Assembly: GCF_009914755.1 (NCBI RefSeq)
Contig: NC_060927.1
Source of the DNA: the human T2T-CHM13v2.0 reference genome, Homo sapiens
Length of the DNA stretch: 64,000 nt
Direction: 5' to 3' (one strand)
The notes beneath the pieces were generated by a model. It was not told the origin of the DNA, made no database searches, and worked only from the letters and a program-made list of their open reading frames with translations. The position numbers and the translations under genes are program-made. Each line of letters opens with the position of its first letter. The first letter of the stretch is position 1. Shown piece after piece: positions 1-64,000 of this stretch.

Positions 1-899
1 AAAGAATGGAAGGGAATAAAATAGAATGGAAGGGAATGGAAGAGAATGCAATGGAATGGAATGGAATGGAATGGAGTGAATTGGAATCGAATGGAATTGA
101 TTGGAATGTAATGGAATTGAGAGAAGTGGAATGAAGGCAATGGAATGCAATGGAATGAAATGAGAATAAGTGCAGTGGAATGAAATGGAACGGAATGGAA
201 TGTAGTGGATTGGAGTGGAGTGGAGTGGAATTGAATTGAATGGAGTGCAGAAGAATGGACTGGAATGGAATGGAATGGAATGGAATGGAATGGAATGGAA
301 TGGAATGGATTAGAATGGAATGGTATGTAATGGAATGTTACAGAATTGAATGGAGTGGAGTAGAATGGAATGAAATGGAATGGAAAGGAATGATGACGAG
401 GGGACTGGAGTGGAGAAGAATATAGTGGAACGGAATGGAATAGAAGGGAATGGAATGGAGAGCAATGGAATTGAAAACTATAGAATGGTATGGATTTGAG
501 TGGAATGGAATGTTATCTAATGCATTGGAATGGAGTGGAGTGGAGTGGAATGGAATGTAATCCATTGTAATGGAGTGGAATGGAATGGAAATGAATGGAA
601 CGCAATGGAATGGAATGGGGTGGGGTGGAGTAGAGTGGACTGAAATGGAAAGGAGTGGAATGGAAATGAGTGGAAGGAAGTGGAGTGGAACGGAATGGAG
701 TGGACTGGAAACAATTGGAGTGGAATGGAATGGTGTGGAATGGAATACAGTTGTGTGGAATGCAATGGAGTGGAGAGGAATGGACTGGAGTTGAATGGAA
801 TGGAATGGAGAGGAATAGAATGGAAAGCTTTGGAGTGCAGTGGAGTAGTGTGGAATGGAATAGAATGGAGTAGAGTGGAATGGAATGAAATGCAGTGGA

Positions 900-3800
900 A
901 TGGCATTTAATGGAATGCAATGGAATGCAGTGGAATAGAATGGAGTCTAATGGAATGGAATGCAATGTACTGGATTGGAATGGAATGAAATGAAATGGAA
1001 TGGAGTGGGGTGGAGAGGAATGGAATGGAATGGAGTGGAATGGAATGGAGTGGAATGGAGTGCAGTGGAATAGAGAGGAATGAAATTGAATGGAACAGAA
1101 TTGAATGTATTGAAATGCATCGAATTGGAGTGGAATGGGGTGGAATGGAATTGAATGGAGTGGAATAGAATGGAATGAAATGGAATGCAATGGATTCGAG
1201 TGGAGTGCTGTGGAATATAATGTAAGGGAGTACAATTGAATGGAATGGAATGGAATGGAATGGAGTGGGGTGGAATTGAATGGAATGGAGTGGAATGGAA
1301 TGGAATGCAATGGAATGGAAAGGAATGGAATGCAATGGAATAGAATGTAAAGCAATGGAATGCAATGGAAGGGAGAGGAGGGGAATGTAGTGCAGTGGAG
1401 TGAAGTGTAACAGAATGGAATGAAATGGAATGGAATAGAATGGAATGGAGTGGAGTTGAAAGGATTGGAATGCAACGGTATGGAACGCAATGGAATGGAA
1501 CAGAGTGGAATGGAATAGAATGGAATGGAATTTAGTGGTATGTAGAGGAGTGGAGTGGAATGGAGATGAAAGTAATGGAATGGAAAGGAAGGGAAATGAA
1601 TGGGATGGAAAGGAATGGAATGAGACTGGGTGAATTCGAGTGAAATGCAATGGATGGAAGTGGAATGGAATGGAATGCAATGCAATGGAATGGGACAGAA
1701 TGTAATGGAATGGAATGCAATGGAGTGGAATGGAATGGAATGGAATGGAATGGAATGGCATAGAATGGGGTGGAATGGATTGGAATGAAATGGAATGGAA
1801 TGGAATGGAATGGAATGGATTGGAGTGGAGTGGAGTGGAATCGAATAGAATGGAGAGGAGCAGAATTGAATGGAATCGAATAGAGTGGAATGGAATGGAG
1901 AGGAATGGAAAGGAATGGAATGGAAAGAAATGGAGTGGAATGGAATTGAATGGATTGGAGTGGAATGGAATGGAATGGGCGGGGATGGAATGGAGATGAG
2001 GGGATTGGAGTGGAGTAGAGAATAGTGGATTGGAATGCAAAGGAAAGGAATGGAATGCAATGGAACACTATAGAATGGTATGGAGTTTACTGGAATGGAA
2101 TGGAATGCAGATGAGTGGAATGTAATTGAAAGGAATGGAACGGAATGGAGTGGACTAGAGTGGAATGGAATGGAGTAGATTGGAATGCAATGGAATGGAT
2201 TGTAATAGAATGCAATGCAGTGGAATGGAAAGTTGCGGAGTGGAGTAGCGTGGAGTGGAATGGAACTGAATGGAATTCTATTTAATGGAAATGGAAGTAA
2301 ATGGAATGGAATGGAGTAGAGTAGAATGGAGTGGAATGGAGTCGAATGTAGAGCAGTGGAATGGAATGGAAAGCAGTTGAGTGGAATGGAACGGAGTTGA
2401 ATGGAAAAGAGTGTAATGGAGTAGAGTGGAGATGAATGGAATTGAGAGGAATGAAGTGAGGTGGAATGGAGTAGAATATAGCGGAGTGGAATGGAATGGA
2501 ATGGAATGGAATGGAATGGAATGGAGTGGAGTGGAGTGGATTCCAATGCAATGGATTGGAGTGGAGTGGAGAGGATTGGAATAGAATAGAGTGAAATGGA
2601 GTGGAATGGAATGGAGTGGAGTGCAATGGAATGGAGCAGAATGGAATGGAGTGGAATGGAATGGAGTGTAGTGGAGTGTTATGGAATGGTGTGGAGTGTA
2701 GCGGAATGGAAAGGACTGGAATGTAGTGGAGTGTAATAGAATGGAAATGAGTGGAGGGGAATGTAATGGGATGGAGTTGTTTGGAATGGAGTGGAAGGGA
2801 ATGGAGTGGAATAGAATGGAAGGGAATGGAAAAGAATGGAATGGAGTAAAATGGAACGGAATGGAAAGGAATGGAATTTAAAGGAATGGAGTGGAGTGGA
2901 ATTGAATGGAAAGGAATGGAACGGAATGTAATGGAATGGAATGGAATGGAGTGGATTGGAGTGGAGCGGAGTGGAGTGGTATGGAATTGAATAATGTGGA
3001 GTGGAATGGAATGGAATGGAATAGAATGGAATGGAGTGGAGTGGAATGGAAGGGAATGGGATGGAATGCTGAGGTGTTGACTGGAGTGGAGAAGAGCATA
3101 GTGGAATGCAATGGAATGTAATGAAATGGAATAGAATGGAATAGCTTACTATAGAATGGTATGGAGTGGAGTGGAATGGAATGGAATGGAATGCAGTGGA
3201 ATGGAGTGGAGTGGAGTGGAATGGAATGCACTGCAATGGAGTGGAATGGATTGGAATGGAGTGGAATGGAGTGGAATGGAGTGGAATGGAGTGGAGTGGA
3301 ATGGAAAGGAATGGAATCGAATGGAATGGAGTGGAGTGGAGTGGAATGGAATGGAATGGATTGGAGGGAGTGGAGAGGAGTGGAATAGAATAGAGTGAAA
3401 TTGAGTGGAATGGAATGGAGTGGAGTGCAACAGAATGGAGCGGAATGGAATGGAGTGGAATGGAATGGAGTGGAGTCGAGTGTTATGGAATGGTGTGGAG
3501 TGTACTGGAGTGGAAAGGACTGGAATGTAGTGGAGTGTAATGGAATGGAAATGAGTGGAGGGGAATGTAATGGAATGGAGTTGATTGGAATGGAATGGAA
3601 TGGAATTGATTGGAATGGAATGGAAGTGAATGGAATGGAATGGAGTAAAATGGAAAAGAATGGAAACGAATGGAATGGAATGGAATGGATTGGAGTGGAA
3701 TTGAATGGAAAGTAATGGAAAGGCATGGAATGGAATGGAATGGAATGGAACGGAACGGAATGGAGTGGATTGGAGTGGAGTGCAGTGGTATGGAATTGAA

Positions 3801-6800
3801 TAAAATGGAGTGGAATGGAATGGAATGGAAAAGAATGGAATGGAGTGGAGTGGAATGGGATGGAATGGGGAGGTGTGGACTGGAGTGGAGGAGAGAATAG
3901 TGGAATGGAATGGAATGGAATGGAATGAAATGGAATGGAAGGGAATGGAATGGTATACTACAGAATGGTATGGAGTGGAGTGGAATGGAATGGAATGCAA
4001 TGCAGTGGAATGGAGTGGAATGGAATGGAATGGAGTGGATTGGAGTGGAATTCAATGGAGTAAAATGGATTGGATTGTAATGGAGTGGATTAGAATGGAA
4101 TGGAGAGAAGTGGAAAGAAAAGGAGTGGAATGGAATGGTGTGGATTGGAGTGGAATGGAGTGAAATGGAATGGAACTGAACGGAATGAAAAGGAGAGGAA
4201 TGGAATGGAAAGCTGTGTAGTGGAATGGAGTGGTGTGGAATGGAATTGAAAGGAGTGGAGTGGATTGGAATGGAATGAAACGGTGTGGAATGGCAATGAA
4301 TGGGGTGCAATGGAATGGAGGGGATTAGAATGGAGTCTAATGGAAGGGAAAGTAATGGAGAGGAGTGGAATGGAATGGAATGGAATGCAATGGAATCGAG
4401 TGAAGTGGAGTAGAGTGGAGTGGAATGCAATGGAGTGGAATGGGATGGAGTGGGATGGAGTGGAATGGAGTGGATTAGAATGCAGTGAAATGAAAGGGAA
4501 TGGAATGGAATGTAGTGAAGTGGAATGGAATGCAATGCAATGGATTCGATTGAAGTGGAGTGGAGTGGAGTGGAATGCAATGGAGTGGAATGAGATGGAG
4601 TGGAGTGGAGTGGAATAGAATGGAATGGAATTGAATGGAAAGGAATTGACTGGAATGCAATGCAACGAAATGGAGTGGAATGAAGTTGAATGGAATGCAA
4701 AGGAATGGAATTGAATGGAGTGATATGGAATGGAATGAAATGGAATGCAATGGATTCGAGTGGAGTGCTGTGGAGTGTAATGGAATGGAATTCAATGGAA
4801 TGGAATGGAATGGAAGGGATTGAAATGGAAAGGAATGCAATAGAATGGAATTTAATGGAATGGAATGCAGTGGGGTGGAATAGAAAGGAGTGGAGTGGAA
4901 TGGAATGGAATGCAATGGAATTTAATGTAACGGAAAGTAATGGAAAGGAATGGAATGGAATGGAGAGGAGGGGATTATCGTGGAGTGGAGTGAATTGGAA
5001 AGGAATGGAATGGAATGGAATGGAATGGAATGGAATGGAATGAAATGAAATGTGGTGAAGTGGACTAGAATGGAATGAAATGGACTAGAATGGAGTGGAG
5101 TGGATTGGAATGGAATAGAATGTAGTGGAGTGGAGTGGAATGGAATGGAATGGAGTGGATTGGAAAGGATTGGAATGGATTGGAATAGAATGCATTGGAA
5201 TGGAATGGAATGAAACAGAGTGGAATGGAATGGAGTGGAATGGAATGGAATGGAATGGAATGAAGAGGAGTGTAGTGGAATGGAATCGTTTGTATTGAAA
5301 TGTGATGGAATGCAGATGGATGTAATGGAATAGAATGGGATGGAATAGAATGGGATGGAAAGGAATGGAATGGAAATGGGTGGAGTCAAGAGGAAAGCAA
5401 TGGAGTGAAGTGGAATGGAATTCAATGCAATGGAATGGAACGGAATGAAATGGATTGGAATGGAATAGAATGGAGTGGAATGCAATGGAATGGGATGGAA
5501 TGGTATTGAATGGAATAGACTGGAGTGGAATGGAATGGAAAGGAATGGAACGGAATGGAATGGAATGGAGTGGGGTGGAATGGAATGGAATGTAACGGAG
5601 TGGAATGGAGTGTAGTGGAGTGGAATGGAATAGAATGGAGTGGATTAGAATGTAGTGCAATGGAATGCAGAGGAATGAAAGGAAGGGAATGGAATGGAAT
5701 GGAAAGGAATGGAATGGAGGGGAGTGGAATGGAGTGGAAAGGAATTGAATGGAATGGAATGAAGTGGAATGGAATTTAACCGAATGGATTGGAGTGGAAT
5801 GGAGTTGAGTGGAGTGAAATGGAATGGAATGGAGTGGAGTGGAGTGGAGTGGAATGGAATGGATTGGAATGGAGTGGAATGGAAGGAAATGGGATGGAAT
5901 GGGGAGGAGTGGAATGGATTGGAGTAGAGTATAGTGGAATGGAATGGAATGTAAACAAATGGAATAGAATGGAATGGAACAGAATACTTTCGAATGGTAC
6001 GAAGTGGAGAGGAATGGAACGGAATGCAATGCAGGGGAATGGAGTGGAGTGGAGTGGAATGGAATGGAACGCAGTGGAATGTAGTGGAATGGAATGGAGT
6101 GGAATGGAGTGGAGTGGAGTGGATTGGAATGGAATGGAGTAGATTGGAGTGGATTGGAATGGAGTGGAGTGGAATGGAATATAGGGGAGTGGAAAAAAAT
6201 GGATTGAAATGGAATGGTGGGGAATGGAATGGAGTCGTGTGGAGTGGAATGGAGTGGAGTGGAATGGAGTGGAGTTGAATGTAATGGAAAGGTGAGGAAT
6301 GGTATGGAAAGGTGTGGAGTTGAGTGCAGTGGTGTGGAATGATTTGAATGGAGTGGAGTGAAATGGAATGAAACGGAGAAGAATGGCACGGAATGTGGTG
6401 CAATGGAATGGAGTGGATAAGAATGGAGTCTAATGGAAGGGAGTGGAATGGAGTGGAGTGAAATGGAATGAAATGGAATACAATGGAATGGAGTGGAGTG
6501 GAGTGGAATGCAATGGCGTGGAATGCAATGGAGTGGAGTGGAGTGTAGTGGAACAGAGTTGAATGGAATTGAATGGAACGGAATTGACTGGAATGGAATG
6601 CAACGAAATGGAGTGGAAAGGAGTTGAATGGAATCTAAAGGAATGGAATTGAATGGAGTGGAATTGAAAGGAATGAAATGAAATGCAATGGATGCGAGTG
6701 GAGTGCTGTGGAATGTAATGGATTAGAATTCAAAGGAATGGAATGTAATGGAATGAATTGGAATGCAATGGAATGGAATGGAATGGAATGGAATTTAATG

Positions 6801-7100
6801 GAATGGAATGGACGGGGTGGAATGGAATGGAGTGGAGTGGATTGGAATGGAATGCAATGGAATGTAAAGCAATGGAGTGGAATGGATTGCAATGGAAAGG
6901 AGAAGAGGGGGTTGTATTGGAATGGAGTGAAGTGGAATGGAATGGAACGGAACAGAATGGAATGCAAAGCAATGGCATGCATTGGAATGGCATGGAATGA
7001 AATGGACTGGAATTCAGTGGAGTGGAGTGGAATGGAATGAAATGGAGTGGGATACAATGGAATGGAATGGAATGGAATGGAATAGGGTGGAATGCATTGG
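900..7100 (+). repeat. Three diverged copies of a shared sub-block (near 0.9, 4.3 and 6.4 kb)
   Basis: The rare motif GGAGTCTAATGG occurs at 942, 4332 and 6425. It is followed by GGAT(T/G)CGAGTGGAGTGCTGTGG, with GAGTGCTG at 1203, 4763 and 6701. GAATTGACTGGAATG...TGCAACGAAATGGAGTGGAA is shared by the copies near 4640 and 6580. Confidence 0.7.
2620..4010 (+). repeat. ~0.8 kb-period diverged tandem duplication
   Basis: Three markers recur in order: GTGTTATGGAATGGTGTGGAGTGTA at 2676 and 3480; GAGGTGT(T/G)GACTGGAGTGGAG at about 3071 and 3870; ACTA(T/C)AGAATGGTATGGAG at 3148 and 3957. Offsets are about 800-810 bp. Confidence 0.8.
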
Positions 7101-9221
7101 GATGGATTGGAATGGAGTAGAGTGGAGTGAAGTGGGATGGAACGGAGTGGAGTGGAAAGGATTGGAACGGAATGTAATGTAATGGAATGGAATGAAACAG
7201 AGTGGAATGGAATGGAATTGAATGGAGAAGAATGTAGAGGAGTGAAGTGGAATGGAATGGAATGTATTGAAATGTAATGGAATGGAGATGAATGTGATGT
7301 AATGCAATGTAATTGAATAGAATGGGATGGAAAAGAGTAGCATGGAGTGGAATGAAACGGAATGGAAGCGTATGGAATGGAATTTAATTGAATGGAATGC
7401 AATGGAACCGAATGGAATGCTGTGGAATGGAATGGAATGTGCTGGAAATGAATGGAGTGGAATGTTATATGGTGGAGTGGAGTGGAATGGAATGGACTGG
7501 ATTGGAGTGGAATGGAATGGAATGGAATGTAAAGGAGGGGAAACAACTGGAATGGTATGGAATGGAATGTAATGGAATGGAGTGAAGTGGAAGGGAATGG
7601 AATGGAAGCGAACAGAGTGGAATGTAATGGAATGGAGTGGAGAGGAATGGAGTGGAGTGGAATGGAATGGAGTATAATGTGGTGGAGTGGAGTGGATGGG
7701 AATGGAATGCAATGGAGTGGAATGGAACGGAACGGAGAGGAGGGGAATGGAATGGAAGAGAATGGCATGCAGTGGAGTGGAACGGAATGGAATGGAAAGA
7801 AATGGAATGGAATGGAATAAAGTGGAATGGAATCGAGTGGGGCGGAGTGGAATGGAATGGACAGGAATGGTATGGAATGGAATGTAGTGGAAGGGAATGG
7901 CATGAAATGGAGTGGAGGGGAATGGAGTGGAATGGAATGGAGTGGAATGGAGTGGAGTGCAAGGGAGTGTAATGAAGTGGAGAGGAATGGAAGGGAATGG
8001 AATGGATTGTAGCGGAATGGAATGGAATGGAATTGAGTGGATAGGACTGGAATGGAGTCCAATGGAGTGGAGTGGAATGGAAAGGAGTGGAATGAAATGG
8101 AGTGGAAGGGAGTTGAGCGGAATGGAATGTAAAGGATTGGAAAGGAATTGAGTGTAGTTTAATGGAATTGAACCGAATGGGGTGGAGTGGAGTTGAGTGG
8201 GGTCAAATGGAGGGGAATGGAATGGAATGTAATGGAATGGAAGGGAATTGAATGGAAATGATTGGAGTGTAGTGGAGTGGAATGGAGGGTAGTGGAGTGG
8301 AGAGCTATGGAATGGAATTGAATGGAGTGGAATGGAATTGAGTGGAATTGAATGAAATGGAATGGAGTGAAATGGAATGAAACGGAGTGGAGTGGAAGGG
8401 AATGGAATGGAATGGAATGGAGTGGAATGGAATGGAATGGAATGGAGTGGAGTGGAGTAGAATGGAGTGGAATGCAATGGAGTGAAGGGGAGTGGAATGG
8501 AATTGTTTGGAGAGAATTGGAATGGAATGGATTGTAATCGAGTAGTGTGGAATGGAATGGAATGCAGTGTAGAGGAATGGAACATAATGGAGTGGAATGG
8601 AATGATTTGGAGTGGAATGGAACTGAGAGGAGTGGAATGGAATGGAAACGAATGGAATGGAATGGAATGGAATGAAATTGAGTGGAACGCAATGGAGTGG
8701 GGATGAGTGGAATGGAATGGACTGAAGTGGAATGGAATGGTATGGAATGGAATGGAATAGAATGGAATGGGACGGAATTTAACGCATTGGAATGGAGTGG
8801 AATGGAGTGGAGTGAAATGGATTGTAATGGAATGGAATGGGATACAATGGAATGGACTGTAATGGAATGGAGTGGAATGGAGTGGAATGGAGTGGAATGG
8901 AGTGGAATGGAGTGCAGTGGAGTGGAGTGGAGGGGAGTGGAATGTAATGGAGTGGAGTGGAATGGAATAAAATGGAATGGATTGGAAAGGAAGAGAGTGG
9001 TGTGGAGTGGGGTCGAATGGAATGAAACTGAAAAGAATGGAATGGAATGGAATGGAATGGAATAGGGTGGAGTGGAGTGGAGTGGAATGGAATCAATGGA
9101 GAGGAATGTACTGGAGTGAAACGGAAAGGAATGGAGTGGAGTGTAATGGTATGAGGTGGAATGGAATGGAATGGAATGGATTTCATTGGAGAGGAATGGA
9201 ATGGAGTAGAATGGAATGGAC

Positions 9222-9365
9222 TGGAGTTGAGTGGAGTGTGTTCGAGTAGATGGTATTTGAATGGAATGGAATATAATGGGGTGGACTGGAGTGGAACGGA
9301 GTGGAGTGGAGTGGAGTTGAGTGGAATGTGTTCGAGTGGATGGTATTGGAATGGAATGGAATGGA
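9222..9365 (+). repeat. 90-bp-period imperfect duplication
   Basis: GGAGTTGAGTGGA(G/A)TGTGTTCGAGT(A/G)GATGGTATT is repeated, with TTCGAG at 9241 and 9331. A more degenerate third copy lies near 9406. Confidence 0.7.
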
Positions 9366-12252
9366 AAGGGGTGGAATGGAGTGTAGTGTAGTGCAGTGGA
9401 GTGGGTTCGATTGGATGATAATTGAATGGAATGTAGTGGCGTGGAATGGAGTGGAGTGGAGAGGAATGGATTTGAAAGGATTGCAGTGGAAAGGAATGCA
9501 TCGGGGTGTAGTGGAATGTAAAGGAATGCAGTGGAATGGAATTGAATGTTATGGAATTGAATGGAGTGTAGAGAAATTGAATGGAATGGAATGGAATGGA
9601 AGGAAATGGAATGGAAGGGAATAGAATGGAGTGGAATGGTGTGGAAGGGAATGGAATTTAAAGGATTTGAGTGGATTGTAGTGGAGTGGAGTGGAATGGA
9701 ATTGTGTGGAATGGAATGGATTGCAATGGAATGGAGTGGAAGGGAATGGAGTGGTGTGGAGTAGAATGGATTGGAATTAAATGCAATGGAATGGAATGGA
9801 GTGGAATGGAACAGAATGGAATGGAGTGGAATGGAATGGAATGGAGTGGAATGGAGTGGAGTGGATTGGAATGGAATGGAGTGGAATGGAGGGGAGTGCA
9901 ATGGAATGGAACGGTGTGGAGTGGAGTATAATGGAACGGAGTGGAATAGAATGTAATGGAATGCAATGGCTTGGAATGGAGTGGAATGGAACGGAATGAC
10001 AGGGAATGGAATGGAATGGAAAAGAACGGAAGGGAAGGGAGTGGAATGGAATGGAATGGAATGGAAGGGAATGCAGTGGAATGGAAATTAAAGGAATGGA
10101 ATGGAATGGAATGGAATGGAATGGAATGGAGTGGAATGGAGTGGAGTTCAGTGGAGTAGAATGGAATGGTGTAGAGTGGAGTGGAATGCAATGGAATGGA
10201 ATGGAAAGGAGTGGAGAGGAATGGAGTGGTGTGGAATGGAATGGAATGATATGGAATGGAATCGAATGGTGTGTAAAGAAATTGTAGGGAAAAGAGAGAA
10301 GAGATGTGGAGTGGAATGGAATGGAGTGAATGTAGTGGAGTGGAGTGGTTTGTAATGGAGTGTAATAGAAAGGAAAGGATAGGAGTGGAGTGGAAAGGAG
10401 TGGAATGGAATGGAAAGGAATGGAATAAAAGGGCATGGAATGGAATGGAGTCCGGTTGAGTGGAATGGAATAGAGTGGAGTGGAATGGAAAGGAATGGAA
10501 TGAAATGGAATGGAATTGAGTGGAGTGGAGTGGAGTGTAATGGAGTGCCATCGAGTGGAATGGAATTGAATGGAATATAATGGAATAGACTCGAATGGAA
10601 TGGAAGGCAGCGGAATGGAGTCTAGTGGAGTAGAATGGAATGGAGCGGAATGGAGTGGAATGCAATGGATTGGAGTGAAAAGAATGGAATTGAATGGATT
10701 GGAATAGAATAGAGTGGAATATACTGCAGTGGAAAGGAATGGATTGGAGTGAAAAGAATGGACTGGAATGGATTGGAGTGGAATAGAGTGGAATGTAGTG
10801 CAGTAGAATGGAATTGATTGGTATGGAATGGAGTTGAATGGAATTGCGTGTAGTGGAAAGGAAGGGAATGGAATGGAATGGAGTGGAGTACAGTGGAGTG
10901 GATTGGGGTCGAATGGATTGTAGTCGAATGGAATGGAATGGAATGGAGTGGAAGGGAGTGGAGTGGAATGGAATGAAAGGCATTGGAAAGGAATATAATG
11001 GAATATAATGGAATGGAATGGAAAGAAATGGAATGGATGGGAATGGACTGGAATAGAGTGGAGTGGAATATACTGGAATGGAATGGAAGGAATGGAATGG
11101 TATGGAAAGGAGGGGAGTAGAGTGGAATGGAATGGAGTGGAATGGATTGGAGTGGAATGGAATGGAATGGAAAGAATGGAATGGAGGGCAGTGGAATGGA
11201 TTGGATTGGAGTGGAATGGAGTGGAATGGAGTGGAGTGTAGTGAAAAGGAATGGAATGGAGTGGACTGGAATAGAGTGGTATGGAATGGAACGGAGTGCA
11301 GTGGAATGGAATGGAATGGAATGGAATGAAATGAAATGGAATGGAGTGAAGTGGAATGGAATGGAGTTGAGGAGAATGGAATGGAATGGAAAAGAAGGAA
11401 ATGGAGAGGCGGGGAGTGGAGTGGAATGCAATGAATTTCAATGGAGTTGAGTGGATTGGAATGGAACAGAATGCAGTGGAATGGAATGGAATGAAATGGA
11501 AAGTAGTGGAATGGAATCTAACGGAAAGGAGTGGAATGGAATGGAATGGAATACAATGGAATGGAGTGGAATGGAGAGGAGTGGAGGGAGTGGAATTGAA
11601 TGGAGTGAAGTGAAGTGGAATTGAAACGAATGGAATGGATTGGAATGGAATAGAGTTTAGTGGAGAGGAAAGGAGTGGAGTAGAGTGAAACGGAAGGGAT
11701 CGGAATGGAAGAGAATGGAGAGGAATTTAATGGAATGGAGTGGATTGAAGTGGAGTGGAGTGAAAAGAAATGGATTGGAATGGAATGGAATGGAGAGGAA
11801 TGGAACGGAATGGAATGCAGTGTAATGGAGTGGAGTGGGGGGGAGGGGAATGGAATGGAATGCAATGCAATGGAATTGAATGGAATGGAGTGAATTGGAA
11901 CGTAATGGTGTGAAGTTGAGGGGAATTGAATGTAATGGAATGGAATGGAATTGATTGGAATGGAGAGGAAGGGAGTGGAGTGGAATGAAATGGAGTTTAA
12001 AGAACGGAGTAGAATGGAACGGAATGGAATGGAGTGGAGTGGATAGGAATGGAGTGGAATGGAATGGATAGAAATGGAATGGATTGGAGTGGGGTGGAAT
12101 GGAATGGAGTGGAGTGAAGTGGAATCGAATTATAATGAAATGGAGTGGAATGCAGTGGAGTGGGGTGGAGTGGAATGGAATGGAACAGAATGGAATGGAA
12201 TGGAATGGAATACAGTGGAATGTAATGGAATGGAAAAGAATGGAGTGGAATC

Positions 12253-12442
12253 GAGTGGAGTGAAATGGAATGGAACGGAGTGGATTGGACTGGAATGGAA
12301 TTCCATGGAATGGAATGCAATGGAACGGAATGGAATGGAACGGAGTGGAGTGAAATGGAATGGAACGGAGTGGATTGGACTGGAATGGAATTCCATGGAA
12401 TGGAATGCAATGGAACGGAATGGAATGGAACGGAGTGGAGTG
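12253..12442 (+). repeat. Exact 90-bp tandem duplication carrying the GGAATTCCATGGAA palindrome
   Basis: GAGTGGAGTGAAATGGAATGGAACGGAGTGGATTGGACTGGAATGGAATTCCATGGAATGGAATGCAATGGAACGGAATGGAATGGAACG occurs twice with no mismatch seen. TTCCA is at 12301 and 12391. Confidence 0.92.
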
Positions 12443-12508
12443 GAATGGAATGTAACGGAGTGAACGGGAGTGGAATGGAATGTAACGGAGTGAACGGGAG
12501 TGGAATGG
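12438..12508 (+). repeat. Exact 30-bp tandem duplication
   Basis: GAGTGGAATGGAATGTAACGGAGTGAACGG occurs twice, directly abutting the 90-bp duplication. Confidence 0.9.
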
Positions 12509-15500
12509 TATTAAATGGAGTAGAACGGAAAGGAGTGGAATGGAGTTTAGTGGAGTGGCATGGAATGGAGTGGAATGGAGATGATTTGAGTGGTTTGGAA
12601 TTGAATGGGATGGAGTAGAGTGGATTGGGTAGAGTGAATGGGAATCGAATGGAATGGAAAGGATTGGAATGGAATGGAGTGAAAGGGCGTGGAATGGATT
12701 GGAATGGAATGGAATAGAATGGAATGGAATGGAAAGGAATGGAATGGAAAGGAATGGAATGGATTGGAATGGAATGGAATGGAATGGAATGGAATGGAAT
12801 GGAATGGAACAGAGTGGAGTGGAATGGAACGGAATGGAATGGAATCGAGTGGAATGGAATAGAAAGAAATGGAATGGAATGGAATGGAGTGTAATGGAAT
12901 GGACTGGAGTGGAGTGGAATGGAATGGAATTGAATGAAATGAAGAGGAATAGAATCAAATGGAAGGGAAATGAAGGGATTGGAATGAAATTGAATGGAGT
13001 GGAATGGAGAGCAGAGGAATAGAACGGAATGGAATGGAGTGGAGTGAAATGGAATGGAGTGGAAAGGAATGGATTAGATTGTAAAGGAGTGCAGTGGATT
13101 GGAACAGAATGGAGTTGAATGGAATAGAGTGGAAAGTAATGGAACAGAGTGCAGTGGAATGGAACGGAATGGAATGGAAAGGAATGAAATGGAATGGAAT
13201 GGAATGGAGTGGAGTAGATAGGAATGGAACTGAGTGGACTGGAATGGAATGGAACGGAATGGAATAGATTGGAGTGGAGTGGAGTGGAGTGGAGTGGATT
13301 GTGGTCGAGAGGAATTGAATGGAATGGAATGGAATGGAATGGAACAGAATTTAATGGAATGCAGTGCAGTAGAGTGGAGTGGAGTGGAATGGAATGGACC
13401 GGAATGGAAAAGATAGAAATGGAGTGGAATTGATTTGAATGGAATTGATGGGAGTGGAATGGAATGGAGTGGAGTGGAGTGAAGTGGAATGGAATGGAAT
13501 CGAATAGATTGGAATGCAGTGTAGTGGGTTGGGGTGGAATGCAATGGAGTGGAGGGATGCGGATTGGAAAGGAATGGAATGGAAAGGAATAGAAGAGAAT
13601 GAAATGGATTGGAGTGGAGTGTAGTGGAATGGAATGAAATGGAATGGAGTGGAATGGAATGTAGTGGGGTGGAGTGTAATGGAATGGAGTAGAGTGAAGT
13701 GGAAGGGAATGGAATGGAGTGGAATGCAATGGAATGGAGTTGGGTGGAGTTGAATGGAGAGGAAAGTAGAGAAATGGAATTGAGTGGAATGAAAGTGATA
13801 AGAGTGGAATGGAGTGGAATGGAATGGAATGGAATGAAAGGGATAAGAATGGAATGAAGAGAAATGGAATGAAATGGAATGGAGTGGAATGGAGGAGATT
13901 GGACTGGAGTGGAGTGGAGTGGATTGGGGTAGAGTGGGGAGGAATGGAGTGGAAAAGAATGGAGTAGAGTTGAGTGGAATGGAATGGATTGGAGTGGATT
14001 TGAGTGGAATGGAATGGACTGGAATGGAATGGAATGGAATGGAATGATGTGGAATGGAATGGAGTGGAGAGGAGTGGAGTGGAATGAAGAGGAGAGGACT
14101 GGAATGGAATGGAATGGCATGAAACGGAATGGAACGGAATGGAATGGAGAGGAGGGGATTGGAGTGAATTGGAATGGAGTGGAAGGTAGTGGAGTGCAGT
14201 GGATTGGAATAGAATATAGTCGAATGGAAAGGAAAGGAATGGAACGGAATGTAATGGAGTGGAGTGGTGTTGAATGGAATTGAGTGGAGTGGAAGTCATG
14301 GAATGGAATGGAGTGGACTGGAGAGGAGTTGGGTCGAGTGAAATGGAATGGAATGGAATGGAGTGGAGTGGAATGGAATGAAATTCAATGGAATGGAATG
14401 AAATGGAATGGATAGGAAAGGAGTGGAATGATCAGAATGGAATGGATTTGAATGGAATGGAATGGAATGTAGAGGAATGGAGTGGAATTGGGTGGAGTGC
14501 AATGGAATGGAGTGGAGTAATGTGGCATGGCACGGAATGGAATGGAAAGGAATAGAACGGAATGAAATGGATTGGAGTGGAGTGGAGTGAAATGGAGTGG
14601 AGAGGAGTGAAATGGAAAGGAATGGAATGGAATAGAATAGAATGGAATGGAGTAAATTTGAATGGAATGGGATGGAGTGGAGTGGAATGGAATGGAATGG
14701 AGTGGAGAGGAGTGGAATGGAATTTAGTGGAGTGGAAGATCATGGAATAGAATGGAGTGGAGTGGAGTGGGGTCGAGTAAAATGGAATGGAATGGAGTGG
14801 AGTGCTGTGGAATGGAATACAATGGAATGGATTGGAAAGGAATGGAATGGAATGGAGTGGAGTGGAATGAAAATCCATGGAGTAGAGTGGAATGGAATGG
14901 AGTGGAATGGAATGGAGTGTAACGAAATGGAATGGAATGGAATAGAGTGGAATGGAATGGAATTCAACTGAACGGAATGGAATGCATTGGAATGGAATGG
15001 AATTCAATTGAATGGAATGGAATGCAATGGAATGGAATGGAAAGGAATTGAATTCCGTGGAATGGAATGGAATTGACTGAAATGTAATGGAATGAAGTGG
15101 AATGGAGGGGAATGGAATGGCATGAATGGGAGTGGAATGGAACGTTATGTAATGGAATGGAATGGCATAGAATGGAGTGGAGTGGAATGGAATGGAGTGG
15201 AGTGGAATGGAATGGAGTGGTGTGGAATGAAATGGAATGGAGTGGAATGGAGTGGAGCGTAATGGAATGTAATGGAAAGGAATGGAAACGAATAGAATGA
15301 AATGGAATGGAATGGAATGGAATGGAATGGAGTGGAAGGTAAAGGAGGGGAGTGGAGTGTAAAGGAGTGGAATGGACTGGAATCGAATGAAATGGAAAGA
15401 ATAGGAGTGGAATGGAATGGAGTGGAATGCAATTGATTTAAGTTGAGTGGAATGGAGTGGAGTGGAATGCAAGGGAATGGAGTGTGTTGGAAAGGAATGG

Positions 15501-18500
15501 AATGAAATGGAGTGGAGTGCAATGAATTGGTATGGAATGGAATGGAGTGTAGGGGAATTGAATGGAATGGAGTGGAATGGAAAGGAATGGAATGGGGAGG
15601 ACGGGAGTGGGGTGGAATGGAATGGAATGAAGTGAAGTGGAAAGGAATGGAACTGAATGGAGAGGAGTGGAATGGAACGGAGTGGAATGGATTTGAGTGG
15701 AATGGAATGTAGTGGATTGGAATGGAATGGAGTGGAATGGAGTGCAGTGGAATGGAAGGGAACAGAGTGGAGTGGAAAGGAATTGAAAGGAACGGAATGA
15801 AGTGGAATGGAACGGAGTGGAAAAGAATGGAACCGAACAATGTGGAATTGAAAGGAGTGGAGTGGAATGGAATGGAATGGAAAGAAGGGGAGTAGAGAGC
15901 AAATGAATGGAGTGGAATGGAGTGGAGTCGAATGGAATGGAACGGAATGGAGTAGAAAGGAATTGAATGGAATGGAACGAATTGAATGGAATAGAAAGTA
16001 AAGGAATCGAATGGAGAGGAGTGGATTGGAGAGGAATGGAATGGAGTGGAATGCAGTGGAGTGGAAAGGATTGGAATGAAGTGTAGTGGAATGGAATGGA
16101 AGGGAGCAGAATGGAATGGAGTGTAGTGGAATCAAATGGAATGAAGAACAATGGAATGGAATGGAATGGAATGAAATGGAGTGGAATGGAGTGGAGTGGA
16201 ATGGAATCAGATGGAGTAGAGTGAAATGGAAAGGAATTCCATGGAATCGAATGGAATGGAATAGACTGGTGAAGAATGGATTGGAATGGAAACGAATGAA
16301 ATGCAACAGAATGGACAGGAGTGGAATGGAAAGGAATGGAGTGGAATGGAATGGAGTGGAATGGAATGGACTGGAGTGGAAAGGAATGGAGTGGAATGGA
16401 ATGGAGTGGAATGGAATGGACTGGAGTGGAAAGGAATGGAGTGGAATGGAATGGAGTGGAATTGAATGGAGTGGAGTGGAATGGAATGGAGTAGAATCTA
16501 GAGCAGTGGAATGGAATTGAACGGTGTAGAATAGAATGGAATGGAATTTTGTGGAATGGAACGGAGTGAAATGGAATGGAGTGGAGTGTATTGGAGTGGA
16601 GTGCAATGCAATGGAATGAAGTGGAATGGAATGGAGTGGAATAAAATGGAATGGAGTGTAGTGGAATTCAAAGGAGTGTAATGGAATGGAGTAGAATGGA
16701 ATGGAATGGAATTAAGTGTAGTTGAATGGAATGGAATGGAGTGTAATGGAATGGAGTGGAATGGAAAGGAAAGAAGGGTAGTGCAATAGAACAGACTGGA
16801 ATGGAGTGGAGTGCAAAGAAATGGAACGGAGTGGAGCGGAATGGAATGGAAAGGAATGGATTGGAAAGAAATGGAATGAGGTGAAGTGCAATGGAATGGA
16901 ATGGAATGGAGTGGAATAGAATGAAATGGAATGGAGTGTGGTGGAGTGGAATGGAATTGAGTGGAGTTGAAAAGATTTGAATGTAATGGAATGGAGTGGA
17001 GTGGAGCGGTGTCGCGTTGCATATAATGGAATGGAGTGGAGTGATATGGAATGGAATTCAATACAATGGAATGGAATGGAACTTAGTGGAATGGAATTGA
17101 GTGGAATGGAACGGAAGGGAGTATAGTGGAATGGAATTGAACGCAAACGAACGGAAAGGAATGGAATGGAATGGGATGGAAAGGAATGAAATAGAATGGA
17201 GTGTAATGGAGTTGCGTGGAATGGAATGGTATGGAGTTGCGTGGAATGGAATGCAATTTTATGGAATGGAAAGGAATGGAATGGAAAGGAATTGAAAGGA
17301 GTGGAGTGGAGTAGAGTAGAGTGGAATCGAATGAAATGGAATGGAATGGAGTGTAATTTAACATAAAGGAGGGGAGACAAGTGGCATGGAATACAGTGGA
17401 ATGGCATGGAATGGAGTGGAGTAGAATGGAATGGAAGGGAATGGAGTGGAGTGGAATCGTATGGAGTGTAATGGAATGGAATGGAGTGGAATGGAATGGA
17501 GTTGAGCGGAGCGGAATCGAGTAGAGGGGAATGGAGTAGAGTGGAATAGAATGGAATGGTGTGTGGTGGAATGGAATGGAATGGAATGGAATGGAATGGA
17601 GTCGAGTGCAATGGAGTGGTTTCGAATGGAAAGGAGTGTACTGGAATGGAATGGAAGGTAATGGAGTGTAGTGGGGAAGAATGGAGCGGAGTGGAGTGGA
17701 ATGTAATGGAGTGGAATGGAGTGGAGTGGAATGGAATGGAACGGATTTGAGTTTAATGGAATGGAAGGAAATGGAATGGAATCGACTTGGGAGAAGGGGA
17801 ATATGGTGGAATGGAATGGAGTTGAGTGGAATGGAATGGTGTGGAATGGAATGGAATGGAGTGGAGCGGAATGGAATGCAGTGTATTAGAGTGGAGTGGA
17901 ATGGAATGGAACGGATTTGAGTGGAATGGAATGGAGTGGAGGTATATAAATTGGTATGCAATGGAATGGAATGGAATGGAATGGAAAGGAATGGAATGGA
18001 ATGGAATGGAGGTTAATGGAGTGGAATGGAATGGAATGGAATGGAATGGAATGGAATGGATTGGAGTGAAATGGAATGGAATGGGAAGGAGTGCAGTTGA
18101 ATGGAGTGGAGTGGAGTGGAAAGGAATGGAATGGAATGGAATGGAGGGGACGGAATGGAATGTAACGGAATGTAGAAGAGGGGAGTGGAGTGGAATGTAA
18201 TGGAGTGGAATGTAGTGGAGAGTAGTGATTTGAATGGAATGGGGTGGAATGGAATGGAATGCAGTCGAAAGGAATGGAGTGGAGTGGAATGGCATGGAAT
18301 GGAGTAGAATGAAATGGATTAGAATGGAATGGAGTGGAATGGAATGGAACGTATTGTGGAGGAATGGAATGGAATGAAATGGAGTGGAATGGAGTGAAAT
18401 GGAGTGGAATGGTGTGGAGTGGAATGGAATAGATTGGAGTGGATTGGTGTGGAATGGAGTTGAATGGAGTAGAGTGGAATGGAATGGAGTGGAATGGAGT

Positions 18501-21265
18501 TGAGTGGAGTGGAATGGAGTGGATTGGAATGGAGTTGAGTGGAGTGGAATGGAATGTAATGGAGAGGAGCTGAGTTGAGTGGAAAGGGATGGAGTGGAGT
18601 GGAATGGAATGGAATGGAATTTTGTTAGAATTCAATGGAATGGAATGTAGTGGAGTGGAATCTGATGGAATGGATTGGAATTGAATGGAATGCAATCCAA
18701 TGGAATGGAGTGGAAAGGAGTGGAGTGGAGTGGAGTGGAGTGGAGTGGAATGGAATGGAGTTAAGGCAAGTGGAACTGAATGGAATGTAGTAGAGTGGAG
18801 TGGATTGCAATGTAATGTAAAGGAATGATATGCAAATAGTGGAATGGAATGGAATGGAATGGAATGAGTGGGGTGGAGTGGAATGCAATTAAGTGGAGTG
18901 GAAACGAATAGAATGGAATGGCATGGAATCAAATGGAAGGGAATCGATTGGATTGGATTGGGGTCCAGTGGAATGGAATGAAATGGAGTGGAGTGAAATG
19001 GAATGGAATTCAATGGAATGGAATGGCATGGAATGGATTGGAATGGAAGAGAATGGAATGGAGTGGAAAGGAATGGAACGGAATGGAGTGGAGTGGAATG
19101 GAATGAAATGGAATGGAATGGAGTGGATTGGAATGGAACGGAATGGATCGGAGTGGAATGGAATGGAACGGAATGGAACGGAATGGAGTAGTATGGACTG
19201 GAATGGACTTGAGTGGAGTTGAATGGAATGGAACAGAATGCAGAGGAGTGCAGAGGAATGCAATGGATTGAAATGGAATTTAGAGGAATGCAGTGGAGTG
19301 GAGTAGAATGGAAGGGAGTGGAATGGAACGCAGTGGAAAAGAATGTAACAGTGTGGAGGGTTGTGGAATTTAATGGAGTGGAATGGAATGGAATATAATC
19401 GAATGGAGTGGAACAGAATGGAACGGAAAGGAAGGGAGTGGAATGCAATCGAACAGAATGGAATGGAGTGGAATGGAATGGAACGGTGTGGAGTAGAATG
19501 GAATGGAGTGGAATAGAATTTAGTGGAATGGAATGGACTGGATTGGAGTGGAATAGAATGGAACAGGGTATAGTGGAGTGGAACTGAATAGAGTGGAATT
19601 GAATGGAGTGGAGTGGAGTGGATTGCATTGGAATGGAATGGAATGGAGTGTAATGGAATGGAATCGAATGGAACGGAATGGGTTGGAGTGTAATGGAATG
19701 CAGTGGGATGGAATAGAGTGGAATGGAATGGAGTGGAGTGGAGTGGAGTGGAGTGGAATACAATAGAGTGGAATAGAGTGGAGTGGAGTGGAATGGAATG
19801 GAAAGGAATGGAATCGAATGGAATGGAATGGAGTGGAATGGAATGGAATGGGATGGAATGGAACGGAATGGAGGGGAGTGCAATGGAATTATGTGGAGTG
19901 GAGTGGAATTTAGTGGAATGGAATGGACTGCAATGGAATGGAATTGAGCGGAGTGGAATGGAATGGAATGGAATGAAATGGAATGGAATGGAATGGAATG
20001 CAATGGAATGGAATCAAATGGAATGGAATGGAATGGAGTTAAATGGAACGGAATGGAAAGGAATGGAATGGAACGGAATAGAGTGCAGTGCAGTGGAGTG
20101 GAAAGGAATGGATTGGAGTGTAATGGAGTGGAATGGATTTAGTGGAGTGGAGAGCAGAGGACTGGGCAAGAGTGGATTGGAGTTGAGTGGAAAGGAATAG
20201 AGTGTAGCAGAATGGAATTAAATGGAGGGTAATAGAGTGGAGTGCTATTCAAAGGAGTGGATTGGAGTGCAGTTCAATGGAATGGAGTGGAATGGAAAAG
20301 AATGTAATGGAACACAATGGAGTGGAGTGGAATGGAATAGAGTGGAATGAATTGGAGAGGAGTGGAACAGAGTGGAGAGCAGTGGAACAGAATGGAATAT
20401 AGTGGAATGGAATGGTTTGGAATGAAATGGAGTGTATTGGAATGGATTAGATTGCAATGGAGGGGAATGGAATGACATTGAATTTAATGGAATGCAATGG
20501 AATTGAAAAGAAAGGAGTGGAATGGAGTGGAATGGAATGGAATGGAATGGAACTGAATGGAATGGAATTGAACGGAGTGTAATGGATTGGAGTGGAATGG
20601 AAAGGAGTGGAGCAAAGTGTAGTGGAATGGAATGGAATGCAATAGATTGGATTGGAATGGAGGGGAGTGGAATGGAATGGAGAGGAGTGGAGTGGAATGT
20701 AAAAAAGGAATGGAATGGAGTGGAGTGTGATGGATTGGAGTCGAGTGGAATGTAATAGAATGGAGTGGTGTGGAGTGGTTTGGAGTGGATTTGAATGTAG
20801 TGCTGTGGAATAGAATGGAGTGCAGAGCAGTTTAGTGGAAATGAATGGATTCGAGTGGATTGGAATGCAGCAAAATTGGGAGAAGTGGAATGGAATGGAG
20901 TGGAGAGGTATGGGAGGGAATGGAGTGGAATAGAGTGGGAGGGAATGGAGTGGATTGGAGAGTGGTGGAATGAGTAGGAGTGGAGTGGAATGGAATGGAC
21001 AGGAGTGGTGTGGAGTGGAATGGAATGGAGTAGAAAGGAAAGGACTGGAGAGGAATGGAATGGAATGGAGTGGAGTGGAATGGAGGGGAATGGAGTGGAG
21101 TGGAACGGATTGGAAAGGAATAGAGTGGAGTGGAATGGAGTGGAGTGGAATGGAATTTAGTAGTATGGAGTGGAGTGGAGTGGAGTGGAGTGGAATGGAA
21201 TGGAATACAATGGAGTGCAATGGAGTGGAGTGGAGTGGAGTGGAATGGAGTGGAATGGTGTGGAA

Positions 21266-21410
21266 TGGACTGGAATAGAATTTAATGGAATGGAATGGAG
21301 TGGAGCCGAGTGGAGTGGAGTGGAGTGGAATAGATTGGAATGGACTGGAATATAATTTAATGGAATGGAATGGAGTGGAGCAGAGTGGAGTGGAGTGGAG
21401 TGGAATAGAG
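21266..21410 (+). repeat. 75-bp near-exact tandem duplication
   Basis: TGGACTGGAATA(G/T)AATTTAATGGAATGGAATGGAGTGGAGC(C/A)GAGTGGAGTGGAGTGGAGTGGAATAGA at 21266 and 21341. Confidence 0.85.
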
Positions 21411-23499
21411 TGTAGTGTAGTGGAAAGGAATAGATTGGAATGGAATGGAATGGAATGGATTTAAACGGAATGGAGTGGAATGGAATGGATTAGAATGGAA
21501 TGGAGTGCAGTGGATTTGAATAGAATGGAATGGAATGAAGTGGAAGGGAATAGAATGGAATGGAATGGAGTGGATTGGAATGCAATGGAATGGAATGGAG
21601 AGGAATGGAATGGAGAGGAGTGGATAGGAGTGGAGTGGAATAGAACGGAGGGGATTAGAGTGGAATGGAGTGGAGTGGACTGGAATGGAATGGAGTGAAG
21701 TGGAATGGAGTGGAATGGAATGGAGTGGAATGCAGTGGAGTAGAGTTTAGTGTACTGGAATGGAATGGAATGGATTAGAGTGTAGTGGAGTGAGTGGAGT
21801 GGAGTGGAGTGGAATGGAATGGAATGGAAGGAATGGAATGGAATGGAATGGATTGGAGTGGAAAGAAGTGGAGTGGAATGGAATGGAATGGAATGGAGTG
21901 GAATGTAATGGAAGGGAATGGAATGTAATCGAGTGGAGTGGAATGGAATGGAATGGATTCGAATGTAATGTAATGGAGTGGAGAAGAGTGGAGTGGAATG
22001 GCATGGAATGGAATTTAATTGAATGGAATGGAGTGGAGTGGAGTGGAATGGAGTGGAGTGGAGTGGAATGGAATTGAGTGGAATGGTATCAATTGGAATT
22101 GAATGGGGTGGAGTGGAGTGGAGTGAAAAGGGGTGGGATGTAATGGAGTGGAGTGGAGTAGAGAAGATTGGAGTGGAGAGGACTCGCATGGAATGGAATG
22201 GAATGGAATGGAGTTAAATGGAATGGAGTGAAATGGAACCGAATGGAATGGAATGGAATAGAATGGAGTGAAGTGGAGTGGAATGGAATGTAATGGAATG
22301 GATTGGAATGGAAGGAATGGAGTTGAGTGGAGTTGAATGGAATGGAGTGGAGTGGAGTGGAAATGAGTAGAGTTGAGTGGAATTGAGTGACATGAAGTGG
22401 AGGGGAGTGGAGTTTATTGAGGTGGAATTCAGTGGAACATAATGGAAGAAAATGAATTGAATGGAATGGAGTTAAATGAAATGGAGTGTAATGGAATGGA
22501 GTGGAATGGAATGGATTGCAGTGGCATGGAATGGAATGGAGTGGATTTTAATGGAATGAAATGGAATGGAATGGAATGGAATGGGGTGGAGTGGAGCCGA
22601 GTGGAAAGGAATGGAGTATAGTCTTGCCGAGTTGAGTGAAGTGAAGTGGAGTGGAGTGGAATGGAATGGAATGAAGTGGAGTGCACTGGAGTGGAGTGGA
22701 ATGGAATTGAGTGGAATTGAGTGGAATGATATGGAATGGAATGGAGTGGAATAGAGTGGAGTGGAATGGGATGGGATGTAATGGAGTGGAGTGATGTGCA
22801 GAAGAGTGGAGTGGAGAGGAATTGCATGGAATGGAATGGAATGAAATGGAGTTAAATGGGATGGAGTGGAACGGTATGGAGTGGAATTGAATGAAACGAA
22901 ATGGAGTGGAGTGGAATGGAATGGAATGGAATATATTGGAATGGAGTTGAGTGGAGTTGAATGGAATGGAGTGGAGTGGAGTGAAACAGTGTGGGGTGGA
23001 ATGGAGTGGAGTGGAGTAGAGAGAAGTGGAATGGAATGCAGTAGAGTGGAATGGAATGGAGTGGAGTGGAGTGGAATTCAGTGGAATGAAGTGGAGTGGA
23101 TTTCAGTGAGGTGGAGTCAAGTGGAAGAGAATGGAATGGAAAGGAATGGAATGGAATGGAGTCGAATGGAATGGAACGGAATGGAGTTAAATGAAATGGA
23201 GTGGAATGGAATGGAGTGGAACGGAATGGAGTGCAGTGGCATGGAATGGAATGGAGTGGAGTGGAATGGAATGAAAGTGGATGGAATGGAATGGGGTGGA
23301 TTGGAGTAGAGTGGAATAAAATGGAGTAGAGTCTTGTAGAGTTGATTGAAGTGGAGTGGAATGGAGTGGGAAGGAATGGAATGGAGTGGGGTGGAGAGGA
23401 TTGGAGTGGAATGGAATGGAGTGTAGTGAAATGGAGTGGAGTCAAGAGGAATGGAAAGGTATGGAGTGAAGAGGAATGAAAGGGAATGGAGTGGAATGG

Positions 23500-26400
23500 A
23501 GTGGATTGGAATGGAGATGAATGGACTGGGGGGAATGGAGTGAAGTGGAGAGGATTGGAATGGAGTGGAGTGGAATGGAATGGAGTGGAATGGATTGGAA
23601 TTTAGTGGAGTGGATTGGAATGAAATGGAATGGAATGGAGCGGAGTGGATTAGACTAGAGTGGAATGGAATGAAGAGGAGCAGAGTGGAGTGAAGTGGAG
23701 TGGATGGTAGTGGGATGGAATGGAATGGAGTTTAGTGGAGTGGAGAAGAATGGAATGAAGTGGAATGGTGTGGAGTGAAGGGGAGTGCAGTGGAGTGGAA
23801 TCGAGTGGAATGGAATGGAGTCGGGTGAAGTGAAATAAAATGGAATGGGGTGGAATGGAGTGGAATGGAATGGAATGGAATGCAATGGATTGGAATGTAG
23901 AGGAGTTTAGAGCAGTAGAGTGGAGTGGAATGGAATGGAATTGAATGGAGTAGAGGGGAGTGGTGTGGAGTTGAGTTTAGTGTAGTGGAATGGAGAGGAG
24001 TGGGGAAACGTGGAGTTGAGTGGAGTGGAGTGGAATGCAACGGAGTGTAATGGAATGGAAGGGAATGGAGTGGAGTGGAATGGAATGGAATGGAATGGAA
24101 TGGAATGGAATTGAATGGAATGGAACGGAACAGAATGGATTGGAGTGGAATGGAGTTTAGTGTAGTGGAATGGAATTGAGTGAATGGAATGGAATGGAGT
24201 GGAGTGGAGTGGAATGGAATGGAATTGAGAAGAAAGGTATGGAATGGAATGCAGTGGAGTGGAGTGGAGTGGGATGGGATGGAATGGAGTGGAATGCAGT
24301 GGAGAAAATTGGAGTGGGGTGGAATGGCATGGAATGGAATGTAAAGGAATGCAGATAAATGGAATGGAGTGGAATGGAATGGAGTGTAGTGGAATGGAAA
24401 GGAATGGAGTCGAGTGGAAAGGAATGGAATGGAATGGAGTGGAGAGGAGATGAATGGATTGGAGTGGAGTGGAGTGGAGTGAAGCAGAGTGCTGTGAAAT
24501 GGAGAGAAGTGGAGTGGAGTGGAGAAGAATGGAATGGAGTGGAGTGGAGTGGAAATGAATGGAGTGAAGAGGACTGGACTGGAGTTTAGTGACTTGGAGT
24601 TGCGTGGAACTGAATGGAATGGAAAGGAATGGAATGGAGTAGAATGGAGTGGAATAGAATGGAATGGATTTAAATGGAATGGAGTTGAATCGAATGCAGT
24701 GGAACAGAATGGAGTGCAGTGGCATGGAATGGAATGTAGTGCAGTGGAACGGAATGAAAACGGATGGAATGGAATGGAGTGGAGTGGAGTAGCGTGGAAT
24801 GGAAAGGAGTGGAGTCTTGTGGATTTGAGTGAAGTGGAGTGGAATGGAGTGGAATGGAATGGAATGGTGTGGGGCAGAAGGAGTGAAGTGGAAAGGAATG
24901 GAGTGGAGTGGAGTGAAATGGTTTGGAGCCGAGAAGAATGGAAAGGAGTGGAGTAAAGTGGAAGAAAATTGAATGGAGTGGAATGGAGTGGATTGGAATC
25001 GAGTGGAATGGACCGGAGTGGAATGGAATGAAGTGGAGAGGATTGGAATGGAATGGAATGTAGTGGAGTGGATTGGAATGAAATGGAATTGAATGGATTG
25101 GAGTGGAGTGGAGAGGACTGGAATGGAATGGAATGGAGTGGAGTGGAGAGGAGTGAAGTGGAGTGGAGGATAGTGGGATGGAATGGAATGGAGTTTAGTG
25201 GAGTGGAGAAGAATGGAATGGAGTGCACTGGAGTGGAATGGAGAGGAGTGAAGTGGAAAGGAGTGAAGTGGAGTGGAGTGAATTGGAGTGGAGTTGAGTG
25301 GAATCGAGTGGAATGTAATGGAGTGGAGTGAAGAGGAATAAAATGGAATGGAGTGGAATGGAGTGGAATGGAATGGAACGGAGAGGAGTTTAGAGCAGTG
25401 GAGTGGAGTGGATTGGAATGGAATCGAATTGAATGGAGTGGAGGGGAGTGCCATGGACTTGAGTTTAGTGTAGTGGAATGGAGTGGAGTGGGGTAGCGTG
25501 GAGTTGAGTGGAGTGGAGTGGAATGGAATGGAGTATAACGGAGTGGAGTGGAATGGAGTGCATTGGAGTGGAATGGAATGGAATCGAATCGAATCAAATG
25601 GAGTGGAAAGGAATGGAATTTAGTGGATTGGAAAGGAATTGAGTGGAATGGTATGGAATGGAATGGAATGGAGTAGAGTGGAGTGGAGTCGAATGGAAAT
25701 GAGTGGAATGGTGTGGAATGGAATTGAATGGAGTGGAGTAGAGTGGAATGGAGTGGAACGGGATGGGATGCAATGGAGTAGAGTGCAGTGGAGAATATTG
25801 GAGTGCAGTGGAATGGCATGGAATGGAATGGAATGGAATGTAAAGGAACTGAGTTAAATGGAATGGAGTGGAATGGAATGGAGTGCAATGGAATGGGGTG
25901 GAGTGGAGTGGAAAGGAATGGAGTGGAGTGGAATGGAAGGGAATGGAATGGAGTGGAGTGGAGTTGAATGGATTGGAGTGGCGTGGAATGGAATGCAATG
26001 AAGCGGAGTGGTGTTGAATGGAGAGCAGTGGAGTGTAGTGGAGTGGAATGGAATGCAGTAGAGTGGAAAGGAATGGAGTGGAGTTGAAAGGATCGGAGTG
26101 GAGAGGAGTAGAATTGAGTGGAGTGAAGAGGAGTGGACTGGAGTTTAGTGGCGTGGAGTCGCGTGGAACAGAATGGAACGGAAAGGAATGGAATGGAGTA
26201 GAATGGAGTGGAATGGAATGGAATGGAGTTAAATGGAATGGAGTTGAACGGAATGGAGTAGAATGGAATGGAGTGAGGGGGAATGGAATGGAATGTAGTG
26301 GAGTGGAATGGAATTGAATCAGATGGAATGGAATGAGGTGGAGTGGAGCCGAGTGGAATGGAATTGAGGGGAGTCTTGTGGAGTGGAGTGATGTGGAGTG

Positions 26401-26600
26401 GATTGGAGTGGAAAGGAATAGAATAGAGTGGAGCGGAGTGGAGTGGAGTGGAATGGAATGGAGTGGAGTGGAGTGAAATGGAGTGGGGTTAAGGGGAATG
26501 GAAAGGAGTGGATTGAATTGGAATGAAATGGATTGGAGTGGTATGGAGTGGACTGGAATGGACTGGAAGGGACTGGAGTGGAAAGGAATGAAGTGGAGAG
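23500..26600 (+). repeat. ~1.5 kb-period diverged tandem duplication in a GGAGT-rich domain
   Basis: Collinear markers: TAGTGGGATGGAATGGAATGGAGTTTAGTGGAGTGGAGAAGAATGG near 23707 and 25171; GAGTTTAGAGCAGT at 23903 and 25386; CGTGGAGTTGAGTGG near 24009 and 25497; GGACTGGAGTTTAGTG...GCGTGGAAC near 24577 and 26135; GAGTCTTGTGGA near 24812 and 26371. Confidence 0.8.
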
Positions 26601-29600
26601 GATTGGAATGGAATGGAATGGAATGGAGTGCAGTGGAGTGGAAGGGAATAGGGTGGAATGACATAGTGCAGAAAGAGTGGAGGAGAATGGAAAGGAAGGT
26701 AATGGAGTTGAGTGGAAGAAAGTGAAATATTGTGGAGGGGAATGGAGTGGAATGGAGTGAAAAGGAGTGGAATTTAATGGAATGGAATAGAATGGAAAGT
26801 AGTGGTGTGGAGTGGAGTGGAGTGGATTAGAGTGGTGTGGAAAGGAATGTAATGAAATGGAATGGAAAGGATTGGAATGGAACTGAATGGAATGGAACGG
26901 AATGCAATGGAATTAAATGAAATGGAATGGAATGGATTGGTTTGGAGTGGAATGAAGTGGAATGGAATGGAGTGTAGTGGAATTGAATGGAATGGAGTGG
27001 TGCAGAAAGGAATTGAATGGAATGGAATGCAATGGAATGGAGTAGAGTGGAATGGAACTGAAAGGAGTTAAGTGAATGGAATGGAGTGGATAGTAGAGGA
27101 GTGGTGTGGAGTGGACCGGAGTGGAGTGGATTTGAGTAGAGTGGAATGGAGAGGAATGGAGTGGAATGGAATGGAATGGCGTTGAGTGGAGTGGAATGGA
27201 GTGCAGTGGAGAGGAATGGAATGCACTGAATTGGGGAAGAGTGGAATGGAATGTGGTTTGAAAAGGAATGAAATGGAATTGAGTGCAGTGGAGTGTAATG
27301 GGGTGGAATGGAATGGAGAGGAATGGAGTGGAGTCGAGTGAAGTGCATTGGAATGGAATGGAATGTAGTGGAGAGAAGTGGACTAAAGTGGAGTGGTCAG
27401 AATGGAATGGAATGCAGTGGAATGGAATGCAATGGAATGGAATGTAGTGGAGTGGAGTGGAATGGAGTGTAATGGAGTGGAATGGAATTGAGAGGAACGG
27501 TATGGAACGGAATGGAGTGGACTGGAGTGGAGTAGAGTGGAGTGGAGTGGAAAGGAATGAGATGGAGTAGATTGCAATGGAATGGAGTGGAATGGAATGC
27601 CGTTAAATGGAATGGAGTGGAATAGAATGGAGTGGAGGGGAATGGAACGGAATGGAGTGGAATGGAATGAAATGGGATGGAATGGAATGGAATGGAATGG
27701 AGTGGAGTGGAGTTGAATGGAATGGAGTGGAGTGGAGTGGAGAGGAGTGAAGCGGAGTGGAGTGGAGTGGAATGGAATGAAGTGTAGTGGAGTGGAGTGG
27801 ATTGGAGTGGAAATGAGTGGAGTGAAGTGGAGTGGAGTTTATTGAGCTGGAGTCGAGTGGAACAGAATGGAATGGAATGAATGGAATGAAATGGAATGGA
27901 AGAGACGGAAGTTAAAAGGAATGGAGTGGAATGGAATGGAGGGCAGTGGCATGGAATGGAATGGACTGGAGTGGAATGGAATGAAAAGGAATGGAATGGA
28001 ATGGAGGGGAGAGGAATCGAGAGGAATGCAATGGAGTATAGTCTTGTGGAGTGGAGTGGAGTAGAGTGGAATGGAATGGAGTGGAGTGCAGTGGAATGCA
28101 GTGAAGTCGTGAGGAATGGAATGGAGTTGAGTGAAGTGGAATAAAATGGAGTGGATTTTAATTGAGTGGAATGGAATGGAGTGGAATGGAGAGAACTGGA
28201 GTGGATTGGAATGGAATGGAATGGAGTGGAGTGCAGTGGAATGGAACGGGGTGGAATGGAATAGAGTGGAAGGAGTGGATTGGAATGGAAAGGAATGTAA
28301 TGGAGTTGAGCGGAATAAAGCGGAATATTGTGAATTGGATTGGAGTGGAATGGAGTGGAATGGAATGGAATTGAGTGGAATGAGGTTAAAAGGAGTGGAA
28401 TATAATAGAATGGAACAGAATGTAATGTAGTGGCATGGAGTGAAGTGGAGTGGATTGCAGTGCTGTAGAATGGAATGCAATGGAAAGGAAAGGAATGGAA
28501 TGGAATGGAATGGACTGAAATGAAATGGAATGGAATGGAATGGAGTGGAGTGGAATGAAGTGGAATGGAATGGAGTCGAGTGGAATGGAATGTCATGGAG
28601 TGGAATGGAATGGAATGCAAAGGAATAGAATACAGTAGAGTTGAATGGAACTGAAAGGAGATAAGTGAAATAGAGTGGAGGAGAGTCGAGTGGAGAGGAG
28701 TGGAGTGGAGAGGAGTGCAGTGGGGTGGAGTGGAATGGAGTGGATGGAGTGGAAAGGAATGGAAAGCAGTACAGTGGAATGGAATGGAGTGGAGTGGAAT
28801 TGAGTACAGTGGAATGGAGTGGAGTGGAGAGGAATGCAGTGGATTGGATTGGAGGAGAGTGGAATAGAATGGAATGTAGAGGAGTGGAATGGAAGGAAAT
28901 GGAATTGAATGTGGTGGAGTGGAATGGGGTGGAATGGAGTGGAGTTGAGTGAATGGGATGTAATGGAAAGGAATGGAATGGAATGGGATGGAATGGAAAG
29001 GAATGGAATGGAATGCAATGGAATGGAATGGAATGGAGTGGAATGGAATGGAGTGGAACAAAATGGAGAGGAGAGGAAAGGAATAGAATTAAGTGTAGTG
29101 GAATGGAAAGAAATGGAATGGCATGGAGTGGACTGGAGTGGAGTGGAAGGTAATGGAGTGGAGTAGAGTGGAGTGAAGTGTAGAGAAGTGGAGTGGAATG
29201 GAATGGAATAGAGTGGAGTGGAGTGGAATAGAATGGAGTGGAGCAAAGTTGAATGGAGAGGAGTGAAGTGGAGTGGAGTGGAGTCAAGTGTAATGGAATG
29301 GATTTGAGTGAAGTTGATTAAATTGGAAAGGAGTGGAATGGAGTGGATAGGAATGGAGTGGAATGGAGCGAAGTTTAGAGGACTGGAGTGGAGTGGATTG
29401 GAGTGGAATGGAATGGAATGGATTGGAGTGGAGTGGAGTGGCATGGAGTTGAGTAGAGTGGTGTGAAATGGTGTGGTTTCGATTGTGGTGGAATGGAATT
29501 TCATGGAGAGGAATGGAATGGATTTGAAGGCAAAGAAATGGAATGGAATGCAATGGAATGGAATGGAGTGGTATAGAATGGAGTGCAATGGAATGGAGGG

Positions 29601-32600
29601 GAAAGGAGTGAAGTGGAGTGAAATGGAATGGAATGGAATGGAGTGGAATAGATTGGAATGGAAAGGAATGGATTGGGGTGGAATGGAATGGAATGGAATG
29701 GAATGGAATGGAATGGAACGGAACGGAATGGAGCGGAGTGGAGAGGAATGGAACTCGGTGGAATGGATTGGAATGCAGTGGATTGGAATGGAATGGAATG
29801 GAATGGAATTGAATGGAATCGAATAGAATAGAATAGAAAGGAATGGAATGGAATAGATGGTAGTGGAGTGGAATGTAATGGAGTGGAGTGGACTGGAATG
29901 TAGTGGAGTGGAATAGAATGGAGTGGAGAGGAGTGCAGTGCAGTGGAATGGAATGGAATAGAATGGAAAGGAATGGAATAGAATGGAATGGAATAGAATA
30001 GAATGAAATGGAGTGGAATCAAATGGAGTGGAAGGGAATTTAGAGGAGTGGAATGGAATGGAGTGGAGTGGAGTGGAATGGAATAAAATGGAATGGAACG
30101 GACTGGAGTGGAGTGGCGTGGAATGTAATGGAGTGGAGTAGAGTGGAGTGAAGTGTAAGGGAGTGGAGTGGAATGGAAAGGAACTGAGTGGAATGGAGTG
30201 GATTGGAATTGAATGGAGTGGAGTAGAGGGGAATGGAGTGGAGTGAAGTGGAGTGGAGTGGATTGGAGTCAAGTGGAAGAGAATTGAGATGAGGGAAGTT
30301 GAATAAAATAGAAAGGAGTGGAATGGAGAGGAATGGAAAGGAGTGGAATGGAGAGGAATTTAGAGGACTGGAGTGGAGTGGATTAGAGTGGAATGGAATG
30401 GATTGGAATGTAGTGGAGTGGAGTGGTGCAGAATTGTATGGAGTGGAGTGGAATGGAGTCTTTGGGATTTTGGTGGAATGGAAGGTATTTTTAGTGGAAT
30501 GGAGTGGAATGGAATGGAATGGAGTGGAATGGAATGGAATGGAATGGAAAGTAATGGAATGGAATGAAATGAAATGGAATGGAATGGAATGGAATTTAAA
30601 GGAAAGGAGTGGAATGGAATGGAGTAGAATGGAGTGAAGAGGAATGCAGTGGAGTGTAGTGGAAAGCAATCGAGTGGAAAAGAATGGAATGGAGTGGAAT
30701 AGATTGGAATGGAATGGAATGGAGTGTGGTGGAATGGAGTGTAATGAAGTAGAATGAATGGAATGGATTGGAATGGAATGGAATTGAAGGGAATGAAATG
30801 GAGTGGAATGGTGTGGAAGGGAATGGAATGGGGTGGAATGGATTAGAATGGGGTGGATTGTAGTGGAATGGAATAGAATGGAGTGGAGTGGAATGGAATG
30901 AAATAGAATGGAATTGAATGGAATGGAATGGAAAGGAATGGAATGTAAAAGAATGGAATGGAAAGGAATGTAATGGAATGTAGTGGAGTGGATTGGAATG
31001 GAGTGTCGTGGAATGGAATGGAGTGGTGTGGAATTGAATGGAGTGGAGTGGAGTGGAATGGAATGGAATGGTGTGGATAGCAGTGGCGTGGAGTGGAGTG
31101 GAATGGAATGGAATGGAATGGAACGGAGTAGAATGGAATGGTGTGGAAGTCAATGGAGTCCAATGCAATGGGGTGGAATGTAGTTGAATGAAATGCTGTG
31201 GAGTGGAATGTAATGAAATGGTATGCAATGGAACGGGGTGGAATGGAGTGGAATGGTTTGGAATGAAATGAAACGGAGATGAGTGGAGTGGAGTGCATTG
31301 GAATGGAGTGGAATGCATTGTAATGTTATGGAATGGAATGGAGTGAAGTGGAAAGGAGTGGAGTGGAGAGGAATGGAATGGAATGAAATGAAATGGAGTG
31401 GAGTGGAGTGGAATGGAATGGAGTGGTATGTAGTGGTGTGGAGAGGAAATTAATGGAATGGAGTGGATTGGAATGGAATGGAAAGTGGAGTAGAGTTGAA
31501 TGCGATGGAATGGAATGGAATGGAATTCAGTTAAAAGGAATGGAGTGGATTGGAATTCAGTGGAATAGAATGGAAAGGAGTGGTGTGGAATGGAATGGAA
31601 TGGAGTGGAGTGGATTTGAATGAAATTGAATGGAATGGAATGCAGGGGAGTGGAGTGGAGTGGAATGGAATGGAGTTGAGTGGAGTGGAGAGGAGTGGAG
31701 TGAAGTGGATCGGAGTAGAGTGTAATGGAATAGAACGGATTTCAGTGGAGTGGAGTGGAATGGAATGGAGTGGAGTTGAGTGGAATGGATTGGAGTGGAG
31801 TGGAGGCGAGTGGAGTGGAATTGATTGGAGTGAAGTAGAATAAAAAGGAATGGTGTGGATGGAGTGTATTTGAATGGATTGGAACGGAATGGAGTTTAGA
31901 GGCGTGGAGTGGAATGGAGTGGATTAGAAAGGAATGGAGTGGAGTGGAATGCATTGTAGTGGTGTGGAGTCAAGTGGAGTGGAGTGGAATGGAGTGGTTC
32001 TTATGGTGGTGGAATAGAATGGAATGGAGTGGAATGGAATGGAATGGTGTAGAATAGAAAGGAATGGAAGTGAAAGTAAGGGAGTGGAATAGAATGGATT
32101 GGAATGCAGTGGATTGCAATGGAATGGAATGGAATGGAATTCAATGGAATTGAGTGGAGAGGAGTTTAATGGAATAAAATGGAGTGGTATAGAATTGAAT
32201 GGAATGGAGTAGAGTGGAGTGGAGTGAAATGCAATGGAGGGGAGTGAAGGGGAATGAAATAGAATGCAATGGAATGGAATTGTATGGAATGGAGTGGAGG
32301 TGAAAGGGATCGAGAGGAGTGAAATTGAATGGAAAGGAATGTTATGGAATTGAAAGCAACGGAATGGAAGGGAGTGGATTGCAATGGAATGGAATGGAAT
32401 GGAGTGGAATGGAGTGGAGTGGAGAGCAGTGGAATGGAACGGTGTCGAGTGGAGTGGGGTGGAACAGAGTGGAATGGAATGGAGTGGAGTGGAATGGAGT
32501 CGAGTGGATTCGAATCGAGTGGAATAGAATGGAAACGAATAGAATGGAAAGGGATGCAGAAGAGAGGAATGCAGTGGAATGGGTTGGAGTGGAATGCACT

Positions 32601-34820
32601 GCAGTGGAGTGGATTGGAAAGGAATGGAGTGGAATAGAATGTAGTAGAATGGAGTGGAGTGAAGTGGAAAGGAATGGAGTGAAATGGATAGGAGTGGAAA
32701 GGAGTGGAACGGTTTGGAGTAGAATGTAGTGGAATCAAGTGGAGTGGAAAGGAATGGAACGGAAAGCATTAGAATGGAATGGAATGGAGTGGAATTGAGT
32801 GGAGAGGAATGGAATGGAATAGAATGAAATGGAATGGAACAGAGTGGAATGGAATGTAATGGAATGTAGTGGAGTAGAGTGGAATATAATGGAAAGTACG
32901 GAAGTGGAATGGAATGGAGTGGAATGGAATGGAATCGAATGCAATTTATTGGAATAGAGTGGAATGGAATGGAATGGATTGGAATGGAATGGAGTGGAGA
33001 GGTATGGACTGGAAGGGAGAGGATTGGAGTGGAGAAAAGTGCAGTGGAATCGTGTGGAATGGAGTGAAATATAACGGAATCTATAGGAGTGGAATGGAAT
33101 GGAGTGGAGTGGAATGGAATGGAGTGGAGTGGAATGTAATGGACAGGAATGATATGGAGAGAAATGGAGTTGAGTGGAATGGAAAGTAATGGAGTGAAAT
33201 GGCATGGAATGGAATCGAGTGGAGTTGAATGGAATGGAATGGAGTGGAATTGAGAGGAGTGGAGTGGAGTGGAATGGATTGCACTGGAATGGAAGGGAAT
33301 TCTCTTGAATGGAATAAAATGGAATGGAATGGAGTGGAATGGAACGGATAGGAATGAAGTGCAGTTGTGAGGAATGGAATGGAATGGAGTGCAACGGATT
33401 GGAGTGGAATGAGGTGGAATGAAATTAATTAGAGTGGAATGGATTGGAATGGAATGGAATGGACTGCAATCGAGTGGCGTGGGTGGAATGCAATGAAATG
33501 GAATGGAGCGGAGTGGAGTGGAGTGGAACGGAATGGAATGCAGTGGATTAGAGTGGCATGGTTGGAATTGAATGAAATGGAATGGAGTGGAGTGCAGTGG
33601 AATGCAATGGTGTAGAGTGGTGTGGAGGGGAGTGGAGTGGAGTGAAATGTTGTGGAGTGGAGTGGAATGGAGAAAAACGGAATGGAATGGAGTGGAATCG
33701 AATGGAGAGGAATGGAATGGAGTGGAATGGAATGGAATGGAATGCTATTGATCGAATGGAATGGAGTGTATTTGAATGGAAGGCAATGGAATGGAATGGA
33801 CTGGCGGTTGGTGGAGTGGTGTAGACTGGAGTTGAATGGAATGGAATGGAGTAGAATGGAATGGAATGCAATGGAATAAAGGGGAATGGAATGGAATGGA
33901 AAGGAGTGGAGGGGAATGGAATCAAAAGGAATGAAAAGGAATTTTGGGGAGTGGAATGGAAATGAAAGGAATAAAATGCAATGGAGTGGATTGGAGTCGA
34001 GTGAAGTGGAATGGAATGGAGTGTAATGGAGTGGTATAGAATGGAATGGAATGGAGTGGAGTGGAGAGAAAGGAGTGGAGTGGAGTGGAAGGGAGTGGAG
34101 TGGAAGGGATTGGAATGGAATGCAATGCAGTGGAATAGAATGGAATCAATAGGAGTGGAATGGAATGGAGTGGAATGGAATGCAGGCGAGTGGAATGGAA
34201 TGGGCTGGAATGGAATGTAGAGAAATGGATTGGGGTGGAAGGGAATGAAATGGAGTGGAATGGAGTGCAGTGGAATGGTGTGAAGTGGAATGGAATTAAA
34301 CGGAATGGAATGGAGCGGAGTGCACTGAAGAGGAATGGAGTGGAGTGCAATGGAATGGAATGGACTGAAATGGAATTGTTTGGAATGGAAAGGAATGTGG
34401 TGGAATGTAACGGAATGGAGAGGAATGGATTGGAGTGGAATGGAATGGAGTGGAAAGGAATGGAAAGTAATGGAGTTTACTGGAATGCAATGGAATGAAA
34501 TGGAATGGAATGGAATGGAATGCAATTGAAGGGAGTGGAATGCAATGGAATGGAATCGAGTGGATTGGATTGGAATGGAATGGAATAGAATGGAACAGAT
34601 CGGAACGGAATGGAGTGGAACGGAATGGATTGTAATGGAATGGAATGGAATGGAATCGAATCGAATGGAATGGAAGGGAAGGAAAAGGAATAGAATGGAA
34701 TGGATTAGAATGGAAGGGAGTGGAGTGGAATGGAATGGAATCGAGTGTAGTGGAATGGAATGGAGTGGAATGGATTGGAATGGAATGGAATGGAATGGAA
34801 TGGAATAGAATGGAATGGAA

Positions 34821-34945
34821 TGGAGGGGATTGTAGTGGAGGGCTGTGGATAGGAATGGAGGGGAGTGGAATGGATTGGAATGGAAGGGAATGGAATGGAA
34901 TCGAATGGAGTGGAGGGGATTGGACTGGAGGGCTGTGGATTGGAA
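34821..34945 (+). repeat. 90-bp-period imperfect duplication
   Basis: TGGAGGGGATTG(TAG/GAC)TGGAGGGCTGTGGAT at 34821 and 34911. Confidence 0.75.
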
Positions 34946-36327
34946 TGGAGTGGAATCGAATGGAATGCAATGGAGTGGAGTGGAATGAGGTAGAGTGAAA
35001 TGAAATGGAAGGGAATGGAGTGGAGTGGGGTGGAATGGAATTGAGTGTAATGGAGGGGAGAGGATTGGACAGGAGTAGAGTGCAGTGGAATGGAGAGTAG
35101 CGGAGTGGAGTGGAATGGAATTAAATGGAATGGAATGGAGTCGAATGGAATGTAGTGGAATGGAGAGGAGTGCAATTGAATGGATTGGAATGGAATGGGG
35201 TGGAATGAAATGGAGTGGAATGGAATGGAGTGTATAGGACAGGAATGCAATAAAGTGGAATGGATTGGAGAGGAGTGGAACCGAATAGAATGGAGTGGAA
35301 ATGAATGAAATGGAAAGGAATGGAGTGGATTGGAATGGAGTGACGTGGAATGGATTGCAATGGACTGGATTGGAATGGACTGGAGTGGAATGGAGTAGAT
35401 TGAAATGAAATGTAATGGAATGGAATGCAATGGAATGGAATAGAAAGGAGTGGAATGGAGTGTAATGGAAAGGAACGGATCAGAATTGAATGGAATGGAA
35501 TGGAGTGGAATGTAGTGGAGTGGAATGGAATGGAGTGGAGTGAAGTGGATTGGAACAGAATGGAATGGCATGGAATGGAATGGAGTGGATTTCAATGGAA
35601 TGTAATAGAATGGAGAGGAATGTAGTGGAGTGGAGTGCTGTGGAATGGAATGGTGTGGAGTGGAGTGGAGGGGAATGGTGTGGAAAGAATGGAGTGGAGT
35701 GGAGCGGAATGGAGTGGAGTGGAGGGGAATACAAAGGAATAGAATGGAAAAGAATTGAATGGAGTGGAATGCAGAAGAGAGGAGTGGAGTGCAATGGATT
35801 GGAGTGGAATGTAATGCAGTGGAGTGGATTGGACTGGAATTTAGTGGAATGGAATGGAAACGAGTACAATGGAATGGAATGGAATGGAATGGAATGGAGT
35901 GGGGTGGAGTGGAATGGAATGGAGTGGAAAGCAGTTGAGTGCAGTGGATAGGAATGGAATTTAGTGGAATGGAATGGAGTGGCATTGAATGAAATGGAAT
36001 GGAATGGAATGGATTGTGGTGGAGTGGATTGGAATTGAGTGGAGTGGTATAGAATGCAATGGAATGGAGTGGAGGGCAACGGAGTGGAGTGGGGTCGAGG
36101 GGAATAGAATGGAATGGAGAGAAATTGAAAGGATTTCACTTGAATTGAGTGGATTAAAGAGGATTGGTATGGAACGGAGAGGATTGGAAAGGAGTGGAAT
36201 GGATTGGAGTGCAGTGGAGTAGATTGGAATGGAGTGGAGCGTAATGGAATGGAATGCAGTGGAATGGAATGGAATGGAGTGGAACAGAGTAGAGTGAAAT
36301 GGAATGGAGTGGAACGGAGTGGAGTGA

Positions 36328-36505
36328 AATGGAATGGAGTGGAACGGAATGGAGTGGAATTGATTGGAGTGTAGTGGAGTGGAATGGAAAGGAATGAAAT
36401 GGAGTGGAGCGTAATGGAATGGAGTGGAACGGAATGGAGTGGAATTGATTGGAGTGTAGTGGAGTGGAATGGAAAGGAATGAAATGGAGTGGAGCGTAAT
36501 GGAAT
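36328..36505 (+). repeat. Exact 85-bp tandem duplication
   Basis: AATGGAATGGAGTGGAACGGAATGGAGTGGAATTGATTGGAGTGTAGTGGAGTGGAATGGAAAGGAATGAAATGGAGTGGAGCGT occurs twice, with TGATT at 36361 and 36446. Confidence 0.9.
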
Positions 36506-39500
36506 AGAAAGGTTTGGAGTGGAGTGGAATGGAATGGAGTGGAATGCAATGGAGTGGGGTGGAGGGGAATGGAATTGAGTGGAGTGGAATAGAAGGGAAT
36601 GGAATAGAATATCGTGGAGTGAAGTGGAGTGAGGTCGACTGGATGGTAATTGAAAGGAATGGAATGCAATGGAATGGAACGTAGTGGAATGGAAAACAGA
36701 GGAATGCAAAGGAATGGAGTGGAATGGAATGGACTAGAGTGGAGTGAAGTTGAATGGAATGTACTCGAATGGCATGGAAAGAAATGGAATACAATGGAGT
36801 GGAGTGGAATGGATTGGAGGAGAGAAATGGAATGAAATGCAATGGAGTGGAGGGGAGTGAAGTGGAATGGAAACGAGAGGAATGTAGTGGAGTGAAGTGG
36901 ATTGGAATGGAATATAGTGGAGCTGAATGGAATGGAGTGGAATGAAATGGAACGAAATGTAATTGAATGGAAAGGAGTGAAGTGGAGTGGAATGGAATTG
37001 AGTACACTGATATGGAATGGAATGGAATGGAATGGAATGGAGTGGAGTGGAGTGGAGTGGAGTGGGGTCGACTGGAATGGAATTGAATGGAATGGAATGG
37101 AATTGAATGGAATGGAATGGAATTGAATGGAATGGAATGGAATAGATTGGAATGGAAATGAATAGAATGCGATGGAGGGGAGTGCAATGAAATGGAACGA
37201 AAGCATTGGAATCGAATGGAGTGGAATATAATAGCATGGAATAGATGGGAATGGAATGGAGTGGAATGGAGTAGAGTGGAATGGATTGGAGGTGAGTGGA
37301 ATGCAATGGAGTGGGATGGAGTGGAGTGGAATGGAATCGAATGGATTCCTGTGGAAAGGAATGAATTGGAATGCATTGGAGAGGAATGGAGAGGAATGGA
37401 GTGTAGTGCAAAGGAATGGAGAGGAATGGAATGGAGTGGAATAGAGTTGAGTGGAGTGGAATAGATTGGAGTGTAATGGAGTTTAGTGGTGTGGAATGGA
37501 ATGCCGCGGAATGGAGTTGAATGGAGTGGAATGGAATGGAATGGAATGGAATGGAACGGATTTGAATGGAATGGAGTGGAATGGAATTGAGTGGAGTGGA
37601 GAAAAGTGCAGTGGAGAGGGGTCGAGTGGATGGGAATGGAATGGAATGGAATTGAGTGTAAAGGAATGGAGTGGAGAGGAATGGAATGGAATGGAGTGGT
37701 GTGGAATGGAGTGGAAAGGAATGGAATGGAATGCAATGTAGAGGAGTGGTGTGGTGTGGAATGGAATGGAGTGGACTGGGATGGAATGAAATGGAATTGA
37801 ATTTAATGGAATGGAATGGAATGGAGAGGATGGGAGTTTAGTGGAATGGAATAGATTGGAATGGAGTGGAGTAGAATGTAACGGAATGGAATTGAGTGGA
37901 GTGGAATAGAATGGAATGGATTGGAATTTAATGGACTGGACAAGAGTGGAATGGAGTTGAGTAGAGTGAAGTGGAATTGAATGGAATGGAATGGAGCGGA
38001 ATGCTGTGGAGTGGACTTGAGTGGAATGGAATACAGTGGAGTGAAGTTGAATGGAAAGGAATGGAATGGAATGGAATGGAGTGGAGTGGAATAGAATGGA
38101 GGAGAATGGAATGGAATGGAATGGTGTGGAGTGTAATTGAATGGAATGGAATGCAGTGGAATTGAAAGGAAAGGAATGGAATGCAATGAAATGGAGTGGA
38201 GTGGAGTGGAGTGGAATGGAATGGAGAGCAGTGAAGTGGAATTTAATAGAATGTAATGGAATGTAATGGAATGGAGTGGAATGGAATGGAGTGGTGTGAA
38301 ATGAAAAGGAATGGAATGGAATGGAATGGATTGGAAAAGAATGGAATGGAGGGGAATGGAATGGAATGGAATGGAAGGGACTGGAATGGCTTCGAGTGGA
38401 GTGTAGTGGAATGGAGTGGAATAGAATGGAAAGGAGTGGAATGGAATCGAATGAGTGGAACGGAATGGAATGCAATGGAATGGAATGGAATGGAATGTAG
38501 TGGAGCAGAGTGGAATGGAATGGAATGGAATATAGAGTAGTGGAATGGAATGGAATGGAATGCAATGGAATGGAATGGAGTGGAATGGAATGGAATGGAA
38601 TGCAATGGAATGGAATGGAGTGGAGAGGTATGGAGTGGAGGGGAGTGGATTGGAGTGGAGAGGAATGGAGTGGAATCTTGTTCAATGGAGTGGAGTATAA
38701 TGGAATCAAGTGGAGTGGAATGGATTGGAGTGGAGTGGAATGGAGTGGAGTGGAGAGGAATGGAATGGAGTGGAATGCAGTGGAGTGGAGTGGAATGGAG
38801 GGCAGTGGAATGGAATGGATAGGAGTGGAGTGGAGAGGACTGGACTTGTGTGGAATGGAATGGAATGGAATGGAGTGGGATTGAGAGGAGTGGAGTGGAG
38901 TAGAATGGATTGCACTGGAATGGAATGGAATGGAATTCAGTTGAATGGAATAGATTGGAATGGAACGGAGTTCAATGGAATGGAGAGTAATGAAGTGGAG
39001 TGGAGAGGAGTGGAATGGAATGGAGTGGAATGGAGTGGAGTGGAATGGAATAAAGTGGAATGGAGTGGATTGGAACGGAATGGAATGGAATGGATTCAAG
39101 TGGTGTGGGTGGAATGGAATGAAATGGAATGGAGTGGACAGAAGTGGAGTGGAATGCATTGGAATGGAGTGGCTTCGAATGGTGTCGGTGGAATGGAAGG
39201 AAATGAAATGGAGTGAAGTGGAATGGAGTGGAATGCAATTGTTTGGAGTGGTGTGGAGATAAGTAGAGTGGAGTGAAATGTTGTGGAGTGGAGTGGAATG
39301 GAGTAAAATGGAATGGAATGAAGTGGAGTGGAATGGAATGGAGTGGAATGTAACGGAGTAGATTGGAGAGGAATGGATTGGAGTGGAATCGACTGGAGTG
39401 GAATGGAAAGGATTGGAGTGGACAGGAATGGAATGAAGTGGATTGGAGTGGAGTGGAACAGAATGGAACGGAGTGCAGTGGAGTAGAATGGAATGGAGTG

Positions 39501-42500
39501 GAACGGAATGGAGTGGAAGAGAATGGAGTGGGGCAGAGTGGAGTGGACTCGAATGGAATGGAATGGAGTGGAATGGATTGGAACGAAATGGGAAGGAATG
39601 GATTGGAGTGGAATAGAATGGAGTGGGATGGAATGAAGTGGAATGGAATGGAGAGGAGTGGAGTGGAATAGAATGGAGTGAAATACAGTAGAGTGGAATG
39701 GAATGGAATGTAGTGGAGAGGAATGGAATTGAATGGAATGGAATTCAGAGGAATGAAGTGGAGTGGAGTGGAATGGAATGGAATGGAGTAGAATGGAATG
39801 GAATGAAATGGAATGGATTGGAGTGCAGGGGAGCAGAATGCAATGGAAAGGAGTGAAGTGGAATGGAATGGAATCTAATGGAAAGGAATGGAATGGAAAG
39901 GACTGGAGTTGAAAGGAATTGAGAGGAATGAAATGGACTAGAATGTCATGGAATGGAATGGAATGTAGTGGATTTCAATGGAATGTAATAGAATAGAGTG
40001 GAATGTAGTTGTGTGGAGTGCAGTGGAATGGAAAGTTGTGGATTGGGGTGGAGGGGAATGGTGTGGAAAGAATGGAGTGCAGTGGAGTGGAATGGAGGGT
40101 AGTGGAGTGGAATGGAAAGGAATAGAATCGAAACAAATTGAATGGAATGGAATGCAGAAGACAGGAGTGGAGTGGAATTGATTGGAGTGGAATGTAGCGG
40201 AGTGGAGTGGATTGGAATGGAATGCAAAGGAATGGAATGGAAACGAGTACAATGGAATGGAAAGGAACGGAATGAAGTGGGGTGGAGTGGAATGGAATGG
40301 AGTGGAATGCAGTTGAGTAAAGTGGATTGGAATGGAATGTAGTGGAATGGAATGGAATGGAGTAGCATAGAATGAAATGGAATGGAGTGGGGTGGAGTGG
40401 AGTGGAATTGACTGGAGTGGTATAGAATGCAACGGAATGGAGAGGAGGGCAGTGGAGTGGAGTGGGGTCAAGTGGAATAGAATGGAATGGAGACGAATTG
40501 AATGGATTGACTTGAATGGAGTGGAATAAAGTCCAGTGGAATGGAAAGGAGAGGAATGGGAAGGAGTGGAATGGATTGGAGAGGAGTGGAGTACATTGGA
40601 ATGGAGTGGAATGGAGTGAAGTGCAATGGAATGGAATGGAATGAGTGGAGTGGAATGGAATGGAGTGGAACGGAGTGGAGGGGAATGGAATGGAGTGGAA
40701 AGGAATGGAGTGGAATGGATTGGAGTGGAGTGGAGTCGAATGGAATGGAGTGAAATGGAGTGGAGCGTAATTGAATGGAAAGGTGTGGAGTTGAGTGGAA
40801 TGGAAAGGACTGGAATGCAATGGAGTGGAATGGATTGAAGTGGAATGGAATGGAGTGGAGTGGAGAGGAATGGAATGGAGTGGAATGCAGTGGAGTGGAG
40901 TGGAATGGAATGGAGTGATATGGAATGGAGTGGAATGGAATGGCATCGAATGGAATGAAATAGAAGGGAATGGAATGGAATGGAACGGAATGGAGTGGAG
41001 CGGAATGGAATGGAATGGAATGCAATGGAATGGAGTGGAGTGGAATGGAATGGAATGCAAAGGAATGGACTGGAACGGAGTGGAGTGGAGCGGAATGTAA
41101 TGGAGACGATTGGGGTAGAAAGGAACGGAATGGAATGGAGTGGAGTGGAATGGAGTTGAGTGGATTGCAATGGAAAGGAATGGAATGGAGTGATATGGAA
41201 TGGTGAGGAAGGGAGTGGGTTGGAAAGGAATGGAGAGCAACGAATTGGAGTGGAGTGGATTGGAATGGAATGTAGAGGAACTGAACGGAAAGGAGTGGAT
41301 TGAAATGGAATGGAATGGAACAGAATGGAAAGGAACATAAAGAAATGGAATGGAATGCAATGGAGTGGGGTGGAGGTTAATGGAATAGAGTGGAGAGGAA
41401 TAGAATGGAATGGAAAAGAATATCGCAGAGTAGAGTGGAGTGAGGACGACTGGATGGTAATTGAAAGGAATGGAATGGAACGGAGTTGAATGGAATGGAG
41501 AGGAATGCAATGGAATGGAGTGGAATGGAATGGAGTGGAGTGGAGTGGAGTTGAATAGAATGTACTGGAATGGCATGGAATGGAATGGAATGGAATGGAA
41601 TGGAATGGAGTGGAGTGGAATGGAGTGGAGGGGAGACAAACGGAATGGAATGGAATGGAGGGGAGGGGAGTGAAGTGGAATGTAAACCAGTGGGATGTAG
41701 TGGAGTGAAGTGGATTGGAATGGAATATAGTGGAATTGAATGGAATGGAGTGGAATGCAATTTACCGAAATGGAAAGGAACGGAATGGAGTAAAGTTGAG
41801 TGGAATGGAATTGAGTGGAGTGGTATGGAATGGAATGGAATGGAATGGAATGGAATGGAGTGTAGTGGAGTGAAGTGGGTTCGACTGGAATGGAATTGAA
41901 CGGAATGGAATGGAATTTAATGGAATGGAATGGAATGGAATGGAATGGAAATGAATACAATGCGATGGGGGGGAGTGGAATGGAATGGAACGGAAAGGAT
42001 TGGAATGGAATGAAGTGCAATGTAATGGCATGAAATAGAATGGAATGGAATGGAGTGGAATGGAGTGGAGTAGAATGGAATGGAGCGGAATGGATTGAAG
42101 TGGAGTGGAATGCAATGGAGTGGAATGGAGTGGAGAGAAACGGAACGGAATGGATTCCTGTGGAAAGAATGAATTGGAATGCATTGGAGTGGATTGGAGA
42201 GGAATGGAGTGGAGGGCAATGGAAAGGAGAGGAATGGAACAGAGTGGAATGGAGTTGAGTGGAGTGGGATAGATTGGAGTGTAATGGAGTTTAGTGGAGA
42301 GGAATGGAATAGAGTGGAATGGAGTTGAATAGATTGGAATGGAATGGAATGCAATCGAATGGATTGGAGTGGAATGGAATGGAATGGAAATGAGTGGAGT
42401 GGAGTGAAATGGAATGCAGTTCAATGGAGGGGAGAGAAATGGAAAGGAATGGAATGGAATGAGGCGGTGTGAAATGAAATGCAGTGGAATTGAATAGAGT

Positions 42501-45500
42501 GGAATGGAATGGATTGGAGGGGATTGGAATGGAATGGAGTTGAATGGAATATAGTGTAATGGAATGCAGTGGAATAGAGTGGAATGTAATATAACGGTGT
42601 GTAGTGGAATGGAATGCAATGGAATGAAATGGAATGAAATAAAAAGGAATGGAACTAAGTGTAGTGGAGTGGAATGTAATTGAGTGGAGTGGAATGGAAT
42701 AAATTGGAATGGAATGCATTGGAGTGGAGTGGAGGTGAGTGGAAGGGAATGGATCGGAATGGAACGGACGGGAATGGATTGGAATGGAATGGAGGGGAAT
42801 GGAATGGCATGGAATGGATTTGAATGTAATGGAGGGGAAAGAAATTGAGTGGAATTGAGTGGAGTGGAGTGAAGTGGAGTGTAGAGGAGTCGAGTGGATG
42901 GGACTGGAATGGAATGGAGTGGAAAGGTGTGGAGTGGAAAGGAATGGAATGGAATGGAGTCGTGTGGAATTGAGTGGAAAGGAATGGCATGGAATGCAAT
43001 GGAGAGGAGTGGTGCAGTGTTGAATGGAATGGAGGGGACAGGAATGGAATGAAATGGAATTGAATTCAATGGAATGGAATGGAATGGAGAGGCTGGAAGT
43101 TTAGTGGAATGGAATGGAGTTGAATGGAATGGAATGGAATTGAGTGGAGTGGAATGGAATGGAATAGATTGGAATTTAATGGATTGGACGGGAGTGGAAT
43201 GGATTTGAGAGGAGTGAAGTGGAATTGACTGGAATGGAATGGAGCGGAAAGCAGTGGAGTGGAGTGGAATGGAGTGGAGTGAAGTTGAATGAAAGAATGG
43301 AATGGAATGGAGTGGAGTGGAATGGAATGGAACGGAATGGTGTGGAGTGCAATGGAATAGAATGGAATGCAGTGGAATTGAAAGGAATGGAATGGAATGG
43401 AATGGAATGGAATGGAATGGAATGCAGTGAAATGAAGTGGAGTGGAGTGGAGTGGAATGGAATGGAGAGCAGTGAAGTGGAATTTAATAGAAAGCAATGG
43501 AATGGAATGGAATGGAATGGAATGGAATGGAAGGGAGTGGAATGGAGTGGAATGGAATGGAATGGTGTGAAATGAAAAGGAATGGAATGGAATAGAATGG
43601 ATTGGGAAAGAATGGAATGGAGTGCACTGGCATGGAATGGAGTGGAATGGAGTGGAGTGGAGAGGAGTGGAACGGAGTGGAATAGACTGGAATGGAGTGG
43701 AATGGAATGGAATGAGTGGAACGGAATGGAATGCAATGGAATGGAATGGAATGGAATGTAGTGGAGCAGAGGGGAATGGAACGGAATGTAGAGGATGGGA
43801 ATGGAATGGAATGTAATGCAATGGATTGGAATGGAGTTGAATGGAATGGAATGAAATGGAATGGAGTGGAGAGGTATGGACTGGAGGGGAGTAGATTGAA
43901 GTGGAGAGGAATGGAGTGGAATTGTGTGGAATGGAGTGGAATATAATGGAATCGATTGGAGTGGTATGGAAAGGGGTGGAGTGGAATGGAATGGAGTGGA
44001 GTGGAATGTAATGGACTGGAATAAAATGGAGAGAAATGGAGTGGAGCAGAATGGAATGGAATGGAGTGAAATGGCATGGAGTGGAATAGAGTGGAGTTGA
44101 ATGGAATTGAATGGAATTGAGTGGAGTTGAGAGGAGTGGAGTGGAGTGGAATGGACTGCACTGGAATGAAATGGAATGGAATTCAGTTGAATGGAATAGA
44201 ATGGAATGGAATGGAGAGGAATGGAAGGGAGAGTAATGAAGTGGATTGGAGAGGAGTGGAATGGAATGGAGTGGAATGGATTGGAGTGCAATGTAGTGGA
44301 ATAGAATAGGGTGGAAAAGAGTGGATTGGAATGGAATGGTGTGGATTCGAGTGGTATGGGTGGAATGGAATGAAATGGAATGTAGTGGAGTGGATTGGAG
44401 TGGAGTGGAATGGAATGGAATGGAGTGGATTCTAATGGAGTGGGTGGAATGGAATGAAATGAAATGGTGTGGAGTGGAGTGGAATGCAATTGTTTGGAGT
44501 GGTGTGGAGAGGAGTAGAGTGGAGTGAACTTTTGTGGAGTGGAGTGGAATGGAGTAAAATGGAATGGAGGGGAGTGGAATGGAATGGAGTGGAATAGAAC
44601 GGAGTGTAATGGAGAGGAGAGGAATGGAATGGAGTGGAAAGGAGTGGAATGGAATGAAATGGACAGTAATAGAATGAAATGGAAAGCTATGTGATGAAAT
44701 GGAATGGAGTGTATTTGAATGGAAGGGAATGAATTGGAATGGAGTGGCGGAGAGTGGAGTAGTGTAGAGGGGAGTCGAAAGGAATGGAATGGAATGGAAT
44801 GGAATGGAGTGTAATGGATTGAAGTGGAATGGAATTTAATGGAAAGGAGTGGAGAAGAATGGAATGGAATGGAATGGAATGGAATGGAATGGAATGGAAT
44901 GGAATGGAAAGGAATGGTGGGGAGTGGAATGGAATTGAAGGGAATAAAATGTAATGGAGCGGAGTGGAATTGAGTGAAGTGGAATGGAATGGAGTGTAAA
45001 TGAGTGGAATAGAATGGAATGGAATGGAGTGGAGTGGAGAGAAAGGAGTAGAGTGCAGTGGAATTGAGTGGAGTAGAATGGAGTCGAATGGAGTGGAATG
45101 GAGTGAAATTGAATGGAATCGATTGTAGTGGAATGGAGTGGAGTAGAATGGAAGGGAGGGGAGTGGAATGAAGTGGACTGGAATGGAACGGAATGTAAAG
45201 AAATGGACTGGAATAGAACGAAATGTAAAGAAATGAAGTGAAGTGGAATGGATAGGAGGGGAGTGGAGTGGAATGGTATGCAGTGGAAAGCAGTTGAGGG
45301 GAGTGGATTGGGATGGAATATAGTGGAAGGGAATGGAATGGAGTGGAATGGAATGGAATGGAGTGGAAAGGAATGGAATGGAAGGAACTGGAATGGAATG
45401 AAATCGAATGGAATGGAATGGAGAGGTTTGGAGTGGAACGGAATTGAGTGGAGTGGAATAGAATGGAATGGAATGGAATGGAATGGAATCGAGCAGAGTG

Positions 45501-48500
45501 GAGTGGGGTCGACTGGAATGGAATGGAACGGAGTGGAGTGGAATGGAATTGAATTTAATGGAAAGGAATGGAATGGAATGGAATGGCATGGAATTTAATG
45601 CAGTGGAATGGAATGGAATGCAGTGGAGTGGATTGGAATGGAATGGAGTGGAATGGAATGGAGTGCATTGGAATGGAATGGAATTGACTGGAATTGAGTG
45701 GAGGGGAATGGAGTGCAATGGAGTGAGGTGGAAAGGAATAGAATTCAATGCAATGGAATGGAATGGTATGGAACGGAATGGAAAGGAACAGGATGGAATG
45801 GAAGGGAGTGGTGTGGGGTGGAATGGAATTGAGTGGAGTGGAATGGAATGGAATGGAATGGAGTGGAGTGGAATGGAATGGAATGGAATGGAATGGAATG
45901 GAGTGGAGTGGAATGGAGTGGAGTGAAGTGGAGTGGAATGGAATGGAATGGAATGGATTGGAATGGAAAGGAGTGGAGTGGAGAGGAATGGAATGGGGTG
46001 AAATGGAGTGGAGTGGAAAGGAACGGAGTGGAGTGCATTGCAATGAAATGGAGTGGAATGGAGTGTAGTGGAACGGAATGGAACGGTGTGGAATGCAGTG
46101 GAATGGAATGGAGTAGAATTGTACAGAGTGGAGTGCAGTGCAATGGATTGGAATGGAAAGGAATGGAATGAAAGGAATTGGAATGAAATGGAAAAGAATG
46201 GATTGGAGATGAATGGAATGGAGTGGGACGGAATGGAGTGGAAAGGAATGGAATTGAGTGGAGTGGAATAGAATGGAGTGAAATGAGGTAGAGTGGAATG
46301 GAATGGAATGGAATGGAGTGGAGTGGAATGGAATGGAATTGAATGGAATGAAGTGGAGTGGAATGGAATGGAAAGGATTGGAATGGAATGGAATGGAATG
46401 GAACGGAGAAGAGTGGAGTGGAGTGGAATGCAAGGAAAGGGTGTGAAGTGGAATGGAATGGAATGCAATGGAAGGGAATGGAATAGAATGGAGTGGATTT
46501 GAATGGAGTCGAGAGGAATGAAATGGATTGGAATGTAATGGAATGGAATGGAGAGGATTTCAAAGGAATGGAATGGAGTGGATTTCAATGGAATGTAATG
46601 GAATGTAGTGGAATGGAGTGGACTGGAGTGCAGTGGAATGGAATATTGTGGAGTGGAGTGGAGGGGAATGGAGTGGAAAGGAATGGAGTGGAATGGAGTG
46701 GAATAGATTGGATTGGAGTGGAATGGAAAGGAATAGAATGGAAACGAATGGAATGGAATGGAATGCAGAAGAGAGAAATGGAGTGGAATGGATTGGAGTG
46801 GAATGTAGTGGAGTGGTGTGGATTGGAATGGAATGTAGTGGATTGGAATGGAAACGAGTGGAAACGAATGGAATGAAATGGAAAGGAATGGAGTGGGGTG
46901 GAGTGGAATGGATTTGAGTGGAATGTAGTTGAGTGGAGTGGATAGGAGTGGAATGTAATTGAGTGGAGGGGATAGGAATGGAATGTCGTGGAATGGAATG
47001 GAATGGAGTGGCATAGAATGAAATGGAATGGAATGGAATGGAGAGGGTTGGAATGGACTGGAACTGAGTGGAGTGGTATAGAATGGAAAGGAATGCAGTG
47101 GAGGGCATTGGAGTGGAGTGGGGTCGAGTGAAATAGAATGGAATGGAGAGAAATTGAATGGATTTGACTGGAATGGAGTGGAAAAAGGTGGAGTGGAATG
47201 GAATGGAGAGTAATAGAAAGGAGTGTAATGGATTGGATTGGAGTGGAGGTGAATGGAAAGGAGTGGAATGTAGTGGAGCGGAATGGAGTGGAATGGAATG
47301 GAATGGAGTGGAGTGAAATGGAATGGATTGGAAAGGAGTGGAGTGGAAAGGAATGGAGTGGAACGGAATGGAATGGAATGGATTGGAGTGGAGTGGAGTA
47401 TAATGGATTGGAGTGGAATGGAGTGGAGCGTAATGGGATGGAAAGGTATGGAGTGGAGTGGAATGGAATGGAATGGAATGGAATGTAACGGAGTGGAATG
47501 GAATGGAATGGAATGTAACGGAGTGGAATGGAAAGGAGTGGAGTGGAGTGGAATAGAATAAAGTGGAATGGAGTGGAGTGGAGTGGAATGGAGTGGTATG
47601 GAATGGAGTGGAATGGAATGGCATGAATGGAATGGAATGGGATAGAATGGAAGGGAAAAGAATGGAATGGAATGGTATGGAATGGAGCGGAGTGGAATGG
47701 AACGGAATGCAATGGAAAGTACTAGAATGGAGTGGAGTTTAGTGGAATGGAATGGAGTCAAGTGGAGTGGAAGGGAATGAATTGGAATGGAGTACAGTGG
47801 AATGGACTTGACTGGAGTGGAATGGAACATAATGGAATGTAATGATATGGAATGGTGAGGAAGGGATTGAATTGGAATGGAATGGAGTGCAATGTAGTGG
47901 AGTGGAGTTGATTGGAATGGAATGTAGAACAACAGAATGGAAAGGAGTGGATTACAAAGGAATTGAATGGAATGGAATGGCATTTAAAGAAATGGAATGG
48001 AATGCAATGGAGTGGGGTGGAGGGGAATGGAATTGAGTTGAGTGGAGTAGAATGGAATGGAATGGAATAGAATATAGTGGAGTGGAGTGGATTGAGGTCG
48101 ACTGGATAGTAAATGAAAGGAATGGAATGGAATGGAACGGAGTGGAATGGAGTGGAGTGGAATGCAATGGAATGTTGTAGAATGGAATGGAGTGGAGTGG
48201 AGTGGAGTGGAGTTGAATGGAAAGTAGTGGAATTGCATGGAATGGAATGGAATGGAGTAGAGTGGAATGCAGTGGAGTAGAGAGAAACAGAATGGAATGG
48301 AAAGGATTGGAGGGGAGTGAAGTGGAATGGAAAGGAGTGGAATGTATTGGAGTGAAGTGGATTGAAAAGGAATGTAGAGAAGTTGAATGGAATATGGTGG
48401 AATGCAATTGAAAGAAATGGAATGGAAAGGAATGAAAAGGAATGGAATGGAATTGATTGAAGTGGAGTGGAATGGAATTGAGTGGAGTGGAATGGAATGG

Positions 48501-51500
48501 AATGGAATGGAGTGTAGTGGAGTGGAGTGGGGTCGAGTGGAATTGAATTGAAAGTAATGGAATGTAATATAATGGAATGGAATGGAATGAATTAGAAAGG
48601 AATGGAATAGAATGCGATGGAGGGGAGTGGAATGGAATGGATCGGAAAGGATTGGAATGGAATGGAGTGGAATCGAATGGCATGGTATAGATTGGAATGG
48701 AATGGAGTGGAATGGAGTGGGGTGGAATGGAATGGAGTGGAATGGACTGGAGTGGAGTGGAATGCAATGGAGTGGAATGGAGTGGAGTGGAACAGAATGG
48801 AATTGATCCCTGTGGAAAGAAAGTAATGGAATGTATTGTAGTGGAATGGAGAGGAATGGAGTGGAGTGCAATGGAATGGAGAGAAATGGAATGGAGTGGA
48901 ATGGAGTTAAGTGGAGTGCAATGGAATGGAGTGGAACGGAGTTGAATGGAGTGGAATGGAAAGAAATGGAATAGAATGGAATGAAGTGGAGTGGTGTTGG
49001 GTCGAGTGGAAAGGAATGGAATGGAATGGAATGGATAGTAACGGAATGGAATGGAATGGAAATGAGGGGAGTGGAGTGAAATGGAAGGCAGTGGAATGGA
49101 GTGGAGATAAATGGAGTGGAATGGAATGAGGAGGTGTTGAACGAACTGGATTGGGATTGAATAGAGTAGAAAGGAATGGATTGGAGTGGACTGGAATGCA
49201 ATGGAGTGGAATGGAATAGAGTGGAATGGCATGGAATGGAATAGAGTGGAATGTAATGGAACGGAGTGTAGTGGAATGGAGCAGAAAGGAATGAAAGAGA
49301 ATCAAACAGAAAGGAATGTAACTAAGTGGAGTGGAGTGGAATGGAATTTAGTGGAGTGGAATGGAATAAAATGGATTGGAATGCAATGGCGTGAAGTGGA
49401 GTTGTGTGGAGTGGAAGGTAATAGACCAGAATGGATCGGAATGGAATAGAGTGGAATGGAATGTAGTGTAATGGAATGGCATGGAACAGATTGGAATGGA
49501 ATCGAGTGGAATAGAATTGAGTGGAATGAAGTGGAGTGCAGTGGAATGGAGAGAGTTCGAGTGGATGGGAATGGAATGGAATGGAGGGAAAAGGAATGGA
49601 GTGGAGTGGAATGGAATGGAATGGAGAGGAGTGGTGTGGTGTGAAATGGAATGGAATGAAGTGGAATGGAATGAAATTGAATGGAATTCAATGGAATGGA
49701 ATGGAATGGAGAGGATGGGAGTTTAGTGGAATGGAATGGAGTGGAATGAGTGGAGTGGAATGGAATGGAATGGAATTGAGTGGAGTGGAACTGAATGGAT
49801 TTGATTGGAATGGAACGGAACGGACGGGAGTGGAATGGATTTGAGTGGTGTGAAGTGGAAATGAATGGTATGGAATGGAGCAGAATGTAGTGGAGTGGAG
49901 TGGAATGGAATAGAGTGGACAAAAGTTGAATGGAACAGAAAGGAATGGAATGGAATGGAATTGAGTGGAGCGCAATGGAATGGAATGGAATGGAATGGAA
50001 TGGAATGGAATGGTGTGGAGTGGAATGGAATGCAATGGAATGCAGTGGAATGGAATGGAATGGATTGGAGTGAAATGGAATGGAGTGGAGTGGAACAGAA
50101 TGGAGGGCAGTGAAGTGGAAATTAAAGGAATGGAATGGAATGGAAAGGAATGGAATGGAATGGAGTGGAGTTGAATGGAATGGAGTGGTGTGAAATGAAA
50201 AGGAATGGAATGGAATGGAATGGAATGGAATGGAATGGAGTGGAATGCAGTGGAGTGGAGTGGAGTGGACAGGAATGGAGTGGAATAGAGTGGTATGTAA
50301 AAGAATGGATTGGAATAGAGTGGAACAGAATGGAATGGAATGGAAGGGAATGGAATATAGTGGAACGTAATGGAATCAAATGGAATGTAGTGGAGTAGAG
50401 TAGAATGGAATGGAATTTAGAGGAGTGGCATGGAATGGAAAGGAATGCAATGGAATGGAAACAAGTGGAATGGGATGGAATGAAATGGAATGGAGTGGAG
50501 ATGTATGGAGTGGACGGGAGAGGATTGGAGTGGAGAGGAATGGAGTGGAATCGTGTGGAAAGAAGTGGAATAGAATGGAATCGATTGGAGTGGCATGGAA
50601 TGCAATTTAGTGGAATGGAATAGAGTGGAGTGGATTGTAATGGACTGGAAAGGAATGGAGAGAAATGCAGTGGAGTGTAATGGAATGGAATGGAGTGAAA
50701 TGGCATGGAGTGGAATTGAGGGGAGTTTAATGGAATGGAATGGAGTGGAGTTGAAAGGAGTGGAGTGTAGTGGAATCGATTGCACTGGAATGGAATGGAA
50801 TCGAATTCAGTTGAATGGAATGGAATGAAATGGAATGGAATGGAATGGAATAGAGAGGAATGAAATGGAGAGGAGAGGAGTGGAATGGAATGGAGTGGAA
50901 TGGATTTGAGTGGAATGTAGTGGAATGGAATGGAGTGGAATGGAGTGGATTGGAATGGATTGGAATGGACTGAATGCAAGGGGCATGGGTGGAATGGAAT
51001 GAAATGGAATGGAGTGGAGTGGAATGGAATGGAATGGAGTGTAATCACGTGTCGTGGGTGGAATGCAATGAAATGGAATGGAGTGGAGTGGGGTGCAGTG
51101 GAATGCAATGGAGCGGAGTGGTGTGAAGTGGAGTGGAGTGGAGTGAAGTGTGGTGGAGTGGAGTGGAATGGATTAAAATGGAATGGAATGATGTGGAGTG
51201 GGATGGAATGGAGTGGAATGAAATGGAATGGAATGGAATGGAGTGGAATGGAATGGACAGGAATAGAATGGAGTGGAATGTTATGTGATGGAATGGAATG
51301 GAGTGTATTTGAATGGAAGGGAATGGAATGCAATGGAGTGGCGGTGTGTGGAGTGGTGTATAGGGGAGTGGAATGGAATGGAATGGATTGGAGTGGAATG
51401 GAATAGAGTGTAATGGAATTAAGTGGAATGGAATGGAATGAAAAGGAGAGGAGGGGAATGGAATGGAATGGAAAGGAATGGTGGGGAATGGAATGGATTT

Positions 51501-54500
51501 GAAAGGAACAAAATGTAATGGAGAGGAGTGGAATCGAGTGAAGTGGAATGGAATGTGTGTAATGGAGTGGAAAAGAATGTAATGGAAAGGAGTGGAGTGG
51601 AGACAATGGAGTGGACTGGAGTGGAATGGAGTTGAGTGGAATGGACAGCAATCAAGTGGAATGGAATGGAGAGGAATCGAGTGGAATGGAGTGGAATTGA
51701 ATGGAATCGATTGGAGTGGAATGGAATGGAGTGGAGTTGAATGGAATGGAGGGGAGTGGAATGGAATGGACTGGAATGGAACGGAACATAAAGAAATGGA
51801 TTGGAGTGGAATGGAATGGAATGGAGTGGAATGGAGTGCAGTGGAATGGAGTGGAAAGGAGTGGAGTGGAATGGACAGCAGGGGAGTGGGGTGGAATCGT
51901 ATGCAGTGGAAAGTAGTTGAGTGGAGTTGATTGGAATGGAATGTAGTGGAATGTGATGGAATGGAGTGGAATGGAATGGAATGGAAGGGACTGGAATCTA
52001 ATGCAATGGAATGGAATGGAATGGAGAGGTGTGGAGTGGAATGGAATTGAGTGGACTGGACGAGAATGGAATGGAATGGAATTGATTGTAGTGGAGTGGG
52101 CTCTACTGGAATGGAATGGAGTGGAGTAGAATGTAATTGAATTCAATGGAAAGGAAAGGAATGGAATGGAATGGAATGGAATGGAATGGAATGGAATGGA
52201 ATGGAATGCAAAGGAATGGAATGGAATGGAGTGGAGTGGATTGTAATGGAATGCACTGGAGTGGATTGGAATTGAATGGAGTGGAATGGAATGGAATGGG
52301 ACGGAATGGAATGGATAAGAATAGAGTGGAGTGGAATGGAAAGGAATGGAGTGGAGTGAAATGTAATGGAATTCAATTGATAGGAATAGAATGGTATTGA
52401 ACGGAATGGAAAGGAACGGAATGGAGTGGTGTGGAGTGGAATGGAATTGAGTGGAGTGGAGTGGAATGGAATGGAATGGAATGGAATGGAGTGGAGTGGA
52501 GTGGAGTGAAGTGGAGTGGAATGGAATGCAGTGGAAGGGAATAGAGTGGAATGGAACTGAGTGGAGTGGAGAGGAATGGAATGGATTGGAGTGGAGTACA
52601 GTGGAATGGAACGGAGTGGAGTGGAGGGGAATAGAATGGAGTGGAATGGAGTGGAGTGGAACAAAATGGAACAGTGTGGAGTGGAGTGGATTGGAAAGAA
52701 GTGGAATGGAATGGAGTGGAATTGTATGGAGTGGAGTGCAGTGGAGTGGAATGGATTAGAATCAAATGGAAAGGAATGGATTGGAATAGAATGGAATGGA
52801 GTGGGAAGGTATGGAGTGGAATGGAATGGAGTGGAGTGGAGTGGAATAAAATGGAGTGAAATGCAGTAGAGCGGAATGGAATGGATTGGAGTGGAGTAGA
52901 ATGGAATTGAATGGAATGGAATTCAATGGAATGAAGTGGAGTGCATTGGAATGGAATGGAATGGAAGGGAATGAAATGGAGTGGAGTGGAATGGAGTGGA
53001 ATGCAATGAAAGGCAGTGAAGTGTAATGGAATGGAATGAAATGGAACGGAATTGAATGGAATGGAGTGGAGTTGAATGGAGTCGAGAGCAATGAAATGGA
53101 CTGGAATGAAACGGAAAGGGATAGAATGGAATGGAATGGAGTGGATTTCAATGGAATGTAATGGAATGGAGTGGAGAGGAGTGGAGAGGAGTGCAGTGGA
53201 ATGGAATGATGTCTATTGGAGTGGAGGGGAATGGAGTGGATAGGAATGGAGTGGAGTGGAGTGGAATGGAGTGGAGTGGAATGGAAAAGAATACATTGGA
53301 TACGAATGGAATAGAATGGAATGCAGAAGATAGGAGTGGAGTGGAATGGATCGGAGTGGAATAAAGTGGAGTGCAGTGGATTGGAATGGAATGTAGTGGA
53401 ATGGAATGGAAAAGAGAGGAATGGAATGGAATGGAATGGAAAGGAATGGAGTCAGGTGAAGTGGAATGGAATGGAGAGGAATGTATTTGATTGGAGTCGA
53501 TTGGAATGGAATGTAGTGGAAAGAATGGAATGGAGTGGCATAGAATGAAATGGAATGGAATGGAATGGAGTGCAGTGGAGTGGATTGGAATTGAGTGGAG
53601 TGGTATAGAATGGAATGGAATGGAGTGGACGGCAGTGGAGTGGAGTGGGGTCGAGTGGAATAGAATGGAATGGAGAGGAATTGAATGGATTTAACTGGAA
53701 TGGAGTGGAATAATGTGCATTTGAATGGAATGGAGAGGAATGGATAGGAGTGCAATGCACTGGAATGGAGTGGGGTAGTATGAAATGGAGTGGAATGGAG
53801 TGGAGCGGAACGTAATGGAATGGAATGGAGTGGAGTGGAATGGAATGCAGGGGAACGGAGTGGAGTGGAATGGAAAGGAGTGGAATGGAATGGAATGGAA
53901 TGGAATGGATTGGAGTGGAGTGGAGTGGAGTGGAATGTAATGGAGAAGAATGGAATGGAGGGTAATGGAATGGAAAGGTGTGGAATGGAGTGGAATGGAA
54001 TGGAGTGGAATGGAAAGGAGTGGAATGGAATGAATTGGAATGGAGTGGAGTGGAGTGGAATGGAATTGGTTGGAGTGGAGTGGTATGGAATGGAGTGGTA
54101 TGGAATGGAGTGGAATGGAATGGAAGGGAAGGGAATGGAATGGAATGGAGCATAGTTGAATGGAATGGAATGCAATGGAATGGACTGGAATGCAGTGGAG
54201 TGTAGTAGAATGGAATGGAGTCGAGTGGAGTGGAATGGAACGGATTTGAATGGAGTGGAGTGTAACGGAGTTGAGTGGAGTGGAATGGAATGGAATGGAA
54301 TGATATGGCATGGTGAGGAATGGAGTGGATTGGAATGTAATGGAGTAAAATGAAGTGAAGTGGAGTGGATTGGAATGGAATGTAGAGGAACAGAACGGAA
54401 AGGAGTGTATTGGAATGGAATGGAACGGAATGGAATGGAATATAAAGAAATGGAATGGAGTGGAATGGAGTGGGGTGGAGGGGAATGGAATTGAGTGGAG

Positions 54501-57500
54501 TGGAATATAATGGAATGGAATGGAATATAGGAGAGTGGAGTGGACTGGGGTAGGCTGGATGGTAATTGAAAGGAATGGAATGAAATGGAATGGAACGGAG
54601 TGGAATGGAGTGGAGTGGAATGTAATGGAATGAAGTGGAATGGAATGGAGTGGAGTGGAGTGGAGTGGAATGTAATGGAATGAAGTGGAATGGAATGGAG
54701 TGGAGTGGAGTGGAGTGGTGAGAAACGAAATGGAATGGAATGGAGTGGAGGGGAGTGAAGTGGATTGGAAAAGAGTGGAATGTAGTGAAGTGAAGTGGAT
54801 TTGAAAGGAATGTAGTTGAGTTAAAGAGAATGCGGTGGAATGCAATGGAAAAGAATGGAATGGAATGAAAAGGAATGGAATGGAATGGAGTGAAGTGGAG
54901 TGGAATGGAACTGAGCGGAGTGGAATGGAATGGAATGGAATGGAATGGAATGGAAAGGAATGGAATGGAGGATAGTGGAGTGGAGTGGGGTCGAGTGGAA
55001 TGGAATTGAACGGAATGGAATGCAATTTAAAGGAATGGAAAGGAATAGAATTCTATGGAGTTGAGTGGAATGGAATGGACTGGAAACGATTGGAAAGGAA
55101 TGGAGTGGAGTGGAATGGCTTGGAATGGATTGGAATAGAATGGATTGGAATGGAGTGGAGTGGAATGGAATGGAGAGGAATGGATTGAAGTGGAGTGGAA
55201 TGCAATGGAGTGGAATGGAGAGGAGTGGAACGGAATGGATTGGATTCCTATGGAAAGGAATGAAATTGAATGCATTGGAGTGGAATGGAGAGGAATGGAG
55301 TGGAGTGCAAGGGAAAGCAGAGGAATGAAATTGAATGGAATGGAGTTGAGTGGAGTGGAATATATTGGAGTCGAATGGAGTTTAGTGGAGTGGAATGGAA
55401 TGGAGTTGAATGGAGTTGAATGGGATGGAATGGAATGGAATGGAATGGAATGGAATGGAATGGAATGCAGTCGAGTGGAGTTGGGTCGTGTGGATAGGAA
55501 TGGAATGGAATGAAATTGATAGGAATGGAATGGAATAGAATGGAAATAAGGGGAGTGGAGTGAAATGGAATGCAGTGGAATGGAGTGGAGAGAAACGGAA
55601 TGGAATGGAATGAGGTGGTGTGGAATGAAATGGAGTGGAATTGAGTAGAGTGGAATGGAATGGATTGGAGTGGAATGGAATGAAATGGAGTGGAATGGAA
55701 TAGAGTGCAATGGGATGAAAGGAATAGCGTTGAATGTATTGGAACGGAGTGTAGTTGAATGGAACACAATGGAATGAAATGAAATGAAATAGAAAGGAAT
55801 GGAACTAAGTGTAGTGGAGTGAAATGGAATTGAGTGGACTAGAATGGAATAAAATGGAATGGAATGCAATGGAATGGAGTGGAGTGGAGTGGAAGGGAAT
55901 GGACCGGAATGGAACAGAATGGAATGGAGTGGAATGGAATGGCATGGAATGGATTGGAATGGAATGGACTGGAATGAAATTGTGTGGAGTGGAGTGGAGT
56001 GGAGTGGATAGGGGTCGAGTGGATGGGAATGGAATTGAATGGAATGGATTGGAGCTTAAAGGAGTGGAATGGAGTGGAATGGAATGCAATGGAGTGGTGT
56101 GGATTGGAGTGCAAAGCAATGTAATGTAATGTAATGGAGAGGAGTGGTGTGGAGTGTAATGGAATGGAGAGTAGAGGAATGCAATGGAATGGAATGGAAT
56201 TCAATGGAATGGAATGGAATGGAACTCAATGGAATAGTATGGAATGGAGAGGAAGGGAGTTCAGTGGAAAGGAATGGAGTGGAATGAGTGGAGGGGAATG
56301 GAACGGAATGGAATGTAGTGCAGTGGAGTGGAATGGTGTGGAGTGGAGAGGAGTTGAATGGAAGGGAATGGAGAGGAGTGGAGTGGAGTGGAGAGGTGGG
56401 GAGTGGAATGGAAAGGAATGCAGTGGAATGTAGAGGTATGGAGTAAATTGGAATGGAATGTAGTGGAATGCATAGAAAGGAGTTGAATGAAATGGTGTGG
56501 AATAGAATGAAATGCAAAGAAATGGAATGGAATGGAGGGGGTAGACTGGAATGGAATAAAGTGAAGTGGAAGTTAATGGAATGGAATGGAGTGGAATGGA
56601 GAGGAGAGGAGTCGAGTGGAATGGAATAGAATGGAGTGGAGTGGAATGGAATGGAATTCAATGGAATGGATTGGATTGGAATGGAATGGAATGGAAAGCA
56701 ATGCAATGGAATGGAATGGAATGGAGTACAGTTCAATGGAATGCAACGGAATGGAATGGAATGGAATGGAATGGAATGGAATGGAATGGAATGGAATGGA
56801 GTGGATTGGAATGGAATGAATTGGAGTGGATTGGAATGGAATGGAGTGGAATGGTATGTATTGAAGTGGAATGGAACGGAATGGAATGGAGTGGAATAGA
56901 GTGGAGTGGAATGGAATGGAATAGAGTGGAGTGGAATGGAATGGAATTCATTGGAATGGAATGGAATGTTATGGAATGGTATGGAATGGAACAGAATGGA
57001 ATGGAATTTAGTGGTGTGGAGTGGAAAGCAAATGAGTGGAGTGCAATGGAATGGAATGGAATGGAATGGAATAGAGTGGAGTGGAATGTAATGGAGTGGA
57101 GTTTAGGGGTGTGTAATGGAGTGGAATTGAATGGAGAGCAATATAGTGGAATGCAATGGAGTGGAATGCAGTGGAGAAGAATGGAATGGACTGGTGTGGA
57201 GTGGAGTGGAATGTAACGAAGTGGAATGGAATGGAGTGGAATTGTATGGACTGGAGTGGAGTGGAGTGGAGTGGAATGGAACAGATTGGAATGGAATGGA
57301 ATGAAATTGAATGGAAAGGATTGGTGTGGAATGGAATGGAGTGGGATGGAATGGAGTAGAATGTAATGGAGTGGAGTGGTATAGAATGCAGTGGAACACA
57401 TTGGAGTGGAATCAAATGGAATGGAGTGGAATGGAATGGAATGGAGTGGAATGGAGGGCAATGGAACGGAGTGGAATGGAGAGGAGTGGAATGCAATTGA

Positions 57501-59911
57501 TTGGACTGAAGTTGAATGGAATGGAATGAAATGAAATGGAAGAGAGTGGAATGGAATGCAGTGAAGTTGAAAGGATTCGAATGGAGTGAAATAGAATGCA
57601 ATGTAAAGGAATGGAATGGAATGGAATGGAATGGAGTGGAATGGAATGGAGTGGAATGCAATGGAATGGAGTGGAGTGGAATGGAGCTGAGTGGAGTAGA
57701 GTGGAATGGAATGGAGAGGCGTGGAGTGGAGTGCGGTAGAGTTAGCTGTTATTTAATAGAATGGAATGGAACGGAACAGAGTGGAATGGAGTGGAGTGGA
57801 ACGCAATGTAATGGAGTGGAATGAAATGGAGTGGAGTGGAGTGGAGTGGAATGGAATGTTGTGGAATGGGATGGAATGGAGTGGAATGAAACGGAGTGGA
57901 GTTCAATGGAGTGGAGTGGAGAGAAACGGAATGGAATGAAATGCAGTGGAGGGGAGTGAATTTGAATGGAAAAGAGTGGAATGTGGTGGAGTGAACTGGA
58001 TTGGAATGGAATGTAGTGGAGTTGAATGGAATGGATTGGAATGCAATGGAAAGAAATGGAATGGAATGGAATGAAAAGGAATGGAATGGAAAGAAGTGCA
58101 GTGGAGTGGAATGGAATTGAGTGAAATGGAATGGAAAGGAATGGAATGGAGTGCAGTGGAGTGGAGTGGGGTCGAGTGGAATGGAATTGAACGGAATGGA
58201 ATGGAATTTAATGGAATGGAATGGAAAGGATTGGAATGGAATGGAACAGAATTCTATGGAGTGGAGTCGAATGGAATGGAAAGGAAAGGATTGGAATGGA
58301 AAGGAAAGGAATGGATTTGCCTGGAATGGTTTGGAATGGAATGCAGTGGAACGCATTGGAGTGGAATGGAATGGAGTGGAATGGATTGGAGTGGAGTCTA
58401 ATTCAATGGAGTGGAATGGAGTGGAATGGAATGGATTCCTGTGGAAAGAATATTAATGGAATGGATTGGAGTGGAATGGAGAAGAATGGCGTGGAGTGAA
58501 ATGGAATGGAGAGCAATGGAATTGAGTGGAATGGAGTTAAGTGCTGTGGAATAGATTAGAGTGCAATGGAGCTTAGGGGAGTGCAGTGGAATGGAGTGGA
58601 ATAGATTTGAATGTATTGGAATGAAATGGAATAGAAAGAAATGGAATGGAATGGAAAGAAATGGAATGGAATAGAATGGAATGCTATTGAGTGGAGTGGA
58701 GTTGGTTCGAGTGGATGGGGATGAAATGGAATGAAATGGATAGTAATAGAATAGAATAAAATGGAAATGAGGGGAGTGGAGTGAAATGGAACGCAGTCGA
58801 TTGGAGTGCAGTAGAATGGAATGGAATGGAATGACTTGGTGTGGAATGAAATGGAGTGGAATTGAATGGAGTGGAATGGAATGGATTGGAATGGACTGGA
58901 ATGGATTGAAGTGGAATGGAATAGAGTGGAATGTATTGGAACGGAGTGTATTGGAATGGAACGCAATGGAAAATGATGGAATGAAATAGAAAGGAATGGA
59001 ACTAAGTTTAGTGCATTGGAATGGAGTTGAGTGGATTGGAAAGGAATAAAAGGGAATGGAATGCAATGGAGTGGAGTGGAGTGGAGCGGAAGGGAATGGA
59101 ACGGAATGGAATGGAGTGGAATGGAATGGAGTGGAATGGAATGGCATGGAATGGATTGGAATTGAATGGAGTGGAATGGAATTGACTGGAATGGAATGGA
59201 GTGGAAAGCAATGGAGTGGAGTGGAACGGAGAGGGGTCGAGTAGATGGGAATAGAATGGAATGGAGTGGAGTGGAATAGAGTGGAATGGAGAGGAGTGGT
59301 GTGGAGTGTAATGGAATTGAGTAGAGAGAAATAGAATGGAATGGAATGGAATGCAATGGAATTCAATTGAATTCAATATAATGAAATAGAATGGAGAGGA
59401 TGGGAATTAACTAGAGTGGAATGGAGTGGAATGAGTGGAGTGGAATGGAATGGAATCGAATTAAGCGGGATGTAATGGAATAGAATGCATTGAAATGGAA
59501 TGGATAGGACGGGACTGGAATGGAATTGAGAGGAGAAAAGCAGAATTGAATGGCATTGAATGGAGTGGAATGCAGTGCATTGGGGTGGAGTGGAATGGAA
59601 CGGAATGGAGTGAAGTAGAATGGAACGGAATGCAATGGAATGCAATGGAATGGAATGGAATGGAATGGAATGGAATGGAATGGAATCCAGTGGAGTGGAA
59701 TGGAATAGAATGTAAAGGAATGGAATGGAATGGTGTGGAGTGGAATAGAATGGAAGGGAATGCAGTGGAACGGAATGGAATGCAATGGAATCGAATGGAG
59801 TGGGGTGGAGTGGAATGGAATTAAGTGGACTGGAATATAATGAAATGGAATGGAGTGGAGTGGAGTGGAGACTGGTCGAGTGGAATGGAATGGAATGGAG
59901 TGGAGTGTAAA

Positions 59912-61000
59912 GGAATGGAATTCCATGGAATGGAATTCCATGGAATGGAATTCCATGGAATGGAATGGAATGGAATGGAATGGAATGGAATTCCATGGAA
60001 TGGAATGGAATGGAATGGAATTCCATGGAATGGAATGGAATGGAATGGAATTCCATGGAATGGAATGGAATTCCATGGAATGGAATGGAATGGAATGGAA
60101 TTCCATGGAATGGAATGGAATGGAATGGAATTCCATGGAATGGAATGGAATGGAATGGAATTCCATGGAATGGAATGGAATGGAATGGAATTCCATGGAA
60201 TGGAATGGAATGGAATGGAATTCCATGGAATGGAATGGAATGGAATGGAAATCCATGGAATGGAATGGAATGGAATGGAATGGAATTCCATGGAATGGAA
60301 TGGAATGGAATGGAATGGAATGGAATGGAATGGAATTCCATGGAATGGAATGGAATGGAATGGAATTCCATGGAATGGAATGGAATGGAATGGAATTCCA
60401 TGGAATGGAATGGAATGGAATGGAATGGAATTCCATGGAATGGAATGGAATGGAATGGAATGGAATGGAATTCCATGGAATGGAATGGAATTCCATGGAA
60501 TGGAATGGAATGGAATGGAATGGAATGGAATGGAATGGAATTCCATGGAATGGAATGGAATGGAATGGAATGGAATGGAATTCCATGGAATGGAATGGAA
60601 TTCCATGGAATGGAATGGAATGGAATGGAATTCCATGGAATGGAATGGAATGGAATGGAATGGAATGGAATTCCATGGAATGGAATGGAATGGAATGGAA
60701 TTCCATGGAATGGAATGGAATGGAATGGAATGGAATTCCATGGAATGGAATGGAATGGAATGGAATGGAATGGAATGGAATTCCATGGAATGGAATGGAA
60801 TGGAATGGAATTCCATGGAATGGAATGGAATGGAATGGAATTCCATGGAATGGAATGGAATGGAATGGAATTCCATGGAATGGAATGGAATGGAATGGAA
60901 TGGAATGGAATTCCATGGAATGGAATGGAATGGAATGGAATTCCATGGAATGGAATGGAATGGAATGGAATTCCATGGAATGGAATGGAATGGAATGGAA
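59912..61000. repeat. Homogeneous compound minisatellite [TTCCA(TGGAA)2-9]x34, modal unit 30 bp TTCCA(TGGAA)5
   Basis: About 217 in-register pentamers, all TGGAA or TTCCA except one ATCCA at 60251. The first TTCCA is at 59921 and the last at 60971. Spacings are 15-50 bp, all multiples of 5, and 17 of 33 are 30 bp. There is no GGAGT and no CpG, and both boundaries with the diverged flanks are sharp. Confidence 0.97.
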
Positions 61001-64000
61001 ACGAATCAAATGGAACGAAAAGGAGAGAATGGAATGGAGTGAAGTGGAGTTGAATGGAATTGAGAGGAGTGGAATGGAATGGAATGAAATGGAGTGGAGT
61101 GGAATTAAGTGGTGTCAAGTGAAATGAAATATAACCGAATGGTATGGAATTTAATGGAATTGGATGGAATGGAATGGAATGGAAAGGAATAGAATGCTAT
61201 GGACTGGAGTGAAGTGGAGTGGAATGGACCCGAAAGGAATGGAATGGAATGAAGTGGAATGGAGTGGAATTGATTGGTGCGGAGCAGAAAGCAAAGGAGT
61301 GAAATGGAGAGGAATGGAATGGAAGGGAATAGATTCTTGAGGAATGGAATGAAATGGAATGGATTGGAGTAGAATGGAGTGTAATCGAGTGGAGTGCAAT
61401 GGAAAGGATTGGAATGGAATGGAGTGCAAAGGAGTTCAGTGGAGTGGCATAGATTGGAGTGGAATGGAGTTAATTGGAGTGGAATGGAATGGACTGTAAT
61501 GGAGTTGAATGGAGTGGAATGGAATGGAATGGAATGGAATGGAGTGGAGTGGAGTGCAATCGAGTGTATTGGAATGGAATAGAAGGGAATGGAGGGGAAT
61601 GGAGTGGAATAGAATGGAAATGAGGGGAGTGGAGTGAAATGAAATGGAGTGGAATAGAGTGGATTGGAAAGGAATGTAATGGAATAGTGTGTTGCGAAAT
61701 GAAATGGAGTGGAATGGAATGCAGTGGAATGGAATGGAGTGAAGTGGATTGGAACGGAATGGAGTGGAATTGAATAGATTAGAAAGGAGAGGAACGGAGT
61801 GTAGTGGAGTGGAACTGAATGGAATGGAATGGAATGAAAAGGGAAGGAATGGAATGCAGTGGAGTGGAGTGGAATGGAATTAACGGGAGTGGAATAAAAT
61901 GCAATGGAATGGAAAGCAATGGAGTGGAATGGAGTGGAGTGGAGTGGATGGGAATGGACCAGAATGGAACGGAAATGAATGGAGTGGAATGGAATGCAGA
62001 GGAAAGTAAAGGAATGGAATGGAGTGGAATAGAATGGAGACGAATGTAATGGAATGGAATGGAGTGGAATGGAATGGCGTGGAATGCAATGGAGTTGAAT
62101 GGAGTGGAGTGGAGTGGAGTGGGGTGGAGTGGATTGGAATGGAACGAAACGGAATGGAATGGATTGGAATGGAAACGATTGGAGTGGAATGGAATGGAAT
62201 GGAATGGAGTGGAATGGAATGGATTAGAATGGAATGGATTGGAATGGAGAGGAGGGCTGTGGAGTGGAATAGAATAAATTGGAGTGGAATGGAATGGAAT
62301 GGAATCGAGTGGAGAAGAATGGAGTGGAGTGGAATGCAATGGAATGGAGTGGACTGTAATGGATTGGAATGGAATGGAATGGAAGGGAGTTGAGGGTTGT
62401 GGAGTGGAATAGAATTTATTGGAATTGAATGGAACGGAACGGAATGGAAAGGATTGGAATGGAATGGAATAGAAGGGAGAGGAGTGGAAAGGAATGGTAT
62501 GGAGAGAAATGGAATGGAAGGGAATGGAATGGAACATATTGGAATGGAAAGGAATGGAATGGAATGGAATAGAATGGAATGGAAATGAATGGAATGGAAT
62601 GAAATGCAATAGAATGGAGTGTTAAAGAAGTGATTGAAGTGGAGGGGAACGGAGTGGAATGGAGTGGAATCAAGTGGAATGGAAAAGAATGGAACGGAGT
62701 TTAGTGGAATATTATGGAGTGGAATGGAATCGAGTGGAAAGGAAAGTAGTGGAGTCGAGTGGAACGGAATGGAGTTAAATGGAATAGAGTGCTATGGAAT
62801 GGAATGGTGTGTAGTGGAATGAAATGGAGTGGCATGGAATGGAGTGCAGTGGAATGGAGTGGAGTGCAATGGAATGGAATGCAATGGAATGGAATCGAAT
62901 GGAATGGAATGGGGTGGAGTGAAATTGAATGGAGAGGAATGGAAGGAGTGGAATGGAATGTAGTGTAAAGGTATGTGATGTAACAGTGGAGTGGAATGGA
63001 ATGGAATGGAATGGAATGGAGTGTTGTGCAATGGAATGGAATGGAGTGGAATGGAATGGAATGGAATGGAATGGAATGGAATGGAATGGAAAGGAATGGA
63101 GAGGAATGGAATGGAGAGGAATGGAATGCAATGGAGTGGAATGGAATGGAATCGAGTGGAGTGGAATGGAATGGAGTGGAGTGGAATAGAGTGGAATGGA
63201 ATGGAATGGAGTGCAGGGGATTGAAGTGGAGTACTTTGGAGTCGAATGGAGTCAAAGGTATTAAATGGAATGGAGTGGAGTGGAAGGGGGTGGAGTGGAA
63301 TGGAATGGAATGGAATGGGGTGCAGTGGAATGGAATGGAATTGAGTGGAGTAGAGTGGAGAGGATTGGAGATGAGTGGAGTGGAGTGGAAACGAGTGGAA
63401 TTGAGTACATTTGAATAGAATTAAATGGAATGTAATGGAGTGGAATGGAATGGAGTGGAATGGATTGTAGTGGACTAGAATTTAATAGAGTGGAATGGAT
63501 TGGAGAGAAGTGGAACAGAATGGAATGGAAAGGAATGGAATGGTGTGGAGTGCAATGGAATGGAGTGGAATGTAGTTGAGTTGAGTGGATTGGAATGGAA
63601 TATAGTGGAATTGAATGGTATGGAGTGGTGTATAATGAAAAGGAATAGAATGGAATGGAGTGGGGTTTAGTGGATTGAAATTGAGTGAAGTGGTATAGAA
63701 TGGAATGAAATGGAGTGGAATGCGGAGGCTTCGATTGGAATCGAATGGAAAAGAGAGGAATTGAATGGATTTGACTGGAATGGAGTGGAAAGAAGTGCAG
63801 TGGAATAGAATGAAGAGGAATGGAAAGGAGTGGAATGGATTGGGGTGGAGTGGAGTGGAATGGAGTGGAGAGGAACAGAATGGAATGGAATGGAATGGAG
63901 GGTTGTGGAATGGAATGCAGTGGAACGGAGTGGAGTGGAATGGAATGGAGTGGACTGGAATTGAGAGGAATGGATTGGAGTGGAGAGGAGTGAAATGGAA

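What the first reader, a model, noticed from the sequence alone, without database searches (positions are those of the whole stretch)
59912..61000. Young, almost mutation-free palindromic minisatellite nested in an old diverged HSat3 array
Seen: in the rest of the window, pure GGAAT runs do not appear to exceed about 10-11 units (e.g. near 44861 and 56748). Here about 1.09 kb uses only TGGAA and its exact reverse complement TTCCA, with one substitution (60251). Spacings between inverted pentamers read 15,15,40,30,30,20,30x6,35,50,30,30,35,40,20,50,40,20,30,40,30,35,45,30,30,30,40,30,30. The right flank (about 61010-61340) resembles the paralogous stretch near 58070-58440, which carries no such block. 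Inference: this is a very recent local expansion of a 30-bp unit with pentamer slippage on top, i.e. a new satellite variant caught early, and probably length-polymorphic.
Basis: partly seen in the sequence, partly recalled or inferred. Interest (0 to 1): 0.8.

Follow-up and report, generated by a model that had tools for sequence, protein, structure and literature searches.

The report
Near-perfect palindrome-punctuated HSat3 micro-array
A 1.1-kb stretch of almost error-free GGAAT repeats, punctuated about every 30 bases by one inverted pentamer, sits inside old decayed human satellite 3 on chromosome 3; it is a real but fairly ordinary local satellite turnover event, and the same design occurs on four other chromosomes.

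Summary
Window 59912-60996 (1085 bp) is 217 in-register pentamers: 182 GGAAT, 34 TCCAT and 1 GGAAA (T>A at 60251). Outside the block, pure runs stop at 10 units.

- It is a locally homogenised array of a modal 30-bp unit. The exact TCCAT(GGAAT)5TCCAT 35-mer has 17 hits in CHM13, 16 of them here.
- It is not a new kind of variant. TCCAT-punctuated arrays of 0.3-1.9 kb lie on chr1, chr13, chr21 and chr22. Solitary TCCAT pentamers occur in the same old chr3 array.
- It is not a net expansion. It fills the slot of about 1.1-1.26 kb of ancestral sequence in a roughly 3-kb local repeat.
- "Very recent" is not shown. One substitution in 1085 bp gives 0.02-10 Myr.

Each TCCAT makes two overlapping 12-bp palindromes. 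Neighbouring units can pair and loop out one unit. Two equally common control pentamers almost never form such arrays: 1 and 0 adjacent pairs against 126.

Length polymorphism could not be tested. Interest is modest.

The parts
59912..60996 (+). Homogeneous block: 217 pentamers (182 GGAAT, 34 TCCAT, 1 GGAAA). 34 units of TCCAT(GGAAT)n, modal length 30 bp.
60247..60251 (+). The only off-type pentamer, GGAAA (T>A at 60251). It removes one EcoRI site and one 12-bp palindrome.
59922..59966 (+). Left edge: three TCCAT GGAAT GGAAT motifs, the first two forming complete 15-bp units. The same short unit is seen in the chr1, chr13 and chr21 arrays.
60072..60256 (+). Longest run of equal units: six consecutive 30-bp spacings. 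This is not longer than permutations of the spacing list give (P=0.19).
61002..62094 (+). Right flank, 'X3': a diverged copy (about 77-81%) of local segment X, whose other copies start at 36901, 41714, 48361, 54799 and 58000.
58000..59730 (+). Left flank, 'X2-Y2': collinear with 54799-56790 (offset about -3200) and with 48361-50008 (offset about -9650 to -9720). Paralogy fades over the last ~200-400 bp before the block.
57503..57999 (+). Segment 'W', which directly precedes X in 4 of 4 other copies (47864, 54417, 41307, 36413). It is missing before X3, where the block lies instead.
12297..12398 (+). Two solitary GGAATTCCATGG motifs 90 bp apart (a local 90-bp duplication) in the old array.
16233..16244 (+). 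A third solitary GGAATTCCATGG in the old array.

Best explanation
The block is a real, non-coding, locally homogenised sub-array of human satellite 3.

Origin of the variant (inferred). A rare variant pentamer, TCCAT, is the reverse complement of the GGA core of GGAAT. It arose either by stepwise substitution or by a micro-inversion or template switch, and it was present in the old chr3 array.

Amplification (inferred). One unit, TCCAT(GGAAT)5 of 30 bp, was amplified in place by replication slippage and/or out-of-register sister-chromatid exchange. The new array overwrote about 1.1-1.26 kb of diverged sequence: segments Z and W and the first ~50 bp of X3 in a roughly 3-kb local repeat. The unit length was therefore kept.

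Ongoing turnover (inferred). Continuing 5-bp slippage in the pure GGAAT spacers spreads unit lengths from 15 to 50 bp. Turnover keeps the array almost free of mutations.

Proposed driver. Each TCCAT creates two overlapping 12-bp perfect palindromes, ATGGAATTCCAT and ATTCCATGGAAT. Because the palindrome recurs in every unit, any two neighbouring copies can pair within one strand and loop out exactly one unit. I propose this favours gain and loss of whole units.

What is shown and what is inferred. Shown: the composition, the spacings, near-uniqueness of the exact unit in CHM13, the slot replacement, the predicted single-strand pairing, and the clustering of TCCAT relative to two controls. Inferred: the mutational origin of TCCAT, the slippage/exchange mechanism, the causal role of the palindromes, and the absence of function.
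For: Composition and spacings. Contrast with the surroundings.

Exact 30-bp unit: the 35-mer TCCAT(GGAAT)5TCCAT has 17 hits in the genome, 16 in the block and 1 on chr22.

Flanks are chr3-local paralogues. The top 6 of 6 hits of the right flank fall in X copies and marker words are shared. The flanks match the other TCCAT loci no better than control chr3 segments do: 75-79% against 74-77%.

Slot replacement. X-to-X distances are 3201 bp (54799 to 58000) and 3002 bp (58000 to 61002). W precedes X in 4 of 4 other copies but not X3.

Possible precursors in the old array, in GGAAT-X-GGAAT context: TGAAT 39, TCAAT 8, TCCAT 3.

Folding. 150 nt of the block gives -21.9 kcal/mol on the + strand and -20.8 on the - strand (z -4.5 and -4.2; 0 of 200 shuffles as good). 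The stems are 12 bp, formed between successive palindromes. Diverged HSat3 gives -2.4 and -1.3, and pure (GGAAT)10 gives 0. 66 of the window's 77 perfect 12-bp palindromes lie in the block.

Clustering. There are 126 closely spaced TCCAT pairs genome-wide, against 1 (CACAT) and 0 (TCAGT) for two other 3-step variants. The single-context 20-mers are about equally common: 163, 174 and 119.

Instability of this class. The chr13 and chr21 paralogous arrays show 13 indel events in 1.9 kb. Their flanks show 5 in 3.1 kb and differ by only 4 mismatches in 3007 bp.

Literature. Hyper-local expansion of nested repeats in HSat2,3 is described in passages of 10.1101/2021.07.12.452052.
Against: - Left-flank paralogy is ambiguous over the last ~200-400 bp. 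Pentamer arrays align anywhere at 73-80%. The size of the replaced segment is therefore approximate, and the similar length could be coincidence.
- The order of unit lengths shows no significant structure (permutation P = 0.19 and 0.26), so the amplification history cannot be read from it.
- TCCAT is not enriched among 3-step variants in the old chr3 array (3 of 82). Nothing there argues for a special mutational origin.
- The clustering contrast rests on two controls. The chr13/chr21 arrays are duplicates of each other, and so are the chr1/chr21 arrays, so independent array births may number only three or four.
- The folding model counts Watson-Crick/GT pairs only. It ignores the non-canonical pairing reported for GGAAT/ATGGA repeats (PMC11014236, abstract only).
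- Search counts for repeats are stated by the tool to be lower bounds.
- No read-level or population evidence was available.
Confidence: 0.7

Rival explanations
1. The array is old, possibly shared with other apes, and looks young only because continuing slippage and exchange keep homogenising it. Purity would then measure turnover rate, not age of origin.
For: One substitution in 1085 bp is compatible with up to about 5-10 Myr since the last homogenisation. The block has no CpG, against 9.5 per kb outside it, so it lacks the fastest-mutating sites. Related arrays on chr13 and chr21 show many sub-blocks of different unit variants, which indicates long-running turnover.
Against: The other TCCAT arrays have purities of only 0.55-0.83. 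Long-lived arrays of this type therefore normally do accumulate variant units; the chr3 block has one in 217 pentamers.
Confidence: 0.25
2. The block was copied into chr3 by gene conversion or ectopic exchange from a pre-existing TCCAT-punctuated array on an acrocentric short arm or on chr1.
For: The same architecture exists on chr1, chr13, chr21 and chr22, including 15-bp TCCAT GGAAT GGAAT units like those at the left edge of the block. One exact 30-bp unit occurs on chr22.
Against: No other CHM13 locus has more than 150 bp of pure GGAAT/TCCAT. 16 of 17 exact 35-mers are in the block. The flanks are chr3-local paralogues and match the other loci only at background level. TCCAT seeds already exist in the chr3 array.
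Confidence: 0.1
3. Assembly or polishing artefact: the block is a consensus error or a collapse/expansion in T2T-CHM13.
For: Nothing direct. Simple repeats are error-prone in general, and no reads could be inspected.
Against: By inference, the block is only 1.09 kb and has distinctive, non-identical flanks, so single long reads should span it. Its irregular unit lengths (15-50 bp) and single substitution are not what a collapsed consensus looks like. Similar arrays are assembled at five other sites.
Confidence: 0.03
4. The array is kept by selection as a protein-binding platform, for example for factors that recognise GGAATTCC or TTCN4GAA, or for TEAD on GGAATG.
For: The block adds 33 GGAATTCC cores and 33 TTCnnnnGAA motifs in 1.1 kb. 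HSat3 is reported to act as a TEAD-family binding platform (PMC11526998, passages).
Against: No heat-shock-element geometry is created: 0 GAAnnTTC and 0 TTCnnGAA. There is no full GGGRNWYYCC site (0). GGAATG density is about 137 per kb in the block against 58 per kb outside, which simply reflects purity. The block lies in gene-free heterochromatin (hub annotation). There is no conservation evidence. The binding-site consensuses used here are recalled, not tested.
Confidence: 0.03

Closest known systems
HSat3 nested tandem repeats that 'evolve and expand hyper-locally' (Altemose et al., 10.1101/2021.07.12.452052; passages read)
   Same: A longer period built from GGAAT-derived pentamers, confined to a sub-region of a larger and older HSat3 array. 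No gene or RNA family is involved.
   Different: The period here is very short (30 bp rather than kilobases). Purity is 99.5%. The punctuating pentamer is the inverted core, which gives palindromes. This particular array is not mentioned in the passages I read.
TCCAT-punctuated (GGAAT)n arrays found here on chr13 (5.072 Mb), chr21 (2.052 and 5.91 Mb), chr22 (8.15 Mb) and chr1 (128.71 Mb) of CHM13
   Same: TCCAT followed by a variable number of GGAAT. Unit lengths are 15-60 bp in 5-bp steps. Spans are 0.3-1.9 kb.
   Different: Those arrays carry extra fixed variant pentamers (TAAAT, GGAAC, GGAAA, GAAAT, TCCGT) and have purities of 0.55-0.83. Their flanks are unrelated to the chr3 flanks beyond background.
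Layered expansion model of alpha-satellite arrays (same preprint)
   Same: A new repeat variant arises inside an old array and expands, leaving older diverged repeats on both sides.
   Different: In that model the older repeats are pushed sideways. Here the new array takes the place of old sequence with no net gain in length. The scale is 1 kb, not megabases, and no kinetochore is involved.
Classical hypervariable minisatellites (general knowledge, recalled)
   Same: A unit of 10-100 bp, an array of about 1 kb, and unit-number variation expected.
   Different: The block lies in pericentromeric heterochromatin, is built from satellite pentamers, and has no GC-rich core. Hypervariability is not shown here.

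Membership tests
Human satellite 3 (HSat3) | Tandem array derived from the (GGAAT)n / (CATTC)n pentamer | tested here: met
   TRF finds period 5 with consensus TGGAA over 57037-64000. 182 of 217 pentamers in the block are GGAAT. GGAAT-rich sequence continues 10 kb beyond both window ends.
Human satellite 3 (HSat3) | Assignment to one of the published subfamilies A1-A6 / B1-B5 by enriched 24-mers | tested here: inconclusive
   One published 24-mer per subfamily (Table 1 of PMC4022460) was counted in 84 kb of chr3. There was 1 hit (3A2) and 0 for the other ten. The full k-mer sets in the supplements were not used. That table lists no chr3 localisation.
Minisatellite | Head-to-tail repeat with a unit of about 10-100 bp and an array of about 0.5 kb or more | tested here: met
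   34 units, mean 31.8 bp, mode 30 bp, span 1085 bp.
Minisatellite | Length polymorphism between individuals | not testable with these tools
   No other human haplotypes or reads are held. There is only a proxy: the chr13 and chr21 paralogous arrays differ by 13 indel events in 1.9 kb.
Hyper-local nested tandem repeat within HSat2,3 (Altemose et al.) | A longer periodicity confined to a sub-region of an array whose remainder has other or no such periodicity | tested here: met
   The 30-bp mode occurs only in 59912-60996. The rest of the window shows only weak periodicity of about 3.2 and 6.5 kb.
Large DNA palindrome / inverted repeat | Two long arms in inverted orientation | tested here: not met
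   Only 12-bp palindromes are present: 66 in the block and none of 14 bp. The array as a whole is a direct repeat. 'Palindromic' applies to the punctuation, not to the block.
Heat-shock element (HSF1 site) cluster | Alternating inverted nGAAn units, GAAnnTTC / TTCnnGAA (consensus recalled) | tested here: not met
   0 matches to GAAnnTTC or TTCnnGAA in the block or anywhere in the window. In the block GAA and TTC abut (GAATTC) or lie 4 nt apart.

The most novel reading that the evidence does not exclude
The inverted pentamer makes HSat3 units self-amplifying. It creates a 12-bp palindrome that recurs in every unit, so neighbouring units can pair within one strand and loop out exactly one unit. 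This would raise the rate of whole-unit gain and loss. It would explain why TCCAT is found mostly in short-period arrays at several loci (chr1, chr3, chr13/21, chr22), while equally frequent non-palindromic variants are not. The chr3 block would be the youngest and cleanest example of a recurrent, sequence-driven route to new satellite variants.
Probability: 0.25. Interest if true: 0.55.

Novelty: new variant of a known kind. Interest (0 to 1): 0.32.

Why it matters
In itself the block is one more case of local turnover in a human satellite, with no gene and no sign of function. Its value is as a clean natural experiment. It is a short, fully spannable, nearly mutation-free array with known old flanks. 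It belongs to a small class of palindrome-punctuated pentamer arrays. In such arrays, the rates of unit gain and loss, and the effect of intrastrand pairing on satellite amplification, can be measured directly in pangenome assemblies and pedigrees. It is also a usable marker: EcoRI and NcoI sites are about 48-fold and 400-fold denser in the block than in the surrounding array.

Tried and rejected
- TCCAT at the homologous position in an older paralogue. The copy at 12.3 kb carries TCCAT close to where the right edge of the block would align. That copy does not share the X marker words and is only 76.9% identical, which is background. I dropped the 'pre-existing seed at this exact position' idea.
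- Higher-order pattern in the spacing series. There is none beyond chance (P = 0.19 for the run of six 30s; P = 0.26 for equal neighbours).
- Micro-inversion as the necessary origin of TCCAT. This is not needed. TGAAT (39) and TCAAT (8) could be stepwise intermediates, and TCCAT (3 of 82) is not enriched among 3-step variants.
- Shared flanks with the chr1/13/21/22 arrays. The match is at background level only.
- Subfamily typing by the eleven published 24-mers was uninformative.
- A fuzzy-regex marker scan timed out and was replaced by BLAST.
- Rfam gave 0 matches at gathering score over 58000-63000.
- All six reading frames are open across the block (380-607 codons). This follows trivially from stop-free pentamers and is not evidence of coding.
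- Literature string searches. Four 15-mers containing the motif matched 3 papers, unrelated by title (listing only). The motif strings are absent from the main texts of PMC11305138, PMC11526998 and PMC4022460. Supplements, such as the TRF/k-Seek monomer tables, were not read and could list the 15-bp unit.

Full report
**What is there**

Window 59912-60996 (chr3:95,477,912-95,478,996 of T2T-CHM13) is 1085 bp. It parses without remainder into 217 pentamers in one register: 182 GGAAT, 34 TCCAT and a single GGAAA at 60247-60251.

The surrounding sequence is a period-5 array with 71% matches. Exact GGAAT covers 34% of it, and no pure run exceeds 10 units. GGAAT-rich satellite continues at least 10 kb beyond both ends of the window. 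The next-longest GGAAT|TCCAT run is 50 bp.

**Local context**

The neighbourhood is not featureless.
- A segment I call X has recognisable copies starting at 36901, 41714, 48361, 54799 and 58000 (78.9-87.2% to the 58000 copy).
- Each of the four copies at 36901-54799 and 58000 is directly preceded by a segment W. The W paralogues lie at 36413, 41307, 47864 and 54417, matching 57503-57999.
- The right flank of the block is another X copy, X3, from about 61002. The six best hits of 60997-61496 all lie in X copies at 75.6-80.1%. Longer local alignments give 79.5-80.6% to three X copies. Marker words are shared in the multiple alignment.

The signal is weak, however. In the reverse search X3 scores 253 bits against a background median of 219.

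The left flank is collinear with the 54.8-kb and 48.4-kb copies to about 59430-59730, and then the signal fades.

The X-to-X distance is 3201 bp for 54799 to 58000, and 3002 bp for 58000 to 61002. The second interval contains the block. W and the first ~50 bp of X are missing before X3, and pure repeat lies there instead.

The block therefore stands in the place of roughly 1.1-1.26 kb of ancestral diverged sequence. It is a replacement, not a net insertion. I hold this with moderate confidence. Pentamer arrays align anywhere at 73-80%, so the inference rests on the X and W markers only.

**Genome-wide picture**

The whole CHM13 assembly could be pattern-searched. The tool warns that repeat counts are lower bounds.
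- The exact two-boundary 30-bp unit, TCCAT(GGAAT)5TCCAT, occurs 17 times, 16 in the block and 1 on chr22. No donor array of the same unit exists elsewhere in this genome.

The design is not unique, though. Fetching the other sites showed TCCAT-punctuated (GGAAT)n arrays at:

| Site | Span | TCCAT count |
|---|---|---|
| chr13 5.072 Mb | 1.86 kb | 59 |
| chr21 2.052 Mb (near-identical paralogue of chr13) | 1.90 kb | 59 |
| chr22 8.15 Mb | 0.52 + 0.79 + 1.85 kb | 18 + 22 + 54 |
| chr21 5.91 Mb | 0.62 kb | 34 |
| chr1 128.713 Mb (shares its left junction with the chr21 5.91 Mb array) | 1.15 kb | 45 |

In these arrays unit lengths run from 15 to 60 bp in 5-bp steps. Extra fixed variants are present (TAAAT, GGAAC, GGAAA, GAAAT, TCCGT). 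Purities are 0.55-0.83, against 0.995 for chr3.

A census of closely spaced TCCAT pairs gave 126 hits. The 100 listed fall on chr1 (23), chr3 (28), chr13 (29) and chr21 (20). Another 26 were not listed.

The chr3 flanks match those loci only at background level. Within the window itself, GGAATTCCATGG occurs three more times as solitary pentamers in old sequence: 12297 and 12387, which are copies of a 90-bp local duplication, and 16233.

So 'a new satellite variant' overstates the case. The chr3 block is the purest member of a small existing class, and its seed pentamer was already present in the array.

**Origin of TCCAT**

In 1928 GGAAT-X-GGAAT contexts of the old chr3 array, TCCAT accounts for 3 of the 82 three-step variants, no more than several others. 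TGAAT (39) and TCAAT (8) could be stepwise intermediates. A micro-inversion or template switch is possible, since ATGGAAT inverts to ATTCCAT. It is not required by the data.

**How it probably works**

Each TCCAT creates two overlapping perfect 12-bp palindromes, ATGGAATTCCAT and ATTCCATGGAAT. 66 of the window's 77 perfect 12-bp palindromes lie in the block, and none of 14 bp does.

A palindrome that recurs in every unit is both a direct and an inverted repeat of its neighbours. Folding 150 nt of either strand as DNA pairs successive palindromes into 12-bp stems that loop out the intervening spacer:
- block: -21.9 and -20.8 kcal/mol, z -4.5 and -4.2, with 0 of 200 shuffles as good;
- diverged HSat3: -2.4 and -1.3 kcal/mol;
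- pure (GGAAT)10: 0 kcal/mol.

The model ignores the non-canonical pairing reported for these repeats (PMC11014236, abstract only). Such stems would loop out exactly one unit. This is the geometry expected to favour whole-unit gain or loss during replication. The pure spacers can slip in 5-bp steps. That fits a 30-bp mode with 5-bp-step scatter.

One test was possible. Two other three-step variants, CACAT and TCAGT, are each as frequent as TCCAT in the chr3 array. They are similarly frequent genome-wide in the same 20-mer context (174 and 119 against 163). They form 1 and 0 closely spaced pairs, against 126 for TCCAT.

This is suggestive but not decisive. There are only two controls. The chr13/chr21 arrays are duplicates of each other, and so are the chr1/chr21 arrays.

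**Age and stability**

One substitution in 1085 bp, at an assumed (recalled) 0.5-1.0e-9 per site per year, gives a point estimate of 0.9-1.8 Myr since the last homogenisation. The 95% range is 0.02-10 Myr. The block has no CpG, against 9.5 per kb outside it. 'Young relative to its flanks' is safe. 'Very recent' is not shown, and an older array kept clean by turnover cannot be excluded.

As a proxy for instability I compared the chr13 and chr21 paralogues. Their flanks differ by 4 mismatches in 3007 bp and 5 indels. The 1.9-kb arrays differ by 11 mismatches and 13 indel events, about four times more indels per kb. Length polymorphism of the purer chr3 block is therefore likely, but it is untested.

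**Function**

I see no evidence of any.
- There is no Rfam match.
- All six frames are open only because the pentamers lack stop codons.
- No heat-shock-element geometry is created (0 GAAnnTTC or TTCnnGAA).
- The block does add 33 GGAATTCC cores, 33 TTCN4GAA motifs, 33 EcoRI sites and 34 NcoI sites.

**Relation to what is known**

Hyper-local expansion of nested repeats in HSat2,3, and the emergence of new variants inside old arrays, are described by Altemose et al. (10.1101/2021.07.12.452052; passages). Table 1 of Altemose et al. 2014 lists no chr3 HSat3 (PMC4022460). Subfamily typing with its eleven 24-mers was uninformative.

I found no mention of the TCCAT-punctuated motif. String searches returned three papers unrelated by title, and the main texts of three HSat3 papers have no occurrence. 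Supplements were not read.

**Verdict**

This is a real, non-coding, locally homogenised HSat3 micro-array. It is a new variant of a known kind and of modest interest. Its main value is as a clean system for measuring satellite turnover and for testing whether palindromic punctuation promotes amplification.

**What remains open**

Read support, variation among human haplotypes and presence in apes could not be examined with the tools held.

Noticed in passing
window 59355-59380: A small quasi-palindromic cluster, GGAAT TCAAT TGAAT TCAAT, lies 540 bp left of the block. It contains the window's only perfect 14-bp palindrome (AATTCAATTGAATT at 59360). TCAAT is one substitution away from TCCAT. 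Related 12-bp palindromes ATTGAATTCAAT also occur at 43059 and 52136.
   Followed up: partly
window 36400-62100: The old array has a weak nested periodicity. X copies lie at 36901, 41714, 48361, 54799, 58000 and 61002, spaced 4.8, 6.6, 6.4, 3.2 and 3.0 kb apart. Copy-to-copy identity is only 78-87%.
   Followed up: partly
L001 (chr13:5,070,500-5,075,500) and L002 (chr21:2,050,200-2,055,200): These are near-identical segmental-duplicate copies (4 mismatches in 3007 flank bp). Their TCCAT arrays have already diverged by 13 indel events, and every pure insertion or deletion is a multiple of 5 bp.
   Followed up: yes
L007 6700-7900 (chr1:128.713 Mb) and L004 reverse strand 7150-7780 (chr21:5.91 Mb): The two arrays share the same left junction and the same TCCAT GGAAC GGAAA GGAAA / TCCAT GGAAT GGAAT unit types. 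The chr1 copy also has a TCCGT variant, a CpG-creating change of TCCAT, fixed in 18 pentamers.
   Followed up: partly
contig 24, 27.79-27.89 Mb (not fetched): The control word GGAATGGAATCACATGGAAT recurs on contig 24 at a very regular spacing of about 2.75 kb. This looks like one marker per unit of a kilobase-scale nested repeat.
   Followed up: no
window 59912-60996: The block is a CpG-free island (0 CpG in 1085 bp) within satellite that has 9.5 CpG per kb. It therefore cannot carry CpG methylation, unlike its surroundings.
   Followed up: no
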